Assembly (NCBI GenBank): GCA_964506505.1
Contig: CAZDKY010000047.1
Span: forward strand, 721-64,720
Direction: 5' to 3'
Origin: an uncultured Syntrophomonadaceae bacterium
GTDB lineage: Bacteria; Bacillota; Dethiobacteria; DTU022
DNA length: 64,000 nucleotides
Shown here: positions 1-64,000 of the stretch, piece after piece
How positions within the stretch are numbered: the first letter of the stretch is position 1
How the letters are laid out: the number at the start of each line of letters is the position of its first letter
Made by a program: the position numbers and the translations under genes
The notes under the pieces: model-generated
The model's input: only the letters and a program-made list of their open reading frames with translations
What the model was told of the DNA's origin: nothing
Database searches by the model: none

Positions 1-248
1 ATGCCGCTGCTCAGGGGCAGGGGTACTCCCTGCCTGCGCTGGAAGTACTCCCCGTAGCGCTGACGCTGGCGGACAAGATTGATGCTGAAATGATCGGCTG
101 TGTTTTTAAGAACAGTCTTCACCCTGCGGCCAATCTCTTCCGCCTCTCCGTTACTGTAACAAATGCGTGTTCTCTTCCCTCCTTCCGGTCCTGATTCGCT
201 GATTGGCATTAAAGCGGCAATCGATGAAAAATTTAACTGACTTGACAA
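1..248 (-). CDS. hypothetical protein, N-terminal 82 codons; gene continues past the window start
   Basis: Minus-strand ORF running off position 1, with a TTG start at 248..246 preceded 9 nt upstream by AAAGGAGG. Not in the ORF track because it is partial. Product begins (M)SSQLNFSSIAALMPISESGPEGGKRTRICYSNGEAEEIGRRVKTVLKN...; family not recognised. Confidence 0.4.
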   Translation of the reverse strand, partial: MSSQLNFSSIAALMPISESGPEGGKRTRICYSNGEAEEIGRRVKTVLKNTADHFSINLVRQRQRYGEYFQRRQGVPLPLSSG

Positions 249-470
249 CCTGTGTTGCCTCCTTTCTGAAATTTATGTTTTGCAAAGCAGCTCAAAACAA
301 AATTAATTATGCCAATAAACATATTAATTGTCAATATATATTCATTATATTTCTGCTTATTAGTAAATTAACCTAAGACTATTTCTTAATATTGTATAAA
401 TATAGAGAGTACAGAACATTATGTAAATAAATAGATAGACTGGGAGTCGAAGCAAATTGCAAGTGAATTG

Positions 471-502
471 GCAAAAGAAAACGCCGGTTTAATACCGGCG
501 TT
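471..502 (-). terminator. rho-independent terminator for the murC-ywqE-small-gene transcript
   Basis: 9-bp stem AACGCCGGT/ACCGGCGTT with loop TTAAT, followed on the minus strand by TTTCTTTTGC. Confidence 0.6.
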
Positions 503-527
503 GAAGATTTCGCTCGATTTTCAGGTT

Positions 528-686
528 TTACTTATACTTGATGGTAAACTCTTCGCCTTTGACCATCGGTCCGACGGCGTTGTAGGGGGTCAGATCGAGG
601 GTTTGTTCGTAAAGGTTACGGCGGGCCAGCATCTTCTGCCTTTTCTTTCTCCGTTCGCGCTTGGGGCGGCGGTCGGGATGACCCAT
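528..686 (-). CDS. small highly basic protein (52 aa), unannotated
   Basis: ATG at 686..684 preceded by AAAGGAGGTG with an 8-nt spacer. Product MGHPDRRPKRERRKKRQKMLARRNLYEQTLDLTPYNAVGPMVKGEEFTIKYK, TAA at 530..528. It starts 22 nt after the ywqE stop and is followed by a rho-independent terminator; it falls below the ORF-track size cutoff. Confidence 0.5.
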   Translation of the reverse strand: MGHPDRRPKRERRKKRQKMLARRNLYEQTLDLTPYNAVGPMVKGEEFTIKYK

Positions 687-708
687 CGGCGGCACCTCCT
701 TTGCTCTT

Positions 709-1500
709 TCAGCGCCGGTGAAAGCGGCTGAAAAGGGAAAATCTTTTTTTTTCGGGGGGCGGCTCAGCAGCCGGGGGCAGGTCCAGGGGCCGGTCCGCGA
801 TCACGGCAGCCGGCCGGTCGGCCAGGTAAGCATAGGCAGCTCCCCTGCCGCAGAGCCCGTCTACGGCAGCAGCTGCTTTGCCCAGATCACCCAGGTGGAG
901 GCCGGGCCTGTGGGCATCGGTGGCCAGGAGATGAACCAGGTTTGCCTCCAGCATGTAGCGGGCCAGCTTTTCAGCAGCGGTTCCGAGACGGCCTGTGAAA
1001 GCAATCCAGGTGACCTGGAAGAGCGCTCCGGCCCGCTGGAGACGGTGGATCAGTTCCGGCTCCTTCAGGAGGGCTTCCGCCCTTTCGGGATGGGGGATGA
1101 CCGGCCTGTAGCCGTCTACAGCCAGCTTGAAGATCAGCTCCTCGGTGTAAACCGGCAAAGGCTGGGCAAAGGGCAACTCCAGTAAGAGGTAGGAACTGTC
1201 ATTGAGGGTAAGTGTCTCCCCCCGGCGCAGGCGATCGTCGAGATGGGGATCGATATGAGGCTCGGTTCCGGGCAGAACGGTCAGTTGAATTTCCCGGCGG
1301 TCCAGCTCCTCCTGCAGTTCCTGCAGGCGTTCGCGGATCAGGGCGGGGGCAGGATTGCCCTCGAAACTATGGGGCGTGGCTACCACCGTATCGAAACCGG
1401 CGGCAGCCAGGGCCCGGGCCAGGATCAGCGATTCGCTCATAGTCTGCGGCCCGTCGTCCAGGCCTGGTAAAATGTGATTGTGGAGATCAATAAAGTTCAT
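709..1500 (-). CDS. ywqE: PHP-domain protein-tyrosine phosphatase, CpsB/YwqE family
   Basis: N-terminus MNFIDLHNHILPGLDDGP (the HxH...DDG metal-binding motif of YwqE/CpsB), plus ATPHS and DAH motifs; length 263 aa, close to B. subtilis YwqE. Overlaps the murC stop by 4 nt. Confidence 0.85.
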   Translation of the reverse strand: MNFIDLHNHILPGLDDGPQTMSESLILARALAAAGFDTVVATPHSFEGNPAPALIRERLQELQEELDRREIQLTVLPGTEPHIDPHLDDRLRRGETLTLNDSSYLLLELPFAQPLPVYTEELIFKLAVDGYRPVIPHPERAEALLKEPELIHRLQRAGALFQVTWIAFTGRLGTAAEKLARYMLEANLVHLLATDAHRPGLHLGDLGKAAAAVDGLCGRGAAYAYLADRPAAVIADRPLDLPPAAEPPPEKKRFSLFSRFHRR

Positions 1501-2894
1501 CGTTTCTCCTTTAGCAATTTCAAAATGCGTGGCGCGGAGGCGGTGATGTCACCGGCACCCATGGTCATGATCAGATCGCCGGGGCGGGCCAGGGCGGCCG
1601 CTTCCTTTTCCAGGGTCCGGATGTCGCTGTCGTAGAGGACCGGTATCTTGCTGCAGCGTCGGATCGCTTCGGCCAGGACTTCGGCCGATACCCCCGGCAG
1701 TGGTGCTTCGCCGGCGCCGTAGATATCGTGGAGGAAAAGATAGTCCGCCTCGGCAAAGGCGGCGGCAAAACCGTCGAACTGGGCGGCGGTGCGGCTGTAA
1801 CGGTGGGGCTGGAAAAAGCAGATGATCCGACCTGCTGAGGGGCGTGCTGCCTCCAGGGTTGCTTTAATCTCGGTGGGGTGGTGGGCATAGTCGTCGATCA
1901 CGGTGATACCGCCGGCGGAACCGATGCGCTCGAAGCGGCGCTTCACCCCTGTAAAGGCGGCCAGGGCCGGGGCGCAGCGGTCCGGGTCGAGGCCGAGCTG
2001 GTCGGCCAGGGCCAGGGCTCCCACGGCATTGCTGACATTGTGGCGCCCGGGAATATTCAAAGTCACGGCGGAAGCCTTCTTAAGAGATGAACGGGTTAGA
2101 TCAAAGGTGGATCCTCCACCGTTAAAGGTAATCTTATCGGCAATATAATCTGCCGGCCGGTCCTCCGAAGCAGAAAGGCCGTAGGAGACAACCCGGCAGT
2201 CCAGGCGGCCGGCCATTTGGCGCAGGGCCGGATCGTCAAAGCAGAGGACGGCGGTGCCGTCCGGGGGCAGGTTGTCTAAAAATTTTTTGTAGGCCTGCAG
2301 CAGCCTCCCGTAGTCATTATGATAGTGTTCCAGGTGGTCCGGTTCAATACCGGTGACCAGGGTCAGGCAGGGGAAATAGCGGGTAAAGGAACTGTCGCTT
2401 TCGTCCGCTTCCGCCACCAGGTATGAGCCGGTGCCGAGGCGGGCGTTGCTGCCGTAGGCCGGGATAACACCGCCAATGACGGCGGTGGGGTCGAGGCCGC
2501 CCGCTTCCAGGAGCAGGGCAATCATGGCCGTGGTGGTCGTTTTGCCGTGGGCTCCGGCCACGGCAATACCGCAGGAACTGTTGAACAGGGCAGCCAGCAG
2601 CTCTGAGCGGTGCCAGAGGGGCAGGCCGCGGCGGTCTGCTTCGACCATTTCCGGGTTGTCGGAGGCGATGGCCGTGGAGTAAACCACCAGGCGGGCCGTG
2701 CCGAGATTGTCCGGGTGGTGTCCGATGGTGACAGTCGCCCCGCGGGAAACCAGCGCTTCGGTGAGAGACGAGGCCTTGATATCGGAACCGCTGACCCGGC
2801 AGCCCTTCTGAAGAAGGATCTGGGCCAGGGCGCTCATGCCATAGCCGCCAATACCGATAAAGTGAACATTTTTTATTTCAGGTGGTAGAGACAA
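1497..2894 (-). CDS. murC: UDP-N-acetylmuramate--L-alanine ligase MurC
   Basis: HFIGIGGYGMSALA Rossmann start, GKTTTT P-loop and the Mur ligase C-terminal domain. The ORF track begins at 2939 (TTG, no RBS); I prefer the in-frame TTG at 2894, which has GGGAGG 5 nt upstream, so the start is uncertain. Confidence 0.85.
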   Translation of the reverse strand: MSLPPEIKNVHFIGIGGYGMSALAQILLQKGCRVSGSDIKASSLTEALVSRGATVTIGHHPDNLGTARLVVYSTAIASDNPEMVEADRRGLPLWHRSELLAALFNSSCGIAVAGAHGKTTTTAMIALLLEAGGLDPTAVIGGVIPAYGSNARLGTGSYLVAEADESDSSFTRYFPCLTLVTGIEPDHLEHYHNDYGRLLQAYKKFLDNLPPDGTAVLCFDDPALRQMAGRLDCRVVSYGLSASEDRPADYIADKITFNGGGSTFDLTRSSLKKASAVTLNIPGRHNVSNAVGALALADQLGLDPDRCAPALAAFTGVKRRFERIGSAGGITVIDDYAHHPTEIKATLEAARPSAGRIICFFQPHRYSRTAAQFDGFAAAFAEADYLFLHDIYGAGEAPLPGVSAEVLAEAIRRCSKIPVLYDSDIRTLEKEAAALARPGDLIMTMGAGDITASAPRILKLLKEKR

Positions 2895-3381
2895 ATCAGG
2901 CCTCCCGTAGACAGCGCATCCGCTATGGTTGAAAATCAAAATAGCGTTGAAGTGTGCTCACTGCAAATGCTGTTTTTTTTTTAGATTACCATATAACACT
3001 TACTTTTTCTCACATCCAGATTATAACATATCTCATTGCATTTGCCGATTTGCCTGGCCTTTATTTCTCCTGAGGATCGCTTTTCGGATTAAATAAGTGT
3101 GGTAAGGACGGCTGTAGGCTGCCCTGCTGTATCATAATGTTTGAGTTGCAAAATAAAGATTAGCCACAATTTTCGGAACGGTTTTGCATTATAACCCTTA
3201 AACTTCATTTCGTCAACATATTATGTTACTCGAACAACCGTTTTCAGCTTTCTAAAGGCTTTTTTTCAGGCCTTTTTCTAAATTCCATTAAAAGTAATCC
3301 ACAGTATGCACAGACTTATCCACAGCTAAAAGCCTGTAAATAGCATAATCGGGAAAGTTATAAACAATAAGAACATAGCGG

Positions 3382-4437
3382 TTACATAATTCTTGAACAG
3401 GAATGATTCTCACCAATGTTCAAACCGGGGTAGGCATTGAGGTCTAGGGAAGCAAACTGCTTCTTCCGGTAGAGGGGATAGGCGGCGGCGGCAATCATGG
3501 CCGCATTGTCGGTGCAGAGATCCAGGGGTGGGACGTAGAGCTTTACGGGCGGAAGCGCTGCGGCCAGGCGCAGTTCCATGCGCCGTCGCAGGCGGCTGTT
3601 GGCGGCTACCCCGCCGGCCAGGAGGACGCTCCGCACGTTATATTCAGCGGCGGCACGGAGTGTTTTTTCCACCAGCACTTCCACCAGGGCCTCCTGAAAA
3701 GAAGCCACCAGGTCGGCCATGTTGACCGCTTCGCCGCGGCGGCGGGCATGGTAGAGATGATTTATCACCGCCGTTTTCAGGCCGCTGAAGCTAAAGGAAA
3801 AGCGGTTTTCCTCTTCCAGCCAGGCCCGGGGGAATTCGACTGCCTGCGGGTTGCCTTCGCCGGCCAGTTTGTCAATAATCGGCCCTCCCGGATAGCCCAG
3901 CTCCAGGTGGCGGGCTACCTTGTCGAAGGCTTCGCCGGCGGCGTCGTCGATGGTATGCCCCAGGGGAACGATCGAATCGGCCTGCGGCAGGAGGAGCAGC
4001 TCGGTGTGGCCGCCGGAGACGACCAGGACGACGGCCGGGTAGTGCCGGGGAGCACCGGCCAAATAATTGGCGTAAAGATGGGCCTGAAGGTGGTTGACGG
4101 CCACCAGGGGGAGACGCAGGGCGTAGGCCAGGGCCTTGGCGGTGGCCACTCCCACCAGGAGAGCACCGACCAGGCCGGGGCCGTGGGATACGGCCACAGC
4201 TTGCAGATCACCGAAGGTGATTCCCGCTTCCTGCAGAGCTTCGTCTATCAGAGTGTTGACCAGGACCAGGTGGTGACGGGAGGCTATCTCGGGCACCACC
4301 CCGCCGAAACGGGCATGCAGTTCCACCTGGGAGGAAACCAGGCTGCTGAGAATGCGATTACCGTTGGCAACGACGGCGGCCGAGGTTTCATCACAGGAGG
4401 TTTCAATCCCCAGGATGAGGGTTTCTTCAGTTTTCAC
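3382..4437 (-). CDS. tsaD: tRNA N6-adenosine threonylcarbamoyltransferase TsaD
   Basis: LGIETSCDETS N-terminus and Kae1/YgjD fold signature; GTG start with a GGAGGG RBS; last gene of the tsaE-tsaB-rimI-tsaD block. Confidence 0.95.
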   Translation of the reverse strand: MKTEETLILGIETSCDETSAAVVANGNRILSSLVSSQVELHARFGGVVPEIASRHHLVLVNTLIDEALQEAGITFGDLQAVAVSHGPGLVGALLVGVATAKALAYALRLPLVAVNHLQAHLYANYLAGAPRHYPAVVLVVSGGHTELLLLPQADSIVPLGHTIDDAAGEAFDKVARHLELGYPGGPIIDKLAGEGNPQAVEFPRAWLEEENRFSFSFSGLKTAVINHLYHARRRGEAVNMADLVASFQEALVEVLVEKTLRAAAEYNVRSVLLAGGVAANSRLRRRMELRLAAALPPVKLYVPPLDLCTDNAAMIAAAAYPLYRKKQFASLDLNAYPGLNIGENHSCSRIM

Positions 4438-4933
4438 GCCGGGTCCCTCCCTCCCTTTTTCTTCTTTTCTCTCCGCCCCAGGGCAACCTGGTCATGATCA
4501 GGGCATCTTCGTCGCTGTAGTAGTGGAGACGGCGGCCGCAGACGGTGAAGCCGTGTTTTTCGTAAAAGCGGCGGGCGGCCGTGTTGCTGGGGCGCACCTC
4601 CAGGGTATAGCTGCGGGGCTGCTGCGAACTCACTTCTTCGATCAGGGCCTGCAGGAGGCGGGTGGCGATGCCTCGATAGCGGTAATCTTCGGCCACAGCC
4701 AGGGTGGTAATATGCACTTCGTCAATGATAATCCAGCTGCCGATGTAGGCGATTACCCGATCATTGAGGCGGGCCACCAGGTAGTGGGCCAGCCGGTTGG
4801 TCTGCAGTTCGGTGAGAAAAGATTCGGCGGGCCAGGGTTCCCGGAAGGTGATCTGTTCGATGGCGGAGACTTCCCTGATATCCCTGGTATCCATGGGGGA
4901 GATGGTGATGGGCAGGTCCATGTTGTTTTTCAA
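4427..4933 (-). CDS. rimI: ribosomal-protein-alanine N-acetyltransferase RimI (GNAT)
   Basis: GNAT motifs (RYRGIATRLLQ, FYEKHGF) and the conserved position between tsaB and tsaD. The start may instead be the ATG at 4921 (MDLPITIS...). Confidence 0.85.
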   Translation of the reverse strand: MKNNMDLPITISPMDTRDIREVSAIEQITFREPWPAESFLTELQTNRLAHYLVARLNDRVIAYIGSWIIIDEVHITTLAVAEDYRYRGIATRLLQALIEEVSSQQPRSYTLEVRPSNTAARRFYEKHGFTVCGRRLHYYSDEDALIMTRLPWGGEKRRKREGGTRREN

Positions 4934-4957
4934 CTTCTCTCCTTTTCTTGCTTTTTG

Positions 4958-5674
4958 CTACTTTTTCTTACCCTTCTTTTCGGCCAGCCGCTCCGCTTCG
5001 GGACGGCGCAGGTAGATGGGCAGCATTTTCTCGTAAGGCGCATCCGGGTCTTTCTGCAGGATCAGCCGGGCCCGGTAGGCGACCAGGCCGGCCCGGCAGA
5101 TCCGAAAGGGAGCCGGGGCGATCACGGCCCGGCCGGGAAGCGCCTCGCGCAGGACGGGTACGCAGCCGGGCAGTCCCTCCCCGAGAAAAACGACTGCTTC
5201 CTTATAGGAACGCAGGGCATCGGTCAGCTCGGCAAGGGTCACAGCCTGCGGTTCAAGCAGGGTTTGCAGAAGATAAGGCTCTTCGGTGGAACGGCGGTAG
5301 AGGGCACTGTAGACCTGGCTGCGGCGGGCATCGAGGATCGGGCAGATCAGGGTACCCGGGCTGCATACTGCTTCAGCGAGAGCTTCCAGGGTGCAGACGG
5401 GCACGGCCGGTATGCCGAGGCCCTGGGCCAGGGCCCGGGCGGTGGAGACACCGATGCGCAGGCCGGTGAAAGAACCTGGACCGGCGGCGGCGGCTACCGC
5501 TTCCAGCTCTTCGCGCTCCATACCCGCTTCTGTCAGCAGGGCATCGAGCATGGGCATGAGACGCTCGGAGTGAGTTTTCTTAATACTGGTGGTCATCTCC
5601 GCCAGCAGGCGGTCCTCCTGCAGTAGGGCCACACTGCAGGAAAGGGTGGTTGTATCGAGACCTAAGATTAACAG
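4958..5674 (-). CDS. tsaB: tRNA threonylcarbamoyladenosine biosynthesis protein TsaB (YeaZ)
   Basis: The track ORF starts at an internal GTG (MALLQEDR...). The in-frame upstream extension reads (M)LILGLDTTTLSCSV, matching the canonical TsaB N-terminus MxILxIDTS, and begins at CTG 5674..5672 with GGAGGA 8 nt upstream. This is a non-canonical start; gene ends in TAG. Confidence 0.8.
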   Translation of the reverse strand: MLILGLDTTTLSCSVALLQEDRLLAEMTTSIKKTHSERLMPMLDALLTEAGMEREELEAVAAAAGPGSFTGLRIGVSTARALAQGLGIPAVPVCTLEALAEAVCSPGTLICPILDARRSQVYSALYRRSTEEPYLLQTLLEPQAVTLAELTDALRSYKEAVVFLGEGLPGCVPVLREALPGRAVIAPAPFRICRAGLVAYRARLILQKDPDAPYEKMLPIYLRRPEAERLAEKKGKKK

Positions 5675-5690
5675 GGTTTATTCCTCCAGG

Positions 5691-6206
5691 TTAAGTGATG
5701 TTAAGAGATCCGTCGATATGCCAGGTCACTGTTTCGAACAGCCTTTCCACGGCTGCCGCGGCGACGGTTCCGGCAGGGTTAAACCAGAGGTGGCGTCCCT
5801 CCCCACTTTCGTCATAGAATCGCCCGATGATTATCTCCAGCCGATCAGGGGGCAGCATGTCGGGCAGGCGCTCGGGCCATTCGACAAAGGCCACTCCTTC
5901 CCCCGGCAGGTAATCTTCAAAACCTAGTTCAATGATATCTTCATCTTCCGAGAGGCGGTAAAAATCAAAATGGTAGAGGGGCAGGCGGCCGTGGTAGATG
6001 CGTTGCAGGACAAAAGTGGGACTGGTAACCTGTTCCCTGACGGTCAGGCCACGGGCGGCGCCGCGGACGAAGACCGTTTTGCCGGCACCCAGCTCTCCCT
6101 GCAGGGCGACGACCAGCGGTCTATCCAGGATGCGACCCAGGACTTCGCCGATGAAGGCAGTTTCCGCTTCGCTCCTGGTGGTAATATATGCTTCGGCCTG
6201 ACCCAT
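5691..6206 (-). CDS. tsaE: tRNA threonylcarbamoyladenosine biosynthesis ATPase TsaE (YjeE)
   Basis: Walker A LQGELGAGKT and YjeE family length (171 aa); first gene of the tsa operon. Confidence 0.9.
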   Translation of the reverse strand: MGQAEAYITTRSEAETAFIGEVLGRILDRPLVVALQGELGAGKTVFVRGAARGLTVREQVTSPTFVLQRIYHGRLPLYHFDFYRLSEDEDIIELGFEDYLPGEGVAFVEWPERLPDMLPPDRLEIIIGRFYDESGEGRHLWFNPAGTVAAAAVERLFETVTWHIDGSLNIT

Positions 6207-6299
6207 AAATTCCCTCTTTTCTGTGGTTCTTCTTTAATCATAACGGCGATTATTTCGAAAAGCAAATTAGATGCGATGACAAGCCTGTGTTCCGGTTTT

Positions 6300-8255
6300 T
6301 TAGCTCTCCGGGGGGTGAATATCTTCCAGCCGCGCTGTAATCTCTTCCCACCGCTCCATGAGGGCGGAAAGGCTTTCTTTTGTTCCTTCCAGTTCACAGC
6401 CCAGTTCGGCAAGCTGTTTGTGGTCGCCGTAGCTTGCCGGGTCGGATAGAACTCTTTCCAGGCGTCCGATCTCCTCTTCCTTCTCTTCAATTTCTTTTTC
6501 CAGTCGGGCCTGTTCGTCTTTAAGACGGCGGACTCTCTTCTGCTCTTCCCGCCGGCGGCGGTGTTCTTCCTGCCGGCGCCTTTTCTCCCCCTTCTTCGCC
6601 TCTTCCTGATTTTCCTGACCCTTCTCCATCACCGGTTCGTTCTCCTGAACGGTAAGATACTCTTCAAAGGGACCCTCGAAGATACGCAGGGCACCGCCGC
6701 CCATGGCGAAGACTCTGTTAGCCAGTCCTCGCAGGAAATAGCGGTCGTGGGAAACAATAATCAGGGTGCCGGGGTAGTCGGCCAGGGCTTTTTCCAACTC
6801 TTCCATGGCCGGCAGGTCCAGGTGGCTGGTCGGTTCGTCCATCAGAAGGCAGTTGCCACTGCCCAGGGCCAGGCGGGCCAGGGCCAGGCGGCTCTTTTCT
6901 CCGCCGCTCAGGTCGCGGACCTGTTTAAAGACATCGTCGCCGCGGAAGAGATAGCGGCCGAGGTGATTGCGGGCCGCCTTGATATCAAGTTCGGACGCTT
7001 CGGTGATCGTCTCCAGCAGGGTCAGTCGGGGATCGAGGTGCTCCTGTTCCTGGGAAAAGTAGGTCACCCGGGTAGAGGGACCAAGACGGATGCAGCCGGA
7101 CGACGGTTCAATTTCAGCGGCGATCATTTTCAGGAGAGTCGATTTGCCGGCGCCGTTAGGGCCCACCAGGGCGATGCGGTCTCCCCAGCGGATCTCGAAA
7201 GAAAGGTCTTCAAAAAGGGGATCGTTGTTATAGGATTTGCCCACTTTTTCGAAGACAACGGCCAGGCGTCCGCTGCGCCCGCTGTAGTTGAGACCGGCCC
7301 GGAAGCGCCTTTCTTCAGCCGGTCGGCCGACTGCCTCCATTTTGGCCAGGCGCTTTTCGCGGCTGCGGGCCTGTCGCTTGGAGCGCTCATCGGCCTTGGC
7401 CTCGCGCACCAGGCGCTCCTCCCTCTCTTTGAGGAGCAGCTGCTTTTTGTATTCCCGGTCTTTGCTCAGACGCTCCAGCTCCAGCCGGCGGCGGTATTCG
7501 CTGTAGTTGCCACTGTAGCTTTTTACGGTTCCTTTGTCCATGGCAAAGATGTACCCCGCCACCCGGTCGAGGAAAAAGCGGTCGTGGCTGACAACGATCA
7601 AACCGCAGGTCAGGTCGCGGAGATATTTTTCCAGCCACTGCAGGGCCGAGAGATCAAGAAAGTTGGTCGGCTCGTCGAGGAGGAGCAGGTCGAGCTCCCG
7701 GAGGAGAAGGCCGGCCAGGCGGGCGCGGGTCTTCTCTCCCCCGCTGAAGGTGGAAAGGTCACGGCTTAAATCGTCTTCGCTGAAACCGAGACCGCGGGCC
7801 ACGGAGAGAAGACGGTTTTCCACCTGGTAGCCGCCCTCCGTTTCAAAGCGGGCGGTTGCAGTGGCGTATCTTTCCAGCAGTTCGGGTGGAGGGTCTCCCT
7901 GCCCGGCAGAGTGGGCGGCAATTTCCTTTTCCAGGGCGGCGATCTCCTCCTGGAGGCTGAAGATATGGGACAGTGGATGCTCGAGGTGGCGGCGCAGGGT
8001 GCCGTCGGCCAGGCGGCGCGGCTCCTGGGGCAGGTAACCGAGGCGGGTGCCGCGGGCCAGGTGGACCGCTCCGCCGTCGGGTTCCATCTCCCCGGCGATG
8101 ATTTTCAGGAGGGTGGTCTTGCCCGAGCCGTTGGGGCCGATCAGGCCGGCCTTTTCACCGGGCTGCAGCTGGAGAGTAACGGCAGAAAGGATCGTTTCGG
8201 CACCGAATGATTTATTAATCTGGGATAAATTTAGTAAGGACAAGGAATTTCCCAT
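6300..8255 (-). CDS. ABC-F family ATPase (two tandem ABC domains, no transmembrane domain; EttA/Uup/YheS-like)
   Basis: Two P-loops (GPNGSGKTTLL and GPNGAGKSTLL), two LSGGE signatures and a charged coiled-coil C-terminal tail. The track ORF starts at 8381; I place the start at the ATG at 8255 (MGNSLSLLNLSQINKSFG), typical for ABC-F proteins. Confidence 0.9.
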   Translation of the reverse strand: MGNSLSLLNLSQINKSFGAETILSAVTLQLQPGEKAGLIGPNGSGKTTLLKIIAGEMEPDGGAVHLARGTRLGYLPQEPRRLADGTLRRHLEHPLSHIFSLQEEIAALEKEIAAHSAGQGDPPPELLERYATATARFETEGGYQVENRLLSVARGLGFSEDDLSRDLSTFSGGEKTRARLAGLLLRELDLLLLDEPTNFLDLSALQWLEKYLRDLTCGLIVVSHDRFFLDRVAGYIFAMDKGTVKSYSGNYSEYRRRLELERLSKDREYKKQLLLKEREERLVREAKADERSKRQARSREKRLAKMEAVGRPAEERRFRAGLNYSGRSGRLAVVFEKVGKSYNNDPLFEDLSFEIRWGDRIALVGPNGAGKSTLLKMIAAEIEPSSGCIRLGPSTRVTYFSQEQEHLDPRLTLLETITEASELDIKAARNHLGRYLFRGDDVFKQVRDLSGGEKSRLALARLALGSGNCLLMDEPTSHLDLPAMEELEKALADYPGTLIIVSHDRYFLRGLANRVFAMGGGALRIFEGPFEEYLTVQENEPVMEKGQENQEEAKKGEKRRRQEEHRRRREEQKRVRRLKDEQARLEKEIEEKEEEIGRLERVLSDPASYGDHKQLAELGCELEGTKESLSALMERWEEITARLEDIHPPES

Positions 8256-8415
8256 CTTTCTTTTCAGGGTGCTTTTTAAGCCGTGTAAAATCTTTTTCCG
8301 GGGTGGCGCAGGCATCAGGGCATGGCTGCTTCTGCAGCTGCTGCCAGCATTAAACCCGACAGCAGGCCTGCTGTAAGACAACCTGTTAAGGATGTTTCTT
8401 TTCCTTATTTTTATT

Positions 8416-8495
8416 CCTGCCGTGACTGATAACAGCCCCGCAGCTCCTGTTCACATGTAAGATATTACAGGAATATATGAAGAGAAGTCAAACAG
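8416..8495. repeat. about 80-bp repeat element R, copy A
   Basis: About 85% identical to 12127..12206 in the same orientation. Contains the core ACATGTAAGATATTACA (inverted repeat TGTAA-N4-TTACA). Lies in the divergent promoter region between the ABC-F gene and the response regulator. Confidence 0.7.
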
Positions 8496-8756
8496 TGCCT
8501 GTATATATGGGTCATTTTATCCGGGTTACTTCAAGCAGGCGTAATTTCAATTCCCGGGATTGGGGCAATGTTGGGATTGCCGGCTGCAGCAGCAGGTAAG
8601 ATTTCTAGTTTAAACTTTTAAGTTGTGTTTAATACAGTTGTTTATTGTAACAGAAATAAGAAATTACAACTCCCACTGTAAATACCCTCCTGTAAATAAT
8701 TTCATTGCCCCTATCTTTTATTTAAGTTATCATATACAAACTAAAGGAGTGGTGTT

Positions 8757-9467
8757 ATGACACTTTTAGGCAAGATCTTGATTGCAGATGATGACCAAAA
8801 TGTTCTTGAACTGGTCAAACTATACGGTGATAGGGAAGGGTTTGATGTAATCACCATCAATGATGGTGATCAGGTGCTGGCGGCATTCGATCGGGAAAAC
8901 CCTGATATAGTAATCCTGGACTTAATGCTGCCAGGCGTGGACGGGTTGACCCTGTGCCGCAGTCTAAGATCTATCCGCATGATTCCTATTATCATGCTGA
9001 CCGCCAAGGGCGAAGAGGCAGACCGGGTGCTTGGGCTGGAAATGGGCGCCGATGATTACGTCTCCAAACCTTTCAGCCCCCGGGAACTAATGGCCAGGGT
9101 TAAAGCGGTCCTTCGCCGGGGCCATCCGGATGAAACCGTAGTGGCGGATAAGCTTACATTCCCGGGGCTGGAAATTCAGGCCGATACCCGGAAGGTTTTA
9201 GTGGACGGGCAAGAATTAAAATTTACGCCGAAGGAATTTGATCTCCTTTACTACATGGCCAGGAATCCCCTGCGTGTTTTTCCCAGAGATAAACTGCTGG
9301 AAACAGTCTGGGGCTACGACTACTATGGCGAGGAACGGACGGTAGATGTTCACGTTCGAAGATTGCGAACCAAGCTATTACCTCTCGCTCACGATTATCT
9401 GACCACAATCTGGGGGGTTGGTTATCAGTTCACTCCTCCCTCCGAAGAGGAGGATACGACATCGTGA
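8757..9467 (+). CDS. OmpR/PhoB-family response regulator
   Basis: Receiver domain (DDD...D...K) followed by a winged-helix Trans_reg_C domain (VDVHVRRLRTKL). RBS AAAGGAG. Overlaps the kinase gene by GTGA. Confidence 0.9.
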   Translation: MTLLGKILIADDDQNVLELVKLYGDREGFDVITINDGDQVLAAFDRENPDIVILDLMLPGVDGLTLCRSLRSIRMIPIIMLTAKGEEADRVLGLEMGADDYVSKPFSPRELMARVKAVLRRGHPDETVVADKLTFPGLEIQADTRKVLVDGQELKFTPKEFDLLYYMARNPLRVFPRDKLLETVWGYDYYGEERTVDVHVRRLRTKLLPLAHDYLTTIWGVGYQFTPPSEEEDTTS

Positions 9468-11035
9468 CTGATGACCGCGGGGCGAGAAAAGGTAAGCTGC
9501 AATCAGCAGCCCGGAAGATTATTGCTTGCTGGCATTCCTTCTGGCGTAAGCTGGGTGAACAATTCAATAAAAATATATACACTCGCATTATCTTTACCAA
9601 TGTAATGATCTTCACTGTCGGCTTGATAGTTTTGATGTTCATTTCAGGCTACGTAGTGAAGCATACCACCTATAATCTGGCTGAAGAAGAACTTCTGGAC
9701 AAAGCAAAGCGGGTTAATTACGCTTTCTCCGAGCTTACCGATAAACTGTGGGGAACTCCTTTAACCGAGTACACTAACGGGCAGGCTCAGGAAAGGCAGG
9801 ATTTTATTACGTTCCTGGCTGATATCTATGACACCAGGATCACCATTTTTAATACGGAAGGTATTATTAGCGATACCTCGGCCCAGCAGGAAGTAGGCCC
9901 GGGCAGCGAGGTGGAAGATAGCTATCTGGAGACATTAAATGAAGACGATATCACAGTAGTCCGCACCGAAGAAAAGGAAACGGGCCGGCAATCCCTGGCT
10001 ACAGTAGCACCCCTGGACAACGACCAGGAAGACATCGAAAACTGGATTCTTTTGGAGGGGGGACCGGTCGATGTAGAGTCTACGTTAAACCAGCTCTACC
10101 TGGTCCAGGTGGTTGGTGGGGCTGTGCTCCTGGTGATCTTGATCATCAGTTCCATTTATCTGGCTACTAACATATCCAGGCCCATCTCTCACATGGCGAC
10201 CAGTGTCAGTGATATCGGCAGCAGCAACAGCTTAATAAAGATTGAAAAAGAGTCACTGGATGAAATAAAAACCCTGTCTCAACAGTTGAACAAACTGGAA
10301 CAAAAGATGCGCAAAATCCAGTCTGAAAGCCGAAAAATGGAAGAAGACCGCTCACGGTTGTTTGCAGAGATCTCTCATGAACTGCGCACCCCGCTCACAA
10401 CGGTGCAGGGTTTTATCGAGGCCATCCGCGATGGCATGGTTCGTGAACAGGCTGTTTTTGATCGCTACCTGGAAACCATTTATCAGCAAACTGTCCATAT
10501 TAACAGGCTGGTGGATGATATTCTGGCCTTAAGCCGCCTGGAGAGCGGCAACGTTACCGTGGATAAACTGCCGCTGGATTTAAGCGCTTTGGCCCACGGG
10601 GTGGCAACTTCCCTGGAGGAAATGGCCCGTAACAAGAACAACTCGATCCGGGTAGATAATAAGACTGAAAGCGCTATGATTCTCGGAGACGCAGACCGGA
10701 TGGAACAGATTATCAAGAACCTTTTGAAAAACGCCATAAATGCTACCGAAAATGGCACAATCAGGGTCGGCGTAGAAGCCGGGCTGGATCAGGTAATCCT
10801 AACCGTCGAAGACAGCGGCGTCGGCATATCCCCTGAGGATCTGCCACACATCTGGGACCGTTTTTTTAGGGCCAGAGCCCGGCGTGGCGAGCACAGCAGT
10901 GGAAAAGGAACCGGCCTTGGTCTGGTGATTGTAAAAAAGCTGGTCCAGCTTCAGGATGGCGAAATCGAGGTAGACAGCCAGCCGGGAAGGGGAACAACTT
11001 TTAAGATCACTTTTCCACCTTATTATCAGAGTTAA
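9464..11035 (+). CDS. sensor histidine kinase (TM-HAMP-HisKA-HATPase_c)
   Basis: Two transmembrane segments, H-box EISHELRTPLTT and G-boxes GTGLGL; GTG start overlapping the response-regulator stop. Confidence 0.9.
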   Translation: MTDDRGARKGKLQSAARKIIACWHSFWRKLGEQFNKNIYTRIIFTNVMIFTVGLIVLMFISGYVVKHTTYNLAEEELLDKAKRVNYAFSELTDKLWGTPLTEYTNGQAQERQDFITFLADIYDTRITIFNTEGIISDTSAQQEVGPGSEVEDSYLETLNEDDITVVRTEEKETGRQSLATVAPLDNDQEDIENWILLEGGPVDVESTLNQLYLVQVVGGAVLLVILIISSIYLATNISRPISHMATSVSDIGSSNSLIKIEKESLDEIKTLSQQLNKLEQKMRKIQSESRKMEEDRSRLFAEISHELRTPLTTVQGFIEAIRDGMVREQAVFDRYLETIYQQTVHINRLVDDILALSRLESGNVTVDKLPLDLSALAHGVATSLEEMARNKNNSIRVDNKTESAMILGDADRMEQIIKNLLKNAINATENGTIRVGVEAGLDQVILTVEDSGVGISPEDLPHIWDRFFRARARRGEHSSGKGTGLGLVIVKKLVQLQDGEIEVDSQPGRGTTFKITFPPYYQS

Positions 11036-11071
11036 GGGCAGGCTCATTAATAATTAAAATTTGATTTTGAA

Positions 11072-11109
11072 CAGATTCCGGCAGATTCAATCCGGAATCT
11101 GTTTTTCTT
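11072..11109 (+). terminator. rho-independent terminator after the histidine kinase
   Basis: Perfect 10-bp stem CAGATTCCGG/CCGGAATCTG followed by TTTTTCTT. Confidence 0.7.
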
Positions 11110-11367
11110 AAGGGGAAATTTGATCATTTTTTGCCCTGTAACATTTTTTAATAATCTGGAAACATATTTTTATTATTTAGAAATACCAGGTTAACAAACA
11201 GCCTTTAAAATGTTTAACAGTAAGAGGGGGTTGTTAATTTGCAAGACAAGGGGGTGAGCAAATTGCAATAAATAATGGAATCCAGGCACAGAACGTTTAA
11301 AAAAATAGGCGATTCTAGATTCCCGAAAACGAGAAACTAAAACCGAAAAAATAAAGGGGGATATAAA

Positions 11368-11745
11368 ATGAGAAAGTTAACGACAGTAACTCTGGTAATG
11401 CTGTTTGCCTTTAGTTTGATGGCAGGAACAGCTCTGGCGGAAAGCAGTGAATGTCCGGCAGCGCCCGCTGTAGCAAATGAGTTATTAAGAGAAGCATTAA
11501 GAGAAGCAGGCGAAAATAACCCCTACGGCAGCGGTCGTGACGGTAGCAACTACATCAGTGATGTGGCCCACGAGATGGGCAGCCATGAAGAGGATGAAGA
11601 GAACACTGATTTCCAGGGAGTTGGGAAATGCGATCAGGAAGCATACAAAGAAGCAATAGCCGCGTTCCTTATAGAAAAGGGAGCGAATGTTGAAATCCCG
11701 GATCCTGAAGTTGAACCGGAGGCGATGCTGAACATGGATACATGA
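11368..11745 (+). CDS. small secreted acidic protein (signal peptide, 2 Cys), function unknown
   Basis: Strong RBS AAAGGGGGAT. N-terminal signal peptide MRKLTTVTLVMLFAFSLMAGTALA, then an acidic mature part; followed by a terminator. No recognised family. Confidence 0.55.
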   Translation: MRKLTTVTLVMLFAFSLMAGTALAESSECPAAPAVANELLREALREAGENNPYGSGRDGSNYISDVAHEMGSHEEDEENTDFQGVGKCDQEAYKEAIAAFLIEKGANVEIPDPEVEPEAMLNMDT

Positions 11746-11842
11746 GAAACCTGTAATGTCGCTAATCAGCTAAATGATCAGCGCTGGAAGTAAACCGGCT
11801 GATGATTTGGCTTTAGCCCACAAGAAGGAAAAAGCCCCGCGC

Positions 11843-11875
11843 TCGAAAGCGCGGGGCTTTTCTTTTGTCAGTCCC
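11843..11875 (+). terminator. rho-independent terminator
   Basis: Stem GCCCCGCGC / GCGCGGGGC with loop TCGAAA, followed by TTTTCTTTT. Confidence 0.75.
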
Positions 11876-12082
11876 TCTCAATCATGGGCGTTAACCTGGC
11901 GATGGAAATCCGCCGAGAGCTTAACATTATGAAGGAATACTTCAAACAACAGGTAACCTGGATTTAAAAATACTGCTATAGTTTATGGCACAATAAAAAC
12001 AAACAAATTGGTGGTATACGCAGGAACCGATATGCCGGGTCATATCCGCTGGTTCGGCTCACCCTGGCTTTCCTCACTGCGG

Positions 12083-12135
12083 AAGTAACGGACAACCGAA
12101 GCGATATCGACGGGCACTTAGCCCATCCTGCCGTG
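12083..12135 (-). pseudogene. remnant of the 3' end of a paralog of the CrtI-like/Cys-tail gene at 13894..15747
   Basis: About 53 bp roughly 80% identical to 13911..13969, the last ~20 codons of that gene. The minus-strand reading ...HGRMG*VPVDIASVVRYF matches ...HGKMGGIPVDIASVVGYF but carries an in-frame stop. Directly abuts repeat copy B. Confidence 0.45.
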
Positions 12136-12206
12136 ATTGATAATAGCTCCACTGCTCCGGCTCACATGTAAGATATTACACGAATATATGAAGGGAATTC
12201 AAACGG
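12127..12206. repeat. about 80-bp repeat element R, copy B
   Basis: About 85% identical to 8416..8495 in the same orientation; lies just downstream of the stop of the CrtI-like gene at 12255. Confidence 0.7.
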
Positions 12207-12254
12207 TTTGGGGGAACAACTTCATGGTACAAAAGGAAGATCACAGGCGGCGCC

Positions 12255-13892
12255 TCAATTTCGAGGGTTTTTTGCTTTCTGCTTCTGCTGAAGAACCCGG
12301 TCGGCAGCCAATTTGCCGGTAAGAATGGCCACCGGCAGGCCGGAGGGACTGAAGGACCACTGGCCGGCCTTGCATACTTCTGGAATGGCGGTTTCGACGG
12401 ATTTAGTGATACGGGCAAAGCGGTTTTCCACCGGCAGCGGCTGTTCGGTGAAGGACCAGCCGGTTATCGCTCCCCCGGAACTGCCATTGATCCGCTCGAT
12501 GGACAGGGGAGTGGAAGAAAGTCTGCTGATCACTTTCTCTTCCAGGCCCGGGTAGAGTTTTTCGGTCAGAAGTCGGGCAATATATTGTTCGCTGAATTCC
12601 TTAAATTCCCCGTAGCGGCCTTCCGCATCAATTTCTCTGACCAGTTCGTAGTCGAAGAGAGTGCTGACGATCAGACCGCTCTGTCCGGCGGGGGCCAGGC
12701 TGCCGTCGCGGACGGCGGGGCAGGAGATCTCAAAAGTGTTCAGGTCAAAAAAGCGCTCAAGCCAGGCCCGCAGGTCCTGCCAGAGGGAAGCGGGCGGGCG
12801 GCCGTCAGCGTTCTCACCGGGCCGGCTTTCTTCCCGCAGCCGGTGGAGTCCTTCGCGGCTCGGGGTATAGAAAAGATGAGGGCCACCGGTGGCGGCAAAA
12901 TAATCGGGGGGCAGGTCCACGGTCAAATAGAGGCTGAAGATTGAATCGCCCCCTCTTCCCCTGTTAATGTTTGCCTTTTCTCCGGCAACGGTTTTTTGCA
13001 CGGCAGGATCATCAATCTGTTCTGTATCGATGGCCGAGTAAAGCTTTTTCAGATCGGCGGCCCAGATCAGCTGTCCGTATTGAAATCGATCTCCGGAGAC
13101 ACTGCGGATCAGCTTCTGCTGTAGATCGACTTCTTCAATTTCCGTTTCCAGGCGGATCTCGCCGCCGTGGTCGGCTATAAAGCGGGCCATTGTGTCGACC
13201 AGTGCTCCCGTGCCTCCTATCGGGTAGTTGTAATCAAGGTAGAGGCTGAAGTAACTCAGGGCGAAGAAAGCCGGAGTTTCAGTAAAGAAATGCTGGGCAA
13301 TCATGTCAGCAAGGGAACGGTTGGCGGTCAAGCGGCTGAGGTGCTCATAGACAGGGGTCTGCATCTTCATCGCTTTGCGGATATTATACTGATATTTCAG
13401 GAGCCAGGGCAGGACTGTTTTGAAAAGGTAGCGGCGGTCATTTTTCAGGTCCCGGAAGAGCGGGTTGTCAATGCCGTAGAGAACATCCATATAGCCGATT
13501 ACTTTTCTGATCTCGGCTATAATTTTTTTAATGTCATCCCCGTTATTTGGGAAGAGATCTTTTAGGAGGCGGCTGTAATCATCAAGACTTTCCGGCCCTT
13601 TCAGCTTGATAAAACGATCTTCAATGCCCAGGGATACGGGGCTTCTGACGAACTCGACTTCCAGGCCGAGATCTCGCAGCATCGGAAAGACAATGCCCGA
13701 GTTTTCGATGGCCCGAATTCCGCCGTCAAAGGTAAAACCGTCCACGGTAAACGAGTTAACCAAACCGCCGACTTTTAAGTTTTTCTCGCAGAGCAGCACC
13801 CGCTGGCCTGCCCGGCTGAGATAGGCGGCTGCAGTCAGACCGGCCATGCCGGCTCCGACGATTACAGTGTCGTAGCTAACATCCTTGCTCAT
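12255..13892 (-). CDS. phytoene-desaturase-family (CrtI-like, COG1233) NAD(P)/FAD-dependent oxidoreductase
   Basis: FAD-binding DTVIVGAGMAGLTAAAYL...GG fingerprint and amine-oxidase/CrtI-like length. I use the ATG at 13892 (MSKDVSYDTVIVGAG) with GGGAGG 7 nt upstream, rather than the track start at 13922. Confidence 0.8.
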   Translation of the reverse strand: MSKDVSYDTVIVGAGMAGLTAAAYLSRAGQRVLLCEKNLKVGGLVNSFTVDGFTFDGGIRAIENSGIVFPMLRDLGLEVEFVRSPVSLGIEDRFIKLKGPESLDDYSRLLKDLFPNNGDDIKKIIAEIRKVIGYMDVLYGIDNPLFRDLKNDRRYLFKTVLPWLLKYQYNIRKAMKMQTPVYEHLSRLTANRSLADMIAQHFFTETPAFFALSYFSLYLDYNYPIGGTGALVDTMARFIADHGGEIRLETEIEEVDLQQKLIRSVSGDRFQYGQLIWAADLKKLYSAIDTEQIDDPAVQKTVAGEKANINRGRGGDSIFSLYLTVDLPPDYFAATGGPHLFYTPSREGLHRLREESRPGENADGRPPASLWQDLRAWLERFFDLNTFEISCPAVRDGSLAPAGQSGLIVSTLFDYELVREIDAEGRYGEFKEFSEQYIARLLTEKLYPGLEEKVISRLSSTPLSIERINGSSGGAITGWSFTEQPLPVENRFARITKSVETAIPEVCKAGQWSFSPSGLPVAILTGKLAADRVLQQKQKAKNPRN

Positions 13893-13893
13893 A

Positions 13894-15747
13894 TCAGCGC
13901 CTCCCCGGCTTAAAGTAACCAACGACAGAAGCGATATCGACGGGTATTCCGCCCATCTTGCCGTGGATGCAGGACTGCATCGCTTCGAAAATCTGCTCTT
14001 CCTGCCCGCCTTCGGACCAGAAGCGTTCAGCTATTTTAGCCGCCCCGGCAAAATTGCCCACGGTTATCCTTCTCATGATTCCCCGCACGTCGAGCTCTAC
14101 GGCATCGCGACAGCCGGGTTGCTCGCAGTATTCGCAATGCCGTGCTTTGAGCATGATCTCCCGCTTTTCAGGACTGAATTCACGGTAGAGATCTTCCTGG
14201 CGGTATGGTTTATCCACCAGGCGGACATAATTTTTCATCCCCCGCCGGTAGTTAAAGGGCTCGAGGCCTCGTTTTTTGAGAACTGCGTTAGCAGCGGAAA
14301 GACCGGAGACGGTAACCGCCGGGGTACCGGTACCCATGACCGTCGATTCACCGCAGCAAAAGAAGTTCTCCCACCCGGTGCGGGTGTGCAGGCGGTTGAG
14401 CAGATGCTGGCCCAGCATCTGTTTCGGGCCGGCCACGGCACCTCCCTTTTTCATTGTATAGCGCTCGATGGTGGCCGGGGTGGCTATTTCGGCATAGCGG
14501 ACCTTTTTGCTGAGGCCGGGAAATTTCTTTTCCAGAATGGCCAAAAGGCGTTCCTTTTCCTGCTCTTTCTGTCCGTCATATTTTTCTTTGTTGCTGCGGT
14601 CCCATTTGCCAAAATTAGGACCCATAGCCACCAGAACATGTCTGTCTTCGGGGCAGAGAGTTTGATCGTCAATGCTGAAGATGAAAATTGTTACCTCGCC
14701 TTCATCGATCTGGTCAGGGTTGCCGATTAGCATTTCGATGGGCAGGGTGCGGGCCGGGATAGCATCCCTTTCTACCAGGGCATAAAGGACCACGCTGGGA
14801 TAGGTGGGTACCTGCTTTTCCGCCCATTCTCTGAGACCAGGCTGCAGGTGGGTTTCGGGAATCAGCTTGCCGTAGAGGTTCCAGACTGTACCCGAATAGA
14901 TTATCTCACTGGCAAAGAGTTCTTCTCCGTCAACCAGTTTCACACCGGCAGGACGGCTGTCGTCAAAGAGGATTTCGGCTACCTCTTTTTTCATGAGCAT
15001 GGTACCGCTGTTTTCTTCGATCACCTTCTCCAGCTTGCCCGGTAAAAACACTGTCGAGCCGGCCGGATAGAAACTTCCCCCCACATGGTTTTCGATAAAC
15101 ATGATCGCCGCCAGGATAGCCGGGGTCTCCAGGGTGGTAGTGTAACAGTAGGTGGAAGTGAGCTTGTCAAAGAAGTTGAAAAGCTGCGGGTCGCTGAAGT
15201 ATTTTTCCAGCAGGCTGCGGGCGCTTTTATTCATGTAGCCCAGGAAGCGGGCGAAGGAAAGGGGGTGTTTCAGCAGGGCCGGCAGTGATTTAAACTTGTC
15301 TGTTTCGTCGGGGGCGGCATAGACTGGATTTTCGACCATGACGTGGCGGTACATTTTCTCAAGATCGGCGTAGAACCTTCTGATGTTTCCCTTTTCGGAA
15401 GGGAAAATTTTACCCAGTTCTTCGGCAAAATGCCTTACATTGGGCCAGAATTTTATTTTCTTGCCCCGGTAATTGATGCAGTAGAGCTGATCATGCCGAA
15501 TCATATTTATAGGTTCTTCCAGGCAATTGAAAACAAAGCGGTTAGGGTTGAAACCTTTTTCGCCAAAGCCGAAAAGCATGGCCGAACCCTGGTCGAAGAT
15601 TGTGTCACCCCGCTTGAATATACCGCAGGAACCGCCGGGGTTGTAGTTCTTATCAATTACGGCCACCTTCACCCCTCTTTTGGCCAACAGAGCCGCTGCG
15701 GTCAACCCGGAGAGACCAGCCCCGATTACGATAACATCGTACTGCAT
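13894..15747 (-). CDS. phytoene-desaturase-family oxidoreductase with a C-terminal Cys-rich (dihydroprymidine-dehydrogenase/GltD-like Fe-S) tail
   Basis: YDVIVIGAGLSGLTAAALL FAD motif. A C-terminal ~90 aa with CEYCEQPGC...C resembles the helical 4Fe-4S domain at the N-terminus of GltD/DPD. Start moved to the ATG at 15747 (RBS AAAGGGTG). The stop overlaps the start of the paralog at 13892. Confidence 0.75.
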   Translation of the reverse strand: MQYDVIVIGAGLSGLTAAALLAKRGVKVAVIDKNYNPGGSCGIFKRGDTIFDQGSAMLFGFGEKGFNPNRFVFNCLEEPINMIRHDQLYCINYRGKKIKFWPNVRHFAEELGKIFPSEKGNIRRFYADLEKMYRHVMVENPVYAAPDETDKFKSLPALLKHPLSFARFLGYMNKSARSLLEKYFSDPQLFNFFDKLTSTYCYTTTLETPAILAAIMFIENHVGGSFYPAGSTVFLPGKLEKVIEENSGTMLMKKEVAEILFDDSRPAGVKLVDGEELFASEIIYSGTVWNLYGKLIPETHLQPGLREWAEKQVPTYPSVVLYALVERDAIPARTLPIEMLIGNPDQIDEGEVTIFIFSIDDQTLCPEDRHVLVAMGPNFGKWDRSNKEKYDGQKEQEKERLLAILEKKFPGLSKKVRYAEIATPATIERYTMKKGGAVAGPKQMLGQHLLNRLHTRTGWENFFCCGESTVMGTGTPAVTVSGLSAANAVLKKRGLEPFNYRRGMKNYVRLVDKPYRQEDLYREFSPEKREIMLKARHCEYCEQPGCRDAVELDVRGIMRRITVGNFAGAAKIAERFWSEGGQEEQIFEAMQSCIHGKMGGIPVDIASVVGYFKPGRR

Positions 15748-16160
15748 TTTCTTCACCCTTTCTTCCGCATCGCCGTCCGGCAACTTTAAAAAAGATTAAT
15801 CAGGTTTCTTACAGCTCCGGGAGTTGGCGATCTGCGGAGGCAGGCTGTCCGAATATATATTGTTTATATTATATGTTATTTTCACTGTGACAACCACTCT
15901 AAATTTGCAGATATTTATAATTAAGGGCGGCGGGTGTTAGCCCAGAATTTTTTTACCCTCTTCTCATTGAATTAATATAATCCGCTTACAGTTGAAAATA
16001 TTTTTATTTTACATTAAGATTTCGTAACAGCCGCAAATCTTCAAGCAAAGAGAATGATTTTGGAGTAGTTTTGGAGGATAATATAATGAACTAATAACCG
16101 GGGCAGTGGGAAAAGTATCTGCGGAGTAAGAAACCTGCAGCAGTGGCCAGTCTGCAGAAA

Positions 16161-17282
16161 TTAGAGCAGATCCTCCACCATTCTGGCGATGCTCAGGCAG
16201 GAGGTCAGACCGGGCGATTCAATACCAATCAGGTTGATCAGGCCCGGCAGGCCGCGGCTGCTTTCTTCGGCGATCACAAAATCACGGAAAGGCTGGCCGG
16301 GCCCGGAAAGTTTACCCCTGATTCCGGCCATATCAGGTTCCAGGTCGTTCAGCTCGACAAAGGGCAGGAACGATTTGACGGCATCATAGAACTCAACAGC
16401 CCGGGCCGGATCAACCAGGTAGTCGATTTCATCAACGTAGACAGTGTTGGGTCCAAGGATTAGGCGCCCGTCAAGCATCTTGGTTACATGGATGCCAAGG
16501 CCGGTCAGCTCATGAAGGGGCGGCGGGTAAATCAGGCGCTCTACCAGGGAAGCCTTGGCCGGGGGCAGGCTGAAATATTCGCCCTTGCAGAAGTACTGGC
16601 GGTAACCGGCTTCAATGATATCGATACCGGCGGCTGCCGCCAGACTGCCAGCCTGCAGCCCGGCGCAGTTAACCACGTTTAGACATTCGAGTGTGTCCGG
16701 GCTGCCGTCCGGATTCTTATAGTTAACCCGGTAACCATCGGTGCATCGTTCGATACCCGTAACGCAGTGGCAGTAAGCAGGCATAACCCCATTCTGCAGG
16801 GCATCTTCCTCCAGGCGGGCCATTAAAGTGTGGCTGTCGATTATGCCGGTGGAGGGCGAAAAAAGGGCGCAGTCTGCTTTGATATGCGGTTCCAGACGGG
16901 TCACCATTTTACGGTCCATCATTTCCAGGTTTTCGACCCCGTTGGCGGAAGCCTGCTCAAGAAGGCTGTCAAGTGAAGCGCATTCTTCGTCTGTATTGGC
17001 GACGATTAGTTTGCCGCGTTGGTTGTAAGGAACATTTCGATCATCACAGTAGGCATAGAGCAGCTCCCGTCCCTCCAAGCAAAGACGGGCTTTGAGGGTA
17101 CCTGAAGGATAGTAGATGCCGGCGTGGATTACCTCGCTGTTGCGGCTCGATGTTTCTCGGCCAAAGTGTTCGCGCTTCTCCATGAGAACTAAAGTCCGGG
17201 CATTTTGTTGGGCGGAAAGCCTGGCGGCGACAGCCAGGCCGACTACTCCGGCCCCGATAATTACGGTGTCAACTTTATCCAT
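16161..17282 (-). CDS. FAD-dependent oxidoreductase of the L-2-hydroxyglutarate oxidase (LhgO)/glycerol-3-phosphate dehydrogenase family
   Basis: N-terminus DTVIIGAGVVGLAVAARL...SSRNSEVIHAGIYY is closely similar to the LhgO/YgaF family; 373 aa. Confidence 0.8.
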   Translation of the reverse strand: MDKVDTVIIGAGVVGLAVAARLSAQQNARTLVLMEKREHFGRETSSRNSEVIHAGIYYPSGTLKARLCLEGRELLYAYCDDRNVPYNQRGKLIVANTDEECASLDSLLEQASANGVENLEMMDRKMVTRLEPHIKADCALFSPSTGIIDSHTLMARLEEDALQNGVMPAYCHCVTGIERCTDGYRVNYKNPDGSPDTLECLNVVNCAGLQAGSLAAAAGIDIIEAGYRQYFCKGEYFSLPPAKASLVERLIYPPPLHELTGLGIHVTKMLDGRLILGPNTVYVDEIDYLVDPARAVEFYDAVKSFLPFVELNDLEPDMAGIRGKLSGPGQPFRDFVIAEESSRGLPGLINLIGIESPGLTSCLSIARMVEDLL

Positions 17283-17338
17283 TGCTGCCCCTTTCTTACG
17301 TAAATCGGAACCGTATTTAAGATGTACTGCGATATGTT

Positions 17339-17363
17339 TTCAGGTAAAATTTCTACCTGAAAT
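17339..17363. promoter_or_regulatory. perfect 9-bp-arm palindrome TTTCAGGTA-N7-TACCTGAAA upstream of the LhgO-like gene
   Basis: Seen directly in sequence, 55-80 nt upstream of the start at 17282; candidate operator or attenuator hairpin. Confidence 0.4.
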
Positions 17364-17438
17364 GTCTAACATGTATTCTCTGAATATGAATATGAATAAA
17401 ATCCTGCCGCCGGTTTTAAATGACTTCTGCGCCAATTT

Positions 17439-20400
17439 TTAGCGGCAGGATAGGATGGCTTCACGCAGACGTGCTATTTTTTCTTTAGATCCTGCATCAT
17501 CAGGAGCCGCTGCAGCCAGGTAAAACTTAACCTTTGGTTCGGTGCCCGATGGGCGTACTGCAAACCAGGTGCTGTCGGCCAGGGTATAGTGAAGAACCGG
17601 AGAGCGCGGCAGGGTAAGAGCAAATTCTTCCCCTGTCTGCAGGTTCCAGCCTTTTCCTTGTGCATAATCCCTTTTGAAAACCAGCTGCTGCCCGGCAAAT
17701 TGGGGCGGCAGATCTTTGAAGACGTTTACGTGCCGATCGGCCTGGGAGATATCCTCCAGTTCCACGGTGAGAAGTTCGTCACGGTGGTAACCGTGGCGGC
17801 GGTGCAGCTCGTCAAGCAGATCGAAGAGGGTCTGACCCTGCTCCTTGTAATAGGCAACCATCTCGGCGATGAGCATAGAGGCGATAACCGCGTCCTTGTC
17901 GCGAACAAAGGTGCCGGTGAGATAACCGTATGATTCCTCGTATCCAAAGACGAAACTGCCAGTTCCCTTCTCTTCAAACTCCTTCATTTTATCCCCAATG
18001 AATTTGAAACCGGTCAGGGTTTCAACAACGCGCAGACCATAGTGGGCCGCTACTTTGCGGCCAAGATGCCCGGTAACGATAGTTGTCACAAGGACAGGAT
18101 CAGGCGGCATGGCTTTTCTGTCGGTAAGGCGGCTGCAGATATATTCCAGGAGCAGGGCACCCACCTGGTTGCCGTTAAGCATCCGGAGGCAGTCAGCAGC
18201 ATCGCGGGCGGCGACACCGACACGGTCACAGTCGGGGTCGGTAGCCAGCACCAGTTCAGCACCTTCCTGTTCCGCAAGGTCCAGGGCCATTTTTAGGGCA
18301 GCGGGATCTTCGGGGTTGGGGACGCTGACGGTGCTGAATTCACTGTCAGGAACCATCTGCTCTTTCACCGGGATATAGTCAACATGGGGAGCGCGGTTGA
18401 GCAAGTCCGGGATGTACACCGAACCGGTGCCATGCAGGGGAGTAAAAACTGTTTTGACCACTGCCCGCGGTTTGCTCATGGAAAGGGCAGACACTTTTTC
18501 TATATAGTGCCGGTCGAGATCCGGATCAACTTCCTGCAGTAACCCACGGCTGACTGCTTCACCACGGGAAAGCTGTTTGACGTCAGCAAAGATATCCACT
18601 TTCTTGATGGCGGCGATTACTTCGTCCACCAGAGGGCTGACTGCCTGGCCGCCGTCGGGACCATAGACCTTGTAGCCGTTGTACTGCCGCGGGTTGTGGC
18701 TGGCAGTGATCACGATGCCGGCAGCGCAGCCCAGCTCACGGGTGGCGAAGGAAAGGGCCGGAGTTGGCCTGATATCGCTGAACAGGAAGGCCCGGATACC
18801 GTTGGCAGCGAGAACCAGGGCCGCCGTTTCGGCGTAAAAAGGTGAATAACGGCGTGTGTCGCAGGCAATGGCCACGGCTGGTAGATCTTCAATGGCAAGA
18901 TCGGCGGCGGAAGCGCCGTCATCTGATTGCGACCGGACCCTGCGGTTTATATAGTCGGCCAGGCCCTGGGTAGCGCGGCCGATGACATAGCGGTTGATCC
19001 GGTTCAGGCCGGGGCCAATGATCCCACGCATGCCGCCAGTGCCAAAAACAAGTTCACTGCCGAAATGGCGCTCGATGGACTCGGGATCTTCCTGCATGGC
19101 CTGTAGTTCTTTTTTCATTTCCGGATCAAGGCCGGGCTGACCGAGCCAGCTGCGGAAGTGTCGCCGGGCCGGTGATTCTTCTTGTGACTGCGAGTTGGCA
19201 TGTGCCGGTGCGGATGAATCAATTCGTCCGTAATCGTCCTCGTAACGCTCAATATCGTCTTCCCCCAGGTAATCGCCGGTCTGCACTTCGATGAGGGCCA
19301 TCTCCTCTTCGCCACGGTTTTCAAGGCGGTGGCGCGCCTCGACAGGTATAAAGGCTCTTTCTCCCACTTTTAATGTAAACTGGCGATCGTCTATGGTGAC
19401 CAGTGCTTCGCCGCGGATAACCACCCAGTTCTCGGCCCGCCGGTGGTGGCTCTGCAGGCTGAGGCGTGAACCGGGGCTTACGTTGATCCTTTTAACCTGG
19501 TATCCGGGTCCGGTTTCCAGGGAGGTATAGCTACCCCAGGGTCGGTAGACGGTGCGGTGTTCGCGGGCTTCTACAGCACTGCTTTCTTTGAGGCGATCGA
19601 CAATTTTCTTCACATCCTGGCTGCAACTGCGGTCGCAGACCAGGAGAGCATCGTGAGTATCGACGATTACCAGATCCTTCAGGCCGATGGCTCCTGTAAG
19701 ACGGGACGGGGAAATAATCAGGCTATTTTCGGTATCCACGGATATTACCTGCCCTCGGAAGGCGTTCCCGCGGTTGTCTCGTCCGGAAAGCTGGTAGTAG
19801 GCTTCCCAGCTGCCAAGGTCACTCCAGGTAATATCCGCAGGGATAACGGTTACCTCGTCGGAACGCTCAAGGATCCCGTAATCTATGGATATTTTTTGCA
19901 GGTTGTGATAGGCTTCGTCCAGCATCTCTTTCCTGCTGTAATCGATCCGGACCAGGGTGTCGTAGATCTGAGGTAATAGTTTTCTGTACTGTTCCATAAG
20001 GGTGTCAACCCGGAAGATAAACATACCGCTGTTCCATAGAAAACGGGGATCTTTCAGGTAGGCAATGGCTTTTTCCAGATCCGGTTTTTCAACAAATTTT
20101 TCAACGCGGAAGGTTTTGTGATCAAGTTTTTCACCGCAGCAGATATAGCCGTAGCCGGTTTCCGGGTAGGTGGGACGAATGCCAAAAGTAACCAGGCCGT
20201 AGTTTTCGGCAGCCCGGGCACCGTCTTCCAGGAGAACAGCAAACTGGTCCCGGTCTGGAATGAGGTGATCGGAGGGTAACACTGCCATCACTGCATCGGG
20301 CTCCGCTTCTTTCTGCAGAAAGCGGGCGGCCAGACCGATAGCCGGGGCTGTGTTACGGGCTTCCGGTTCCTCGAGCAGGCGGATTTTTGTCAGGCCAGCC

Positions 20401-20702
20401 AGCTTCAGGCGGCGCTTGATTTCGCCCGCCTGGTCGCGGTGGGTGACTATGAGTATATTTTCTTCCGCCACCACGGTGAGGACACGGCTGATCGTTTCAC
20501 CAAGAAGAGTCACTTCACTAACCGGGTCTGAGGGAGAAGATTCTCCTTCCTCCGGATGGTTTTGAGTTCTGTTATTCTTTATCATACTTTGATCTGAAAC
20601 CGGCAGTGGAAGAAACTGCTTGGGATAAAGTTCACGGCTCAGCGGCCAGAGCCTGGTACCGCTTCCGCCGGCCAGGATTACAGTGTACAGCATAGAAATC
20701 AC
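17439..20702 (-). CDS. fusion protein: mannose-1-phosphate guanylyltransferase (ManC) + cupin mannose-6-phosphate isomerase domain + phosphomannomutase/phosphoglucomutase (1087 aa)
   Basis: N-terminus VILAGGSGTRLWPLS (nucleotidyltransferase). Middle cupin domain (VKRINVSPGSRLSLQSHHRRAENWVVIRGEALV). C-terminal half with the phospho-sugar mutase active-site loop GIVITASHNP and a PgcA/ManB-like fold. One uninterrupted ORF. Confidence 0.85.
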   Translation of the reverse strand: MISMLYTVILAGGSGTRLWPLSRELYPKQFLPLPVSDQSMIKNNRTQNHPEEGESSPSDPVSEVTLLGETISRVLTVVAEENILIVTHRDQAGEIKRRLKLAGLTKIRLLEEPEARNTAPAIGLAARFLQKEAEPDAVMAVLPSDHLIPDRDQFAVLLEDGARAAENYGLVTFGIRPTYPETGYGYICCGEKLDHKTFRVEKFVEKPDLEKAIAYLKDPRFLWNSGMFIFRVDTLMEQYRKLLPQIYDTLVRIDYSRKEMLDEAYHNLQKISIDYGILERSDEVTVIPADITWSDLGSWEAYYQLSGRDNRGNAFRGQVISVDTENSLIISPSRLTGAIGLKDLVIVDTHDALLVCDRSCSQDVKKIVDRLKESSAVEAREHRTVYRPWGSYTSLETGPGYQVKRINVSPGSRLSLQSHHRRAENWVVIRGEALVTIDDRQFTLKVGERAFIPVEARHRLENRGEEEMALIEVQTGDYLGEDDIERYEDDYGRIDSSAPAHANSQSQEESPARRHFRSWLGQPGLDPEMKKELQAMQEDPESIERHFGSELVFGTGGMRGIIGPGLNRINRYVIGRATQGLADYINRRVRSQSDDGASAADLAIEDLPAVAIACDTRRYSPFYAETAALVLAANGIRAFLFSDIRPTPALSFATRELGCAAGIVITASHNPRQYNGYKVYGPDGGQAVSPLVDEVIAAIKKVDIFADVKQLSRGEAVSRGLLQEVDPDLDRHYIEKVSALSMSKPRAVVKTVFTPLHGTGSVYIPDLLNRAPHVDYIPVKEQMVPDSEFSTVSVPNPEDPAALKMALDLAEQEGAELVLATDPDCDRVGVAARDAADCLRMLNGNQVGALLLEYICSRLTDRKAMPPDPVLVTTIVTGHLGRKVAAHYGLRVVETLTGFKFIGDKMKEFEEKGTGSFVFGYEESYGYLTGTFVRDKDAVIASMLIAEMVAYYKEQGQTLFDLLDELHRRHGYHRDELLTVELEDISQADRHVNVFKDLPPQFAGQQLVFKRDYAQGKGWNLQTGEEFALTLPRSPVLHYTLADSTWFAVRPSGTEPKVKFYLAAAAPDDAGSKEKIARLREAILSCR

Positions 20703-20968
20703 TCCACTTCACACACTATATTTTCTACCTTATTTTATAACTGCTCAGGCATGGACTGCTGTGTCAGGAGGGCTGAAAGAGCCGTCCTTCTGTGTGCCAG
20801 AGGAATGAATGGACGGTTCCCCCCTCTCTCCCGGCGCGCTTTCTGCCCGTTAAAGATATTTCTACTGATTTGTTTGCTCCAGGCTACCCCGGGGTTGAGG
20901 GCAGGTGAAAAAGGCTTAATAACACTATTCACATGATAAAAGTGTGTCAATTCCTCCGCCCCCCTGTG

Positions 20969-23278
20969 TTACAGGTTAATTTGCTGCTGCTGCTGGGAAA
21001 GGCCCTGGTGAGCCACCAGGTGCATGCGCTGCAGGGCCAGCAACAACGAAACTACTGATTCGCCGCCCTGGTTCCGGTTGATGCCGCCGGGATGGAGGCC
21101 GTCGTAGCAGGCCCCGGTGGAAAAATTATAGAGAGGCTGACGAACGTCGTTGCTGCCGAAGAACCAGTTGAAGGCCCATTCCATGTGCCGAAGCCAGTTG
21201 CTGTCGCCGGTGAGCACGTAGGCCTGGTAACAGGCATCGATGAGGGCAGCAGCGTCGACCGGCTGCTGGTCAAAGCGAGCCTTGTTTCCACCCCTCTTGT
21301 ACCACCCGTCATTGCCGATCAGGGAAAGATGGCCATTCTCTTCGCTGGTGTTGACATTGATCAGCCAATGCAGGCTCTGCAGACCAGTTTCAAACATTTT
21401 TTCTTCGTCCAGCATGCCGCCGGCCACCAGAAGGGCCTGTGAGATACGGGCGTTGTCATAAGCAAGAATGTCTTCGCACCAGTGCCAATCGTCGTCGGCA
21501 TTTTTTTGATGAAGATGGTAAATTTTTTCGGCCAGTTCTTTCATGATCTGGCGGACGCGGGCATCACCACCAAAGCGGCGCAGGTAGTAGTTGGCACCGA
21601 TCACAGCAAAAGCCCAGGCTCGCGGCGAAGTAAAGCGAAGCGGGGTATCGATCAGGTCTTTGAAAAGCCTGGTGGCCAGGCCGAGAATATCGTCACCCGG
21701 CGGATGGGCAATGGTATAACCGAGAGCCCAGAGGGTGCGTCCATGGCTGTCCTGGGAGCCACTTTCTTCGAGCCATCGGCGGTCGAAACTCATGAAATTG
21801 CGCATTCGCTTGCGATTTTCATTGTAAGCGTGGTGCAGAAAACTGATATATTTTTTCAGCATCCTGATCACCGGTTCGTCCTTGAAAAGACGCCAGTTCA
21901 TCACAGCAACGATCAGGGCGCGGGCGTTGTCGTCTGTGCAATAGCCATGGGTCCGATCGGGAACAGCGTAAATGGCGTGCTGGAATAGACCGGTGTCGTC
22001 AGTCATGTCGCGCAGGTGTCCCAGGTTCGGTTCTGGCAGGACTGCCCGTTCGGTAACATCGGCACTTTGCAGGGAAGGCACAAACATTTTACTGTAGCTG
22101 AAACGAGCTTGCTCGAAGGCAGTGGCATAGCTGCGAGCAACCTCTTTCCACACCATCTGCCTTCCCTGCTGGTAGGCTTTCTTACGCATGCGGTTACGGC
22201 GGCCTTCGTTACTGAGCAAGTCGATAATTTCATCGGCCATCGCCCCGCTGTCCTTGAAGGGAACGAGACTGCCGCATCCATCGGCTAACAGTTCCTCAGC
22301 GTAGATATAGGGGGAGGAGACAATCGCTTTGCCGCAGGCCAGGGCATAAGCCAGTGTGCCTGAGGTAATCTGCTCGCGATTCAAATAGGGTGTGATATAA
22401 ACATCGGTGGCCACAAGGAACTGGACCAGGCGCTCCAGGGAAACATACTGGTTATAAAAGGCAACGTTTTCTTCAAGACCCATGTCACGGACCATCTTCT
22501 GCAGGCGAAGACGATATTCTTCGCCGTAACGGCGTTTTACCTCGGGGTGGGTGGCACCGAGAATAATATAGAGGGCATCGGGATGCACCTGAACCACTTT
22601 TTCCATCGCCTCAACGGCATACTCCAGGCCCTTGCTCGGACTGAGCAGACCAAAGGTTAGCAGGAGCTTACGCCCCTCGGCCTGGAACTGGTCCTTATAA
22701 TAGGAAGAGTCCAGAAAGGGAACATCGGGTGCCCCGTGGGGAATAAGCAGGATCTTATCGTCAGGCACACGGTAAACCCGCCGGAGAATATCCAGGGCAG
22801 CCTGGGCCATGACCACTACAGAGACGGATTGCTCGCAAACGCGCATCAGCGTTTGCCGCTGGCCTGGAGTAGGATCCTCGAGAACAGTATGCAGGGTGGT
22901 TATGGTCGGTTTTCTAAGGCCGGACAGCAGATAGGTAATGTAGCTTCCATCTTCACCGCCAAATATGCCGTACTCATGCTGGATGGAGACTGCATCTACT
23001 GGAGAGTGGTTGATAAAGTCGGCCGCCCGCTGGTAGTCGGCACGATGCTGGTCGCGAATATGAAAGGTCACTGTGCGGTCGTAATTGAAATTATCGTTGA
23101 TGCTGTTGAGAGCTATTACCTCAAAATTTTTCTGCTCGCTGCTGTCGGCATTTTCGCCGTAGAGCTCTTTCATGCTGTTGAGCAAGTCCCCACAGAAGGT
23201 GGCAATACCGCACTGGCGCGGTGGATAGGTTGAAATAAAAGAGAGCTTGACCGGACGGAGAATTTTACCTGGATGCAT
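20969..23278 (-). CDS. GT4 glycosyltransferase fused to a C-terminal ~370-aa glycosidase-like (six-hairpin / amylo-alpha-1,6-glucosidase-like) domain
   Basis: N-terminal 400 aa is a Glycos_transf_1/GT4 fold (STYPPRQCGIATF ... EGFGL-like region). The C-terminus (DDTGLF...HGYCTDDNARAL...WHWCEDILAYDNARI) looks like an (alpha/alpha)6 glycoside hydrolase; its family is uncertain. Start set at the ATG at 23278 (MHPGKIL; AAGAGG 8 nt upstream). Confidence 0.75.
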   Translation of the reverse strand: MHPGKILRPVKLSFISTYPPRQCGIATFCGDLLNSMKELYGENADSSEQKNFEVIALNSINDNFNYDRTVTFHIRDQHRADYQRAADFINHSPVDAVSIQHEYGIFGGEDGSYITYLLSGLRKPTITTLHTVLEDPTPGQRQTLMRVCEQSVSVVVMAQAALDILRRVYRVPDDKILLIPHGAPDVPFLDSSYYKDQFQAEGRKLLLTFGLLSPSKGLEYAVEAMEKVVQVHPDALYIILGATHPEVKRRYGEEYRLRLQKMVRDMGLEENVAFYNQYVSLERLVQFLVATDVYITPYLNREQITSGTLAYALACGKAIVSSPYIYAEELLADGCGSLVPFKDSGAMADEIIDLLSNEGRRNRMRKKAYQQGRQMVWKEVARSYATAFEQARFSYSKMFVPSLQSADVTERAVLPEPNLGHLRDMTDDTGLFQHAIYAVPDRTHGYCTDDNARALIVAVMNWRLFKDEPVIRMLKKYISFLHHAYNENRKRMRNFMSFDRRWLEESGSQDSHGRTLWALGYTIAHPPGDDILGLATRLFKDLIDTPLRFTSPRAWAFAVIGANYYLRRFGGDARVRQIMKELAEKIYHLHQKNADDDWHWCEDILAYDNARISQALLVAGGMLDEEKMFETGLQSLHWLINVNTSEENGHLSLIGNDGWYKRGGNKARFDQQPVDAAALIDACYQAYVLTGDSNWLRHMEWAFNWFFGSNDVRQPLYNFSTGACYDGLHPGGINRNQGGESVVSLLLALQRMHLVAHQGLSQQQQQINL

Positions 23279-23562
23279 AAAAAACACCTCTTTTTTCAGA
23301 AGTCGGTTATCAGAATACCGTAAGGCCGGGATTTAAAATACCGGCAACTCGGAACAGAATAACTTTTTCTAGAAACTGTTGATCCGGGAAATTTGATCAG
23401 CTTAACATATAGATCGTTTAAATAAGTATAATTCCACTTAAGCATTATTCAAGAGGTTTTCAGAAGTTTTTAAGGTTTATCGCCTGGTGTGCTCAATCTT
23501 TCTGCATAATCGGCTAAAGTCTTCCCAGGTTATATAAATGGTGTAGCAGGCAGGGGTTCTTC

Positions 23563-24693
23563 TCAGGCCCGGCTGTGCAATATTTTTTTATATACTTCGA
23601 TATAGCGATCCACCATCAGGTCGGTGGTAAAGTTTTCTTCCACGTGGCGGCGGCAGTCACGGCGATCGATGCGGTCAAAGCGAGCCAGGGCTACACCGGC
23701 TTCGTCAAGGCTGTCAACCAGGAAGCCGGTCTGGCCATCTTTGATCAGCTCGGGCATAGAGCCCCTGTTAAAAGCAATTACCGGGGTGCCGCAGGCCATT
23801 GCTTCTACTACGCTCAGTCCGAAGGGTTCATCAAAATTTATCAGGTGCAGGAGGGCACCGGCGCGCCCGAGGACCTCTCCTTTTTCAGCCGGTCCTACGG
23901 GGCCGATGTAGTAAACCTGCTCACCATCCAGGTAAGGCTTGACATAGCGGTCGAAGTAGTTCTGATCCTGGATAATGCCGGCAATGACCAAAGGCAGTCC
24001 GGCCTGCTTGGCCAGGCGAATTGATTCATAAGCGCCCTTGTCATGGTGAATACGGCCAAAAAAGAGCAGATAGCCTGGCGCCGGGATCTGCGAGTATTTT
24101 TCCCGGGGGACCTCCGGCGGCCTGAATTCCGGTCTTTTTTCATACTGCTCTTTTTTACGTTTTGGCAGATTAACTTCTGCCGGGTTGCCCTGCGGATCGG
24201 CAAAGAAGGGATATTCTTCAACCGGTATACCGTGATGGACGGTAGCTGCATAATCAAGAGCAGGGTGGCGATCTGCTTCACTGATGGCCACGTAATGGAC
24301 ACGGCCGTTGTAGCGCCGGAAGACCGGAAGGATCCGCGGCGAAGAAAAGCCGTGGATAGTTGTTAAAACCGGGGTATCCACAAGCCCTGAATAGCTGAGG
24401 GGCAGGAAATCGAAATTATTATGAATCAGGTCATAGCAAGAAGCCTCCTCGAAGACGGAGGCAATGTGCAGGCATTCCCACACTTTTGGGTCGAGTTCCG
24501 GGTCTTCCGACCAGGGACGCGGCGCTACCGCCTTCAGGTAGCCGGCGGTAATGGAATCGGCAGTGGCATAGAGTGTAACTTCTATTCCACGCCGGATTAA
24601 ACCTTCGGTAAGCACACTGACAACCCACTCCCAGGGTCCATAATGCCGGGGTGGGGTGCGCCAGGATATGGGTGACAGCATGGCAATTTTCAT
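23563..24693 (-). CDS. GT4-family glycosyltransferase
   Basis: GT-B fold with the C-terminal EPFGLSVVEAMACGTPVIA motif typical of retaining GT4 enzymes; 376 aa. Confidence 0.85.
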   Translation of the reverse strand: MKIAMLSPISWRTPPRHYGPWEWVVSVLTEGLIRRGIEVTLYATADSITAGYLKAVAPRPWSEDPELDPKVWECLHIASVFEEASCYDLIHNNFDFLPLSYSGLVDTPVLTTIHGFSSPRILPVFRRYNGRVHYVAISEADRHPALDYAATVHHGIPVEEYPFFADPQGNPAEVNLPKRKKEQYEKRPEFRPPEVPREKYSQIPAPGYLLFFGRIHHDKGAYESIRLAKQAGLPLVIAGIIQDQNYFDRYVKPYLDGEQVYYIGPVGPAEKGEVLGRAGALLHLINFDEPFGLSVVEAMACGTPVIAFNRGSMPELIKDGQTGFLVDSLDEAGVALARFDRIDRRDCRRHVEENFTTDLMVDRYIEVYKKILHSRA

Positions 24694-24723
24694 CTCACTG
24701 GAGAAGACAAAAACCTCCTCTCT

Positions 24724-25698
24724 CTAAGTAAGACAGAAACCTTCATCCTCGGAATCGTTGCAGTTCAAAAGATAACTGACCAGGTCTTTCAATTTAGCTG
24801 AAGCCAGGCAGACGCTGGAATCGGCTGCCCCGTAATACATGATCAATTCATCGTTGATATGGTCGTAAATTGTCCCTGTGGGGAAGGTTACACCGGGGAC
24901 GTCACCGACCCGTTCGTACGGTTCGTGGGGGCCAAAAACCCACTGGTCGCAGCGTTTCCTGATTTTCCACGGTTCATCCAGGTCGAGCAGGGCCAGACCG
25001 ACCCGGTAGAGGCTCCCGGAAGCAGTATCACGCACACCGTGATAGATGATCAGCCACCCTTCGTCGGTTTCAATGGGCGGCGGCCCAAGGCCGACGCGAG
25101 TGGTGTCCCACCAGCCGGGGCGGACAGGCAGCAATATTTTATGTTCACCCCAGTGGATCATGTCGGGCGAATTGGCAATCCAGATGTGGGCTTCACCGCG
25201 GATAATGGGCCTGTGTATGAGCATGTAGCGGCGGTTGATCTTGCGCGGGAAAAGCGAGGCATCCTTGTCCTCGGGAGGGAGCATGGCCCCGCGGCGCTTG
25301 AAGGTAACCAGATCACTGCTCAGGGCCAGGGAAACAACCGGCCCGTCCTTGGAAAAGGAAACATAGGTAACGGCATACTTTCCCAGGTCTTCAAGCCAGA
25401 CGATGCGGGGATCTTCAATGCCCCACCGTTCTTCGTCGTAATTGGAGTTGGGCATGAGCGCGGGCTGATTGTCGATCTGCCAGTTTGTTTTGCCGTCCTC
25501 ACTGCGGGCAAAGGTGAAATGGGAAAAACCCCGCATGTCCTCGACGCGGACCAGCAGGTGGACCTTGCCTTCATGCTTGATGGCAGCCGGGTTAAAGGTA
25601 GCATTGACCGGGTAAGGCCAGCAGTCCGGAAAAAGGATCGGATTTCCCTCAAATCTTTCAAATATTCCGGTTGGCCTGTAGTGGTTATGATAGATCAT
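24724..25698 (-). CDS. GH130-family glycoside phosphorylase/hydrolase (beta-mannoside phosphorylase-like, former DUF377)
   Basis: Five-bladed beta-propeller signatures (FNPAAIKHEGKVHLLVRVED, GIEDPRIV, GWLIIYHG). Ends in TAG, and the reading frame continues into the downstream GT4 gene. Confidence 0.8.
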   Translation of the reverse strand: MIYHNHYRPTGIFERFEGNPILFPDCWPYPVNATFNPAAIKHEGKVHLLVRVEDMRGFSHFTFARSEDGKTNWQIDNQPALMPNSNYDEERWGIEDPRIVWLEDLGKYAVTYVSFSKDGPVVSLALSSDLVTFKRRGAMLPPEDKDASLFPRKINRRYMLIHRPIIRGEAHIWIANSPDMIHWGEHKILLPVRPGWWDTTRVGLGPPPIETDEGWLIIYHGVRDTASGSLYRVGLALLDLDEPWKIRKRCDQWVFGPHEPYERVGDVPGVTFPTGTIYDHINDELIMYYGAADSSVCLASAKLKDLVSYLLNCNDSEDEGFCLT

Positions 25699-26125
25699 AC
25701 CCTGGTTCTCCTTTTGGCAATAAGATACAATATATATGGACAGGCTTGCAGTTTGTTAACTTGTTTACATCACTGTATCTTTATTATTATATTAGATAAC
25801 ACATTTCCATCCTTCTTTAAATAAAATTCGCTCTTCACCTGGAGTTTTCCTTTTTTCCGTCCGTTACCGGCGTTCATCCACGGCTTCGCCTTTTAGTGCT
25901 TTTTTACCGCCGCTTCCGGCGCTCCAGGGCCGGATTTTCTTTCTTCCCGCACTCACTTATCATCTTCTGTCCAGTTTTATCTTGCGCTTTTTTTTTAATC
26001 CCGTTCTCCGGTTTCTTTTATAGCCCGCTTTCATATCATTGCGGTTGCTTCATGCCGGACAAAAGGGGTCATCATTTTTTGCTTGTTCGCTTCGGTGATT
26101 TCGTGATTGGAGCCGCTTTTCCCAT

Positions 26126-26812
26126 TTAGAAGAAATAGCGCTTGATCTGCTCGAAGTTGCGGCGCACGTTCTCTTCCTGCGTAACAATGCCCATGTGGCC
26201 GGGAAGAAGCAGTTCTATGTCTTCCAGTTTGGAAAGCTTTTCAATACTTTGGCCCAACGCGGCCATATCGCCGCCGGGCAGGTCAGATCGGCCGATGCTG
26301 CCATCAAAAACGGTGTCGCCGCTAATGAGGGCTTTTTCATTGAGCAGGTGAAAACAGACACAGCCCGGAGAATGACCGGGGGTATGGTAAACTTCGATAC
26401 GGTCACTGCCACCTTCTACACCGAGATCCAACGTCCCTTCTTCAAGGTAGAAATCCGGTTTGAGATTGAGCTCATCTCCCGTGTTGGAAAGGTGGCGTTT
26501 GGCTATGGCTTCAACGATAAATTCGTCATCTTTGTGCATACCCACGGTAACACCGCTTTCGGCACGGAGCACACTTACGGCTTCCACATGATCTGGATGG
26601 CCATGGGTGCACAGGATCAAGTCAATATCGGTAACGTCAAAACCATCCTGGTTTAGGCTATCAACAAGGGACTCCAGGCAAGCTTCGTTGAACTCATTGA
26701 CGATGTATCCGGGATCAAACAAAATGGTCTTTTCCCCTTTGAACAGGTAGCTGTTGCAATTGTTGGCATTCCCCCGCCAGGGGTAAAAGTAAAGTTTATC
26801 CGTCAGTTTCAT
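26126..26812 (-). CDS. MBL-fold metallo-hydrolase
   Basis: HxHxDH motif (CTHGHPDHVEA) and a downstream HTPGHSPG; start set at the ATG at 26812 (MKLTDKLYF). Confidence 0.8.
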   Translation of the reverse strand: MKLTDKLYFYPWRGNANNCNSYLFKGEKTILFDPGYIVNEFNEACLESLVDSLNQDGFDVTDIDLILCTHGHPDHVEAVSVLRAESGVTVGMHKDDEFIVEAIAKRHLSNTGDELNLKPDFYLEEGTLDLGVEGGSDRIEVYHTPGHSPGCVCFHLLNEKALISGDTVFDGSIGRSDLPGGDMAALGQSIEKLSKLEDIELLLPGHMGIVTQEENVRRNFEQIKRYFF

Positions 26813-26884
26813 CGTAAGTTTCCTCCTTTTTCTGAAGGATTTCAAACAATTCATATCATACCACAGGAAAAGCCGGTTGCCAAA

Positions 26885-26917
26885 GAATGAAGCGCGAAAA
26901 TTATCCGCGCTTCATTC
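26885..26917. terminator. perfect 12-bp-stem hairpin downstream of moaD
   Basis: GAATGAAGCGCG-aaaattatc-CGCGCTTCATTC with weak flanking U-tracts; a likely terminator or RNA-stability element for the aor-moaD transcript. Confidence 0.45.
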
Positions 26918-26959
26918 CTGTTAAAAACTTTTAAACGGCAGCCAAACCCGTCTTCATCC

Positions 26960-27199
26960 CTATCCGCCGGCGATGGCAGGAAAAAAAGCTACCACTTCTC
27001 CTTCAGAAAGGCGATAATCAAAAGAACGTTTTTTATATCCGATGAAAACATGTTTAACCGCTCCTGCTTCTATCCCCAGATGATTCACCAGATCACCAAC
27101 GGCGGATCCTGCGGACAAATTCACGTTAACAGGCTGATTGCCTGTCCCTTCCGGATTGTACCCGGCCAGGGTGGCATATAAACGAACTGTTACTTTCAT
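26960..27199 (-). CDS. moaD: MoaD/ThiS-family sulfur-carrier protein (ends in GG)
   Basis: 79-aa ubiquitin-like beta-grasp protein ending ...AIAGG*, directly downstream of aor as is usual in tungsten-AOR loci; ends in TAG. Confidence 0.8.
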   Translation of the reverse strand: MKVTVRLYATLAGYNPEGTGNQPVNVNLSAGSAVGDLVNHLGIEAGAVKHVFIGYKKRSFDYRLSEGEVVAFFPAIAGG

Positions 27200-27202
27200 C
27201 AG

Positions 27203-28945
27203 CTATTTTTCCCAGAATGCGTCGAGTTCTTCATCGGTAACATCCCAGACCACGTTATGCGGCGGTAGTTTTTCATAGGTCATAAATTCCGGCATGCGAT
27301 CTGCCTCTTTACCAATACCCGCCTGGAGGTTGAAATCATGTTCCAGACGCAGGATCTCATCACCAATTCTGGTCACATCGTCAGCGGTGTAGTTGGTACC
27401 CACCATGGCATTTACAGTCTGGACCATGCCATCAAAACCACTGCTGATATCAAGAATGGGGAAAGCAATGAAGAGACAGTAACCGGCAGCATCAATAAAT
27501 GCGGTTGTTTGCTGGAAGGCTTTCGAAAGGCCGACCTTGTCTTTTTTGGAAAGAGGGTCCGCCTTGCCACCGACGGCAAGAATTTCAGGTGCAATTGTGT
27601 ATCCGGCAGTGTGATCGGCGCCCATGGTCGAAGTGGCATAGGTCACACCGATTCCTTTGACCGCCCGCGGTTCGTAAGCCGGCATACTCTGCCGCTTAAT
27701 GGTGGGGATGCGGGTAACCCCATAAGCTTCGCCGGTGAACTGGGTGCCCTGGCCGAGAATATGGCCGAGCGAGGAACCTTTGCCAATTTCCTTCAGCAGT
27801 TCAATGGCTTTCGGCCCGTCTCCGAATTCGGCCAGGCCTGCTTCCATGGCCACACCGAGCATTCCCCCGGCTTCAATAGTATCAAGGCCCATGTCATTGC
27901 AAAGCCGCACCAGCTCGGCGACATGATCAAGATTGTCGATACCGCAATTGGCCCCCAGGGACCAGAGAGATTCGTATTCAACGCAGGAGACATGCTCGCT
28001 GCCATCTTCCCTGGCATAAACGTTGGAGCAGTGTATGATGCAACCAGGGTGGCAGCTGTGCCCCATCATCCCGGCTCCGCCTCTTTTTTCAGCCGCTTCG
28101 GCCAGCGCTTCACCACTGATTTTTGCCGCTCCCTCGAATACCCCTGACCGGAAATTTCTGGTCGGCAGTCCGCCGGCTTCGTTAAGAATGTTAACCAGGA
28201 CGGCTGTACCAAAGCTATTCAGGGCTCCGCCCTTCTTGGTAACATCATGCTTCATAATCGCTTCAGCCAGTTTCTTCTGTCCTTCCTTGAAGGCTTCCGG
28301 ATCTTTGGGTTTAACACCCGGGGCACCGCTGTCATCAAGCACTATCGCCTTCAATTTCTTGGAGCCCATCACTGCCCCAAGGCCGCCACGTGCGGCATAA
28401 CGGGAAGACCGTCCTTCCGGATCGTTGAAAGCAATGCCGGCCATGGCCATTTTCGCTTCGCCGGCCGGACCAATCAGGCAAAATGATGTTTTCTCACCGA
28501 ATTTGTCCCAGATCATTCCGGCACATTCATAAGTCCCCTTGCCGCACAGATCATCGGCCGGGACCAGCTCCCCGCCATCAACAGTTAGTTTAAGCATCAG
28601 GCACTGCTCTTCTTCCGGAAGACCTTCCACCACCAGGGCGCTGTAACCCATACGGGCCATCTTCTGGACAAAAGATGTGCCGGCGTTAGATTCTTTGATG
28701 CCGCCTGTAAGTGGCGATTTTCCGCCAACGGAGATGCGCCCCGAGTTAGGGGCATAGGTCCCGCTGACAATACCCGGGGCAAAAACCAGCTTGTTGTTTG
28801 GCCCCAGAGGATGGCATAGCGCCGGTACTTCATCGCTGATCAACAGTGATGTCAACCAGCGCCCTCCCTTCCCGGCGTATTTCTCAGGCAGCGGCTCAAC
28901 ATTAATTTCTTTCTTTGTCATATTAACGCGAACAAGTTTACCCAT
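27203..28945 (-). CDS. aor: aldehyde:ferredoxin oxidoreductase (tungsten-containing AOR family)
   Basis: N-terminus MGKLVRVNMTKKEINVEPLPEKYAGKGGRWL with all three AOR domains; about 580 aa. Start set at the ATG at 28945. Ends in TAG, and the frame runs directly into moaD (EK-TAG-L-MKVT). Confidence 0.9.
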   Translation of the reverse strand: MGKLVRVNMTKKEINVEPLPEKYAGKGGRWLTSLLISDEVPALCHPLGPNNKLVFAPGIVSGTYAPNSGRISVGGKSPLTGGIKESNAGTSFVQKMARMGYSALVVEGLPEEEQCLMLKLTVDGGELVPADDLCGKGTYECAGMIWDKFGEKTSFCLIGPAGEAKMAMAGIAFNDPEGRSSRYAARGGLGAVMGSKKLKAIVLDDSGAPGVKPKDPEAFKEGQKKLAEAIMKHDVTKKGGALNSFGTAVLVNILNEAGGLPTRNFRSGVFEGAAKISGEALAEAAEKRGGAGMMGHSCHPGCIIHCSNVYAREDGSEHVSCVEYESLWSLGANCGIDNLDHVAELVRLCNDMGLDTIEAGGMLGVAMEAGLAEFGDGPKAIELLKEIGKGSSLGHILGQGTQFTGEAYGVTRIPTIKRQSMPAYEPRAVKGIGVTYATSTMGADHTAGYTIAPEILAVGGKADPLSKKDKVGLSKAFQQTTAFIDAAGYCLFIAFPILDISSGFDGMVQTVNAMVGTNYTADDVTRIGDEILRLEHDFNLQAGIGKEADRMPEFMTYEKLPPHNVVWDVTDEELDAFWEK

Positions 28946-29175
28946 CCGGAATCCTCCTTCATTTTTCAAATATTTTAATGATAAAAGGAAATAAAGATAA
29001 ACCACAGTAACGCAACACTTCAAAAAAAGTATAACATAAATATGAATTATCGGTCAATTACTTTTATTTATTAGTATATATTCTATATTCTGAACGTATA
29101 GCTGAAATTGGTTGAATTTGGCTGGCCCGGCCTTGATTAGAAATGTTAGGCCGGTAGCTGGCGAAAGAGGGGTTT

Positions 29176-29496
29176 TCAGATAGCCACGCGCAGGAGGGCT
29201 ATGAGGACCATCCCGACTATGACAGTGATAAAAAGATTGCGGGTGTACATAGCAAGGGCAAAAACGGGTATGGAGACCCAGAAAGCCTGGTTAGTCTGCA
29301 AGGAAAGGTCCAGTCCGCCGGCAGGGGCAAAGAGAGCCGGGGCCAGAATGGCAGCCAGAACAGCCACCGGAACGTAGGAAAGCCAGAGGGTGACCCACCG
29401 TGGTAAACGGCGCCGTGACAGAATTAAGGCGGGTATAACCCGCGGCAGGTAGGTAACTGCAGTCATCAAAAATATGAGCAACGCTGTTTCTTTCAC
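29176..29496 (-). CDS. azlD: AzlD-family branched-chain amino acid export protein
   Basis: 106-aa membrane protein of four helices with AzlD-like sequence, downstream of azlC. Confidence 0.75.
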   Translation of the reverse strand: MKETALLIFLMTAVTYLPRVIPALILSRRRLPRWVTLWLSYVPVAVLAAILAPALFAPAGGLDLSLQTNQAFWVSIPVFALAMYTRNLFITVIVGMVLIALLRVAI

Positions 29497-29708
29497 CGGA
29501 CAATCTCCTTTATTTTAATTTGACTTATTAAGGACCAATCTGCCTTTTTTGTTTCCAGGGTATTCAGATTGAGCTGTCAATCATCTGTCCCCGGTCACAC
29601 TCCTGACCATATCTGTCAGCCCTGCAGTAAAGCGACAGCTTGAAGAAGGCCATCGAGGATCCTGCGACTATCTTTATCCTGCCGGTCCTAAATATCTTGA
29701 TTCTGCCT

Positions 29709-30443
29709 TTATTCATTATTTATCTCACTGGTCTCATTTACCGCATCAAAACAATCGTCCTTGTTCGGGCTTTGCGGATCTCCTTTCTCCGATCTGTATT
29801 CCAGGGCTGCTCCGACAGCGGCGGCGGTTACGGTAGCAACGATAATGTAAAACTGGCTCATACCGCTCATGTAAAGCAGGAGGCCAATTGCTGCTGCCAG
29901 CAGGGCAATCAATGCCCGGCGGCTGCTGTCAATCTGCATTACCAGCAGGGCAATGAACATGGCCGGCAGGGCATAATCAATACCCAAATTTTCTATATTT
30001 AAAGTGACCCGCTCACCGAGCCAGGTGCCCAGCAGGGTACCTATGATCCAGGCCAGATGGGAAGAAAGGTTGAGGGCAAAAAGTTCTCCTGCCGGCGGTA
30101 CTCCGCTTCGGCGGAAAAAAGCCGAATGGACTACAAAGGTTTCATCAGTCAGCTCATAGCTGAAAAGAGCCACCTGCCATATTTTTAAGCTCTTCAGGTA
30201 TGGTGCCATGTAAGCGCTCATCAAAAGGTGACGGAGGTTAACCAAAAATACAGTGGTAGTAATAGCAGCCAGGTTTGCCCCGGCCCCGATCATACCGACG
30301 GAGATCAGCTGGGCTGAGCCGGCAAAGACAAAAACGGACATGCCCAGGGCACCGAATGAACTTAAACCGTTTGTTCTGGCCAGCACGCCGAAAGCCAGTC
30401 CAACGGGCAGGTAACCCAGAATGATCGGAACAGCCCTGACCAT
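29709..30443 (-). CDS. azlC: AzlC-family branched-chain amino acid transport protein
   Basis: PIILGYLPVGLAFGVLA AzlC signature. Start set at the internal ATG at 30443, since the track ORF carries a 33-aa charged extension. Confidence 0.75.
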   Translation of the reverse strand: MVRAVPIILGYLPVGLAFGVLARTNGLSSFGALGMSVFVFAGSAQLISVGMIGAGANLAAITTTVFLVNLRHLLMSAYMAPYLKSLKIWQVALFSYELTDETFVVHSAFFRRSGVPPAGELFALNLSSHLAWIIGTLLGTWLGERVTLNIENLGIDYALPAMFIALLVMQIDSSRRALIALLAAAIGLLLYMSGMSQFYIIVATVTAAAVGAALEYRSEKGDPQSPNKDDCFDAVNETSEINNE

Positions 30444-30575
30444 TCCGGTCAGGGCTATGTGCCTTCTTTTATGCCCGGCGGCTTGATCTTGCCTGGAATT
30501 TGCTTCCTGCCGCCCGTTTTCTTTGTTCTTTTTCCAACCCAACAGATCACCCTGTATACTGCGGCATATGCCTGT

Positions 30576-30827
30576 TTATGTTACCTTGAAGACGGTGTCT
30601 CCTTCTCTTACTTTATCTCTCACTTTCAGGCCGACCAGGTCTCCTGCTTTGGCCGTTTCAATATTTTCGTGTTCCACCTGCATCGATTTAACATTTTGCT
30701 CAATATCGGTGGTGGCACCAACAATCGCAATCCGGTCTCCTACTTCTAGTGTGTCATCAAGCTTCAGGATGGCAACCCCGATCTTGCTGTAGTAATGGGT
30801 CACCTGACCGACAATCTGTCGTTCCAT
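30576..30827 (-). CDS. small EF-Tu-domain-2-like beta-barrel protein (83 aa)
   Basis: The sequence IGVAILKLDDTLEVGDRIAIVG...AGDLVGLKV resembles the translation-factor domain II fold; no confident family assignment. Confidence 0.4.
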   Translation of the reverse strand: MERQIVGQVTHYYSKIGVAILKLDDTLEVGDRIAIVGATTDIEQNVKSMQVEHENIETAKAGDLVGLKVRDKVREGDTVFKVT

Positions 30828-30964
30828 GGCTCAAAACACATCCTTTCGGAATATTTTCATTTTTTCATTAACCGGAATACGTCTCCTCTTTCGCCGGCCT
30901 GTTTAATCGACGGTTAAAAAGCTACAGCCGCTGCCGCCTTAAAGATGCCTGACAGGCTGACCCC

Positions 30965-31291
30965 CTAGATGTGAGGGTTCAGCTTGTCGTTCAGGGATTG
31001 CTTGCTCATTGCTCCGACAAAACTATCCACTACCTGACCATTTTTAAAAAGAAACATGGTCGGGATGCTCATGATACCGAATTTCTGAGCCAGCTCGTTG
31101 TTTTCGTCAACATTCACTTTTAAAACTTTCAGCTTGCCGTCATTGGCAGCTGCTACTTCTTCCAGAATGGGGCCGAGCATTTTGCAAGGTCCGCACCAGG
31201 GGGCCCAAAAGTCGACCAGAACCGGCAAATCGGATTTTAGCACCTCTTCTTCAAATTGATCTCCGTTGATGTGTTTAGGTAATTCAGCCAA
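30965..31291 (-). CDS. trxA: thioredoxin
   Basis: WAPWCGPCK active site; 108 aa. Confidence 0.95.
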   Translation of the reverse strand: MAELPKHINGDQFEEEVLKSDLPVLVDFWAPWCGPCKMLGPILEEVAAANDGKLKVLKVNVDENNELAQKFGIMSIPTMFLFKNGQVVDSFVGAMSKQSLNDKLNPHI

Positions 31292-31462
31292 AACTGTCTT
31301 CCTCCTTCTTGCATATTGATCAATGACAATAAAATCATTTCTTAGTTACCATTCTACACCAGCCCCCGGCGGGAATCAACTAAACTTGACTTATTACTGT
31401 GAAAAGTTTCAGCAAGTAAATTGCCAAAGTAAGTTCTACAGTGGACGACGGTGTAGCATTTA

Positions 31463-31536
31463 GCCTGGGAAGTATTTTTTGGTAGAATTAAGTCTGGGAA
31501 GTTTTTTTAGTAGAATTAAGTCTGGGAAGTTTTCCT
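31463..31536. repeat. 28-bp tandem direct repeat (about 2.6 copies) in the 700-bp region upstream of paaK
   Basis: GGTAGAATTAAGTCTGGGAAGTTTTTTT followed by AGTAGAATTAAGTCTGGGAAGTTTTCCT, preceded by a partial copy GCCTGGGAAGTATTTTTT. Confidence 0.7.
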
Positions 31537-31999
31537 TTATCCGTTAGTTTGACAGCATAATTTGGTATGAGAATAACAAATCTCTTGCTGCATAAGGCTT
31601 CGTGGGATTATATTTTTGCATTTTAGGCATATTTATTTGGCACAAAAACAAAAAAGTAAAATATTTTCCTGATCAATTGTCAGCCCAGGTTAAAAGGGCT
31701 GTCTTGCAGATTGATACTATGGTTGGCTTACGGCATTTAATTAACCTTTACCCCGCCAAATCCGGCAAGGGTTGAAAAAGACTCATCATGCATAGTTACT
31801 GCAGGGGGCAACCTCTTTTGCTGCCATCTGCGGCAGGAAAGTTGCATTAGAATATTGAAATTTAATGATTGTGCCAATCTGTGCTATTCTTAAACAGTCG
31901 CCGCCTTTTAGTTCAGCGGCGGTTGAGTAGAGGTTATGGCAAGATCATCTTTTAAACAATTTTTAATGCAATATTAAAATAACAGGATGGGAGCAAAAT

Positions 32000-33298
32000 A
32001 TGTGGAACCGGAAGTATGAAGCAATGGCTCGGGAACAACTCGAAAAGCTGCAGTTCCTCAGGTTAAAGCAAACGCTGGAGAGGGTATACCAGCTTGTCCC
32101 TTTTTACCGCCGGCGCTTTGAAAGTGTCGGCGCTGAACCCGGCGATATTCGCACTACTGCGGATCTGGCCAAACTGCCCTTTACGGTTAAAAACGACCTG
32201 CGTGACAATTACCCCTACGGCCTCTTCACGGTCGATCTGAACGAAGTGGTACGCGTTCATGCCTCCTCCGGGACAACGGGCATTCCGACCCTGGTGGGAT
32301 ACAATCGCCATGATTTGGATGTATGGGCTGAGCTGATGGCCCGCACCCTGACGGCCGCCGGGGGTAACAACGATTCGGTAGTACACGTCGCTTACGGTTA
32401 CGGCCTTTTCACCGGCGGACTGGGCGCCCACTACGGAGCGGAAAAAATAGGAGCCACCGTAATACCCATTTCGGGCGGGCAGACCAGGCGCCAGGTGCGG
32501 ATGATGCATGATCTGGGAGCTACCCTGCTGGCCTGCACTCCCTCTTATGCCCTTTACATCGCTGAGACCATGGATGAAATGGGCCTCTCTCCTGCCGACC
32601 TGAAGCTCCGCTCGGGTGTATTCGGTGCCGAACCCTGGTCTGATAACATGCGCCGGGTCATCGAGGAAAAGATGAAGATTGACGCCTATGATATTTACGG
32701 ACTGAGTGAAGTTATAGGGCCGGGAGTTTCCTTTGAATGCAGTGCCAAGGACGGGCTGCATATCAGTGAAGATCATTTCATTCCCGAGATCATTAATCCG
32801 CAGACGGGCGAAATTCTGCCGGACGGAGAGACGGGGGAACTGGTAATCACTTCTATCAGCAAGGAGGTGCTTCCGGTGGTCCGCTACCGCACCCGCGACA
32901 TTACTTCGTTAAATCATGAAAAGTGCGCATGCGAGCGGACTCATGTGCGAATGAAGAAGGTCAGCGGACGCAGCGACGACATGCTGATTATCAGGGGTGT
33001 AAACGTTTTCCCCTCCCAGGTAGAGAGCATCCTGCTCGATATCGGGGAAACAGAGCCGTACTATCAGCTCGTGGTTGACCGGATCGGCTCCCTGGATACC
33101 CTGGAGGTGCTGGTTGAAGTTTCGGATCGCATGTTCTCTGACCAGGTCAGGGGACTGGAAAGCCTGGAAAACCGCATCCGTACTGAGATCGACAACCTTC
33201 TTGGTATTTCCGCCGAAATCAAACTGGTGGAACCAAAAAGTATTCCCCGCAGTGAAGGCAAGGCCAAAAGGGTGATCGATAAACGCACTTTCAGTTAA
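32000..33298 (+). CDS. paaK: phenylacetate-CoA ligase family adenylate-forming enzyme (PaaK / F390-synthetase-like)
   Basis: [11 protein letters not shown] adenylation motif, PaaK-like length and domain order. Confidence 0.9.
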
Positions 33299-33446
33299 AA
33301 CTTAATCCTGAATGGTGATGATCAAATCCGCTGATTCAGGAATGACAATGCAATAAATTATTTCTCTACAGTTTAAAGACTGGCCATGAATTGTAAGAAG
33401 TAAATTAGATATACAAACAACCATAGAGGGAAAGGAGGCATTACCA

Positions 33447-33875
33447 ATGATCAAGCAGATTTCAGTCTTCCTCGAAAATAAATCGGGACGGCTGGTCAGG
33501 GTGGCCGAGGTACTCGGCCAGGCCGGGATAAATATCCGCGGCCTCTCAATCGCCGACACATCTGATTTCGGCATCCTTCGACTGATCGTTGACCAACCTG
33601 ACAAAGCGATAACCGAATTGAAGGACAAGGGTATTATGGCCACGGAGACCGAAGTAATCGCCATGGAGGTTCCCGACACACCCGGCGGCCTGGCGGAGGT
33701 GCTCAAGTACCTGGACGGGGCAAACATTAATATCGAGTATCTTTATTCGTTCATCGAAAAACCGACCAGTAACGCCATCATCATGATGCGTGTGGAAAGA
33801 ATTAACGACGCTCTGGACGTGCTGAAGAAAAAAGGCATTCCCATCGTTACCGGCGAGCGGATTTACAAGTTTTAA
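33447..33875 (+). CDS. ACT-domain protein
   Basis: Two ACT-like repeats (ISVFLENKSGRL...; MEVPDTPGGLAEVL...); commonly found between paaK paralogs in arylpyruvate fermentation loci. Confidence 0.8.
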   Translation: MIKQISVFLENKSGRLVRVAEVLGQAGINIRGLSIADTSDFGILRLIVDQPDKAITELKDKGIMATETEVIAMEVPDTPGGLAEVLKYLDGANINIEYLYSFIEKPTSNAIIMMRVERINDALDVLKKKGIPIVTGERIYKF

Positions 33876-33923
33876 TTCGTTCAAATCACTTCAGGCACCC
33901 TGAAACAACAGGAGTTGAAACAG

Positions 33924-35225
33924 ATGAATAACGATCAGCTAACCGCGGAAGAACGCCTTTCGCGGCAAAAACAGGGATTGGCAAAAGTTGTTAAGCATGC
34001 CTACAACAACAGCCCCTTCTACCGCCGCCTTTTCGATGCGGCCGGTCTGCATCCGGAAACGGTAGGGAGGCCGGAGAATTTCCATAAGCTGCCCTTCACC
34101 ACCAAGAACGACCTGCGGGGAACTTATCCCTATGGGATGGCAGCCGTGCCCCTGGACGATATTGTCCGCATTCACGCTTCTTCGGGGACAACAGGCAAAC
34201 CAATCGTGGCTGGATATACCAGGAGCGACCTTGATTACTGGGCCCAATCTGTAACCAGGATTTGCGAAATGGCGGGCGTGACAAAAAAGGATATTGCCCA
34301 GATCTCTTTTGGCTACGGTCTATTCACCGGGGGTTTTGGCCTGCACTACGGGTTGGAGAGGCTCGGGGCCACGGTGGTCCCTTTTTCCAGCGGCAACACG
34401 GAGCGGCAGCTGTCCCTGATGAAGGATTTTAAAACCACCGTCCTGGTGAGCACTCCCTCCTTCGCCATCTACATGGCCGAAACAGCCCGTGATCTCGGCT
34501 ACGACCCGCTTTCTTTCGGCCTGCGGATTGGCATGTTCGGCGGGGAACCCTGTTCCGATGCCATGCGAGAGGAAATTAATAAGCAGTGGGGTTTAAAGGT
34601 AACCAGCAATTACGGCCTGACCGAGGTGGTGGGACCGGGTATCTCAGGCGAATGCGGTCAACGGACGGGCATGCATATCCTGGATGATCTCTACTATCCC
34701 GAGATTATCAACCCGCAGAGCGGTGAGGTGCTGCCCCGGGGTGAAGCGGGAGAACTTGTGCTTACTCCACTTTTCAAGGAAGGTTTCCCGGTGCTGCGCT
34801 ACCGCACCGGTGACATCACCCGTATTGTGCCTGAGCCCTGTCCCTGCGGAAGGACTACGCCACTGATGGACTACATCACGGGGCGCAGCGACGACATGAT
34901 CATCATCAAGGGGGTCAACATTTTCCCCAGCCAGATCGAAGAGGTCCTGGCTTCTTTTCGGGAAGTATCGCCCCATTACCAGCTTGTTTTGCTCAAAGCC
35001 AAAGGATTTATCAAGGACCTGGAGGTGCAGGTGGAGCTAACCCAGGAAGGGTTTACCGACCGCTATAAAGAGCTTGAATTACTGGGCAACAGAATCCGGC
35101 AGCGCCTGCGTTCCACCCTTTCCATGTCCCCCCGGCTCAAGCTGATGGAGCCGAAATCTCTGGAACGGACCACCGGCAAGGCTAAACGGATCGTGGAAAG
35201 GGAGGTTTCGGATCTTGAAAAATAA
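33924..35225 (+). CDS. paaK: phenylacetate-CoA ligase family protein, second paralog
   Basis: [11 protein letters not shown] motif. Start set at the ATG at 33924 (AGGAG 9 nt upstream) rather than the TTG at 33915. Confidence 0.9.
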   Translation: MNNDQLTAEERLSRQKQGLAKVVKHAYNNSPFYRRLFDAAGLHPETVGRPENFHKLPFTTKNDLRGTYPYGMAAVPLDDIVRIHASSGTTGKPIVAGYTRSDLDYWAQSVTRICEMAGVTKKDIAQISFGYGLFTGGFGLHYGLERLGATVVPFSSGNTERQLSLMKDFKTTVLVSTPSFAIYMAETARDLGYDPLSFGLRIGMFGGEPCSDAMREEINKQWGLKVTSNYGLTEVVGPGISGECGQRTGMHILDDLYYPEIINPQSGEVLPRGEAGELVLTPLFKEGFPVLRYRTGDITRIVPEPCPCGRTTPLMDYITGRSDDMIIIKGVNIFPSQIEEVLASFREVSPHYQLVLLKAKGFIKDLEVQVELTQEGFTDRYKELELLGNRIRQRLRSTLSMSPRLKLMEPKSLERTTGKAKRIVEREVSDLEK

Positions 35226-36969
35226 ACGCGTTTTGATGACCGGAAATGAAGCTATAGCACGTGGAGCCTACGAGGGAGGAGTAACGGTGGGGACAGCCTA
35301 CCCGGGTACTCCGAGCACGGAAATCATGGAGACCCTGGCCCGTTACCCGGAGGTGGATTGCAACTGGTCAACTAACGAGAAAACGGCCCTGGAAACAGCT
35401 ATCGGGGCATCGATGGCAGGCGCCAGGGTACTGGTAGCGATGAAGCACGTTGGCGTCAATGTGGCCGCCGATCCGCTGATGACCCTATCCTACACCGGGG
35501 TGGGCGGCGGGCTGGTGCTTGTCTCGGCTGACGATCCGGGCATGCACAGCTCCCAGAATGAACAGGACAACCGCCACTATGCACGCTTCGCCAAGATCCC
35601 CCTGCTTGAACCGGCGGACAGTGAAGAAGCACGCGACTTCGTGATGGCCGGGCTAGCCCTGAGCGAAAAGTATGACACACCGGTGATGCTGAGGACGACT
35701 ACGCGAATCTCTCATTCGCGCAGCACCCTGGTGCCTGGAAAACGTCAGGGAAAAGAGGTCGTCGGGTTCCAGAAGAATCCGGCCAAGTATGTTATGCTGC
35801 CCGGATTCGCCCGCCAGCGCCACCCGCTGGTGGAAAAACGGCTGCTTGATCTGGGGACAGAAGCAGAGGTCAGCCCGCTGAACCGGATTGAAGAAGGCAC
35901 TAAAGAAGTGGGGGTAATCTGCAGCGGCGTAGCCTACCAGTATGCCCGTGAAGCCCTGCCGGAAGCCAGTTTTCTGAAGCTTGGTTTCAGCTACCCGCTG
36001 CCGGAAAAACTGGTGCGCCGGTTTGCCGCACAGGTAAAAGAAATTTTGGTGATCGAGGAACTTGATCCCTTCATTGAAGAACAGCTGCTGGCCATGAACC
36101 TGGAGGTGCCCGTACGGGGCAAAGAGATTTTCGGCTTACTTGGCGAACTGGGAACGGAGATAATCCGCGAGAAATTTCTCGGACAGAAGCTACAGCTTAT
36201 CCAGGGCAACGACAAAATCCCCGGGAGGCCGCCGGTAATGTGTCCCGGCTGCTCACACCGCGGCGTTTTCTATACCCTGCGCCGCCTGAAGGTAAACGTG
36301 ACCGGCGATATTGGCTGCTATACCCTGGGGGCATTAAAACCGCTTCAGGCTATTGATTCCTGCATCTGCATGGGGGCCAGCATCGGCACCTCCCTGGGTA
36401 TGGTCCGTGCCGATCCGTCAGCAGCAGGAAAAACGGTGGCCGTGATTGGCGATTCCACTTTTCTTCATTCCGGAATTACAGCACTGCTGGATGCTGTTTA
36501 CAACCGGGCCCCCATTACGGCTCTTATTCTTGACAACGGGATCACGGCGATGACCGGACACCAGCAGCACCCCGGAACTGGCCTTAACCTGAAGGGCGAA
36601 GAGGCCCCTGCTGTTGACCTGGAAAAACTCTGTCTCTCACTTGGTGTACGGAGGGTAACGGTGGTCGACGCTTTTGATTTAAAACGGGTCAAAGCAGTGA
36701 TCAAGGAAGAACTGGCCGCCACGGAACCATCGGTGATTATTGCCCGACGGCCCTGCATCTTCCTCCTTTCTTCTTTCGATGAGCCGCTTTATGTGGATGA
36801 GGAACTCTGCAACGGCTGCAAAGCCTGTCTGGCCCTGGGCTGCCCGGCCTTGAGTTTTAAGGACGACAAGGCCAGGATCAACCCGACAATATGCACAGGC
36901 TGCGGGCTTTGTGAACAGCTCTGCCGCTTTGATGCGATTAAATTCTCTGCGGAAAGGGCGGGTGAATAA
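35215..36969 (+). CDS. iorA: indolepyruvate:ferredoxin oxidoreductase alpha subunit (IorA)
   Basis: TPP-binding pyruvate-ferredoxin-oxidoreductase-like domains plus two C-terminal 4Fe-4S motifs (CNGCKACLALGCP, CTGCGLCEQLC); TTG start with an AGGGAGG RBS. Confidence 0.9.
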   Translation: MKNKRVLMTGNEAIARGAYEGGVTVGTAYPGTPSTEIMETLARYPEVDCNWSTNEKTALETAIGASMAGARVLVAMKHVGVNVAADPLMTLSYTGVGGGLVLVSADDPGMHSSQNEQDNRHYARFAKIPLLEPADSEEARDFVMAGLALSEKYDTPVMLRTTTRISHSRSTLVPGKRQGKEVVGFQKNPAKYVMLPGFARQRHPLVEKRLLDLGTEAEVSPLNRIEEGTKEVGVICSGVAYQYAREALPEASFLKLGFSYPLPEKLVRRFAAQVKEILVIEELDPFIEEQLLAMNLEVPVRGKEIFGLLGELGTEIIREKFLGQKLQLIQGNDKIPGRPPVMCPGCSHRGVFYTLRRLKVNVTGDIGCYTLGALKPLQAIDSCICMGASIGTSLGMVRADPSAAGKTVAVIGDSTFLHSGITALLDAVYNRAPITALILDNGITAMTGHQQHPGTGLNLKGEEAPAVDLEKLCLSLGVRRVTVVDAFDLKRVKAVIKEELAATEPSVIIARRPCIFLLSSFDEPLYVDEELCNGCKACLALGCPALSFKDDKARINPTICTGCGLCEQLCRFDAIKFSAERAGE

Positions 36970-36970
36970 G

Positions 36971-37564
36971 GTGAACAGTAAATTGAACAAAACAGCTAAA
37001 AAAGATATTTTAATTGCCGGTGTCGGGGGGCAGGGTACCATCCTGACGGGGCGAGTTATTGCCGCCCTGGCTATGTCTGAGGGATTAGACGTGAAAACGG
37101 CCGAAACCCACGGTATGGCCCAGCGGGGCGGCAGCGTGATCACTCACGTGCGGATGGGCAAAAAAGTTTATTCACCGCTTATCCCGCAGGGTGACGGCGA
37201 CATTCTCCTTTCCTTCGAAAAGCTGGAAGCCCTGCGCTGGCTTCCCTTCCTTTCGCCGGAGGGGACGGTCATCGTCAATACGCAGGAGCTTGATCCTATG
37301 CCTGTACTGACCGGCGAGACGGAGTATACGGATGGCATCCTAAAAGAAATTGAGAGCAAAGCGGCCAGTCTCATTGCCGTCGATGCCCTCAATATTGATC
37401 CGGTGAAAAAAAATCCGCGGGTTGTCAACACCTTTCTGCTGGGTATCCTGGCCCGTTTGATGCCCTTCGCCAGAGAAAAGTGGCTGCAGATCCTGGAACA
37501 GGAAATCAAGGCCGCCCTGGTTGATATCAACAGGCAGTCCTTTGAGGCCGGATGGCATTATTAA
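36971..37564 (+). CDS. iorB: indolepyruvate:ferredoxin oxidoreductase beta subunit (IorB)
   Basis: ILIAGVGGQGT motif; GTG start immediately after the iorA stop. The track ORF at 36911 would overlap iorA by 60 nt. Confidence 0.85.
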   Translation: MNSKLNKTAKKDILIAGVGGQGTILTGRVIAALAMSEGLDVKTAETHGMAQRGGSVITHVRMGKKVYSPLIPQGDGDILLSFEKLEALRWLPFLSPEGTVIVNTQELDPMPVLTGETEYTDGILKEIESKAASLIAVDALNIDPVKKNPRVVNTFLLGILARLMPFAREKWLQILEQEIKAALVDINRQSFEAGWHY

Positions 37565-37727
37565 TACCTTTTTCTTAAACAAACCCCGCAAATTTTTGTC
37601 AAAGACATCTTACCAATCTAAGGTTAACTGCGTCAGGTTAAGCATATATCATATATTGGTTGTTATGGTTAACCATGTCTCTGCTTTATAAACTTATGGA
37701 AACACGCCTGTCCAGATAAGTGTTAGC

Positions 37728-39224
37728 CTATTTGGCGGACAGGGGTCCCTGTGGGAGTTCACTGATCCCGAGCTCCTTCATTATTGTGCCGGTAGATCTG
37801 TCGAGCTCTTCTTCCCTTTCTTTGGCCATGGGTGCCGGGATGTGGCTGCCGCGGATCTCTTCAACCTGTTCCTGAGCACGCTGGAAGGCATTCTTTCTAC
37901 CTTCATCTTCCCAATTCTTGCGGTCATTACGGTCTATGATCGCCGAGGGGAGGTATGGCTCTTTTTTAAACCATTTCAAGGTGTGCTCCGATTCAAGATA
38001 GTTTCCGCCGGGACCGAGTTCTTCGATCACATCAACAGCCAGCGATTCAGCAGAGCAGTCGATACCGCGGTGCATGCGCAGGGCCATGCCGCAGACTTCG
38101 TTGTCGATGGCCAGTTTCTCTAGGCTGAAAGTATTGACAAAATCAAGGCCTCCCGGTCCGGAAATCATGTTGATCCCGGCCAGCTGAGCGATGATTCCGC
38201 TCATTCCTGTTTCTATACCGGCCTGGGTATCGATGGTTTTCGAATCGCTGAGGGCTGCGTAAGTGTGGGTCGGCAGCCCAAAGTATTTACCCATCTGGGA
38301 GTAAGCAGCGGCGATCATGGTCGCTTCGACGGCGCTGAAGGGCGTTGTCCCAAAGCGCATATCAAACTGCACCGGGGCCCCGCCGTAGACCACCCGGGCA
38401 CCTGGATTGACGCACTGGGCCAGGACCAGGCCACTGAGGGTTTCCACAGTATGCAGGAGCAGAGATCCGCCCAGGGTGACAGGGCTGCCCGCTCCAGGCA
38501 TGGGCAGGGCTACCGTTTCCAGGGGCAGGTCATTGCGGGCACAGTCGATGATATTCTGGGCACTGATATGGGTCCACTTCAGGGGCGGCGACGGGCAGAT
38601 ATCAAATACGGCGCGCGGTTTTTCGCGCAACTCGTCGAGTCCGCCTACCGCTGCGGCGAGCATGTCGCGCATGTGAATGATCCCGGGGACACTGAAGGCC
38701 CCGGTGATGATCGCTTTCGGCGAATTCTTCAGGCAGAGATAGAGGCGGTAACTGTCAACAATCGACTTGGGCACATCGTAGCAAACCACAGAAGTCGACT
38801 GGAGGCGAATATTATCCAGGGCATCGTTAACCCTGCTGATGTCCACCATGTCTTTTGAACTGGTCTGACGGACAGTCTCGCCGTCCGATTCCATGAACTT
38901 AATCATGGATGAGCCGGGATCGAAATAGACATTGTCGTCGCTCATATCGGCAGCCAGTGAACCGTTGCGGTCATAAATTTTAAAGGAAGGCGGGGCCTGA
39001 TTAACGGCATCGTCGACCATGCGTGTGCTTATCCTGACCACCTTTTTCGCAGAATCGATTTTTGCCCCGTGATCCCGCAGGATATTGAGGGCCTCTTCCG
39101 ACTCGAACTTGACCCCGGTATTTTCGAGGACATGCAGAGCCTTCTGGTGAATAATTTTGATCTGTTCATCGCTGATCAGGCGCAGTTTGGGTTGGCTATT
39201 AAAACAGTATCTTTTTGGTTCCAT
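37728..39224 (-). CDS. MttB-superfamily methyltransferase without pyrrolysine (quaternary-amine/glycine-betaine:corrinoid methyltransferase-like, COG5598)
   Basis: About 498 aa and fully open with no internal amber. N-terminus EQIKIIHQKALHVLENTGVKFESEEAL is typical of the MttB TIM-barrel family. Ends in TAG. Start set at the ATG at 39224. Confidence 0.8.
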   Translation of the reverse strand: MEPKRYCFNSQPKLRLISDEQIKIIHQKALHVLENTGVKFESEEALNILRDHGAKIDSAKKVVRISTRMVDDAVNQAPPSFKIYDRNGSLAADMSDDNVYFDPGSSMIKFMESDGETVRQTSSKDMVDISRVNDALDNIRLQSTSVVCYDVPKSIVDSYRLYLCLKNSPKAIITGAFSVPGIIHMRDMLAAAVGGLDELREKPRAVFDICPSPPLKWTHISAQNIIDCARNDLPLETVALPMPGAGSPVTLGGSLLLHTVETLSGLVLAQCVNPGARVVYGGAPVQFDMRFGTTPFSAVEATMIAAAYSQMGKYFGLPTHTYAALSDSKTIDTQAGIETGMSGIIAQLAGINMISGPGGLDFVNTFSLEKLAIDNEVCGMALRMHRGIDCSAESLAVDVIEELGPGGNYLESEHTLKWFKKEPYLPSAIIDRNDRKNWEDEGRKNAFQRAQEQVEEIRGSHIPAPMAKEREEELDRSTGTIMKELGISELPQGPLSAK

Positions 39225-39277
39225 TTTGATTGCCTCCTTTCTCAAAAAAGAGCGGCAATAAGTTAATAAGTTAATAC

Positions 39278-39313
39278 ACAGGGTAGCTGAATGATAAACA
39301 GGGTAGCTGAATG
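39278..39313. repeat. 16-bp direct repeat ACAGGGTAGCTGAATG x2 (20-bp spacing) between kamA and the mttB-family gene
   Basis: Seen in sequence; the second copy ends at the kamA TAG stop. It is preceded by AAGTTAAT x2. Confidence 0.6.
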
Positions 39314-40573
39314 CTAGTTTTTTCCTTTTTTGATATCCGGTTCCATGGCCACGGCCCGGCCGTTAAGCAGGCCGGCAACGCCCAGTTCGTACTGAGTATG
39401 TTTGCCGCCGCAGAGCGGGCAAACTTTGTCAGGATCGACCATGCGGTGCGGTTCGGTGTAGGTATAGGTACCGCCTTCAAAATTGCGCAGGACTACCCGG
39501 TATGGTGACTGGCTGATCAGGTACTGGGGCATGACAGGGATCTTGCCGCCTCCGCCGGGAGCGTCGACAACAAATGTAGGCACGCCCATGCCAGTGGTGT
39601 GCCCGCGCAGGTTTTCGATGATCTCCAGGCCGGCGGCCACGGAGGTGCGAAAATGCTCGATACCCTGCGAGAGGTCGCACTGGTAAACATAGTACGGTTT
39701 GACCCGGATTTTAAGCAGTTCATGGCTCAGCTTTTTCATCACCTGCGGGCAGTCGTTGACTCCGGCCAGCAGTACGGACTGGTTGCCCAGGGGGATACCG
39801 GCATCAGCCAGGCGTGCGCAGGCAGCCGCCGATTCAGGGGTCACTTCTTTCGGGTGATTGAACTGAACGTTGATGTAGACAGGATGATATTTCGCCAGCA
39901 GCTTACAGAGTTCAGGGGTGATGCGCTGGGGCATAACTACCGGAGTACGGGTGCCGAAACGAATTATTTCAACGTGCTCGATGGAACGCAGTTCTTTTAG
40001 CAGGTATTCAATTAGCTCATCGCCGATCAGGAGGCCGTCACCGCCGGAAAGAAGGACGTCGCGCACCACGGGAGTGTGGCGGATGTAGTCGATGGCAGCA
40101 TCAATCTGCTCACGGGTGCGGGCCTTATCGGTGGCTCCGGCCAAACGCCGACGGGTGCAGTGGCGGCAGTACATGGAGCACTGGTCAGTAACCAGGAATA
40201 GAACACGGTCCGGGTAACGGTGGGTCAGTCCGGTAACCGGCGAGTCTACATCTTCATGCAGGGGATCGGTCATGTCCGATACCGAGCTGTGGGTCTCCAG
40301 CGCGGTGGGTACTGCCTGTTTGCGCACCGGGCAATTGGGATCATCCGGATCGATCAGGGTCGCATAGTAAGGAGTAATAGCCATGCGGAATTTCTGAAGG
40401 CATTTTTCAACGCCCTCCGCTTCTTCATCGCTCAGATCAATTAGCTGTTTCAGCTTATCAAGGGTGGTAATGCGGTTGCGAACTTGCCAGCGCCAGTCAT
40501 CCCATTGTTCGGGAGTGACATCCTTCCAGAGTTCTATTTCACGGTAATCTCTCATTGTCAATTCTCCTTTCAA
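39314..40573 (-). CDS. kamA: L-lysine 2,3-aminomutase (radical SAM)
   Basis: Near-colinear with B. subtilis KamA (EIELWKDV..., CSMYCRHCTRRR radical-SAM cluster motif, PLP region); ends in TAG. Confidence 0.92.
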   Translation of the reverse strand: MKGELTMRDYREIELWKDVTPEQWDDWRWQVRNRITTLDKLKQLIDLSDEEAEGVEKCLQKFRMAITPYYATLIDPDDPNCPVRKQAVPTALETHSSVSDMTDPLHEDVDSPVTGLTHRYPDRVLFLVTDQCSMYCRHCTRRRLAGATDKARTREQIDAAIDYIRHTPVVRDVLLSGGDGLLIGDELIEYLLKELRSIEHVEIIRFGTRTPVVMPQRITPELCKLLAKYHPVYINVQFNHPKEVTPESAAACARLADAGIPLGNQSVLLAGVNDCPQVMKKLSHELLKIRVKPYYVYQCDLSQGIEHFRTSVAAGLEIIENLRGHTTGMGVPTFVVDAPGGGGKIPVMPQYLISQSPYRVVLRNFEGGTYTYTEPHRMVDPDKVCPLCGGKHTQYELGVAGLLNGRAVAMEPDIKKGKN

Positions 40574-41017
40574 TTATTTCAAATGGAGTTCGTATGCTAC
40601 CGAATCGGTGGTGAAACCGTGCTTTTCGTAAAGATTGCGCGCTTCTTTGTTAACATTCAGGGCAGTCAGCTCCAGACGGCAAAGATTATGCTCTCTGGCA
40701 ACTTCAATAATGCGTCTGATCAATAGATCAGCCAACCCGCGGCAGCGATAAGCCGGATCGACAACAACATCTTCGACGTGACCGTACCATTGGCCGTTCC
40801 AGGTTGAAAAGTGTCCCATGTGCAGGCTGGCAGTACCGGTAACCACTCCCTCGATGAGGATGATAAAGATGAGGACCCTCTGGGGATGTCCCATGCAGTA
40901 TTGGAAACTGCGCTTCAACATTTCCGGTGAAACCTCTTTGCGATAAAAGTCGAGGAGTATTTTCCAGAGGCGGCATACCGCTGTTTCATCTGCTGCTGTG
41001 GCCAATCGTATCTCCAT
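40574..41017 (-). CDS. GNAT N-acetyltransferase, putative beta-lysine N-acetyltransferase (AblB-like by context)
   Basis: GNAT motifs (YRCRGLADLLIRR, YEKHGF). Its stop abuts the kamA start with no gap, the same pairing as ablA/ablB and yodP/kamA. At 147 aa it is shorter than the characterised AblB/YodP. Confidence 0.6.
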   Translation of the reverse strand: MEIRLATAADETAVCRLWKILLDFYRKEVSPEMLKRSFQYCMGHPQRVLIFIILIEGVVTGTASLHMGHFSTWNGQWYGHVEDVVVDPAYRCRGLADLLIRRIIEVAREHNLCRLELTALNVNKEARNLYEKHGFTTDSVAYELHLK

Positions 41018-41263
41018 ATTTTATTGTTCCCTTTCCGGTCCGTTATTCGCTACCTTTATTTTAACAAATAAAAGATCATTTAGTAAATAAGATTAGATTC
41101 GTTAATTGCCTTATCCTGCTTTTATATTTTTATTAATTATCCGGAAAAATTTCTTTGTCAGAAATAGTTTCCTGCAAATTTGTTTTCAGAAAAAATTGAG
41201 GTAAAATGTTTTGTTTAGATTTATCAATAATTTTAAAAAACCGCTATTAAACCGCTTATACCG

Positions 41264-41294
41264 AAAAAAAACCGGCCCGAAGGCCGGCTTTTTA
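41264..41294. terminator. bidirectional rho-independent terminator
   Basis: A8-CCGGCC-cgaa-GGCCGG-T5; lies downstream of nhaC. Confidence 0.65.
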
Positions 41295-41354
41295 AACTAC
41301 TTTTTTTGTCCCGCTTATAACCGCTACTTCGCTTTTTACGGTTTTAGGCGGCAA

Positions 41355-42926
41355 TTATTTCTTCTGACTTGCTTCGATTGATTCGGCATCCGCGGTCGTT
41401 CTGCCCACCAGACGGACAAAGATGATCAGGACAATGATCCCGAGGACTATCGAAATCAACGGATGTACGCCCAGGCCGGCCGGGATAAAGCCAAATATAC
41501 CGGACACTATCGCCCCGGTGAGGGCATAGGGAATCTGGGTGCGCACATGGTCGATATGGTCCGATCCGGCACCGGTGGAAGAAAGAATGGTGGTGTCGGA
41601 TAGCGGCGAGCAGTGGTCGCCGAAGATCGCTCCGGTCAGCACGGCAGCCATGGTGGGGATAATAAATTGTTCCCCGCCGAGGGCAAAGGCAACCGGAACA
41701 GCCAGAGGAATGACGATCCCCATTGTGCCCCAGGAGGTGCCCATGGCAAAGGCCATGAAACAGGAAATGATGAAGATCAGGAGGGGCATAACCGCTATGC
41801 CTAATCCTGTCTTTTCGACGACACTGACCAGGTACTCAGCGGCTCCCAGTTCACCGGAGACATAGCTGAGAGACCAGGCCAGAACCAGGATGATCAGGGC
41901 CGGGAAAACCGACTTGGCCCCGTTGATCAGGGTATCGATAGCCTGCTGCAGGGGAACTATCCTCTGGGCGAGGACCATAACGATTGTTACAAGGGCTCCC
42001 AGGCTGGAAGACCAGAGCAGCACGACTGTGGAGTCGGCATTGCCGAAAGCTTCCATGATCCCCACTTCTCCCCCGCCTCCATGGATATAGAGGCCGACGA
42101 AGGTGGCGATAATAATCACCAGGACAGGGATGACGAAGTTGTACCAGCGCATCGGTGTGCCTTCTTCCGGCTGGAGGACTGCCGTGTCGGTGGCCGACAG
42201 CGGCTCCGCTCCTTCACGCAGCAGCTGACCGGTGGTGCGGGCCCTTACTTCAGCATTGTACATGGGACCGAAGTCCTTCATGGTAATAGCCAGGATCAGC
42301 ACCAGGGCAATGGCAAAGATGCTATAAAAACGGTAGGGAATGCTCTGCAGGAAAATCAGGTAAACCGGCACTTCTTCCATACCGATTGCGGCATAGCCTT
42401 CCCCGATAACCCCGAGCTCGAAACCGATCCAGGTCGAAATGAGAGCTACTGTAGCAATAGGCGCCGCGGTGCTGTCAATGATATAAGATAGCTTTTCACG
42501 GGATACTTTCACCGCGTCAGTAATGGGGCGGGCAGTGTTGCCGGCAATAATACAGCTGGAGTAGTCATCAAAGAAGATGATCATCCCCATCAGCCAGGCG
42601 GCAATCATCCCGCCGCGGGCGCTTTTCACTTTCTTGGTCAGGGCGTCGGCGATTGCCTGAGCCCCGCCGGCCTTGGTTACCAGACCAAGGGTTCCCGCGA
42701 TAATCATGGTAAAAATAAGGATCGCTGCATACCATGGGTCGGCAGCGCTTTCCAGCATGTAGGTATCAACAGAACGGAAAAAGCCGGTAATCGGATTCGC
42801 ATGCAGGAAGGATGCTCCAAGCCAGACGGCAATAAAAAGGGAAATAATTACCTGGCGGGTTGCAATAGCCAGTACAATAGCCAGGAGCGGCGGTAAAATA
42901 GATAAAAATCCATATTCCATAAACAA
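41355..42926 (-). CDS. nhaC: NhaC-family Na+/H+ antiporter
   Basis: 523-aa polytopic membrane protein with an NhaC-like N-terminus and topology. Confidence 0.8.
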   Translation of the reverse strand: MFMEYGFLSILPPLLAIVLAIATRQVIISLFIAVWLGASFLHANPITGFFRSVDTYMLESAADPWYAAILIFTMIIAGTLGLVTKAGGAQAIADALTKKVKSARGGMIAAWLMGMIIFFDDYSSCIIAGNTARPITDAVKVSREKLSYIIDSTAAPIATVALISTWIGFELGVIGEGYAAIGMEEVPVYLIFLQSIPYRFYSIFAIALVLILAITMKDFGPMYNAEVRARTTGQLLREGAEPLSATDTAVLQPEEGTPMRWYNFVIPVLVIIIATFVGLYIHGGGGEVGIMEAFGNADSTVVLLWSSSLGALVTIVMVLAQRIVPLQQAIDTLINGAKSVFPALIILVLAWSLSYVSGELGAAEYLVSVVEKTGLGIAVMPLLIFIISCFMAFAMGTSWGTMGIVIPLAVPVAFALGGEQFIIPTMAAVLTGAIFGDHCSPLSDTTILSSTGAGSDHIDHVRTQIPYALTGAIVSGIFGFIPAGLGVHPLISIVLGIIVLIIFVRLVGRTTADAESIEASQKK

Positions 42927-43195
42927 TACCTCCTAATACTTAGTTGTTCATCATTTAAGATCAAACGTTTGCTGAACCTTTAGAAAGATTTAGTCCCCCT
43001 TTCCGATCCAGTACACTTATTTTTTTATTTCTTCATTGCTGCTCATATTCCTGCATACCGGAGCTTGGAATATACCAAAAATGGACGATAAAAGTTATAA
43101 TGGTAAAGAACGAAATAAAATATGCCGAACCCGAGTCTTCCCGATAGCCTGGATTAACCGGTATACAGGGTCACAGGGGTTAATCGGGATACAGA

Positions 43196-43795
43196 ATGGT
43201 GGTTACAGAAATGCCCTGGGGATTCAACTGGCTCGATGCAGCAATCGCGGCTTTTGTCCTTATTTTTATTATTGCAGGTCTAACGGCCGGTTTGATTAAA
43301 AGCGCTTTCACGATCGTCGGTCTTTTAACCGGCCTGTTCCTGGCTGCAAAATATTATGCGTCTGTGGGGAACCTGATCGCCGGGTATATCGACATGCCCC
43401 GTTTTGTTGCTGATACGGTTGGTTTTTTAACCATTTTTCTCGCCACGGCCGTGATCATTCATACTCTGGGGCATGCCGCAGCAGCGGTAACCCGCTTTCA
43501 GCCGCTGAAGGTACTTGACAGGTTCGGCGGTCTGGCCATCGGCCTGTTATTCGGTCTGGCAATATGCGGCTTAATTTTGATCCTGCTGGCCGCTTTACCA
43601 ATCTATGCCAATTTCCCTGATCAGATCGAAAAATCACAGCTAGCCCTGCCGATAATGGAGTTAACCCGTGACCTCTTTGAACAATTCGACAATTATCTGC
43701 CTTTCAACCTTCCGCTGACGCGTGACAGGGTGACGGAGGATCTGACAACTTTTTCGTGTCAGTTCGACAGGCAGATGCACCATATGGACGGATAG
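43196..43795 (+). CDS. cvpA: CvpA-family membrane protein
   Basis: N-terminus FNWLDAAIAAFVLIFIIAGLTAGLIKSAF and four transmembrane segments resembling colicin V production protein; ends in TAG. Confidence 0.75.
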   Translation: MVVTEMPWGFNWLDAAIAAFVLIFIIAGLTAGLIKSAFTIVGLLTGLFLAAKYYASVGNLIAGYIDMPRFVADTVGFLTIFLATAVIIHTLGHAAAAVTRFQPLKVLDRFGGLAIGLLFGLAICGLILILLAALPIYANFPDQIEKSQLALPIMELTRDLFEQFDNYLPFNLPLTRDRVTEDLTTFSCQFDRQMHHMDG

Positions 43796-43806
43796 ATAGT
43801 TATTGG

Positions 43807-44451
43807 TTAACTTTTTAGCAGTTCCAGGACTTTATTTACCCCTTCAGCGGCATCTTCGGCATAGGCATCAGCACCGATCTTGTCAGCCCAGCGCTGGGTG
43901 CAAGGGGCACCGCCGATTATGGTTTTATATTTTTCCCGCATGCCGCGCTTGCGAAGCTCTGCCTCGAGCTTCTCCTGGTTGGGCATGGTCGTGGTCAGCA
44001 GGGCGCTGGTGCCGATCACATTTGCACCGTTCTTTTCAGCTTCCTCAATGATTTTTTCTACCGGGACATCCCGGCCCAGATCGATTACCTCCACACCCTG
44101 GGTCTGGATCAGGGCCAACGCAATGCCCTTGCCAATGTCGTGCACGTCTCCTTCCACGGTGGCGAATACCATCTTGCCCACTGTTTTGGACGCCTTGTCT
44201 TCCAGGGCGGAATTAAGAATCTCGACCGCTGCTTTCATCGCTTCCGAAGCGAGGATCATTTCCGGCAGGAAAACTTCTCCCCTGCTGAAGAGGTCCCCGA
44301 TTTCCCGGATGCCCACGCTGTAGCCATCAGTCAGTACTTTCACCGGATCGAGGCCTTCATCGAGGGCTTGTTCAGCGACGGCAACTGCCTTTTCCTGATC
44401 GATATCGAGAATTGATTGTTTGGCTTCATTTAAAATTGTTTTTAGGCTCAA
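43807..44451 (-). CDS. mtbC: cobalamin-binding corrinoid protein for a methylamine methyltransferase (MtbC-like)
   Basis: B12-binding_2 helical cap followed by a Rossmann B12-binding domain with the DxHxxG motif (EGDVHDIGKG); 20 nt downstream of mtbB. Confidence 0.8.
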   Translation of the reverse strand: MSLKTILNEAKQSILDIDQEKAVAVAEQALDEGLDPVKVLTDGYSVGIREIGDLFSRGEVFLPEMILASEAMKAAVEILNSALEDKASKTVGKMVFATVEGDVHDIGKGIALALIQTQGVEVIDLGRDVPVEKIIEEAEKNGANVIGTSALLTTTMPNQEKLEAELRKRGMREKYKTIIGGAPCTQRWADKIGADAYAEDAAEGVNKVLELLKS

Positions 44452-44470
44452 ATCAGAACACTCCTTGTTT

Positions 44471-45859
44471 TTAGAATCCGGCTTTTTCTTTGAAAAGCTC
44501 GACCGAGTTTATAGTGATACCCAGCACCCGGGCTATATTTATTTTGGCTTCGATTCCCTTGGGGGCCTGGTTGAGCTCAAAAGGCCGACCCAGGTTCAAT
44601 TTCTTCCGTATTTCAAACATACGGTCCGAGTCGCTCAAATCGATGGGCTCGACACCCAGTTTTTCGGCGACATACTTTTTGGCTTCGTCAATTTTCATGC
44701 TTTTCGCCAGCTGCATCCGCAGAACCAGATCTCCGGCTGTGCGTATGCCGCTCATACATGAAGAAAGAGTATGGGCCACTTCGAGGCTGAAAGGATCGCC
44801 CACGCCTATCTACAATCCGTCGGCTTTGCCGATTTCAATCAGGGCCTTGTCGGCCCTGGTGACGGCATCAATCGGCGGAATCTCGGTCATCGGTACTCCC
44901 CCGACGCCCATGCCCACATTAATATGAAGAGGTATTTCCGCCACTTCGCTGCAGGCCTTGATAAAGGTCACCGTGCGGGCCAGGTTCCAGGGAAAAGACT
45001 TGCTGGTGTTGGTATTGACAACCGGCCCGAAGATATTGGCACCTGCTTTCTCGGCCAGCTTTACCTGCTTGTGGGGATAGAGCCCGGCAATCCTCGTGCC
45101 TGCGTATTCCAGCTTGCCGTGCATGCCGAGGACGAATTCTCCGGCAGCGCCGAACTCCACACCCAGGTTGGGATATTTCTCCTTGATCTGCTCGGTAGCC
45201 AGCAGGCTGGCCTGGTAATCGGCATCGCCGGAAGCGCCACAGGTATCAAGGTTAATCCCGTCAGCCCCGGCAGCGTACATCTCCCCGGCTACAAAAACCA
45301 TATCGCGGACGGCATGTTCTACCGCTTCTTCCTGGGCAGCCCTTGCCTCGTCGATTTTAGCCATGGGCAGCAGTTCCGACCAGTTGTCAACCGGGCCGTC
45401 CGGCTTGGTATAAAGACCGAGGTTGGGCATGGAACCGTAGAGAACCGGCATCACCGCATTCAGCTGGGCCAGTTCCATAACCGGCGTTTCGTTATGCACG
45501 ATCTGTTTGACCGCCTTGTAGCTGTAATCCATATTGCCGATATCAACCGAATCGGCGCCCAGAACTTTCTCACTGATCATCACCGAGGTGGAACGCTCCA
45601 TGGCGATATTGGCATGATAGGTCATCTTGCAACTGCCGGAATCGGAGGTGTTGACCACTTCACGACCCCGCTCGACCCCGACGATGTTTCCGGGCATGGT
45701 AACGATTTCGAAAATGTAATCCATTTCTTCCGCAGTCAGTTCGGGTATCTTCCCGCGGTCGGCGGCATCTTTAACACCCTGGAGTATATCTTCCTTGATT
45801 TCCTCCGCGCTCATATAGACGCCCGAGCCGTCGCCCATGCGTGTAAAATATTTATCCAA
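44471..45859 (-). CDS. mtbB: dimethylamine:corrinoid methyltransferase MtbB, pyrrolysine-containing, with an in-frame UAG at 44812..44810
   Basis: Track ORFs 44810..45931 and 44471..44803 are in the same frame, separated only by TAG and two codons (...IGKADGL-TAG-IGVGDPFSLEV...). The joined 462-codon product matches MtbB along its length: N-terminus (M)DKYFTRMGDGSGVY resembles the archaeal MATEYALRMGDGKRVY; GMGVGGVPM is conserved near the amber position; the UAG falls at about codon 350, against about 356 in Methanosarcina MtbB. TTG start at 45859 with AAAGGAGGG 8 nt upstream. A corrinoid-protein gene follows. Confidence 0.8.
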
Positions 45860-46078
45860 CGCAAAAACCCTCCTTTGCCTGTTATTTAGTGGGTAGCTCT
45901 CTTCGCAGAGGAGCCCTGGTAAAAGGATCATGGCTCCGGCCGGGAAAGAGTACCGGCAGGCCTTTCTTCAGGTCCATCCGCAATTCTTTAACTGTTGTTC
46001 TTCAGCGAGCAATTCTTAATCCCACTGTTTCAGTATAATTGATGGCCGGCAAAAAAACAATTGCCCATTTAGTTAATC

Positions 46079-46753
46079 TTATGAGGATACTTCTTCCAGC
46101 ACCGCTGGAGAGTCATTGGCCGGATTGTTGACCAGGCGTGAAACGGGACGGACATAAAATTCATCGGCCGGGTAAGGGGTCAACATTGAGACAAGATCTT
46201 CTGTGAGAGTAGACGGATCGAGCCAGCGCTCATATTCATCTGGCGAAATAATCACCGGCATGCGGTTGTGCAAAGCAGCGACCAGTTCGTTCGGCTCTGT
46301 GGTCAAAATAGTAAATGTTTCCAGTTGCTTTGAACCCTTTTCCCACCGTTCCCATAGACCGGCCAGGGAAAAAGGTCGGTTGTCGCGGCGAAAAATGTAA
46401 TAGGGCCGCTTGCTACTTCCTTCTTTTTTCCATTCATAGAAACCGGTGGCAGGTATGAGCAGCCTTCTTTTTTTGAAGGCGTCCCGGAAAGCCGGCTTTT
46501 CAGCAGCCGTTTCAGCCCTGGCATTGATCATCCGGTTGCCTATTGATTCGTCATCAGCCCAGAAAGGTACCAGACCCCACTTTAGCTCAACCAGTTCCTT
46601 TCCGCTACCTCCAGGCGCCAGGCGCAGGCCTGGCACTTCCTGGGAGGGGGCAATGTTGTAGCGGGGCTGCAGGTCGAAATCGGCCCGCAGTTCCATATCA
46701 TAGAGCATTTCAATGATATACTTCTCGGTAACCAGAGCAAAACGTCCGCACAT
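46079..46753 (-). CDS. yedK: SOS-response-associated peptidase (SRAP / YedK family), abasic-site DNA-protein crosslink
   Basis: MCGRF N-terminus with catalytic Cys2 and SRAP fold motifs. Start set at the ATG at 46753, 4 nt after the upstream gene's stop; ends in TAG. Confidence 0.85.
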   Translation of the reverse strand: MCGRFALVTEKYIIEMLYDMELRADFDLQPRYNIAPSQEVPGLRLAPGGSGKELVELKWGLVPFWADDESIGNRMINARAETAAEKPAFRDAFKKRRLLIPATGFYEWKKEGSSKRPYYIFRRDNRPFSLAGLWERWEKGSKQLETFTILTTEPNELVAALHNRMPVIISPDEYERWLDPSTLTEDLVSMLTPYPADEFYVRPVSRLVNNPANDSPAVLEEVSS

Positions 46754-46757
46754 GCCG

Positions 46758-47060
46758 TCATTCTCCCTTTTCTTTAACATCTTCTTTAACATCATAAAAA
46801 CCCAGGTTAAAGCGGTGGATGGAAGGAACTCCCGGCGGAACAAAGGCAACCCGGTCCCCATCATGCAGTGTTGTCGACAGGGGTTTGATCACCCTGTTGA
46901 TAAAAACGGCTTCGACATCTTCAGCGGGGATGTCGAGTTTTTCACGCAGTTCATCGGCTGAAAGAGGTTCCTTTATTTCATGATGAAGAGGGTTGTCCCA
47001 CCCCCGCTCCCTGAAAAGAAAATACAGTTTACCGAATGCCCTTACATCTATGACTGTCAT
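46758..47060 (-). CDS. MoaD/ThiS-like ubiquitin-fold protein (Ub-Mut7C-like), no terminal GG
   Basis: 100-aa beta-grasp pattern (MTVIDVRAFGKL...LDIPAEDVEAVFINRV...DGDRVAFVPP); ends ...KEKGE, not GG. Confidence 0.5.
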   Translation of the reverse strand: MTVIDVRAFGKLYFLFRERGWDNPLHHEIKEPLSADELREKLDIPAEDVEAVFINRVIKPLSTTLHDGDRVAFVPPGVPSIHRFNLGFYDVKEDVKEKGE

Positions 47061-47127
47061 TGACTTATCGCCTCCCGGAATTTTCCCTTCAGCCGGTTAA
47101 ACAAAACTTATACAAATATTATTTTAT

Positions 47128-49338
47128 TCAATGCTGACCATCATCAAGAACTACCAGGGCGTCGGCAACGATCGGTTTACCGCCGGCTATGATTATGGGA
47201 TTCAAATCGATTTCAGCGATTTCAGGATGCAGCAAAGCGATGTTGCCAAGCGCCTGCAGGATACCGCTCAAGGCTATCCGGTCGGCGGCCGGAAACCCGC
47301 GCTGTTCCTTCAGCAGGCCGGCGGACCGGATGTCATCAAGCATCGCTTCGGCTTCGCCGCCGCTCAGGGGGGCAAGACGGAAGGTCCGATCGGCCAGGGC
47401 TTCGGCAAAGATGCCCCCTGCTCCAAAGAGTACGGCAGGACCAAAATTTTCTGCCCGGAAGATGCCGGCCATCACTTCCCGCTCCCCGGCTACCATTTTC
47501 GATACTAAAACGGCGATATCCTCTCCTGCCGCTTCCCTGATCGATCTGCAGGCGCGGCGCACCGCTTCTTCGTCAGCCAGGTCAAGCTGAATCAGGCCCC
47601 GCCCCGTCTTGTGGGCGATGGCCGGTGAAAGGCCCTTCAGAACAACGGGAAAGCCGATTTCCGCGGCGACAGCCGCCGCTTCGTCCTCCGTGCGTGCCGG
47701 AGCCTCACTGCTCACGGGCACGCCGTAAGCGGCCAGGATCTGCTTCGAGCTGTACTCATCGACGGTTATCCTTTCGTCTGAATTACTCTCGATCTTTACG
47801 TCCTTCCCTTCTACCCCGTTGAGCTCCAGCGCTTTCCTGATAATCCCTGCCGCCCGGTCGGAGCAGGAGGGCAGCTGCGGTTCCCGGTATGGCGGCTGCC
47901 GGCGGACCATGCTGTAGCGGTAAAGGGCCAGCATGCCTCGGGCTGCTTTTTCGGGACCGTCGAAAACGGGCATGTTATGGTCCTGGAAGAGGGCTGTACA
48001 CTTGTCCTCGCGTCCGAAAAAGGATGACAGCAGGAAGGGAATACCGAGGTTCTGCGGAACTTCGGTAAGGCCGGGCACCACGCTGCTGAACTGACTGATA
48101 AATTCTTCCTCGCTGGCAAAACCAAAAATTTCCCTGGCATGTGGAAAGAGGGCTTTCATGAAACCGCTGCTCATCACTCCGTGAGCGATGATGCCGTCCA
48201 CTTCACCGCTTCTGGCGATCATCTCAGGCAACATCTTACCGAGAAGACTGGCGTCCATATGAAAGGTAAGGTCGACAGGATTGGCAGCGGACCCCTGCGG
48301 CTGAATATGCTTTTTTATTTCCTGCTGCAAATCAGCGGAAAACAGGGGCACGTCGAGGCCGCCCCTGCTGCAGGTGTGAGCTACAGCGGTGCTCGGACCG
48401 CCCGAGTTGGTCAGCACCCCGATGCGGCGCCCCCGCAGCGGCGGCTGGGTAGCCAGAGACCAGCCCTGGTAGTAAAGATCCTCCAAACTGTCGACTCGCA
48501 GCACGCCGGCCTGCTTAAAGAGTCCGTCAATCAGGTAGTCGGGGCTGGCCAGGGCCCCGGTGTGGCTGGAACCGGCCCGCGCCCCGGCGTCCGTCCCGCC
48601 CACGTACTGGGCCACCACCGGCTTACGGGCGGTGACCTGTCGGGCCACTGCCAGGAAGCGGGCGGCATCCCTGATTCCTTCTATATATAAGGCAATCGCT
48701 TTAGTCTGCTCATCTTCGCCGAGGTATTCCAGGGCGTCGATCATATTGATGTCGCTTTCGTTGCCGACGCTTATTGCCTTGCTGAAGTGAATGCCCCGGT
48801 CGGCCAGGTAAGGCAGGGTTTGGGTTACGTAAGTGCCGCTCTGGGAAGCCATGCCCAGGCTGCCCTTTTTGCCGGCAAAGGGCAGCAGGGTAACATTGAG
48901 CGATAATGCACTGTTGATTACCCCGATGCAGTTGGGGCCGAGAAAGCGCATGTCGTAGCGCCGGGCTGTTTGGAGAAGCTTTTCTTCCAGCTTCTTCCCG
49001 GCGGAGCCGGTTTCCCGGAATCCCCCGGAAATAATAATTGCTCTCTTCGTCCCTATCTCGCCAAATTCTTCCAGTACAGGGATTAAACTAGCCGCCGGCA
49101 TAACGAACATGACCAGATCGGGTGTTTCAGGCAACTCCGCAGCCGACCGGTAGGCTTTGAAGCCGAAAACTTCTTCCTCAGTAGGATGAACTGGGTAAAA
49201 CTTTCCCCGGTAACCATCTTTGATAATGCTCAGAGCCTGTATGGCCCCCATTTTCAAAGGATTGTTACCAGCTCCGACTGTGGCAATAGAACGGGGATTC
49301 ATCAGCGCATGCAATGGATTTTGGGGCAAGAAGGCCAC
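47128..49338 (-). CDS. acetyl-CoA synthetase (ADP-forming), fused alpha/beta form (NDP-forming acyl-CoA synthetase)
   Basis: CoA-binding domain, succinyl-CoA-synthetase-like flavodoxin domain and ATP-grasp domain in a single 736-aa chain; no GNAT tail. Confidence 0.85.
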   Translation of the reverse strand: MAFLPQNPLHALMNPRSIATVGAGNNPLKMGAIQALSIIKDGYRGKFYPVHPTEEEVFGFKAYRSAAELPETPDLVMFVMPAASLIPVLEEFGEIGTKRAIIISGGFRETGSAGKKLEEKLLQTARRYDMRFLGPNCIGVINSALSLNVTLLPFAGKKGSLGMASQSGTYVTQTLPYLADRGIHFSKAISVGNESDINMIDALEYLGEDEQTKAIALYIEGIRDAARFLAVARQVTARKPVVAQYVGGTDAGARAGSSHTGALASPDYLIDGLFKQAGVLRVDSLEDLYYQGWSLATQPPLRGRRIGVLTNSGGPSTAVAHTCSRGGLDVPLFSADLQQEIKKHIQPQGSAANPVDLTFHMDASLLGKMLPEMIARSGEVDGIIAHGVMSSGFMKALFPHAREIFGFASEEEFISQFSSVVPGLTEVPQNLGIPFLLSSFFGREDKCTALFQDHNMPVFDGPEKAARGMLALYRYSMVRRQPPYREPQLPSCSDRAAGIIRKALELNGVEGKDVKIESNSDERITVDEYSSKQILAAYGVPVSSEAPARTEDEAAAVAAEIGFPVVLKGLSPAIAHKTGRGLIQLDLADEEAVRRACRSIREAAGEDIAVLVSKMVAGEREVMAGIFRAENFGPAVLFGAGGIFAEALADRTFRLAPLSGGEAEAMLDDIRSAGLLKEQRGFPAADRIALSGILQALGNIALLHPEIAEIDLNPIIIAGGKPIVADALVVLDDGQH

Positions 49339-49429
49339 CTCCCTGTTAAAAAATTCAAGACAATTGAATTAATTCCTGCCAAATTGGTATTTTGTTATGA
49401 AATCCTCAGCGCCTGGGTTCCGCTCGGAT

Positions 49430-50350
49430 TCACCGGGGCGGCACGGTCGGTTTTCCCCCGGGGCCGGTACAGCGGGCACGGCCCATGATTACGACAGCCA
49501 GGCCGGCCAGAACAAGGGCTGCCCCGGGGAAAAAGAAGGGTTCCGGCTGCTCCCTGAAAATGAGCCAGGCCAGAACGGCAGCTCCGATGGGCTCACCGAG
49601 GAAAAGCAGGGATACGAGAGTAGCACTGTAGCGGTTGAGAGCCCAGTTGAAAATACTGTGGCCAAAAATAGTGGGGATAACGGCAAGGGCGGCAAAGAGC
49701 AGATAATCGGTGCAGGGGTAAGGATAAAAGGGAATCCCACCAAGCAAAGCCCCGGCAGTCAGCATCAGGGCAGCAGTGCCGTAGACAATCACCGTGTAAG
49801 AAAGGGTCGATATCATTGGGCGGAGAGCCCGACCTACCAGCAGGTAGCCAGCCATCATCACTGCCCCGGTCAGAGCCATAAAATCACCGGGTAGTCCACC
49901 GTAAGCCAGGCGGAAACCACCGCCGCTGATCATAACAATTCCGGCCAAAGCAACCAGGGAACCGAAAAAGGCAGCGGGTGATATTTTTTCACCAAAGAAC
50001 AGCCTTGAGGCAATGAGGACAAAGATTGGGTGAGTGGAAACAAAGAGAACGGAATGGGCTACCGTGGTCAGCTGCAGGGAGGCAATCCAATAGTAAAAAT
50101 GACCGGCTAGAAATAGACCGCCGATGAAGGCCAGGAGGATCTCAACTCTTCCTAAGCGCCTTAATTCCCTTTTTTTAAAGACAATGGCCGGAGGAAGAAT
50201 AATCAGGGTAGCAATGATCAACCGGCCTGCGGCGATAATCAGGGCCGGGGCAGTAGCCAGGCGGACAAATATAGCGCTGAAGGACACGGTTACAACAGCT
50301 GCAGCCAGAACTGCCGCCGCGCGGGCTGAAAACCGATCACTGCCGGTCAT
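49430..50350 (-). CDS. DMT-superfamily (EamA) transporter
   Basis: Ten predicted transmembrane segments organised as two EamA repeats. Confidence 0.8.
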   Translation of the reverse strand: MTGSDRFSARAAAVLAAAVVTVSFSAIFVRLATAPALIIAAGRLIIATLIILPPAIVFKKRELRRLGRVEILLAFIGGLFLAGHFYYWIASLQLTTVAHSVLFVSTHPIFVLIASRLFFGEKISPAAFFGSLVALAGIVMISGGGFRLAYGGLPGDFMALTGAVMMAGYLLVGRALRPMISTLSYTVIVYGTAALMLTAGALLGGIPFYPYPCTDYLLFAALAVIPTIFGHSIFNWALNRYSATLVSLLFLGEPIGAAVLAWLIFREQPEPFFFPGAALVLAGLAVVIMGRARCTGPGGKPTVPPR

Positions 50351-50715
50351 GATCTTGACACCACTTTCACGATCTGTCCCGCCTCCTCTTTCTGCTCTTT
50401 ATTCGCCTGCCTTTTATCCTTCCCTGCCTGCACCTTTGATAAATTTTTCGGTCATCAGTTAAGCAATACAGGTAACATACTGAATGTAATTATTTTTCGG
50501 CATTTAAAGATCCCTCTCCCAATGTTATTGTATATAATGATCAGTGAAAGGTCGTGTTATCCAGGAACCATTGTAACCCATTTTTTTCTTTGGGTTTCAG
50601 GAAAAATGAGAAAACCCTTTCAATTTTAACAGTCAAGATGGATAAGCGTGATAATAAAACAGCCTGTCCATGGATGCATTCCGGTCATGAAAGGGTAGTC
50701 CGCAGGGGGTGCAAA

Positions 50716-51924
50716 ATGAATTTCAACGAGATCCTTGATACGGTAACAAACAAGGAGGTCTATGAACTGACGACCAATCTGGTGAATATTCCCAGCTACA
50801 CGGGCCTGATTAACCAGGAGCTGGCAGTAGCCCGCTACATCAAAGAGTTTTTTGAATCCGAAAACATCGAGGTCTTTTTTCAAGACCCGCTGCCGAACAG
50901 GCCCAATGTAATTGCCGTAATCAGGGGCTGCGGCAAAGGAAAGTCGCTGATGCTGAGCGGCCATCTTGATACGGTGCCACCTTACAATATGACCGAAGAT
51001 CCTTTCTCGGGAAAGATCGAAGGGGGAAAACTTTATGGCAGGGGCAGCTGCGATATGAAAGGGGCCCTGGCCTGCATGATGACGGCCATGGCAGCCCTGC
51101 GGCGAAGCGGGACGAGGCTGGCCGGTGATCTTATTTTCGCCGGTGTAATCAACGAGGAACAGCAGAGTGAAGGTACCGAATACATTGTGCGGAACGGGCC
51201 GGGTGCCGATGCAGCCATCGTTGGCGAGCCGACAGGCATGGATATCGCTGCCGGACACCGCGGTCTGGAATGGATAGACATTACCGTGATCGGAAAAACC
51301 ACGCATGGCGGAACTCCCACCGAAGGTGTCAACGCTATTTCCAAGGCGGCCGAACTGATTTACAAAATCGAGACTGAATTGATCCCTAAATTCAAAAATC
51401 GCCGACACCCATTGATAGGCGAGCCGCTTCTCAATTTCGGGGTGATCAAGGGCGGCGACCAACCCAGCAGTGTGGCTGGGTTCTGCCGGATTTCAATCGA
51501 CCGGCGCTGGCCCCCGCTGGAAACATTTAGCGGGATCATGGAGGAACTTGAAGAAATCATCGGGGAGCTGCGAAGTGAAGATCCCAATTTCCGGGCCGAG
51601 GTCAAACGCTACTTCGAGGGCTCTGATATGATGTTGCACAAACCGCTGGAAATAGACCTTAATCACCCGTTAGTTGAAACGCTGCAAAAAACCCTGCGGA
51701 TCACAGGCCAGAAAGAACCGCAAATTGTTTCTTTCCCGGCCTGGACCGACGCTTCTCTGCTAAGCAATTACGCAGGCATTCCCAGCGTAGTCTGCGGCCC
51801 CGGGTTCCTGAAAGACGCCCACACCGAAAACGAGCACGTCCATCTCAGCCAGCTGGAAGAAGGATACAGAGCTTACACTTTGGGTGCTCTCGATTTCTGT
51901 GGAATGGAAGAAAACATTGACTGA
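50716..51924 (+). CDS. M20-family metallopeptidase (ArgE/DapE-like deacylase)
   Basis: GHLDTVPP metal-site motif with an M20 dimerisation domain. Start set at the ATG at 50716 (MNFNEILD), since the track ORF adds an implausible 54-aa leader. Confidence 0.85.
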   Translation: MNFNEILDTVTNKEVYELTTNLVNIPSYTGLINQELAVARYIKEFFESENIEVFFQDPLPNRPNVIAVIRGCGKGKSLMLSGHLDTVPPYNMTEDPFSGKIEGGKLYGRGSCDMKGALACMMTAMAALRRSGTRLAGDLIFAGVINEEQQSEGTEYIVRNGPGADAAIVGEPTGMDIAAGHRGLEWIDITVIGKTTHGGTPTEGVNAISKAAELIYKIETELIPKFKNRRHPLIGEPLLNFGVIKGGDQPSSVAGFCRISIDRRWPPLETFSGIMEELEEIIGELRSEDPNFRAEVKRYFEGSDMMLHKPLEIDLNHPLVETLQKTLRITGQKEPQIVSFPAWTDASLLSNYAGIPSVVCGPGFLKDAHTENEHVHLSQLEEGYRAYTLGALDFCGMEENID

Positions 51925-52026
51925 AATGGTCACAAGGGGATTCATTTTTCCGTTCCGAAATATGCGTCATCGGGATATACGCAATTAAAAGGTCATTACG
52001 CGACAGCCAGGAAACCAAACGGCTCT

Positions 52027-52073
52027 CCCGGCAGGGTATCTATTCTTCTTCGGCCGGCCTGCGGGTTTTTTTT
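52027..52073 (+). terminator. rho-independent terminator between convergent genes
   Basis: Stem CCCGGCAGG ... CCTGCGGG followed by T8. Confidence 0.5.
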
Positions 52074-53973
52074 AGCTGTTTTTCCCGGCTAAATCTTTCA
52101 TGGAAATGATCAGGTGGATAATCCCGCTTTCCCACTTGCGTTCATACTGCAGGCCCAGCTTTTCAATAAGGTGAAAAACAGCTGTATTATCAGGCAAAAT
52201 ATCGACAACGACATTATGAAGACCTTCGCTCTTGGCACTGGTGATCATGTGGGATAGCATTTCAAAACCGATACCCATTTTCTGGTAATCATCGCGCACC
52301 ACGACGGATACCTCGGCCGACATGGTATCTTCCATCAGGCAGTACTGAGCCATGCCCACCACTTTTTCCCGTCCTTCCTGCTCAATGATGGCCAGGATAA
52401 CCATCTCCCTGGTGTAATCGATGACTACATAATGCTTCTGCAGCTCTTCATGCGGGAGATAGCGCCGGACTGACATGAAGCGACGGTAGATACTTTCATC
52501 AGAAAGGGAATAGTGAAATTCCTTGATCAGCGGTTCGTCGCTGATTTTAACAGGCCGCAGCAAGATCCGCTGGTTGTGTTTGGTCGTGCGGTAGGTTTCG
52601 AGATAAGCGGGGTATTCACCTTTTTCACCGGGCAGATAAGCCTGATCCTCGTAAATTAGTTTCCTTTTCTTCGCTTCTTCAATCAGCCAGGGCTGGAATT
52701 GCGGATGAGCTATGGTGATCAGGGACATGGCCCGCTCGCGGATGTTTCTGCCGTGCAGGTGAGCAATGCCGTATTCGGTAACCACGTAATGAAGATCACC
52801 ACGGGTCATGGTCACCCCCGCACCCTCTGCCAGGGCAGGAACGATACGCGAGCTTTTACCGTCGCGGCTCGTCGATTGAAGGACAAGGATGTTTTTTCCC
52901 TTTGGAGCAAGCACAGCCCCGCGCATGAAATTGGCCTGTCCGCCAACGCCACTGTAAAAAGTGGAACCAATCGATTCAGCGGAAGCCTGCCCGCTCAAAT
53001 CAATTTCCAGGGCACTGTTTATAGCGGTCATATGGTCGTGGGCGGCAATGACCAGCGGGTTGTTGGTGTAATCGATTTCCCGGAAAAGGATGGCCGGATT
53101 GTCGTTTATGTAGTCGTAGGTTTCCCGCGAGCCCATGCAGAAGGAAGCCACCGTTTTACCGCGGTTACGCTCCTTGCGGCTGTTATCGACAGCGCCGCTT
53201 TTCAGCAGTTCCACCAGGCCGTCACTGAGCAACTCGGTATGAACTCCCAGGTTTTTTTTCTCGGACAGGGCGGCCACGGTAGCATTGAGCACTCCGCCGT
53301 AACCGATCTGAATGGTATCACCATCTTCCACGATCCTGGCCACATAATGGCCGATTTTTTCTGCTATTTTCTCTTCCACGAGCGGTGGGGGATACTCGAG
53401 CAGCGGCTCATCATGCCAGATGAGATGATCAATCTGCTCCACGTGGAGAAAGGTATTGCCGTGCACCCTCGGCATGTTTGCATTGATCTGAGCAATGACT
53501 GTATCGGCACTTTCGACTGCTGCCCTGGTTATATCCAGGCTTATCCCGAGGCTACAGTAACCGTGTTCATCTGGTGGTGAAACCTGAATTAGAGCTACAT
53601 CCACTGTCACCTGCCGCAGCCTGAAAAGGGAGGGAACATCGGAGAGTAAAATGGGTGTGTAATCCGCATCGCCACTGTTAACAGCCTGCCTCGTGTGTCG
53701 GCTGATAAAGAAAGAGTTCTGGCGAAAATTGCTCTTCAATTTGGCATCGCTGTACGGAGCCACACCGAGGGACCAGACATGGAGAATCTCGGTGTCAAAA
53801 AAAGCCTTGGGGTTTGATTCTACATACCGGACCAGCGTATTAACCAGGTACTGCGGTTCCCCGCAACCGGTGGAGATAAAAATGCGGTCGCCGGCCTTGA
53901 TCTTGCCAAATATGTCATCAGATGAAGCAACTTTTTGCGGGTATCTTTTCTTCAGTTCATCAGCTGTAAGCAC
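52072..53973 (-). CDS. acetyl-CoA hydrolase/transferase-family protein fused to a C-terminal GNAT acetyltransferase domain
   Basis: N-terminal ~430 aa has the AcetylCoA_hydro/CoA-transferase fold (GIGGVLNA..., GSRETYDYINDNP). C-terminal ~190 aa is GNAT (QKMGIGFEML...). One 633-aa ORF. Confidence 0.8.
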   Translation of the reverse strand: MLTADELKKRYPQKVASSDDIFGKIKAGDRIFISTGCGEPQYLVNTLVRYVESNPKAFFDTEILHVWSLGVAPYSDAKLKSNFRQNSFFISRHTRQAVNSGDADYTPILLSDVPSLFRLRQVTVDVALIQVSPPDEHGYCSLGISLDITRAAVESADTVIAQINANMPRVHGNTFLHVEQIDHLIWHDEPLLEYPPPLVEEKIAEKIGHYVARIVEDGDTIQIGYGGVLNATVAALSEKKNLGVHTELLSDGLVELLKSGAVDNSRKERNRGKTVASFCMGSRETYDYINDNPAILFREIDYTNNPLVIAAHDHMTAINSALEIDLSGQASAESIGSTFYSGVGGQANFMRGAVLAPKGKNILVLQSTSRDGKSSRIVPALAEGAGVTMTRGDLHYVVTEYGIAHLHGRNIRERAMSLITIAHPQFQPWLIEEAKKRKLIYEDQAYLPGEKGEYPAYLETYRTTKHNQRILLRPVKISDEPLIKEFHYSLSDESIYRRFMSVRRYLPHEELQKHYVVIDYTREMVILAIIEQEGREKVVGMAQYCLMEDTMSAEVSVVVRDDYQKMGIGFEMLSHMITSAKSEGLHNVVVDILPDNTAVFHLIEKLGLQYERKWESGIIHLIISMKDLAGKNS

Positions 53974-54152
53974 GGCTGATCACCTGCCTTCGCCTTATTT
54001 TATCAGCCGTATCGCCGGAAGGCAACTGCCCGGCATGCTCATACAGGCATGCACGTGGTCAGGCCTTGAAATATAACTTTTTAATGCGTGTGCGGGATCA
54101 GGCAGGGATAAGAGGCCCTGGAGCGAATTATAGATTGGAGGAGGGAAGGTAA

Positions 54153-54812
54153 ATGAAACTGTTTCTGGATACAGCCAATATTGATGAAATCAGGCAGGCC
54201 GCCGACTGGGGGGTAATCTGCGGGGTAACTACCAACCCCTCCCTGGCAGCGAAAGAAGAGGATGATTTTACGACCATCCTACCCTCTATCTGCGAGCTGG
54301 TTGACGGCCCCATCAGCGCAGAGGTCCTTTCGCTTGATGCGGAGGGAATGATCAGAGAAGCCCGCAAACTGGCCTCTGTTCATCCGAACGTGGTAATCAA
54401 GATTCCCATCACCCCTGAAGGAACCAAGGCAATCAAAGCTCTCTTCGCCGAAGGAATCCGGGTCAACACCACCCTTGTTTTCTCAGCCAACCAGGCTCTC
54501 CTGGCAGCACGGGCCGGGGCTGCCTTCGTCAGCCCCTTTATCGGAAGGCTTGACGATATAGGCCAAACCGGGGTCCACTTAATTAACGACATTGTCGAAA
54601 TTTTCGATCGGCATGGACTTGAAACAGAAGTAATTGCCGCCAGCATCCGCCACACCCAGCATGTCCCGGCTGTAGCCCTGGCTGGAGCACATATTGCCAC
54701 CCTGCCCTTCAAGGTTTTGCAACAGATGTACAGACACCCGCTGACGGACCGCGGGATCGATAACTTTTTAAATGACTGGAAGAAAGCGGAAGAAACAAGA
54801 GGTAAAAAATGA
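54153..54812 (+). CDS. tal: transaldolase / fructose-6-phosphate aldolase (short Tal family)
   Basis: Near-identical motif order to B. subtilis Tal ([10 protein letters not shown]..., VTTNPSL, catalytic KIP); 219 aa. Confidence 0.9.
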
Positions 54813-54948
54813 TCAATGGTTCAAAACCGGCGGGAACAACGCTTTATTCAGCTCTATCCTTCTAATCATTTTATTTATTTTAGTCTTATCCGCCATCACT
54901 TCCATTCTTTTCTTTTCTCTTTCATTTTTTCCCAGCGCTGAGCCCAAA

Positions 54949-55019
54949 GTGGATCACTTTTTTCCTGGCGTTGGTGGATCAATATTTTTCTGGCGCGTGG
55001 ATCACTTTTTTCTTGACGA
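54949..55019. repeat. three tandem copies of a 22-bp unit GTGGATCAcTTTTTTCcTGGCG in the mscS 3' region
   Basis: Copies at about 54949, 54974 and 54998, preceded by a ~100-nt pyrimidine-rich tract on the + strand. The mscS 3' coding end is also internally repetitive (VNGENN x2). Confidence 0.65.
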
Positions 55020-55056
55020 TCGCAACTTTAACCTTCATCTTATTTATACTTATCGT

Positions 55057-56295
55057 CTATTCATTCCTGTCACCATTATTTTCACCATTCACCCTGTTAT
55101 TTTCACCATTCACCTCGTGCTTCCGGGGATCTTCCGCTACCGCCAGCCTGTTTTCAAAATAGACGCTCTGGCTGGGAAAGGCAACAGATACTCCCTCTTC
55201 TTCCAGTATGGCCAGAATCTTAAAGTTAATATCCTCTCTTACCGCCAGGTGATCACCCCACACGGTTGTCTTTGTAAAGAAGTAAATAAAAATATCGAGA
55301 CTGCTGTCGTTAAATTCATCAAAACGGGCAAAGATTGTTTCTGGATGAACCTCGGGATGTTTTTCAAGCATAGTCCTGATCCTGTCAATGCAGAGCTGCA
55401 GTTTCTGCCGCGGCGTATCGTAGGTAACCCCGAGATGGAAGGAAATACGCCGTTTCTGCATGCGGGTCCAGTTGGTGATCGGTTCGTTGGCCAGGCTGGC
55501 ATTGGGCACGGTAACCAGGGCATTGGCAAAGTTGCGTACCCTGGTGCTGCGAAAGCCCATCTCTTCGACCGTTCCCTCAATGCTGGGCGAGCTGATCCAG
55601 TGGCCCACCTCGAAGGGCTTGTCAAGGAGAATGATCACTCCGCCAAATATGTTGGCCACCGCATCCTTGGCTGCCAGGGCGACAGCCAGGCCGCCGAGGC
55701 CCAGGCCGGCAATAAATCCGTTGACATCGTAGTTCCACTCCTGGGCAATGATTACCGCGGCCATGGCAACAATGATAAACCGCAGCGCCTTGGTCGCAAA
55801 ACCGGCCACTGTTTGTTCTATACTCAATTTTTCACTGGCTTTATGATAGGCATCACCGCCAACCAGGTTATAAAAACCGGCGCCAATAAATACGATGAGC
55901 AAGGAACGGAAGATGCGGCCCATGACGGCATCGACTGCCGGTCCCAGGGGCAGAGAAAGAATGGCAATATAGAAGCCGATAACCAGGATCAGCTGCTTGA
56001 GCGGATTTTCGAATGCCAGCAGGATGGCTTTGTCAAGAGAAGTTTTGGTTTTCTCCGCCAGCCGTAAAACGATCCTGAAGATAACGCATGTAAACAGCCC
56101 CCTGATTAATAAAAACGCCAAAATAATTAATGCGGCGGTGCCCAGCTGCCACCAGATGTTTTCACGGGACATCACCGCCTGCCAGATCTGCCATATCGAT
56201 TCAGTCAAAAGCGGCACCTCCTCAGCATATGCGGGGTCAGGTCTTGAGATATCACTTTTTATAATTTTCCTGAGCAAAAATTGATAAGAGGCCAA
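55057..56295 (-). CDS. mscS: MscS-family mechanosensitive channel
   Basis: Transmembrane region followed by the conserved MscS beta domain (ANIFGGVIILLDKPFEVGHWI...GTVEE...TRVRNF); ends in TAG. Confidence 0.85.
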   Translation of the reverse strand: MASYQFLLRKIIKSDISRPDPAYAEEVPLLTESIWQIWQAVMSRENIWWQLGTAALIILAFLLIRGLFTCVIFRIVLRLAEKTKTSLDKAILLAFENPLKQLILVIGFYIAILSLPLGPAVDAVMGRIFRSLLIVFIGAGFYNLVGGDAYHKASEKLSIEQTVAGFATKALRFIIVAMAAVIIAQEWNYDVNGFIAGLGLGGLAVALAAKDAVANIFGGVIILLDKPFEVGHWISSPSIEGTVEEMGFRSTRVRNFANALVTVPNASLANEPITNWTRMQKRRISFHLGVTYDTPRQKLQLCIDRIRTMLEKHPEVHPETIFARFDEFNDSSLDIFIYFFTKTTVWGDHLAVREDINFKILAILEEEGVSVAFPSQSVYFENRLAVAEDPRKHEVNGENNRVNGENNGDRNE

Positions 56296-56592
56296 TTCCT
56301 ATTATAAAAACCTGTCTTCTCAGGTTTTTAAAAAGTGATATTTTCGATTATGCACAGGCAAAAACTGGCAAGTTTTACCCGACGCACTCAATGCCTGGCC
56401 ACATTTATTTTATTCATTCCATTTATTTCGTTATTCTGTTTCCATAAATACTTTCTCTGAACACACGGGGCAATCCTTTTTAACGGTTCTGCTTTTTCTC
56501 AGATAATCGTTTATAATAGATAGGGTAACGTTTTTGGGCTATATATTCAGTTTATGCTCTTAAGCAACATTATCCTCTTCCGGAGGCTGAAA

Positions 56593-57639
56593 ATGAAGTT
56601 CAACCGCTTAATATTAGTATTGATGACAGCAGTGGTTTTCTTTATCCTGTCCGGTTCTTTCTACTACTATAGCACCCTCGGCACGGTGGAAGTAATCACT
56701 CCCATCGAAGGAAACAGTGGAAAGGAACCTCTCTCTGCGACGAGGTCCGCGGGCTGCTTTATGCAGACAAAAGCCGATTTCGGCCTGACTAAAAAACTGG
56801 TCACCTACCCTGACAAACCGTCACCTGGAGATTTCCTGATCATTGAAGGGGGGCCTTTTGACAACCCGAAATATTTAATCTTCACTTTTGATTTCCCCGG
56901 CGCTCTATCGCGTCAGTATCAGGTAGGGAACCTGATCTACATCATTGTCGGAATAAGCTGTGATACCGAACCTGGTAACTACGAGATAGAGTTTAAAAAG
57001 GGCTGCGGGGAAGATCCGGCGGCGGGAGAAACAGTCCTTGCAAAAAATATCGAGATCGCCCCCAAAGAATTCGCCTTTTCCCGCTTCAGCATGCCGGCAG
57101 ACCGGACTGCCGGGTGGACGACAGCTCGTTTGGAGGAAGACCGGGAAAAAGTCCGCCAGGCCCGCGAAACAACGGAACCCCATCCCCTGTGGATGGATCC
57201 CTTCATTTCCCCCGTCGAAGGGCGGATAAGTTCCCAGTACGGCGCTATCAGGATTATCAATAACAACCCGCCGCGCCGGCATGTTGGGATTGATATCGCC
57301 GCCGATGAAGGCACCCCGGTGGTTTCTACAAACAGGGGCATAGTTAGGCTGGCCGAGTTTCTTCTCTCGGGAGGAAATACCGTAATTGTGGATCACGGGA
57401 TGGGGCTTTCAAGTTCTTATCTCCACCTGGATGAAATGGCCGTCGAACAAGGCCAATGGGTAGAATGTGGTGCCCTCGTCGGAACTTTAGGCATGACCGG
57501 TTATGCCACCGGTCCGCACCTGCACTGGGAAGTTAGCATTGGCCAGGATGCAGTCAACCCGGAACAGTTGATAGAGGGTGACCTTCTATGGGTTCCCCCG
57601 GCTTATGTAAGCAAAATAGTTTCCGAAAAAGTAAACTGA
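56593..57639 (+). CDS. M23-family metallopeptidase (LytM-like) with N-terminal transmembrane anchor
   Basis: HVGIDIAADEGTPV and HLHWEV zinc motifs; start at the ATG at 56593 (GGAGG 6 nt upstream). Confidence 0.85.
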   Translation: MKFNRLILVLMTAVVFFILSGSFYYYSTLGTVEVITPIEGNSGKEPLSATRSAGCFMQTKADFGLTKKLVTYPDKPSPGDFLIIEGGPFDNPKYLIFTFDFPGALSRQYQVGNLIYIIVGISCDTEPGNYEIEFKKGCGEDPAAGETVLAKNIEIAPKEFAFSRFSMPADRTAGWTTARLEEDREKVRQARETTEPHPLWMDPFISPVEGRISSQYGAIRIINNNPPRRHVGIDIAADEGTPVVSTNRGIVRLAEFLLSGGNTVIVDHGMGLSSSYLHLDEMAVEQGQWVECGALVGTLGMTGYATGPHLHWEVSIGQDAVNPEQLIEGDLLWVPPAYVSKIVSEKVN

Positions 57640-57763
57640 TAAAATTTTAATGACAAAACGGCAAATCGGGACAAAACTTCCTGCTTTTTCAAACAAAAAA
57701 CTTAGCAAACAGCAAAATTCGTGGTAAAATAAAAAAATCCAATCACAGAGAGTGGTGCAAATA

Positions 57764-58954
57764 ATGTTATCAAAAAAAGCGCTGGGCATCAGTCCTTCAT
57801 CAACCATGGCCATCGACAGCAAGGCCAAGGAAATGAAAAACAACGGAATTGATGTAGTCAGTTTCGGGGCAGGTGAGCCCGACTTCGATACTCCGCCGCA
57901 CATTCGAGAAGCTGCTATCAGGGCTATCAATGAAGGGTACACCCGCTATACCCCTGCCGCGGGTATTCCGGAGCTCAGGAAAGCAATCTGCAAAAAACTG
58001 CAGGGCGACAACGGGCTTGATTACGAACCCGCTCAGATAGTGGTCAGCAACGGAGCCAAGCATTCGCTGTACAATGTAATGGTCACCCTTCTTAATCCAG
58101 GCGACGAAGTGCTCGTGCCCAAACCGTACTGGGTAAGCTACCCTGAAATGGTTCGTCTTGCCGACGGTACACCGGTACCGGTCGAGAGCAGTGAAGAAAA
58201 CCTGTTCAAGGTAACTGTCGCCGACCTCGAAAAAGTTTACACCCGGAAATGCAAAGCGCTCATTATAAACAGCCCCTCTAATCCGACGGGTCAGATTTAC
58301 AGTATTGAAGAGCTGCAGGAGATCGCCCTTTTCTGCGTCGACCGCGGCATCTATATAGTAACCGATGAGATATATGAAAAACTGATCTACAGTGGCTCAC
58401 AACATTTCAGTATCGCCTCGTTGAGCAATGAGGTTAAGGAGCTAACCATTGTTGTCAACGGCGCATCAAAAAGTTTTGCCATGACCGGCTGGCGAATTGG
58501 CTATACCGCTTCCAACACGGAGATCGCCAAAGTGATGGCCAACATCCAGAGCCACACCTCATCCAACCCCAATTCCATTGCCCAGAAGGCAGTAGTGGCT
58601 GCCCTGCAGGGTCCGCAGGAAGGTATCGAAGAAATGCGTCTTGCCTTCGATGAACGGCGCCGCTTCATGTTCCGGCGGGTGTCCGAAATTCCCTGTCTCA
58701 GTGCCGTTGAGCCGCTGGGCGCTTTCTATATATTCGTGGGTATGGCAGAAGTAATCGGCAAGCATTACCATGGCACTGCTATAACCGACAGTGACAATTT
58801 TGCCTACCTTCTCCTTGAAAATCACAAAGTGGCGGTGGTGCCAGGCACCGGTTTCGGCTCTCCCAACCATATGCGCCTATCATTCGCCACATCACTAGAA
58901 AATATTGCCAAAGGCCTGGACCGGATCGAGGCCTTTTTGGAAGAACTTGCCTAA
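57764..58954 (+). CDS. aspC: aspartate/aromatic aminotransferase (PLP fold type I)
   Basis: Class I aminotransferase motifs (SNPTGQIY, SKSFAMTGWRIGY with the PLP lysine); start at the ATG at 57764. Confidence 0.9.
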   Translation: MLSKKALGISPSSTMAIDSKAKEMKNNGIDVVSFGAGEPDFDTPPHIREAAIRAINEGYTRYTPAAGIPELRKAICKKLQGDNGLDYEPAQIVVSNGAKHSLYNVMVTLLNPGDEVLVPKPYWVSYPEMVRLADGTPVPVESSEENLFKVTVADLEKVYTRKCKALIINSPSNPTGQIYSIEELQEIALFCVDRGIYIVTDEIYEKLIYSGSQHFSIASLSNEVKELTIVVNGASKSFAMTGWRIGYTASNTEIAKVMANIQSHTSSNPNSIAQKAVVAALQGPQEGIEEMRLAFDERRRFMFRRVSEIPCLSAVEPLGAFYIFVGMAEVIGKHYHGTAITDSDNFAYLLLENHKVAVVPGTGFGSPNHMRLSFATSLENIAKGLDRIEAFLEELA

Positions 58955-58975
58955 CAGCCGGACTGGAGGCTTTTT

Positions 58976-61753
58976 ATGTACAACGTTGCTATAATCGGAG
59001 CCGGGATCATTGGAACAACCATAGCCCGCGAACTCTCCCGCTACAAGCTACGGGTCGTCCTGATTGAAAAAGACAGCGATATTGCCAATGGAACGACCAA
59101 AGGGAACAGCGCCATCATCCATGCCGGCTTTGATCCGGAGCCGGGGACCCTTAAAGCACGCTTTAACGCTGCAGGTAACCGCCTTTATGGCGAACTCTGC
59201 AAGGAGCTCGAGGTTCCCTACAAGGAAATCGGTTCGCTGGTTATCTCTTTCAGTGAGGAAGAAGAACAGACGCTGCGGGAGCTTTACGAGCGGGGTCTGG
59301 CCAACAATATTCCCGCTCTCGAGCTGGTAGGTCGAAAAGAACTGCACCAAATGGAACCAGGGCTGAACAAAAATGCTTCAAGTGCTCTCTATGCCCCCAC
59401 TGCCGGCATAGTCGACCCCTACCTGATGGCTATTGCCCTGGCTGAAAGTGCCGCTGTCAACGGGGTCGATATCCGCCTCGACTGCCCGGTATCCAATATC
59501 CGCAAAACAGCAACGGGCTTCCGGATCAGCTGCGGCGCTGGTGAAATTGAAACAGGATTGATAATCAATGCCGCCGGCCTCTACTCCGACCGGATCAGCG
59601 AACTTGTCAATCCGCCATCTTTTAAGATCAAACCGACCCGTGGAGAGTATTTTATCCTGGACAAAGGGACCGACCGCCTGGCCCGACATGTCCTTTTCCC
59701 CTGCCCTACCGACCTGGGCAAGGGAGTGCTCGTTTCTCCCACTGTCCATGGCAACCTGATCATCGGTCCGAATGCCGAACTGGTCGATTCGAAAGAGGCA
59801 ACTGAAACAACGGTGGAAGGCATGGCCTACGTGCAAGAACATGCCAAAAAAATTAAACCGAATTTTTTGCCCTTCCATAAAGTGATCACTTCTTTCAGCG
59901 GCCTGAGGGCCAAGAGTGATCGGGGCGATTTTATTGTTGAAGAATCCATTGAGACACCCGGTTTTTTCAACGCAGCAGGGATCGATTCGCCGGGGCTCGT
60001 CTCGGCGCCGGCCATTGCCCCCTACCTTTTGGAAATGCTGCAAAAAAGAACAGGCCCCCTGGTAAAAAAAGAAACTTTCACCCCCCGGGGCAAGAGCCAC
60101 CGCTCCTTCATGGAACTAAACCGGGAAGAACAGACAAAACTGATTAAAAAAGATCCGCGCTACGGGCGGATTATCTGCCGCTGCGAGAGCATCACCGAGG
60201 GTGAGATTGTACAGGCCATAGCAGACCCCGTAGGGGCACGGACAGTGGACGGGATCAAGAAACGGGCCCGCCCTGGAAGCGGACGCTGCCAGGGCGGATT
60301 CTGCGGACCTCGGGTCATGCAGATCCTTTCCCGTGAACTGGGGATGAAAATACCCTCCATTTACAAGGACAACCCCGGATCGTTTATCCTGACCGGCCCG
60401 ACAAAGGGCCAACAGTCCGAGGTAAAAATAACGGGTGAAACAGACGCCTTATCGATCAATCGTCATAATGCAGAAGAAAACAGCATCGATATGGACCTGG
60501 CTGTAATCGGCGGTGGTCCTGCAGGAATGGCTGCAGCGGCAGCAGCCCGCGAGCGGGGCATTGAAAAAATCATGGTTATCGAACGGGATCACTATCTGGG
60601 CGGGATCCTCCAGCAGTGCATTCACAACGGTTTCGGCCTTCACCACTTCCGGGAAGAGCTGACCGGTCCTGAATATGCCCAGCGCTACATCGACAAACTG
60701 CGCAGTGAGGGCATCTCCTGCAAACTCGACACGATGGTCCTTTCCATCGGCCAGGATCGCACCATTACCTGCATTAACAGCAGGGAAGGCCTGCAGACGA
60801 TAAAAGCCGGGGCAATTGTCCTGGCCATGGGCTGCCGGGAACGCACCCGCGGGGCGATCAACATCCCGGGCACACGACCGGCGGGGATCTTTTCTGCCGG
60901 TACGGCCCAGCGCTTTGTCAATATTGAAGGTTACATGGTTGGCCGGCGAGTGGTCGTTTTCGGTTCCGGCGACATCGGCCTGATTATGGCCCGCCGTATG
61001 GTTCTCGAAGGAGCCGAAGTGGTGGCTGTTATTGAGCGCAAACCTTACTCCGAAGGGTTGCTGCGTAATTATGTCCAGTGCATCGAAGATTATAACATCC
61101 CCATGCTCCTGGAGCATACCATCATCAACATCCACGGCCGCGAGCGGGTCGAAGGGGTAACTATTGCCCGCACCGATCAGGACAAGCAGCCCGTTGCCGG
61201 TACCGAGCGGGAGCTTTCCTGCGATACCATTCTCTTTTCGCGGGGACTGATTCCCGAAAACGAGCTTTCAAAAAGCGCCAGGATCATTCTTGATCCCTCT
61301 ACCGGGGGGCCGGTAGTCAACGAAGCGCTGGAAACGAGCATTCCCGGTGTCTTTGCCTGCGGCAATGTAGTCCATGTCCACGACCTGGTCGACTGGGTCA
61401 CCGAGGAAAGTATCAGGGCCGGGCAGGGAGCGGCTGACTACCTCAAACCGCCGGCCTCTGAACCGAAGGGATTTATCTTCGAAACAAAGCCCTTAAAAGG
61501 AATTAACTATATCGTTCCGCAGAAAGTACGCACCGCCAGCCTGAGCAACAGCCTGGAGCTGTTCATGCGCGTGAGAGGATTTCATGAAAATACCGCCCTC
61601 CTGGTTAAAGCAGACGGCAACCTGATTAAAAAAGTACAGAAAAAGGTGCTCTCTCCGGGAGAAATGATCAATGTCAGGTTAATAAAAGAGGAGCTGCCAG
61701 AAACCGAGTTTAATACTCTTTCGGTAGAGCTGTCCGGGGAGGATGTTAAATAA
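58976..61753 (+). CDS. fused anaerobic glycerol-3-phosphate-dehydrogenase-like FAD oxidoreductase (GlpA-like with BFD [2Fe-2S] domain) + FAD/NAD(P) pyridine-nucleotide-disulfide oxidoreductase
   Basis: N-terminal half has VAIIGAGIIGTTIAREL and a BFD-like Cys cluster (CRCESITEGEI...CQGGFCGPR). Second half has a further dinucleotide-binding GGGPAGMAAAAAA motif and a pyridine-nucleotide-disulfide-oxidoreductase fold. In other anaerobes these are separate adjacent genes. Confidence 0.8.
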   Translation: MYNVAIIGAGIIGTTIARELSRYKLRVVLIEKDSDIANGTTKGNSAIIHAGFDPEPGTLKARFNAAGNRLYGELCKELEVPYKEIGSLVISFSEEEEQTLRELYERGLANNIPALELVGRKELHQMEPGLNKNASSALYAPTAGIVDPYLMAIALAESAAVNGVDIRLDCPVSNIRKTATGFRISCGAGEIETGLIINAAGLYSDRISELVNPPSFKIKPTRGEYFILDKGTDRLARHVLFPCPTDLGKGVLVSPTVHGNLIIGPNAELVDSKEATETTVEGMAYVQEHAKKIKPNFLPFHKVITSFSGLRAKSDRGDFIVEESIETPGFFNAAGIDSPGLVSAPAIAPYLLEMLQKRTGPLVKKETFTPRGKSHRSFMELNREEQTKLIKKDPRYGRIICRCESITEGEIVQAIADPVGARTVDGIKKRARPGSGRCQGGFCGPRVMQILSRELGMKIPSIYKDNPGSFILTGPTKGQQSEVKITGETDALSINRHNAEENSIDMDLAVIGGGPAGMAAAAAARERGIEKIMVIERDHYLGGILQQCIHNGFGLHHFREELTGPEYAQRYIDKLRSEGISCKLDTMVLSIGQDRTITCINSREGLQTIKAGAIVLAMGCRERTRGAINIPGTRPAGIFSAGTAQRFVNIEGYMVGRRVVVFGSGDIGLIMARRMVLEGAEVVAVIERKPYSEGLLRNYVQCIEDYNIPMLLEHTIINIHGRERVEGVTIARTDQDKQPVAGTERELSCDTILFSRGLIPENELSKSARIILDPSTGGPVVNEALETSIPGVFACGNVVHVHDLVDWVTEESIRAGQGAADYLKPPASEPKGFIFETKPLKGINYIVPQKVRTASLSNSLELFMRVRGFHENTALLVKADGNLIKKVQKKVLSPGEMINVRLIKEELPETEFNTLSVELSGEDVK

Positions 61754-62118
61754 TGGCTGAAAAAGAGATGATCTGCATTCTCTGCCCCCTGGGCTGCAGG
61801 ATGCAGGTAAAAGAAAAGGAAGATCAACCCGGTGAACTGTCGATGCGCGGACATAAATGCAAGCAGGGTAAAACTTACGCCCACCAGGAGTTTTACAACC
61901 CCACCCGCACTCTTACTTCAACTGTGGTCATCCACAATGCCACCCTGCCACGACTGCCGGTTAAAACTGACCGGCCTATCTCAAAAAACCTGATAATGAA
62001 AGCGGTCGAAGAAATAGCCCGGGTGGAAGTGGAAGCGCCGGTGGAAATGGGCGACGTGATCATCGAAAACCTGCTGGGTACCGGCAGTAACGTTTTAGCC
62101 ACCCGCAGTTTGCAATAG
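61753..62118 (+). CDS. DUF1667-domain protein (third component of GlpA-like/FAD oxidoreductase systems)
   Basis: 121 aa with CxxC...C motifs (CILCPLGC, HKCKQG); ATG overlaps the upstream TAA (TAATG); ends in TAG. Confidence 0.7.
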   Translation: MAEKEMICILCPLGCRMQVKEKEDQPGELSMRGHKCKQGKTYAHQEFYNPTRTLTSTVVIHNATLPRLPVKTDRPISKNLIMKAVEEIARVEVEAPVEMGDVIIENLLGTGSNVLATRSLQ

Positions 62119-62278
62119 AGCCAAAACAGCATTTTATAATGTATTAATAGTCTAAATACCGGTATCAATCAGTGTTATTACTTTAATGAAGTAATCCCAT
62201 CCCCTGCTCCGTTCAAGCAGGTAAATTCTTCAGAAATCGTATTGCCAGGTAAACCCATCTGACTTTCCAAATCATTTT

Positions 62279-63592
62279 TCAAACGGAAACTTTTGATCTG
62301 CGTTTTTCCCAGAAGTGTCCGATCAAAGCACCCGCCAGGGCCAGAAGCAACCAGCCGAAGCCGGCTTCTCCTCCGGGAAAAGACGAGCGCAGGCTGCACA
62401 GGGCCGAACCGTTCCCCAGCATGGAAATATATCCGCACATGCCCTCAAAGAGACCCCAGAGAAAAGCAGCTACAGCCGCGCCTGACCTGGCTCCCCTCAG
62501 GGCAGGGACAAAGGCAATAAAGAGCACCAGGACTATGGACGGAGGGTAAACCATGTCCAAAATGGGCGCTGTAAGCCGGATAATCTCTTCCAGACCGACC
62601 AGGCTGACCAGAGCACTGAGGGTTAGTACGGCCAGGGCGCAGGCCCTGTAGGGCATTTTGCCCCCGGAAGCTTCTTCGAAGTATGAGGAGGTTCCTCCGG
62701 ACAGGCCCACAGCAGAGGTGAGGGCAGCAAAAAGCAGGGCGATGTTGAAAACTATCCCGCCCACGGGCCCCCAGAGCTCAAGGATAATGGTCGCATAAAG
62801 CCTGGCGTAGGACACATCTGTAAAAAGGGTCCCGGTTGAAGCGCCGACCAGCATCTGGGTAAAATGGCTACCCGCCAGCAGGATGAATCCGATCCCTGCT
62901 GTAACGATCAAATAACGGTTGAGCGGTTTCCCCTGCAGGCCGTGGCTTTCACTTAAGCCGGCAACAACGAGGGTAGCAAACATAAGGGCAGCCGGCAGGT
63001 CCATTGTCTGATAACCATTCAGAAAACCGTAGGTAAAGGGATGATCGGCATAAAACCTGGAAACTGGTTCTGCAAGGGGCGAAAAAAAGCTTCTTGTTAC
63101 TACGGCCACCACGGTCAGGATAAGGACCGGTAGCAGGTAGCGGGCAATCTTATCGATAACCCGGCTACGCTGGAAAAGAAACCAGAATACGGCAGCATAA
63201 TAAGCAAGGGTGAAGATAATCTCAGCCGCAAAAGGCGCACTCTGCAGGCCGAGGATCTGGCAAATGGCATCCCAGGAGGCAGCGCTCATGCGCGGTATGG
63301 CAAAAAGAGGCCCCAGGACAAGCACAGTCAAACCGCCAAAAGCAAGCGCCATGCCACCACTAAAAGACCGGGCGGCAATATTATATAAAGTTCCCTCGCG
63401 GGCTACCGCCAGGTAGGCCAGCCAGGGGAAGATAATGGCCGAGATAAAGATGCCCAGATAAGCAGTATACACATCCGTACCGCTCTGCTGACCCCAGGTG
63501 ACGGGCCAGAGCATGCACGAACCACCGAAATGCATGGCGAAAACCGAACCACCAATTGCTGCAGCAACAAGAACGTTTAACCGATTGGACAT
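62279..63592 (-). CDS. brnQ: branched-chain amino acid transport system II carrier (BrnQ/LIVCS family)
   Basis: Twelve transmembrane segments and LIVCS conserved segments (GSCMLWP..., AIPRMSAASWD); start at the internal ATG at 63592, or possibly 63616. Confidence 0.85.
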   Translation of the reverse strand: MSNRLNVLVAAAIGGSVFAMHFGGSCMLWPVTWGQQSGTDVYTAYLGIFISAIIFPWLAYLAVAREGTLYNIAARSFSGGMALAFGGLTVLVLGPLFAIPRMSAASWDAICQILGLQSAPFAAEIIFTLAYYAAVFWFLFQRSRVIDKIARYLLPVLILTVVAVVTRSFFSPLAEPVSRFYADHPFTYGFLNGYQTMDLPAALMFATLVVAGLSESHGLQGKPLNRYLIVTAGIGFILLAGSHFTQMLVGASTGTLFTDVSYARLYATIILELWGPVGGIVFNIALLFAALTSAVGLSGGTSSYFEEASGGKMPYRACALAVLTLSALVSLVGLEEIIRLTAPILDMVYPPSIVLVLFIAFVPALRGARSGAAVAAFLWGLFEGMCGYISMLGNGSALCSLRSSFPGGEAGFGWLLLALAGALIGHFWEKRRSKVSV

Positions 63593-63773
63593 ATCCTGCA
63601 AGGATCCTTTTCTCATTTACTTCCGCCATTATAAGATGATTGTATATTATCTGGAAAAATTTTGGCCATCAGGAGCTTTAAACGCCGGTGGAAAGTTATC
63701 TTTTTTCGGCTGCGGTTATTATTCTCTCACTTTTTACAATGAACAAATCACTGCCGCAAAAAAAATAAAATGC

Positions 63774-63802
63774 CTTGACATTATAAAGCACAGTCGTTAA
63801 AT
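63774..63802 (+). promoter_or_regulatory. candidate sigma-A promoter TTGACA-N17-TAAATT reading toward the window end
   Basis: Seen directly in sequence; followed by about 200 nt of untranslated leader with no ORF before position 64000. Confidence 0.3.
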
Positions 63803-64000
63803 TACATAGCTTCTTCCCATATATTAGCAGAGTGAAAACCCTTGATTTCAGCGTCGGCAAAAGCATCAAGCGGATGGATAAAGTGATGAACAGCAAATTA
63901 AATGCCATGCTCAGGCAATGGAATTTAACCCGATCATAGTGACTATTGGGATAATAAAAAAGCGCCTGCAAAGAAAGATTAAAACCGCATTCAAACGCCG

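Follow-up and report, generated by a model that had tools for sequence, protein, structure and literature searches.

The minus strand of the window (the whole stretch of DNA analyzed here, 64,000 nucleotides) carries a gene in which a ManC-type protein with GMP and PMI modules is fused in frame to an alpha-D-phosphohexomutase. This fusion gene is real and is conserved among a restricted set of anaerobic, uncultured Firmicutes. It probably gives rise to one polypeptide of about 120 kDa, derived from a fused manC-mutase pair, which retains three intact modules and mainly feeds GDP-mannose to GT4 glycosyltransferases. The features of the gene are listed below, with residue numbers given in the 1087 numbering of the mechanical open reading frame (ORF), which begins at a GTG at 20702.

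17439..20693, minus strand: ManC(GMP+PMI)-mutase fusion, complete CDS; translation from the ATG at 20693 gives 1084 aa
17439-17441, minus strand: stop codon of the fusion
17442..19157, minus strand: PgcA-type alpha-D-phosphohexomutase, aa 516-1087 (PGM_PMM_I-III)
18699..18701, minus strand: codon of Ser668, the presumed catalytic phosphoserine (TASHN invariant in 25 family members)
18876..18944, minus strand: third low-complexity segment, an expanded loop within mutase domain I, aa 587-609
19158..19223, minus strand: inter-enzyme linker IDSSAPAHANSQSQEESPARRH, aa 494-515, low complexity, predicted disordered
19224..19571, minus strand: type II PMI cupin, aa 378-493 (PF01050 MannoseP_isomer, E 1.9e-41; Cupin_2)
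19590..19754, minus strand: ManC left-handed beta-helix, aa 317-371 (PF22640, E 3.2e-16)
19785..20693, minus strand: GMP nucleotidyltransferase domain, aa 4-306 (PF00483 NTP_transferase, E 2.5e-43)
20514..20603, minus strand: N-terminal low-complexity insert, aa 34-63, in the loop after PKQ, predicted disordered
20702..20705, minus strand: ribosome binding site (RBS) GGAG, 8 nt 5' of the ATG

The original prediction had described one ORF of 1087 aa. The ORF listing of the window confirmed a single uninterrupted frame of 1087 codons at 17439..20702 (minus strand) with zero internal stops, and the strings quoted from it were found at aa 662-671 (GIVITASHNP), aa 495-514 (DSSAPAHANSQSQEESPARR) and aa 38-63 (QSMIKNNRTQNHPEEGESSPSDPVSE). 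The start, however, was corrected to 20693. The ATG at this position, giving 1084 aa, is likely the true start because GGAG lies 8 nt upstream in an RBS conserved in 5 loci, and because it agrees with the N-termini of all homologues and with a 1084-aa database entry (P0001) which is 100% identical to the window fusion. The GTG at 20702 falls within the RBS. This RBS is the sole conserved part of the intergenic region 5' of the fusion gene, the segment GGAGTGAT being the same in the window and in loci L090, L091 and L081, with GGGGTGAT in L005. A regulatory RNA or attenuator within the 275-nt intergenic region (20694-20968) was rejected, as there was no Rfam match, no conservation outside the RBS and a folding z-score of only -0.96. 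Promoter and terminator scans gave counts close to the shuffled expectation, with nothing convincing between the fusion and the gene for a 772-aa glycosyltransferase upstream of it; the data are consistent with co-transcription of these two genes. Plus-strand ORFs of up to 139 aa overlapping the fusion gene were put down to chance, given the strong purifying selection that acts on the minus-strand gene.

When the same fusion was sought in relatives it was found at full length in about 107 clusters (90% identity) drawn from NCBI, JGI, ENA and Logan, at 48-92% identity. In a taxonomic survey of genome contigs stand-alone mutases dominate the matches listed, so the distribution of the fusion is at least as wide as given here. 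All 25 sampled members carry the NTP_transferase, beta-helix, PMI, cupin and PGM I-III domains. Values of dN/dS were 0.11-0.16 for the GMP module, 0.083-0.095 for the mutase and 0.025-0.076 for the PMI module, the lowest in the protein, and all three catalytic modules are under purifying selection.

Judged by domains, motifs and score, the ManC half is a full-length member of the type II bifunctional PMI-GMP enzymes. The fusion scored 506.3 bits against TIGR01479 (GMP_PMI), above the curated equivalog cutoff of 372.95, with profile positions 31-467 of 467 covered by aa 62-493 and a further match to the N-terminal stretch, while its score against the GMP-only enterobacterial model NF012004 was below the cutoff (418 vs 859). 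The GMP domain matched T. maritima GMP (2x5s, E 5.5e-67) and carries the signature GGSGTRLWPLSR..PKQ / GGSGTRLWPLSRELYPKQ at aa 12-29 and FVEKP at aa 203-207. The core residues of both motifs, defined as GXGXR(L)WPLS...PKQ and F(V)EKP (PMC5982138), were invariant in 25 family sequences. The PMI cupin contains YRPWG and has YLGEDDIERYEDDYGR as its C-terminal end. Residues Q417, H419, E424, H458 and N462 were likewise invariant in the 25 sequences, as were YRPWG and YLGEDDI.R..DD..R, and from general knowledge of cupins and PMI enzymes we take Q417, H419, E424 and H458 to be candidate metal ligands.

We propose that the fusion began as a manC-mutase pair in one operon, coupled in translation, and that the stop codon or frame boundary separating the genes was then lost. 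In the resulting protein the type II PMI cupin would interconvert Fru-6-P and Man-6-P, the PgcA-type phosphohexomutase would interconvert Man-6-P and Man-1-P, and the GDP-mannose pyrophosphorylase would convert Man-1-P and GTP to GDP-Man, the main role of the fusion being to provide GDP-mannose for the two GT4 enzymes whose genes lie immediately upstream. At the branch point the fusion protein would also take in Man-1-P that a neighbouring GH130 enzyme releases or consumes. Fusion would keep the three activities close together and expressed 1:1, with a flexible, length-variable linker acting as a tether and no structured channel. We infer the three enzymatic activities, the direction of flux and any kinetic benefit of fusion.

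Intact cupin motifs do not prove PMI activity, because in E. coli and Salmonella ManC reportedly has the cupin and yet no PMI activity. The fusion could therefore be bifunctional only (GMP and mutase), with a structural or regulatory cupin and with Man-6-P obtained from ManA or mannose uptake. Proteins of about 921 aa that lack the cupin form a sub-family nested within the fusion clade, which also favours this reading, as the cupin is evidently dispensable in some lineages. However, purifying selection acts more strongly on the cupin than on any other part of the protein, its Q/H/E/H positions and both of its sequence motifs do not vary, and the ManC half passes the GMP_PMI cutoff and fails that of the GMP-only model. 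Loss of the isomerase function is thus considered unlikely, and an active trifunctional protein is preferred.

The original prediction had marked the locus as strongly dependent on GDP-mannose, and the genes around the fusion agree with this, as two GT4 genes and a GH130 gene lie upstream on the same strand in an arrangement that is conserved in relatives.

20969..23287, minus strand: GT4-(alpha/alpha)6 gene, 772 aa, directly upstream of the fusion
23563..24693, minus strand: 376-aa GT4 glycosyltransferase, the second of the cluster on this strand
24724..25698, minus strand: GH130 beta-mannoside phosphorylase, 324 aa (PF04041, E 1.5e-55)

The N-terminal half of the 772-aa protein is a GT4 domain closest in sequence to PimA, an enzyme which uses GDP-mannose. 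Its C-terminal half is an (alpha/alpha)6 barrel without a Pfam family, an unnamed domain which is very widespread. Full-length orthologues with 40-75% identity lie directly 5' of the fusion in L081, L005, L001, L083 and L089, the gene is also present in L090 and L091, and in 8 of the 10 contexts examined an orthologue is directly upstream of the fusion. The second GT4 is present in L081, L083, L090, L091 and L092. The link between fusion and GT4 is not universal, since GT4 neighbours are missing for the family members P0068 and P0104 and for the cupin-less P0112. With respect to the window GH130, this protein matched TM1225 (E 3e-58) and is nearer to the TM1225 type than to Teth514_1788/1789; the gene is present in L081, L090, L091 and L092 and absent in L083, L087 and L088. 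Members of family GH130 convert beta-mannosides to alpha-Man-1-P and back (PMC4264767, PMC12814180); alpha-Man-1-P is the intermediate common to the mutase and GMP modules.

The GH130 gene in the cluster of the closest relatives is also what would be expected if the fusion were mainly catabolic, with Man-1-P from GH130 phosphorolysis of imported or stored beta-mannosides turned into Fru-6-P for glycolysis by the mutase and PMI modules, and GDP-mannose as a side branch. The succession GH130, PMM, PMI is an established catabolic pathway, both isomerase reactions are reversible, a GH130-mutase fusion exists within the same mutase clade (P0286), and the authors describing a comparable cluster in Thermoanaerobacter put forward a route that salvages Man-1-P into GDP-Man (PMC4264767). 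In contrast, the most consistent partner of the fusion is the GT4-(alpha/alpha)6 gene and not GH130, neither a mannoside transporter nor a secreted mannanase was found adjoining the cluster in the window, and the N-terminal GMP module, which would be without catabolic use, is strongly constrained. A mainly catabolic role is accordingly regarded as improbable relative to supply of GDP-mannose.

The mutase half keeps its native N-terminal helix (F..WL). Of the domains expected from the original prediction, NTP_transferase and MannoseP_isomer were matched in the window protein, as were PGM_PMM_I, II and III (E 1e-33 to 1e-21), while PGM_PMM_IV was marginally under its cutoff (22.7 bits, cutoff 23.1); this fourth domain was matched in 15 of 25 family members at E<=1e-5, and pLDDT is high for the corresponding region of the window protein. 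The catalytic loop (TASHNP, 666-671), metal loop (DPDCDR, 822-827), sugar loop (GYEESYG, 920-926) and phosphate loop (RPSGTEPK, 1050-1057) all have core residues that are invariant in the 25 sequences, the role of Ser668 being assumed from established knowledge of the superfamily. The earlier description as a phosphomannomutase was correct as to a complete alpha-D-phosphohexomutase with GIVITASHNP but not as to type, as the mutase scored only 41.4 bits against NF011943 (ManB/CpsG, cutoff 801) and 67.2 bits against NF007088 (AlgC-type PMM/PGM, cutoff 618). It lies under the cutoffs of every curated PGM, PMM and GlmM equivalog, by a wide margin for the named PMM and PGM models, and its closest NCBIfam and PDB matches include phosphoglucomutases. 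These sequence criteria place it, with its GEES sugar loop, among PgcA-like 'phospho-sugar mutases' and not among ManB/CpsG- or AlgC-type enzymes. A GEES loop is typical of mutases active on glucose. We take it to belong with the PgcA-type/PGM2-like 'phospho-sugar mutases', which in Firmicutes run to about 570-580 aa, and PGAP gives fragments of the family the name 'phospho-sugar mutase'.

Mutases of the same clade are found with several other partners. In P0146 such a mutase is joined to ManC the other way round, and there are fusions to cupin-less GMP (P0112, P0144), to UDPGP and to a GH13 alpha-amylase-family domain (P0188, P0232). The independent ManC, GMP and GH130 fusions support Man-1-P as a mutase substrate and recurrent selection for such fusions. 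The original prediction had held that manC and manB are usually adjacent and separate, and such an arrangement was indeed encountered in other Firmicutes: split manC-mutase pairs, in that gene order, occur in L006, L026 and L061, where the stop codon of the first gene overlaps or adjoins the start codon of the second, and translational coupling of manC to the mutase is widespread. Split, ancestor-like arrangements thus exist. L044 was rejected as a pair of this kind, as the upstream gene there carries a tail of GalU type.

Specificity of the mutase for mannose is suggested by its fusion partners, and the enzyme may be a generalist hexose-phosphate mutase given its sub-cutoff scores, its GEES loop and the links of its clade to UDP-glucose pyrophosphorylase and GH13. 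In a rival reading the mutase would serve glucose metabolism (Glc-6-P to Glc-1-P and back), fused for co-regulation only and forming no continuous pathway with ManC. The phosphoglucomutases among its closest matches, the GEES loop, the UDPGP and GH13 fusions and the adjoining GalU-like gene in L044 fit such a role. However, fusion to ManC arose at least twice and in both domain orders, the clade is also fused to GH130, and coupling of manC to the mutase is widespread. In addition, glucose and mannose phosphates alike are common substrates of phosphohexomutases, since the sugar loop contacts O3/O4 and not C2. A mutase devoted to glucose is therefore very unlikely, and a role in the mannose-phosphate route is retained.

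The segment joining the two halves (R493 to W519) varies from 12 to 74 aa across the family, has pLDDT below 50 at aa 493-508 in the AlphaFold model, and is in frame in three assemblies. The segment containing the N-terminal insert (K28 to L66) is 9-93 aa long in the family, with 11 in most of the compact members and 37 in the window; dN/dS of the insert is 0.64-0.95 and pLDDT is below 50 at aa 36-61. A third expansion at aa 587-609 had been missed earlier; here the segment Y584 to I612 is 12-33 aa long in the family and 27 in the window, with a dN/dS of 0.35-0.72. All three are hypervariable, near-neutral, disordered and lineage-specific expansions, typical of the soda-lake sub-lineage and missing from many other members of the family. 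Both low-complexity segments noted previously are therefore present, but they are not special to the fusion, as many family members are without them. Outside insert and linker the domains were modelled by AlphaFold with pLDDT 80-95, and with a pTM of 0.54 and no PAE neither inter-domain geometry nor active-site proximity could be derived from the model. The original prediction had suggested that the fusion would channel Fru-6-P through to GDP-Man. As the linker is predicted to be disordered, is unconserved and ranges over 12-74 aa, it would suit tethering at a fixed stoichiometry more than a defined tunnel, and it argues against a fixed one.

Differences between the three assemblies were confined to substitutions and indels of 9, 12 and 30 nt, all multiples of 3. 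A fourth assembly (LQBG01000058.1) has an intact 1089-codon frame with 99.67% identity, gap-free across the gene, and in the shortest proteins of the family the two halves stay fused with hardly any linker between them. In LQBG01000058.1, which is from the same species, only the C-terminal 594 aa are annotated, as a 'hypothetical protein' starting inside the linker; this GenBank protein (P0122) was rejected as a true split, since its own contig carries the intact frame. The possibility that an assembly or sequencing artefact joined two genes through a lost stop or a frameshift, in line with that short record and with the separate genes of other Firmicutes, is negligible given one frame in four independent assemblies and in clusters down to 48% identity, indels that preserve it, near-linkerless members that remain fused and a short protein explained by gene calling. 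The in-frame fusion of ManC (GMP and cupin PMI) to the mutase, as originally put forward, is upheld by its domains, the four assemblies and the more than 100 clusters, and the agreement of assemblies and clusters excludes a hidden stop or frameshift.

As a natural 'Rosetta stone' the fusion ties a poorly annotated clade of PgcA-type mutases to mannose-phosphate metabolism, and it illustrates the passage of operon neighbours from translational coupling to covalent fusion. It also flags an annotation problem, as PGAP calls the protein ManC only, JGI calls it phosphoglucomutase only, and one GenBank record has the C-terminal half as hypothetical. If all three activities hold true, a single gene would provide the route from Fru-6-P to GDP-mannose, which is relevant to engineering of GDP-mannose, GDP-fucose and 2'-fucosyllactose, where ManB and ManC are now co-expressed or artificially co-localised. 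The GT4-(alpha/alpha)6 and GH130 partners point to an uncharacterised mannoside pathway. A more speculative suggestion, which we hold to be doubtful, is that the fusion is the metabolic hub of a conserved, so far undescribed cytoplasmic mannoside cycle in soda-lake and syntrophic Firmicutes. GT4 and GT4-(alpha/alpha)6 would use its GDP-mannose to form a soluble mannoside or oligomannan, serving as storage or compatible solute, and GH130 would degrade the product to Man-1-P that re-enters the fusion protein. Such a cycle would parallel the Leishmania mannogen cycle, with the sugar-phosphate chemistry here in one polypeptide.

The N-terminal 493 aa of the window protein share domain order and motifs with PMI-GMP enzymes of the AlgA/XanB/ManC type. 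While the latter end after EDDYGR at about 470-480 aa, the window protein runs on into a complete mutase of about 570 aa and has, behind the PKQ loop, an extra disordered stretch of about 26 aa. Stand-alone PgcA-type mutases of 560-600 aa, of which there are hundreds, align end to end with the C-terminal 572 aa at 40-59% identity, including the N-terminal Y..W helix and all four loops, whereas the window mutase is without its own start codon and is covalently joined to ManC.

S. coelicolor SCO1388 presumably falls in KEGG K16881, 'mannose-1-phosphate guanylyltransferase / phosphomannomutase'. It was predicted from its domains to be a single polypeptide with GMP and phosphomannomutase functions (PMC5982138), and at the level of that domain description it resembles the window protein in having an N-terminal guanylyltransferase and a C-terminal phosphohexomutase. 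The same domain-level description includes no PMI module; the window protein adds a PMI cupin, a PgcA-type mutase and a Firmicutes origin, and likely arose independently. A literature search for a natural ManC(PMI-GMP)-mutase fusion found none, the only precedent being this domain-level remark (PMC5982138). As a kind, the GMP-PMM fusion is thus already on record with SCO1388 and is not a new kind of biology.

The cluster Teth514_1785-1789 of Thermoanaerobacter sp. X-514 is a GDP-mannose/beta-1,2-mannoside phosphorylase cluster for which Man-1-P from phosphorolysis was proposed to feed GDP-mannose synthesis (Chiku et al. 2014, PMC4264767). Its gene set resembles that of the window in having GH130(s), a mannose-1-phosphate guanylyltransferase, a hypothetical protein and a GT4 mannosyltransferase, and additionally includes an ABC transporter and a GH5 (PMC4264767), both of which the window cluster is without. 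In Thermoanaerobacter X-514 the guanylyltransferase stands alone and the mutase is encoded at another place in the genome (PMC4264767), whereas in the window the two are fused.

The gene forms a single uninterrupted open reading frame of 1087 codons (17439..20702, (-) strand). The original prediction of ManC, PMI and a phosphohexomutase within one frame was confirmed by the ORF listing and by domain models, with Pfam matches to NTP_transferase (E 2.5e-43), the ManC beta-helix, MannoseP_isomer (E 1.9e-41) and Cupin_2, and in the C-terminal part to PGM_PMM I, II and III (E 1e-33 to 1e-21); PGM_PMM domain IV scored marginally below its cutoff (22.7 bits vs 23.1). The N-terminal half falls within the NCBIfam equivalog TIGR01479 (mannose-1-phosphate guanylyltransferase/mannose-6-phosphate isomerase; 506 bits vs cutoff 373). 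All three peptide strings quoted with the prediction were located, at aa 38-63, 495-514 and 662-671. With respect to the start codon, sequence features indicate that translation almost certainly begins at the ATG at 20693 rather than at the GTG at 20702. A GGAG lies 8 nt 5' of this ATG, the GTG falls within that RBS, and the RBS is the sole conserved element in the spacer 5' of the fusion in the five loci compared. The N-termini of all homologues read M(L/Y)(Y/A)V, and P0001, a 100% identical database copy, is 1084 aa in length.

A hidden stop or frameshift between the two halves, the error to which the original prediction was considered vulnerable, is excluded, with the frame intact in two related loci (L090 and L091), in contig LQBG01000058.1 and in the protein databases. 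The same fusion was found in other genomes, as a search of 5.8 billion proteins yielded ~107 clusters at 90% identity which share the full-length architecture (1030-1140 aa, 48-92% identity to the query; sources NCBI, JGI, ENA and Logan assemblies), and the seven core domains were present in 25/25 sampled family members. When the window gene was compared at the DNA level with those of L090 (GCA_018400435.1, 92% aa identity) and L091 (SRR24907504, 86%), the only differences among the three were substitutions and indels of 9, 12 and 30 nt, demonstrating that the frame has been kept over the ManC-mutase junction. OPL11828.1 (594 aa, 'hypothetical protein', 'Firmicutes bacterium ML8_F2') was considered as evidence of split genes; it corresponds to window residues 494-1087 (593/594 identical) and begins within the linker. 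This was ruled out by the contig which encodes it, LQBG01000058.1, where an uninterrupted 1089-codon fusion frame is present, and OPL11828.1 is therefore a truncated gene call. Contig and window share 99.67% identity along 9.4 kb, without a gap in the fusion gene, and the window thus represents the same species as that MAG. The frame concerned is:

4516-7782 of LQBG01000058.1 (L092): fusion frame, counterpart of window 17439-20702

In the annotation of this contig only the last 594 aa are called, with a start inside the linker at a non-canonical codon; the ManC half is uncalled. Full-length relatives are named only ManC by PGAP and only 'phosphoglucomutase' by JGI.

Selection was estimated by the Nei-Gojobori method on the three close genes (window, L090, L091), giving dN/dS values of 0.11-0.16 for the GMP core, 0.025-0.076 for the PMI cupin and 0.083-0.095 for the mutase. 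In an alignment of 25 fusion-family sequences (50-93% identity), invariant or nearly invariant motifs were observed in the GMP domain (GG.G.RLWP.SR..PK, EKP at aa 205-207 and SID at aa 272-274), in the PMI domain (RPWG, RLSLQ.H..R.E.W with Q417, H419 and E424, H458/R459/N462, and the C-terminal EVQ.G.YLGEDDI.R..DD..R) and in the mutase (GTGG.R, TASHN with Ser668, TDPD.DR, GYEES.G and RPSGTEPK). The low dN/dS together with the conserved motifs indicates that all three catalytic modules are maintained.

Three segments of the protein are hypervariable. Low-complexity stretches had been noted originally in the N-terminal insert and the linker, and both are present; the third, in a loop of mutase domain I, had been overlooked. 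The loop after PKQ (K28 to L66) spans 9-93 aa in the family (11 aa in most of the compact members, 37 aa in the window), the inter-enzyme linker (R493 to W519) 12-74 aa (25 aa in the window), and the mutase loop (Y584 to I612) 12-33 aa (27 aa in the window). Values of dN/dS were 0.64-0.95 for the N-terminal insert, 0.20-0.31 for the linker (just 22 codons) and 0.35-0.72 for the mutase loop (aa 587-609). All three have a high content of S, P, E, D, N and Q and cannot be aligned from sub-lineage to sub-lineage, and in the shortest family members the mutase follows nearly immediately after EDDYGR. AlphaFold predicted disorder in the first two (pLDDT <50 at aa 36-61 and 493-508) between flanking domains of pLDDT 80-95 (mean pLDDT 82, pTM 0.54). 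These segments are tolerated expansions rather than functional hallmarks of the fusion. The predicted disorder and very variable length of the linker point to simple tethering at a fixed stoichiometry rather than to a structured tunnel for the substrate channelling originally proposed.

In other Firmicutes manC and the mutase gene are adjacent but separate, as had been expected; they keep the same order and show translational coupling. The pair of Bombilactobacillus apium (L006) shares one reading frame, a single codon separating TAG from ATG; in L061 the manC TGA overlaps the mutase GTG start, and L026 has a 29-nt overlap between the two genes. From such a pair, a lost stop codon or a minor frameshift would suffice to create the fusion. 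The entire ManC to EDDYGR is retained in it, as is the entire mutase, beginning with its native helix at the N-terminus (F/Y..W). In an exhaustive 50%-identity representative library the cupin-containing family collapses to a single representative, P0056, and is thus a narrow lineage. Submitter labels on the source records were Syntrophomonadaceae, Bacillota/Firmicutes and Dethiobacteria MAGs, with no cultured isolate in the limited sample of records inspected. Fusions of the PgcA-type mutase recur: independently of one another, members of its clade are joined to ManC in reverse order (P0146), to GMP lacking the cupin (P0112, P0144), to GH130 (P0286), to the UDP-glucose pyrophosphorylase UDPGP (P0188), to a GH13 alpha-amylase-family domain (P0232) and to RmlD (P0278). 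In a neighbour-joining tree of mutase halves, calculated without support values, the main fusion family formed one clade with cupin-less forms nested within it, and the other fusions were placed elsewhere.

The GDP-mannose context originally proposed for the locus was largely borne out by three genes on the same strand 5' of the fusion:

24724-25698, (-) strand: GH130 phosphorylase, best solved relative TM1225 (E 3e-58)
23563-24693, (-) strand: GT4
20969-23287, (-) strand: 772-aa GT4 protein, N-terminal half nearest GDP-mannose-dependent PimA (E 6e-11)

The 772-aa gene has an orthologue directly 5' of the fusion in L081, L005, L001, L083 and L089 (40-75% full-length identity), and a corresponding gene occupies that position in L090, L091 and L092 too. 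It therefore accompanies the fusion in 8/10 cupin-containing contexts (9 relatives and the window), no counterpart being found at the fusion in the remaining two, L087 and L088; the cupin-less variant stands alone. The C-terminal ~378 aa of this protein (20969-22105, (-) strand) matched no Pfam family. This domain has >3,400 homologues, most fused to GT4, in many phyla (Planctomycetes, Spirochaetes, Desulfobacteraceae, Bipolaricaulota and others). It was modelled by AlphaFold as an (alpha/alpha)6 barrel (pLDDT 88, pTM 0.88), with uncharacterised Yersinia YPO2471 (7tem, TM 0.73) as best structural match; next came cellobiose-2-epimerase/AGE-family enzymes and GH76 alpha-mannanases. At ~23375-23425, in the intergenic region 5' of the 772-aa gene, the window has ~50 nt that are lacking in the ML8_F2 contig, which is 99.7% identical to it elsewhere, and this stretch adjoins promoter-like hexamers at 23425-23473 (consensus scan). 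Of more interest than the fusion itself is what its conserved neighbours, the GT4, the GT4-(alpha/alpha)6 protein and GH130, produce.

Other genes of the window were also observed. A DAO-family FAD oxidoreductase (16161-17282, (-) strand), resembling L-2-hydroxyglutarate oxidase (255 bits vs cutoff 299) and type 2 glycerol-3-phosphate oxidase, lies 156 nt 3' of the fusion; L081, L082 and L092 likewise have a gene of this kind 3' of the fusion, L005 probably does too (382-aa ORF, by position), and in L087 it is one gene further away. Aldehyde:ferredoxin oxidoreductase (AFOR) and metallo-beta-lactamase-fold genes (26126-29023, (-) strand) lie 5' of the GH130/GT4/fusion cluster; their order is preserved in L081 and L090, where a small ThiS-like gene separates them, and in L091 just a fragment of AFOR was observed, along with the lactamase-fold gene. 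This neighbourhood probably reflects conserved synteny rather than common function. A frame of 487 codons at 44471-45931 ((-) strand) contains just one in-frame TAG (…GKADGL*IGVGDP…) and overlaps an Rfam match to PYLIS_2, the mtbB pyrrolysine insertion sequence (44713-44812; 47.2 bits vs gathering score 36, E 3.6e-8), which suggests a pyrrolysine-containing dimethylamine methyltransferase and hence a putative Pyl-decoding Firmicute.

On the best reading, the fusion is a three-module enzyme which would convert Fru-6-P via Man-6-P and Man-1-P to GDP-mannose and so supply the adjacent GT4 enzymes, the three activities being assigned from family membership and motif conservation. The original designation of phosphomannomutase holds as far as a complete mutase with conserved motifs; strict PMM identity is less secure, with scores far under the curated PMM models (41 bits vs cutoff 801; 67 vs 618), and we therefore infer action on mannose phosphates from the fusion and operon partners. 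GH130 phosphorylases interconvert beta-mannosides and alpha-Man-1-P, and in a comparable Thermoanaerobacter cluster Man-1-P was proposed to feed GDP-mannose synthesis (PMC4264767); here Man-1-P, from or for GH130, would join at the branch point. GDP-mannose is used weakly by some GH130 enzymes, but not by the TM1225-type subfamily (PMC12814180).

No description of a PMI-containing, PgcA-type version of the GMP-mutase fusion was found in the literature. Natural GMP-PMM fusions as a kind are, however, already documented (Howlett et al.). KEGG has an orthologue entry for GMP-PMM fusion proteins, K16881. This identifier appears in papers on nucleotide-sugar genes. Compared with known proteins, the N-terminal half of the fusion is a genuine PMI-GMP of type II and the C-terminal half is like the PgcA phospho-sugar mutases.

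Follow-up and report, generated by a model that had tools for sequence, protein, structure and literature searches.

The window analysed here, a 64,000-nucleotide stretch of DNA, holds two sets of methyltransferase genes within 8 kb, and the identities of the genes in this stretch are assigned with very high confidence. The first set begins with mtbB (44471..45859, minus strand), whose 462 codons include one UAG and whose product matches the Pfam family PF09505 (Dimeth_Pyl; 638 bits across residues 3-458) and the NCBIfam equivalog TIGR02368 (dimeth_PyL; 531 bits against a cutoff of 369). The single in-frame TAG (44810..44812, minus strand; read as GGA TTG TAG ATA GGC GTG GGC GAT) falls in the peptide DGL-O-IGVGDP and is the first codon of a PYLIS-like element (44713..44812, minus strand), which matches Rfam RF02509 (PYLIS_2) over the whole model length (47.2 bits against a gathering score of 36, E = 3.6e-8). 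Orthologs at 71-86% identity are split at the same UAG. The gene for the cognate corrinoid protein, mtbC (43807..44451, minus strand), starts 19 nt past the mtbB stop and encodes the domains PF02310 (B12-binding) and PF02607 (B12-binding_2), with a DxHxxG motif (DVHDIG, residue 102) and a score of 226.9 bits against 215.3 for TIGR02370 (pyl_corrinoid). These features bear out the initial annotation, which placed a Pyl-type MtbB and an MtbC at 43807..45859, and the pair is predicted to be a pyrrolysine-dependent methyltransferase of the dimethylamine class and its corrinoid carrier. MtbC is the sole corrinoid protein in the window and is likely the methyl carrier serving both methyltransferases. 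The window mtbB matches the MtbB/MtbC and MttB/MttC systems of Methanosarcina in the canonical position of its UAG, its PYLIS-like element, the cognate corrinoid gene next to it and its score above the family cutoff; however, its host is bacterial, and what it is tied to is a non-Pyl MttB homolog and the genes for lysine 2,3-aminomutase and lysine fermentation, not a methyl-CoM methyltransferase or mtt/mtm genes.

A gene for a cvpA-family membrane protein (PF02674; 43196..43795, plus strand) is interposed on the opposite strand and is kept at the same position in loci L001, L006, L007, L008, L021 and L054. It is followed by an NhaC-family transporter gene (41355..42926, minus strand; 521-523 aa; PF03553 (Na_H_antiporter), 211 bits) that separates the two methyltransferase sets, contrary to an earlier statement that no permease lies nearby. 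This candidate substrate importer likely starts at the ATG at 42920, which is preceded by an AGGAGG site, and it is not a canonical NhaC (TIGR00931, 41.6 bits against 370). NhaC-family genes also adjoin kamA and the MttB-like gene in Desulfitibacter and Zhaonella, and MtbB in L061 and L062. An EamA transporter is encoded at 49430..50350.

The transporter gene lies directly upstream of three genes on the minus strand that are predicted to form a separate operon, because an intrinsic terminator stands 3' of the transporter gene (41264..41288, minus strand; GCCGGCC-TTCG-GGCCGGT followed by T8), the first two genes abut, and the 89-nt spacer before the third (39225..39313, minus strand) contains an AGGAGG ribosome-binding site and no predicted terminator. 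The transporter-gene palindrome also scored as terminator-like in a separate scan. An AT-rich promoter region of about 250 nt follows it, a sigma-70-like site (TTTACT-18-TAAAAT) is found at 41087..41058, and the spacer shows a partial tandem duplication. The operon opens with a GNAT acetyltransferase gene (40574..41017, minus strand; 147 aa; PF00583, 75 bits), whose product has polyamine and thialysine N-epsilon-acetyltransferases as its best solved relatives (E = 2e-10 to 2e-9); no specific NCBIfam family scored above its cutoff and no beta-lysine acetyltransferase family was matched. The protein is presumed to be a (beta-)lysine N-acetyltransferase. Its stop abuts the start (TTG at 40573 or ATG at 40555) of kamA (39314..40573, minus strand), the product of which scores 595 bits against a cutoff of 525 for TIGR03820 (lys_2_3_AblA) and 622 bits against the Clostridium subterminale enzyme (2A5H), keeping CxxxCxxC, Asp293, Asp330 and Lys337; by these matches it is a true lysine 2,3-aminomutase. 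An acetyltransferase gene beside a lysine 2,3-aminomutase gene is known from the AblA/AblB synthesis of N-epsilon-acetyl-beta-lysine in methanogens and from the yodP-kamA pair of Bacillus subtilis. The window resembles these in the adjacency and in a KamA that passes the lys_2_3_AblA model, but its GNAT is a 147-aa protein with weak likeness to polyamine and thialysine N-acetyltransferases, and a methyltransferase is predicted to be co-transcribed.

That methyltransferase is encoded at 37728..39224 (minus strand), starting at the ATG at 39224 with AGGAGG 5' of it, on the same strand as kamA and the GNAT gene and in line after them, a position that had been pointed out before and that we judge to be meaningful. 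As first described, the gene is fully open (498 aa, zero internal stops) and belongs to the MttB superfamily (PF06253, 290 bits; TIGR02369, 422 bits, under the cutoff of 525). The residue at the pyrrolysine position is Leu325, encoded by CTC; an amber codon masked by a sequencing error had been considered, but CTC is three changes away from TAG and the non-Pyl status stands. The protein shares superfamily and fold with the Desulfitobacterium hafniense enzyme MtgB (PDB 2QNE/9YCE), a glycine betaine:corrinoid methyltransferase to which it is about 31% identical (E = 1e-70), and also resembles MttB (E = 3e-67), with Foldseek TM-scores of 0.70-0.74 to MtgB and MttB. Like MtgB it has Leu at the pyrrolysine position and presumably methylates a Co(I) corrinoid protein, but its genomic partner is kamA and not a dedicated MtgC corrinoid protein, and its active site differs. 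The four glycine-betaine-binding residues of MtgB (Y97, R312, H348 and F356) are all replaced, by S105, H320, S355/G356 and V363. Every non-Pyl member characterised so far (MtgB, MtcB, MtyB, MtpB and MthB) keeps the Arg at R312, all their substrates being acidic quaternary amines (PMC13080624). The label "MtgB/MtpB-like" does not hold at the active site, and the enzyme is in all likelihood not an MtgB. H320, S105 and L325 are invariant across 18 orthologs at 53-79% identity, and the enzyme represents a TIM-barrel, pyrrolysine-free, uncharacterised Ser105/His320 subfamily, the kamA-linked clade, set apart from MtpB, MtcB, MtyB and MthB by their published description (PMC13080624) rather than by sequence alignment.

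Pfam scans of essentially all long open reading frames in the 64-kb window revealed neither a methyltransferase of the URO-D/MtbA or pterin-binding type nor a RamA-type activase nor any pyl gene, in agreement with the initial annotation, which had noted that MtbA/MtaA-type enzymes and RamA are lacking nearby; no tRNA gene was found in the window either. The missing methyl acceptor, pointed out there, is ordinary, as is the lack of a nearby activase and dedicated corrinoid protein, because Eubacterium limosum encodes such parts in separate clusters, with substrate-specific MttB homologs (MtpB, MtcB, MtyB, MthB) apart from the shared MtqC, MtqA and RamQ (PMC8604678). The window shows the same split of enzyme and shared partners but differs in that its nearest corrinoid protein is the MtbC of a pyrrolysine system, and in that the E. 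limosum enzymes, as known from description, keep the Arg for which the window clade has His (PMC13080624).

Comparison across genomes links the gene for the non-Pyl enzyme to genes of lysine metabolism. kamA lies within 3 kb at 25 of 31 informative loci of the clade at 58% identity or more, against 2 of 39 homologs at 34-57% identity (Fisher p = 3e-11, taking loci as independent and ignoring relatedness; the counts overstate independence because many kamA-linked loci come from a single family). At one of the six clade loci where kamA is absent (L047), a 164-aa fragment with the lysine-2,3-aminomutase C-terminal domain stands directly upstream of the MttB-like gene, consistent with kamA decay. 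The lysine fermentation cluster of anaerobes is said to have been described by Kreimeyer et al. in 2007 as comprising kamA, kamDE, kdd, kce, kal and CoA-transferase genes. To our knowledge, classical clusters of this kind contain no methyltransferase or corrinoid-protein genes. Related loci carry the complete gene set, often together with a permease (NhaC-family or APC) and a sigma54 activator, and in anaerobic Bacillota of several orders both methyltransferase sets are found again beside genes of lysine breakdown.

In genomes of Zhaonella formicivorans, Desulfitibacter, Dehalobacterium and Peptococcaceae, complete lysine-fermentation operons are interleaved with or flanked by orthologs of the MttB-like protein and of MtbB-MtbC, and the gene order differs from case to case. 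The order in Z. formicivorans is KamD-KamE-Kal-Kce-MttB-like (WP_227765438.1)-NhaC-KamA-CoA-transferase A/B-MtbB(Pyl)-MtbC-MttB(Pyl)-aminotransferase, and that in a Peptococcaceae MAG (L017) is sigma54 activator-KamDE-Kal-Kce-permease-KamA-MttB-like-CoA-transferase A/B-MtbB-MtbC-MttB. L048 and Dehalobacterium (L130) share the order KamA-MttB-like-MtbB-MtbC-MttB-aminotransferase, and the kamA-kdd-kamDE genes of L058 diverge from a sigma54 activator facing MttB-like-MtbB-MtbC. Desulfitibacter has MtbB-MtbC-...-KamDE-Kdd-Kal-Kce-CoA-transferase and NhaC-KamA-MttB-like-aminotransferase, both on one 488,761-bp contig in the BRH_c19-type organism. Loci of the window's own lineage come in complementary forms, some with MtbB-MtbC upstream, as in the window, and others with a second non-Pyl paralog and a corrinoid protein between kamA and the MttB-like gene. 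The window itself has no kamDE, kdd or kce and keeps kamA alone of the lysine-fermentation set. Since both sets, with NhaC and KamA, recur jointly with lysine genes in related and unrelated genomes and in different orders, the 8-kb stretch is one conserved lysine-linked module and not a collection of stray components. Thus, the initial annotation was correct as to gene calls and coordinates but misleading in calling the components "scattered"; its gene identities and its emphasis on the kamA position are supported, unlike its osmolyte interpretation, discussed below. Because kamA linkage holds where the GNAT is absent and within fermentation operons, the common denominator is lysine or beta-lysine metabolism rather than an acetyl-beta-lysine osmolyte, and a functional tie of the module to this metabolism is probable.

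The best explanation, which we hold tentatively and at somewhat less than even odds, is that the module demethylates methylated lysine and passes the freed lysine to KamA. The transporter would import an N-methylated lysine, for which N-epsilon-trimethyllysine is the best guess; that the methyl donors are N-methylated lysines of this kind rather than ordinary osmolytes is itself plausible but somewhat less likely than not. The non-Pyl enzyme would take one methyl group off the quaternary nitrogen and load it onto Co(I)-MtbC, and MtbB would remove one either at the stage of the secondary amine (N-epsilon-methyl-lysine) or from dimethylamine in free form; in relatives, the intermediate stage would fall to a paralog of the Pyl-MttB kind or to a second non-Pyl one. 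A methyl-corrinoid:tetrahydrofolate methyltransferase encoded elsewhere would unload methyl-MtbC, and an activase, likewise encoded elsewhere, would keep it active. KamA would convert the freed lysine into beta-lysine, which the GNAT of the saline-lake lineage would N-acetylate to an osmolyte or catabolic intermediate and which other lineages would ferment via KamDE, Kdd, Kce and Kal. No MtmB-type gene occurs in any annotated locus, which fits the stripping of three methyl groups, from R-N(CH3)3+ to R-NH2. The Pyl-MttB paralogs of the lysine clusters have Ser-Lys in place of Gly110-Thr111, a difference from the Methanosarcina enzymes at a site described as "fully conserved" in trimethylamine (TMA) methyltransferases (PMC9842639).

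Several observations count against methyl-lysine as the substrate. MtbB scores above the curated cutoff for dimethylamine (DMA) methyltransferases and the Pyl-MttB paralogs retain Met249, Pyl334 and Tyr364, so these proteins may simply be DMA and TMA enzymes. We know of no pyrrolysine enzyme that takes an amine larger than trimethylamine. The window encodes no enzyme for the tertiary-amine step, just as it lacks the later fermentation genes; its GNAT points to a possible anabolic (osmolyte) fate for beta-lysine in this organism; and, besides the clade loci without kamA, the trio of non-Pyl MttB, Pyl-MttB and Pyl-MtbB is found elsewhere without lysine genes.

The last point also suits an alternative of low probability, in which these are ordinary methylated-amine genes (for a lysine-unrelated quaternary amine, DMA and, in relatives, TMA) that share no pathway with lysine and are linked to it indirectly, for example through a common sigma54/nitrogen regulator, a cobalamin need shared with lysine 5,6-aminomutase, or co-transfer of amine-catabolism islands. 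KamE is cobalamin-dependent, many clusters are flanked by sigma54 activators, MtbB has its DMA equivalog score, and varied MttB paralogs stand beside proline-racemase and ornithine-cyclodeaminase genes in neighbouring loci, suggesting multi-substrate islands. However, individual methyltransferase genes are interspersed among the genes of lysine-fermentation operons, in three or more different arrangements, MtmB is missing from every annotated locus, and the window keeps the linkage without kamDE, a sigma54 activator or, in its two intergenic regions, a sigma54 promoter motif.

Less probable again is the initial proposal of osmolyte turnover, taken here to mean that the non-Pyl enzyme strips methyl groups from one of the common quaternary-amine osmolytes, such as glycine betaine, proline betaine or carnitine, that the GNAT-kamA adjacency marks an osmoadaptation regulon switching between imported betaines and self-made N-epsilon-acetyl-beta-lysine, and that MtbB-MtbC is an unrelated dimethylamine system. 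Synthesis of acetyl-beta-lysine would call for just such a pair, a GNAT gene directly beside one for a true lysine 2,3-aminomutase; the GNAT gene is limited to the window's lineage, where it stands directly 5' of kamA in nearly all saline or soda-lake relatives and is missing from the kamA clusters of other lineages; and the DNA comes from Mahoney Lake, a saline lake (PMC4846661), while many GNAT-carrying relatives are labelled soda-lake sediment MAGs. Against this, the MtgB residues that bind glycine betaine, including the Arg common to enzymes for acidic quaternary amines, are replaced, kamA linkage occurs without the GNAT in Zhaonella, Dehalobacterium, Peptococcaceae and Desulfitibacter, where kamA serves lysine fermentation, and MtbB-MtbC is itself joined to lysine-fermentation genes in Desulfitibacter and Zhaonella. 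Very improbable is action after KamA on a quaternary or methylated (acetyl-)beta-lysine, or in reverse to make a betaine-type solute from a beta-lysine derivative: the MttB-like gene is last in the GNAT-kamA-mttB-like order and the subfamily lacks the usual carboxylate-binding Arg, but gene order differs between lineages, KamDE, the beta-lysine consumer in fermentation clusters, needs a free epsilon-amino group, and we know of neither a methylated beta-lysine natural product nor a reverse, amine-methylating reaction in the MttB family.

No published description of the linkage between these methyltransferases and lysine genes was found in the literature. Two cultured species carry the module, and the idea that it may demethylate N-methylated lysine is therefore open to testing.

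Eight co-located genes are of interest, of which only a cvpA-family gene (43196..43795 (+)) lies on the plus strand; the initial annotation had called the methyltransferase genes and their coordinates correctly. The mtbB gene (44471..45859 (-)) encodes a full-length PF09505 (Dimeth_Pyl) protein (638 bits; TIGR02368 531.3 bits against a cutoff of 369.1). Its sole in-frame TAG (44810..44812 (-), context 'DGL-UAG-IGVGDP') is accompanied by a PYLIS_2 element located exactly at and after the UAG (44713..44812 (-); Rfam RF02509, 47.2 bits against 36). The mtbC gene (43807..44451 (-)) starts 19 nt downstream of mtbB and encodes a corrinoid protein with a B12-binding cap and core, a TIGR02370 (pyl_corrinoid) score of 226.9 against 215.3 bits, and a DxHxxG motif in the form DVHDIG. 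By its family profile, its conserved-site UAG with a PYLIS-like element and its adjacent corrinoid gene, MtbB is classed with the pyrrolysine (Pyl) dimethylamine methyltransferases. The only relatives found in a homolog search are bacterial (67-100% identity). MtbB scores above the threshold for dimethylamine enzymes and may be an ordinary enzyme using plain dimethylamine.

An NhaC-family transporter gene (41355..42926/42920 (-); PF03553, 211 bits) lies within the module, at odds with the earlier remark that no permease was nearby. The protein falls in the broad PF03553 family alone, since its TIGR00931 score (41.6 bits against 370) rejects the NhaC Na+/H+ antiporter equivalog; from gene context, it is inferred to transport the substrate. 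A clear intrinsic terminator 3' of this gene (41264..41288 (-)), followed by about 250 nt of AT-rich DNA, separates it from a three-gene operon that consists of a GNAT gene (147 aa, 40574..41017 (-)) whose stop abuts the kamA start, kamA (39314..40573 (-)) and the gene for a 498-aa MttB-superfamily protein (37728..39224 (-)). The 89-nt spacer between the last two genes (39225..39313 (-)) contains a strong AGGAGG site and no predicted terminator. This spacer also holds a tandem duplication with a counterpart at 9440..9575 of L001, a related Bacillota MAG, where the 37-nt unit CATTCAGC.ACCCTGTGTATTAACTTATTAACTTAT occurs twice; in the window the first copy is truncated. An inner TAACTTAT repeat is found inside the unit.

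No lysine riboswitch or other known RNA was detected upstream of the transporter or GNAT gene, PYLIS being the sole Rfam match in the window. The two intergenic regions contain no sigma54 promoter motif, and over the window as a whole such matches are fewer than chance would give. The 64-kb window has no tRNA genes, tRNA-Pyl (pylT) included. Pfam scans of its remaining long ORFs identified no pylSBCD genes and neither a methyl-corrinoid:THF/CoM methyltransferase (MtbA/MtqA-type) nor a RamA-type activase, the last two absences as first reported. The lack of a nearby methyl-acceptor partner, which had been thought noteworthy, is ordinary.

Several fused proteins are encoded elsewhere in the window. 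In a 633-aa fusion (52072..53973 (-)), an acetyl-CoA hydrolase/transferase resembling butyryl-CoA:acetate CoA-transferase carries at its C-terminus a GNAT domain similar to the protein acetyltransferase Pat; an ArgE/DapE-family deacylase gene (50554..51924) adjoins it. At 58976..62118 (+), a single 925-aa protein combines a DAO-type FAD oxidoreductase with a BFD [2Fe-2S] domain and a pyridine-nucleotide-disulphide oxidoreductase, and a DUF1667 gene comes next. The region 12255..17282 (-) encodes two amine-oxidase-like flavoproteins as well as a DAO-family protein, and a 1087-aa fusion of mannose-1-phosphate guanylyltransferase/mannose-6-phosphate isomerase with phosphomannomutase lies at 17439..20702 (-) in glycosyltransferase-rich surroundings.

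The sequence of KamA marks it as a genuine lysine 2,3-aminomutase. It scores 595.3 bits with the lysine model TIGR03820 (cutoff 525.4), falls below the cutoffs of the glutamate and arginine aminomutase models, and can be aligned over its full length with the enzyme of Clostridium subterminale (PDB 2A5H, 622 bits), with identical CxxxCxxC, PLP lysine, Asp293 and Asp330. CxxxCxxC is the radical-SAM motif, and Asp293 and Asp330 of 2A5H bind the epsilon-ammonium group of lysine. The GNAT is kept directly beside kamA in about 20 related loci, and this adjacency is what it shares with the AblB/YodP type; its sequence does not place it in that family, as no beta-lysine acetyltransferase family is among its NCBIfam matches (E <= 1e-5), every one of which is far below cutoff. 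Among proteins of solved structure it comes closest, at weak scores, to polyamine and thialysine N-epsilon-acetyltransferases.

The 498-aa protein matches PF06253 over residues 8-482 (289.7 bits against a cutoff of 25) and is roughly equidistant from MtgB and pyrrolysine MttB, being some 31% identical to either one (phmmer E = 1e-70 to 2QNE, an MtgB structure, and 3e-67 to 7XCL, an MttB structure). Its AlphaFold2 model (pLDDT 69.8, pTM 0.75, active-site loops at low confidence with pLDDT <50) is predicted to share the TIM-barrel fold of both (Foldseek TM-score 0.70-0.74 against 2QNE, the MtgB structure 9YCE and 7XCL). A Pyl-type trimethylamine methyltransferase is rejected by the TIGR02369 score of 421.9 bits against a cutoff of 525. 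An amber codon masked by sequencing error is excluded because a leucine codon (CTC, Leu325, 38250..38252) occupies MttB's pyrrolysine position; the gene has no internal stops, and its non-Pyl status stands. Leu325, Ser105 and His320 are invariant across 18 orthologs (53-79% identity).

In the glycine betaine site of MtgB, defined by crystallography and mutants, Y97 and F356 provide cation-pi contacts and R312 and H348 hold the carboxylate; R312 is conserved in every member of known function (MtgB, MtcB, MtyB, MtpB and MthB), the substrates of which are all acidic quaternary amines (PMC13080624). The 498-aa protein lacks the aromatic pair, having Ser105 and Val363 at these positions, and carries His320 and Ser355/Gly356 in place of R312 and H348. 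The four replaced residues rule out MtgB itself. His320 in place of Arg also sets the protein apart from the acidic quaternary-amine members MtcB, MtyB, MtpB and MthB, as judged from the published conservation of R312 (PMC13080624) and the MtgB alignment, the PDB copy searched holding no solved structures for these four proteins. A large number of metagenomic homologs, some only about 40% identical, share the Ser/His signature. Because the binding positions are replaced and the signature is widespread, the protein is assigned to an uncharacterised subfamily, separate from MtgB, with a different predicted binding site.

A protein search with the 498-aa protein returned more than 100 orthologs (53-79% identity), nearly all from Bacillota MAGs, and an identical sequence in Mahoney Lake bins. 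Identical proteins are filed under both 'delta proteobacterium ML8_D' and 'Firmicutes bacterium ML8_F2'. The G+C content of the window is 52.4% and that of the ML8_D bin 45.2% (PMC4846661), and L001 shows 97%-identical synteny with the window; the contig is probably Bacillota, mis-binned into a deltaproteobacterial bin.

The window's proteins were used to scan 41 genome loci and 80 metagenome loci. In the clade of at least 58% identity, the MttB-like gene has kamA no more than 3 kb away at 25 of 31 loci with enough flank, against 2 of 39 among homologs of 34-57% identity (Fisher p = 3e-11, a value that overstates significance since the loci are phylogenetically non-independent; identity-based UPGMA clustering unites the loci of the clade compared in a single 38-member group). 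At six of the clade's informative loci kamA is missing. Directly upstream of the MttB-like gene in one of these six, L047, a 164-aa fragment with a lysine-2,3-aminomutase C-terminal domain (9410..9904) suggests a decayed kamA in a lineage otherwise without the linkage. The position after kamA is meaningful, as initially proposed.

Many of the linked loci represent one saline/soda-lake family labelled Syntrophomonadaceae, in which iorAB and paaK are also syntenic, and linkage in this subset alone could reflect inheritance instead of function. In the window, two phenylacetate-CoA-ligase-like genes, an ACT-domain gene and iorA/iorB (indolepyruvate:ferredoxin oxidoreductase) converge on the MttB-like gene (32000..37564 (+)); this set is syntenic only in the saline/soda-lake relatives and is probably an inherited neighbourhood outside the module.

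Loci in other lineages, whose flanks and gene order differ from those of the window, provide the decisive evidence. The complete genome of Zhaonella formicivorans, a validly published species name whose culturability is assumed, has the order KamD-KamE-Kal-Kce-MttB-like(59%)-NhaC-KamA-CoA-transferase A/B-MtbB(Pyl, 74%)-MtbC-MttB(Pyl)-class-III aminotransferase; its MttB-like protein has the accession WP_227765438.1. A Peptococcaceae MAG (L017) has sigma54 activator-KamD-KamE-Kal-Kce-amino-acid permease-KamA-MttB-like-CoA-transferase A/B-MtbB(Pyl)-MtbC-MttB(Pyl). The order KamA-MttB-like-MtbB(Pyl)-MtbC-MttB(Pyl)-aminotransferase is found both on metagenome contig L048 and in the Dehalobacterium MAG L130, with either the full fermentation set or a sigma54 activator upstream. 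At another locus (L058), kamA-kdd-kamD-kamE diverges from a sigma54 activator gene, and MttB-like-MtbB-MtbC come after the activator gene.

In Desulfitibacter, KamD-KamE-Kdd-Kal-Kce-CoA-transferase-thiolase comes immediately after MtbB(Pyl, 73-78%)-MtbC, in BRH_c19 as well as in D. alkalitolerans. The far end of the region in the BRH_c19-type organism, where both ends are on one 488,761-bp contig, contains a sigma54 activator, LysO, NhaC, KamA, MttB-like (62%) and an aminotransferase. In Desulfitibacter, the 800 nt that separate kamA from the MttB-like gene contain no hidden gene. Both halves of the window's set, described at first as scattered components, are therefore linked, across at least five families, to genes of lysine catabolism, among which the methyltransferase genes are interleaved.

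Within the window's own lineage, two forms of the locus alternate. One, that of the window, has MtbB-MtbC upstream. The other, an 'extended' form found in saline/soda-lake relatives (L003, L006, L010-L012, L014, L016, L055, L056, L059, L088), has no MtbB-MtbC in the upstream sequence available and carries a second, fully open non-Pyl MttB paralog (27-30% identical) and a corrinoid gene between kamA and the MttB-like gene. Its order is GNAT-KamA-second non-Pyl MttB paralog ('GGFATGAK' at the Pyl region)-corrinoid-MttB-like-(corrinoid), another corrinoid gene often following the MttB-like gene. The two forms are complementary, which suggests that the window's MtbB-MtbC and kamA operon function together. 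In some extended loci, NhaC genes are duplicated, a sigma54 activator is present and kamA occurs in a second copy.

In many Bacillota loci (L133, L134, L060-L062, L073, L046-L048, L130, L131), genes for a non-Pyl MttB, a Pyl-MttB and a Pyl-MtbB recur as a trio, usually with one corrinoid protein, in some cases with a family-5 solute-binding protein or a sigma54 activator, and never with an MtmB-type gene nearby; D. alkalitolerans has at least two such sets. Beside other MttB paralogs, proline-racemase-family and ornithine-cyclodeaminase/mu-crystallin genes occur (L016 3181..5840 and 15657..16655; downstream in L047/L048), which hints that different MttB paralogs may each be paired with enzymes for the released amino acid, for example from (hydroxy)proline betaines.

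The Pyl-MttB paralogs of the lysine clusters are 44-46% identical to Methanosarcina MttB and keep Met249, Pyl334 and Tyr364. They have NFSKGV where the Methanosarcina enzyme has CFGTGV (L017 15101..16558; L046, L047, L048, L064, L130), placing Ser-Lys at Gly110-Thr111, a pair described as 'fully conserved' (100% in 66 Pyl-MttB sequences; PMC9842639). The Gly is retained in L061 and L073. The Ser-Lys replacement is compatible with an altered substrate and is no proof of one.

A functional tie between the methyltransferases and lysine/beta-lysine metabolism is probable, and this metabolic context is new for a corrinoid methyltransferase system as far as a literature search of incomplete coverage shows, which found no report connecting aminomutases or trimethyllysine with methyltransferases of the MttB family or for dimethylamine. 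Coupling to osmolyte turnover, proposed initially from the position of the MttB-like gene, is weakened because lysine fermenters keep the linkage without the GNAT. Trios without lysine genes also exist and count against a lysine substrate.

Quaternary amines are used by non-Pyl MttB homologs, tertiary amines by Pyl-MttB and secondary amines by Pyl-MtbB. N-epsilon-trimethyllysine is a quaternary, dimethyl-lysine a tertiary and monomethyl-lysine a secondary amine. N-methylated lysine is put forward as a tentative candidate substrate, since such compounds alone would join both methyltransferase types to a lysine-specific aminomutase. A more detailed version, doubtful as it stands, is that the non-Pyl MttB homolog, the Pyl-MttB paralog and Pyl-MtbB share one corrinoid protein and strip N-epsilon-trimethyllysine of its three methyl groups stepwise, freeing lysine for beta-lysine metabolism. 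Three successive demethylations would end at lysine, a primary amine without methyl groups, and this would explain the missing MtmB-type gene, none being present in any annotated locus. Of the trimethyllysine series, the window encodes the first enzyme (the non-Pyl MttB homolog) and the last (Pyl-MtbB); the tertiary-amine enzyme and the downstream fermentation genes are missing from it.

MtbC would carry the methyl groups to a tetrahydrofolate methyltransferase encoded elsewhere, on the model of Eubacterium limosum, in which the THF methyltransferase is likewise encoded apart (PMC8604678). Lysine would then enter KamA. The GNAT of the window's lineage would probably N-acetylate beta-lysine, as an osmolyte or protected intermediate, and other lineages would ferment beta-lysine.

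To our knowledge, thousands of non-Pyl MttB homologs have no assigned substrate, those assigned so far being only glycine betaine, proline betaine, carnitine, gamma-butyrobetaine and phosphocholine. The embedding of this clade in lysine-fermentation operons points to methylated lysines as candidate substrates, a hypothesis that is concrete, specific and cheap and for which Zhaonella formicivorans and Desulfitibacter alkalitolerans, both taken to be cultured, are available as test organisms. Trimethyllysine is a precursor of carnitine and trimethylamine. If methylated lysines are the substrates, a new anaerobic sink for trimethyllysine would be defined, pyrrolysine enzyme chemistry may widen beyond C1 amines, and the occurrence of mtbB and mttB without mtmB in many Bacillota would be explained. 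If stepwise demethylation of trimethyllysine is true, these would be the first known pyrrolysine enzymes acting on an amine larger than trimethylamine, in a previously unknown anaerobic route of methyl-lysine catabolism. Should the methyl-lysine hypothesis fail, the linkage would still mark a large 'Ser/His' MttB subfamily with a binding site unlike that of every characterised member.

Follow-up and report, generated by a model that had tools for sequence, protein, structure and literature searches.

The DNA analyzed here, a stretch of 64,000 nucleotides that we refer to as the window, contained 3 consecutive genes on the minus strand, which encode a small acetyltransferase of the GNAT family, a lysine 2,3-aminomutase (KamA) and a methyltransferase of the MttB superfamily (MttB-A) (Table 1). 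No terminator was identified between any of the 3 genes in a terminator scan, and we propose that they constitute a single operon. A preliminary description had already placed the reading frames for GNAT and KamA at these positions, correctly so. It had also placed the start of kamA at the base directly after the GNAT stop codon. This is true of the open reading frame called mechanically from a TTG codon, but not of the likely start, an ATG located 18 nt downstream of the GNAT stop codon (TAA), with a ribosome-binding site (AAAGGAG) 8 nt upstream and encoding the methionine from which all KamA homologs align. With this start codon, the 2 genes are closely spaced and do not overlap.

Table 1. 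Positions of the operon genes and other features in the window.
Feature	Position	Strand	Description
GNAT gene	40574..41017	-	147 aa; first gene of the proposed operon
kamA	39314..40555	-	413 aa from ATG 40555; mechanical ORF 39314..40573 to TTG 40573
mttB-A	37728..39224	-	498 aa; third gene of the proposed operon; non-pyrrolysine MttB-superfamily methyltransferase
kamA-mttB spacer	39225..39313	-	direct repeat CATTCAGCTACCCTGT x2 and conserved TTATTAACTTATT block; terminator scan empty
Candidate sigma-70-like promoter	41058..41087	-	TTTACT-18-TAAAAT with upstream TG; consensus match only
Intrinsic terminator	41272..41287	-	GC-rich hairpin, then 8 T, after the nhaC-like gene
NhaC/ArcD-family transporter gene	41355..42926	-	PF03553 (2.6e-62); weak ArcD and Tet(35) matches
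Corrinoid (B12-binding) protein gene	43807..44451	-	orthologs carry PF02607 and PF02310
mtbB, dimethylamine methyltransferase	44471..45931	-	in-frame TAG (pyrrolysine) at 44810-44812, translation ADGL*IGVGDP
PYLIS_2 element	44713..44812		Rfam match over mtbB, 47.2 bits
rimI	4427..4933		adjoins tsaD
M20 deacylase gene	50554..51924	+	33% identity to YodQ

The repeat in the kamA-mttB spacer is enlarged in locus L026, and the block TTATTAAC is common to the window and locus L045. The GNAT gene is preceded by an AT-rich spacer of 337 nt, within which the candidate sigma-70-like promoter is located. No sigma-54 promoter was found near 37.7 to 43 kb of the window and no sigma-54 activator at its operon, and the window-type branch appears to use the sigma-70-like promoter. 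The PYLIS element of mtbB was the only match in an Rfam scan of the entire window; the operon itself gave no RNA element, lysine riboswitch included.

The NhaC-like gene is located directly 5' of the GNAT gene in most of the genome loci that reach far enough upstream, and its transcript is separate from the operon in the window. The mtbB gene is syntenic in window-type loci, and a search of the window for tRNA-Pyl or pyl genes found no tRNA. The corrinoid protein, which showed 77% to 97% identity in syntenic loci, was the sole one found in the window and is a possible methyl acceptor for both MttB-A and MtbB. No pterin methyltransferase was found in the window.

Identity of the encoded proteins

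The KamA protein passed the cutoff of the lysine 2,3-aminomutase model TIGR03820 (595 bits, cutoff 525) and aligned over its full length (residues 5 to 406) with the C. subterminale enzyme 2A5H (622 bits). It retains the motifs CSMYCRHC, QCD (QCDLS) and VVDAPGGGGK, as well as the equivalents of Asp293, Asp330, and Lys337 of 2A5H. The first of these is the CxxxCxxC cluster motif of such enzymes, and GGGGK contains the lysine that binds PLP. In lysine 2,3-aminomutases, 2 Asp residues bind the ε-ammonium group of the substrate, and to our knowledge these are missing from glutamate 2,3-aminomutase. Glutamate and arginine 2,3-aminomutase were rejected as alternatives, since both models scored below their cutoffs and the Asp residues are kept. 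Judged by its scores and motifs, KamA is a genuine, canonical lysine 2,3-aminomutase, as had been described. The absence of lysine-fermentation partners reported previously was also confirmed. A Pfam scan of 34 ORFs of the window gave no kamD/kamE, kdd, kce, or kal domains, and the clostridial kamDE-kdd-kce-kal genes were likewise absent from the recurrent neighbors in 80 loci.

The GNAT protein matched the Acetyltransf_1 domain PF00583 with an E-value of 7.5e-21 (75 bits, gathering cutoff 20.7) and contains an acetyl-CoA loop, R91-C-R-G94-L-A96, of the pattern R/Q-x-x-G-x-G/A. The AF2 model consisted of a single GNAT fold (pLDDT 95.4), for which the best fold match was the diaminopropane acetyltransferase DpA (TM 0.86, rmsd 1.6 to 1.8 Å, 28% to 30% identity). 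The closest relatives are acetyltransferases of diamines, thialysine, and the β-lysine moiety of streptothricin. Because these act on lysine-like amines, the acetylation of β-lysine would be chemically plausible for this protein, as would acetyl-β-lysine chemistry by GNAT and KamA together. The protein is the founder of a closely knit family that includes about 190 clusters, all from uncultured genomes, with 44% to 97% identity among the matches listed and an invariant block, SLHxGHxSTW...YGHxED, in the alignment. Matches to named GNAT families were weak throughout (at most 42 bits).

The preliminary description had suggested that the GNAT protein is a minimal or divergent form of the acetyltransferase AblB/YodP, and had correctly noted that it is about half as long (147 versus 277 to 290 aa). 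The suggestion was not borne out by the comparison. The AblB model TIGR03827 (cutoff 205 bits) gave no match to the GNAT protein at E ≤ 10, and the AblB proteins of B. velezensis and Cytobacillus scored 303 and 286 bits in the same scan. Furthermore, a BLASTP comparison with YodP gave an E-value of 2.3 and hhalign a probability of 8.8%, the identity to AblB/YodP was 17% to 19%, and the N-terminal half of AblB had no GNAT counterpart in the alignment. An STW motif common to the GNAT protein and Cytobacillus AblB in hhalign was dropped, as it is not kept in B. velezensis AblB. Going by these searches, the GNAT protein belongs to a separate family unrelated to AblB, and as a β-lysine acetyltransferase it would be an analog of AblB, not a homolog. 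It was also noted that the protein scored 37.7 bits against the RimI model TIGR01575 (cutoff 86.4), and that the true rimI gene of the window scored 126.6 bits. On these scores the family is something other than RimI, and caution is needed with the label "RimI-like" that it wrongly carries in public data.

The MttB-A protein matched PF06253 with an E-value of 3.3e-86 and scored 422 bits against TIGR02369, the model for the pyrrolysine-containing trimethylamine methyltransferase MttB, which is below the cutoff of 525. The reading frame is uninterrupted, with no in-frame UAG codon and with Leu at the pyrrolysine position; a paralog in related clusters, MttB-B, has Ala at this position. The glycine-betaine-binding residues of MtgB are Y97, R312, H348, and F356 (PMC13080624), none of which is kept in MttB-A, where they are S, H, G, and V, respectively. 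A role as glycine betaine methyltransferase was ruled out by these replacements, and MttB-A is predicted to be neither a glycine-betaine nor a trimethylamine enzyme. The only known activity of non-pyrrolysine MttB enzymes is the removal of one methyl group from a quaternary amine, and the only assigned substrates are glycine betaine, proline betaine, carnitine, γ-butyrobetaine, and phosphocholine (PMC13080624). Orthologs of MttB-A at 60% identity exist without kamA or the GNAT gene in Desulfitibacter and in loci L041 and L042, in neighborhoods that contain other MttB paralogs or pyrrolysine mtbB/mttB genes. A literature search identified no paper that ties MttB enzymes to lysine derivatives, an aminomutase, or trimethyllysine, and nothing relevant on Dethiobacter-type bacteria and acetyl-β-lysine.

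Conservation and regulation of the gene set in related genomes

The GNAT-kamA pair accompanies genes for B12-dependent amine demethylases in about 50 related genomes. The 2 genes were adjacent in 34 of the 36 informative genome loci, with a spacer of 18 to 239 nt (median 66), in support of the tight coupling proposed earlier, and the pairing was also present in 11 metagenome loci that had been retrieved with another gene as the query. The pairing is not due to chance. It had been likened to the two-gene arrangement of ablA and ablB, which fits the adjacency but not the extent of the unit, since the latter continues into mttB with no terminator and with kamA-mttB-A spacers of 4 to 9 nt in some of the relatives (L003, L006, L008, L014).

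The usual gene order, with 38 genome loci, is NhaC, GNAT, KamA, MttB-A, with MttB-B and a corrinoid protein inserted after KamA in some loci and a corrinoid protein following MttB-A in some. In L037, an Ignavibacteriales locus, the activator divides the set, with genes for a corrinoid protein, MttB-A, and KamA on one side and for GNAT, MttB-B, a corrinoid protein, a pterin methyltransferase, and a Liv ABC system on the other. In L032 and L038, modules of KamA, MttB-B, a corrinoid protein, and MttB-A are duplicated in tandem on a single contig. Retrieval with an MttB-B profile gave 17 orthologs with at least 72% identity and upstream sequence present, all of which had KamA (15) or GNAT (2) as their upstream neighbor, and neither was located directly upstream in any member of a sister clade at 59% to 65% identity. 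The GNAT family was found solely in the present gene context among the loci examined. One lineage accounts for most of the carriers, so that some of the synteny reflects inheritance and not independent selection.

A sigma-54 activator with PAS, AAA+, and HTH_8 domains was identified in 14 loci. The -24/-12 motif TGGYAY-N5-TTGCW occurred 39 times, compared to about 10.5 expected, and 38 of the 39 occurrences were on the cluster strand, including sites upstream of the genes for GNAT (10), MttB (9), NhaC (6), and APC (2). At the level of predicted promoters, these positions demonstrate that the GNAT-kamA and mttB genes share sigma-54 control in one branch. Furthermore, genes for importers of several families are located at or close to the head of the cluster, with APC and MFS importers immediately 5' of the GNAT gene and Opp and Pot-type ABC systems farther upstream. 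The linkage of GNAT-kamA to MttB and corrinoid proteins, to importers, and to a sigma-54 activator with its promoters points to a substrate-induced catabolic system.

Proposed function and alternative readings

We tentatively suggest that the GNAT-kamA-mttB-A genes may well represent, in reduced form, a conserved and probably inducible system by which a methylated amine of the lysine type is used anaerobically. The gene context favors inducible catabolism of such an amine over an osmolyte module. A cationic amino acid derivative, most simply an N-ε-methylated lysine such as trimethyllysine, would be imported by a transporter that varies among the clusters (NhaC/ArcD-type, APC, MFS, or ABC). 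The non-pyrrolysine MttB-A protein, together with MttB-B if present, would move methyl groups to corrinoid proteins and further to tetrahydrofolate, KamA would interconvert the α and β forms of the lysine skeleton, and the small GNAT protein would acetylate one free amino group; the substrate, the choice of this group, and the order of the steps are inferred. Acetylation would neutralize a charge and draw the reversible mutase reaction forward, and may also yield a suitable zwitterionic substrate for the methyltransferase. Because both of the ε-ammonium-binding Asp residues are kept, KamA probably acts on lysine itself and not on trimethyllysine, in which case methyl removal would come first or 2 branches would run apart.

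Several observations run counter to this catabolic model, namely these Asp residues, the empty literature search, the predominance of one lineage among the carriers, the single-methyl precedent for quaternary amines, the loci with no MttB within reach, and the MttB-A orthologs that lack kamA and GNAT, as well as a window with neither a sigma-54 activator nor a sigma-54 promoter at the operon and without a pterin methyltransferase.

A more specific version, which we consider possible although on the unlikely side, is that KamA and GNAT would be dedicated helpers of 2 new non-pyrrolysine MttB proteins. Together, these proteins would form a new cobalamin-dependent, anaerobic pathway to harvest methyl groups from a methylated amine derived from lysine (such as trimethyllysine or a β-lysine betaine), in which isomerization and acetylation would prepare or trap the substrate. 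The reverse process, corrinoid-dependent methylation of acetyl-β-lysine to a betaine, was set aside on reasoning from thermodynamics, as methyl transfer from a methyl-corrinoid to a tertiary amine is unfavorable.

The same genes could also serve as a compatible-solute module, the reading put forward in the preliminary description, in which KamA makes β-lysine and GNAT, as an analog of AblB, converts it to N-ε-acetyl-β-lysine under salt, alkaline, or ammonia stress, with the MttB and corrinoid neighbors handling other osmolytes (betaines). There is a precedent in ablAB (PMC9049628), the relatives of GNAT act on lysine-like amines, and the widespread adjacency of GNAT and kamA persists in 4 loci with no MttB within reach (L004, L010, L020, L036). 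Many carriers of the pair are from soda-lake sediments (Mono Lake ML8_D, CSSed, T1Sed, and SL_*KL samples), others are from high-ammonia digesters, and in L045 the operon is followed by a gene for trehalose-6-phosphate synthase/phosphatase. However, a deep-mine sample and a metagenome-assembled genome from soil also contain the GNAT family, the protein is unrelated to AblB, and an MttB methyltransferase is encoded inside the operon. The GNAT gene occurs with MttB-B but without kamA in L011 and L079, and kamA occurs with MttB genes but without GNAT in L063. The importers and the PAS sigma-54 activator with its promoters serve GNAT-kamA jointly with the mttB genes, and synthesis from the cell's own lysine would require no importers. 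Furthermore, the product of yodP-kamA in B. subtilis was reported without a role in osmotic defense, as far as the account of Muller (2011) given in PMC9049628 extends. The present analysis gave no specific support to an osmolyte role, and we consider this module unlikely.

We regard as improbable a third possibility, lysine catabolism via acetyl-β-lysine along the lines of the Pseudomonas B4 route and the Bacillus yodT-kamA operon, whereby lysine would be converted to β-lysine and N-acetyl-β-lysine, followed by transamination, cleavage, and deacetylation by enzymes encoded elsewhere, and the MttB linkage would reflect a shared island and regulator. The Bacillus operon consists of genes for an aminotransferase, CoA-transferase A/B, an M20 peptidase, ablB, and ablA. 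Genes for YodS/YodR-like CoA-transferase subunits (45% to 51% identity) follow the MttB-B and corrinoid protein genes in L065 and L066, the L072 cluster contains a YodQ-like M20 gene (41% identity), an M20 gene adjoins kamA in L004 and L010, and the window encodes the M20 deacylase related to YodQ. However, the latter gene is located 10 kb away on the opposite strand, and no gene for an aminotransferase, CoA-transferase A/B, or M20 deacylase adjoins the operon in the window. The conserved neighbors of GNAT-kamA include no aminotransferase, CoA-transferase, or cleavage enzyme, and a shared island alone would hardly account for the strict association with MttB-B and the short spacers between kamA and mttB-A. 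Finally, a GNAT substrate unrelated to the KamA product (a protein N-terminus, a toxic amine), in a conserved but functionally loose position, would agree with the RimI-like source annotations, the weak matches to all named families, and the occurrence of either gene in the absence of its partner, but is very improbable given the true rimI beside tsaD, the low RimI score of GNAT, and the unusual conservation of its family in one gene context.

If the reading of KamA and GNAT as dedicated helpers holds true, the substrates of the MttB superfamily would include a new class, and a radical-SAM aminomutase would have a new role in physiology. There are thousands of non-pyrrolysine MttB homologs, mostly without an assigned substrate, and the strict, rearrangement-proof linkage that joins 2 MttB paralogs, a lysine aminomutase, and an acetyltransferase private to this set is a concrete, testable lead to a lysine-derived one. 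It also means that a kamA gene beside a GNAT gene in saline or high-ammonia metagenomes should not automatically be taken as an ablAB osmolyte module.

Comparison with known systems

In Eubacterium limosum, the choline substrate is primed by MthK before the MttB-family protein MthB acts, such that a charge change precedes demethylation (PMC12155760). The MthK/MthB/MthC/MthA system resembles the present one in that the genes for an MttB-superfamily enzyme and a corrinoid protein are accompanied by one for an enzyme that modifies a small molecule, and the helper roles considered for KamA and GNAT would correspond to the phosphorylation of choline by MthK for MthB. The linkage may be a sign of substrate priming in a second system of the superfamily. 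Whereas MthK is a kinase, the putative modifying enzymes here would comprise an acetyltransferase and an aminomutase of the radical-SAM type.

The best matches to the GNAT protein in both sequence and fold were DpA (8A9N/8A9O) and thialysine/diamine N-acetyltransferases (8YV7, 2BEI), all of which are compact proteins of about 150 aa with small cationic amines as substrates, although the identity is about 30% and the gene context wholly different. MttB-A and MttB-B aligned over their full length with MtgB (2QNE/9YCE) and pyrrolysine MttB (7XCL), with E-values of 1e-60 to 1e-77, and have the TIM-barrel domain PF06253 in common with them. They differ in the Leu (MttB-A) or Ala (MttB-B) residue at the pyrrolysine position and, for MttB-A, in the loss of all 4 MtgB residues.

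Of the genes of the Bacillus yodT-yodS-yodR-yodQ-yodP-kamA operon, YodS/YodR-like and YodQ-like ones were seen in a few of the related MttB-B clusters (L065, L066, L072), a context that the proposed amine catabolism would also accommodate, and in the window only the M20 deacylase 10 kb from the operon resembles YodQ. In ablAB and yodP-kamA, a lysine 2,3-aminomutase of the TIGR03820 family is likewise encoded beside an acetyltransferase with a GNAT fold, and the acetyltransferase gene comes first here, as in yodP-kamA. However, AblB/YodP are two-domain proteins of 277 to 290 aa, whereas the GNAT protein has a single domain of 147 aa. Unlike in ablAB, the operon runs on into an MttB gene, and in the relatives a sigma-54 regulon, corrinoid proteins, and importers are added.

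Coding potential of the GNAT-kamA-mttB-A operon

The kamA product was confirmed as a lysine 2,3-aminomutase, since it passed the NCBIfam equivalog model TIGR03820 (595 bits versus a cutoff of 525) and aligned end to end with the C. subterminale enzyme 2A5H (622 bits), with the CSMYCRHC, QCDLS and VVDAPGGGGK motifs preserved. Against the models for EpmB and for the glutamate and arginine enzymes, its scores did not reach the cutoffs. The formation of beta-lysine by KamA is solid. Because both Asp residues that bind the primary epsilon-ammonium are retained in the 2A5H alignment, KamA probably handles lysine or beta-lysine itself, which speaks against a simple scheme in which trimethyllysine enters KamA. 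At the C-terminus, KVCPLC was aligned against CNCDVC in 2A5H, with Lys in place of the first Cys of the clostridial CxCxxC run, presumably part of a zinc site, and the other two Cys kept.

The preliminary description let kamA begin on the nucleotide right behind the GNAT stop codon, but the TTG at this position is only a mechanical start. The junction reads TAA-TTGAAAGGAGAATTGACA-ATG, and the genes are 18 nt apart, because a good ribosome-binding site precedes ATG 40555 and all homologues align from the Met at this codon. The nhaC-like gene upstream of the GNAT gene ends in a GC hairpin and eight T, and the following AT-rich spacer of 337 nt contains a sigma-70-like site by consensus match. 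A scan of the operon found no terminator between the GNAT gene, kamA and the MttB-A gene, and the operon is bounded downstream by iorAB and paaK, which are convergent with it.

Spacer 39225..39313, between kamA and mttB-A, contains the direct repeat CATTCAGCTACCCTGT twice. A relative of 96% identity (L026, 7702..7809) has a longer repeat unit of about 36 nt, and the block TTATTAACTTATT of this spacer was also found in a more distant locus (L045, about 11750..11815); these elements may represent an operator or internal promoter. The in-frame amber codon at the canonical site in mtbB, together with the PYLIS_2 element, indicates from sequence that the organism decodes UAG as pyrrolysine. The kamA stop codon is also TAG, and read-through would append at most 16 residues.

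Positions and properties of features in the window
Feature	Position	Strand	Properties
GNAT	40574..41017	-	147 aa, single domain; Pfam Acetyltransf_1, 75 bits, E 7.5e-21
kamA	39314..40573	-	419 aa from mechanical TTG (likely start ATG 40555)
MttB-A	37728..39224	-	MttB-family, 498 aa, own RBS, 89 nt past kamA
mtbB	44471..45931	-	dimethylamine methyltransferase; in-frame TAG 44810-44812, canonical pyrrolysine site ADGL-O-IGVGDP
PYLIS_2 (Rfam)	44713..44812		in mtbB
corrinoid protein gene	43807..44451		after mtbB
rimI	4427..4933		genuine rimI, beside tsaD; 126.6 bits
amine-oxidase-type flavoproteins	12255..17282	-	two adjacent (555, 629 aa), then DAO-family oxidoreductase
mannose-related cluster	17439..25698	-	1087-aa fusion (mannose-1-phosphate guanylyltransferase/isomerase + phosphomannomutase), two GT4 glycosyltransferases, GH130 mannoside phosphorylase
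M20 deacylase	50554..51924	+	ArgE/DapE-family
633-aa fusion	52072..53973	-	acetyl-CoA hydrolase/transferase (butyryl-CoA:acetate CoA-transferase-like, 288 bits, under cutoff) + C-terminal Pat-like GNAT domain

The suggestion that the GNAT is a minimal or divergent AblB had to be abandoned. The AblB model TIGR03827 did not match it even at E<=10, whereas AblB proteins from genuine ablB-ablA pairs in Bacillus velezensis and Cytobacillus records scored 303 and 286 bits. No significant similarity to YodP was detected by BLASTP (E=2.3), a profile comparison with AblB gave a probability of 8.8% confined to the generic GNAT core, and the N-terminal half of AblB had no counterpart in the alignment. 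Together, these results rule out a shortened AblB. Nor is the "RimI-like" annotation in public data correct (37.7 bits on the RimI model versus a cutoff of 86.4).

The acetyl-CoA loop R91-x-x-G94-x-A96 is intact in the GNAT, and in both sequence and fold (AF2 model, pLDDT 95.4) its nearest solved relatives are small-amine acetyltransferases: the 1,3-diaminopropane acetyltransferase DpA (TM 0.86, 28-30% identity), AAC(3)-XI, thialysine N-epsilon-acetyltransferase, SSAT2 and streptothricin acetyltransferases. Weak NCBIfam matches to the latter, which acetylate a beta-lysine moiety, point in the same direction. The acetylation of a lysine-type amine is thus plausible, and the GNAT would be an analogue of AblB rather than a reduced version. 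It is the founding member of a closely knit family with about 190 clusters, all from uncultured genomes, with identities of 44-97% among the matches listed, lengths of 143-167 aa for nearly all members listed, and the invariant block SLHxGHxSTW...YGHxED.

Conservation of the gene pair and its methyltransferase partners

A profile scan of species-representative genomes identified 38 loci. Most were in metagenome-assembled genomes labelled "Syntrophomonadaceae" or Bacillota, and the sampled sites were soda-lake sediments, digesters and a deep mine. Single loci were assigned to Limnocylindrales, Desulfovibrio and Ignavibacteriales; "delta proteobacterium ML8_D" was a 100% match to the window. The gene next after the GNAT gene was kamA in 34 of the 36 loci that were informative (spacers of 18-239 nt), and most loci had an NhaC/ArcD-family transporter gene upstream of the pair. 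Downstream there was almost always either MttB-A directly, as in the window, with spacers down to 4-9 nt, or a longer series of MttB-B, a corrinoid protein, MttB-A and another corrinoid protein. Importers belonging to several families were located at or near the cluster head, with APC or MFS genes immediately before the GNAT gene and Opp or Pot-type ABC genes further upstream. The two-gene arrangement said to mirror ablA/ablB is accordingly conserved as a pairing, but the operon extends into MttB-A, and in relatives into a larger system.

The Ignavibacteriales locus (L037) had these genes in a different layout around an activator, with CoP-MttB-A-KamA (CoP, corrinoid protein) on one side and, on the other, GNAT-MttB-B-CoP together with genes for a pterin-binding methyltransferase and a Liv-type ABC transporter. 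Contig CAYXKD010000010.1 (L032/L038) contained two tandem KamA-MttB-B-CoP-MttB-A modules separated by about 5 kb. An intact GNAT gene heads one of them; in the other, no more than a remnant of the GNAT is left (residues 28-78, 39% identity), and a third MttB and a proline-racemase-like gene lie before it. A PAS/AAA+/HTH_8 sigma-54 activator was encoded in 14 loci, and the -24/-12 motif TGGYAY-N5-TTGCW occurred 39 times in 687 kb versus about 10.5 expected. All but one of the sites (38/39) were on the cluster strand, and they were located upstream of GNAT (10), MttB (9), NhaC (6) and APC (2) genes.

As an independent test, metagenome loci were retrieved with an MttB-B profile. All 17 MttB-B orthologues of at least 72% identity with upstream sequence had kamA (15) or the GNAT gene (2) directly upstream; none in the sister clade (59-65% identity) did, being associated instead with amide- or guanidino-processing enzymes. 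Two sister-clade clusters, both lacking kamA and the GNAT gene, suggest that related systems serve different modified basic amino acids, for example methylarginines or amide conjugates. L072 (1..8401) encoded NhaC, a YodQ-like M20 and an ADI/DDAH-like protein, and L077 (3263..12624) Opp-type ATPases, a C45/AAT hydrolase and an amidohydrolase. In L065 (4060..5344) and L066 (2014..3301), both subunits (A and B) of a 3-oxoacid CoA-transferase, with 45-51% identity to Bacillus YodS/YodR, came directly after MttB-B and the corrinoid protein, in L065 followed by an mtbB(Pyl)-CoP-MttB set.

Both MttB-A and MttB-B are full-length members of the superfamily; the pyrrolysine position is occupied by Leu in MttB-A and by Ala in MttB-B. 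MttB-A retained none of the four binding residues of the glycine betaine enzyme MtgB (Y97, R312, H348 and F356 replaced by S, H, G and V), and fell under the cutoff of the trimethylamine model.

A candidate methyl-harvesting system

As the simplest reading, we tentatively propose that the cluster is a substrate-induced system that takes methyl groups off a cationic amine of the lysine type, with KamA and the GNAT acting on the lysine skeleton. The pattern looks substrate-induced and catabolic because the genes stay linked through rearrangement and duplication and were recovered together by an independent query, and because one branch adds shared sigma-54 control and diverse importers. The unit is more likely part of a larger corrinoid-methyltransferase system with a catabolic than an osmoprotective role.

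The preliminary description had instead viewed the pair as a candidate N-epsilon-acetyl-beta-lysine (compatible solute) module. This explanation does have support from the precedent of ablAB, from carrier habitats that are saline and alkaline, and from a few GNAT-kamA loci without MttB. We consider it rather unlikely, as it does not account for the operonic methyltransferase, the importers and activator, or the loci in which an MttB gene is accompanied by the GNAT gene alone (L011, L079) or by kamA alone (L063). Beta-lysine formation and a plausible lysine-type amine acetylation are retained from it; AblB homology is not, and the osmoprotective role is judged the less likely one. Catabolism through acetyl-beta-lysine, as in the yod operon, is less probable still. 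Hints of such a route come from a few related clusters with YodS/YodR-like and YodQ-like genes and from the M20 deacylase in the window, which is 33% identical to Bacillus YodQ, the deacylase of the yodT-kamA operon. The M20 gene lies on the opposite strand 10 kb from kamA, and such genes are not conserved beside the pair. A GNAT function unrelated to the KamA product is very improbable, given that the family is, in the loci examined, strictly confined to the same gene context.

In the methyl-harvesting system, methyl groups of the amine would pass via MttB-A/B to the corrinoid proteins and on to a pterin methyltransferase where encoded nearby. Acetylation would remove one positive charge and yield the zwitterion type common to all known substrates; we infer the step order, the acetylated nitrogen and the substrate. 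The known substrates of the MttB superfamily are trimethylamine, glycine betaine, proline betaine, carnitine, gamma-butyrobetaine and phosphocholine (PMC13080624). Among the papers searched, none ties the superfamily to lysine derivatives. The cluster offers a credible route to a lysine-derived substrate class. The choline system provides a precedent, in that MthK phosphorylates choline, which only then can be used by the MttB-family enzyme MthB (PMC12155760); acetylation by the GNAT could act in a similar way.
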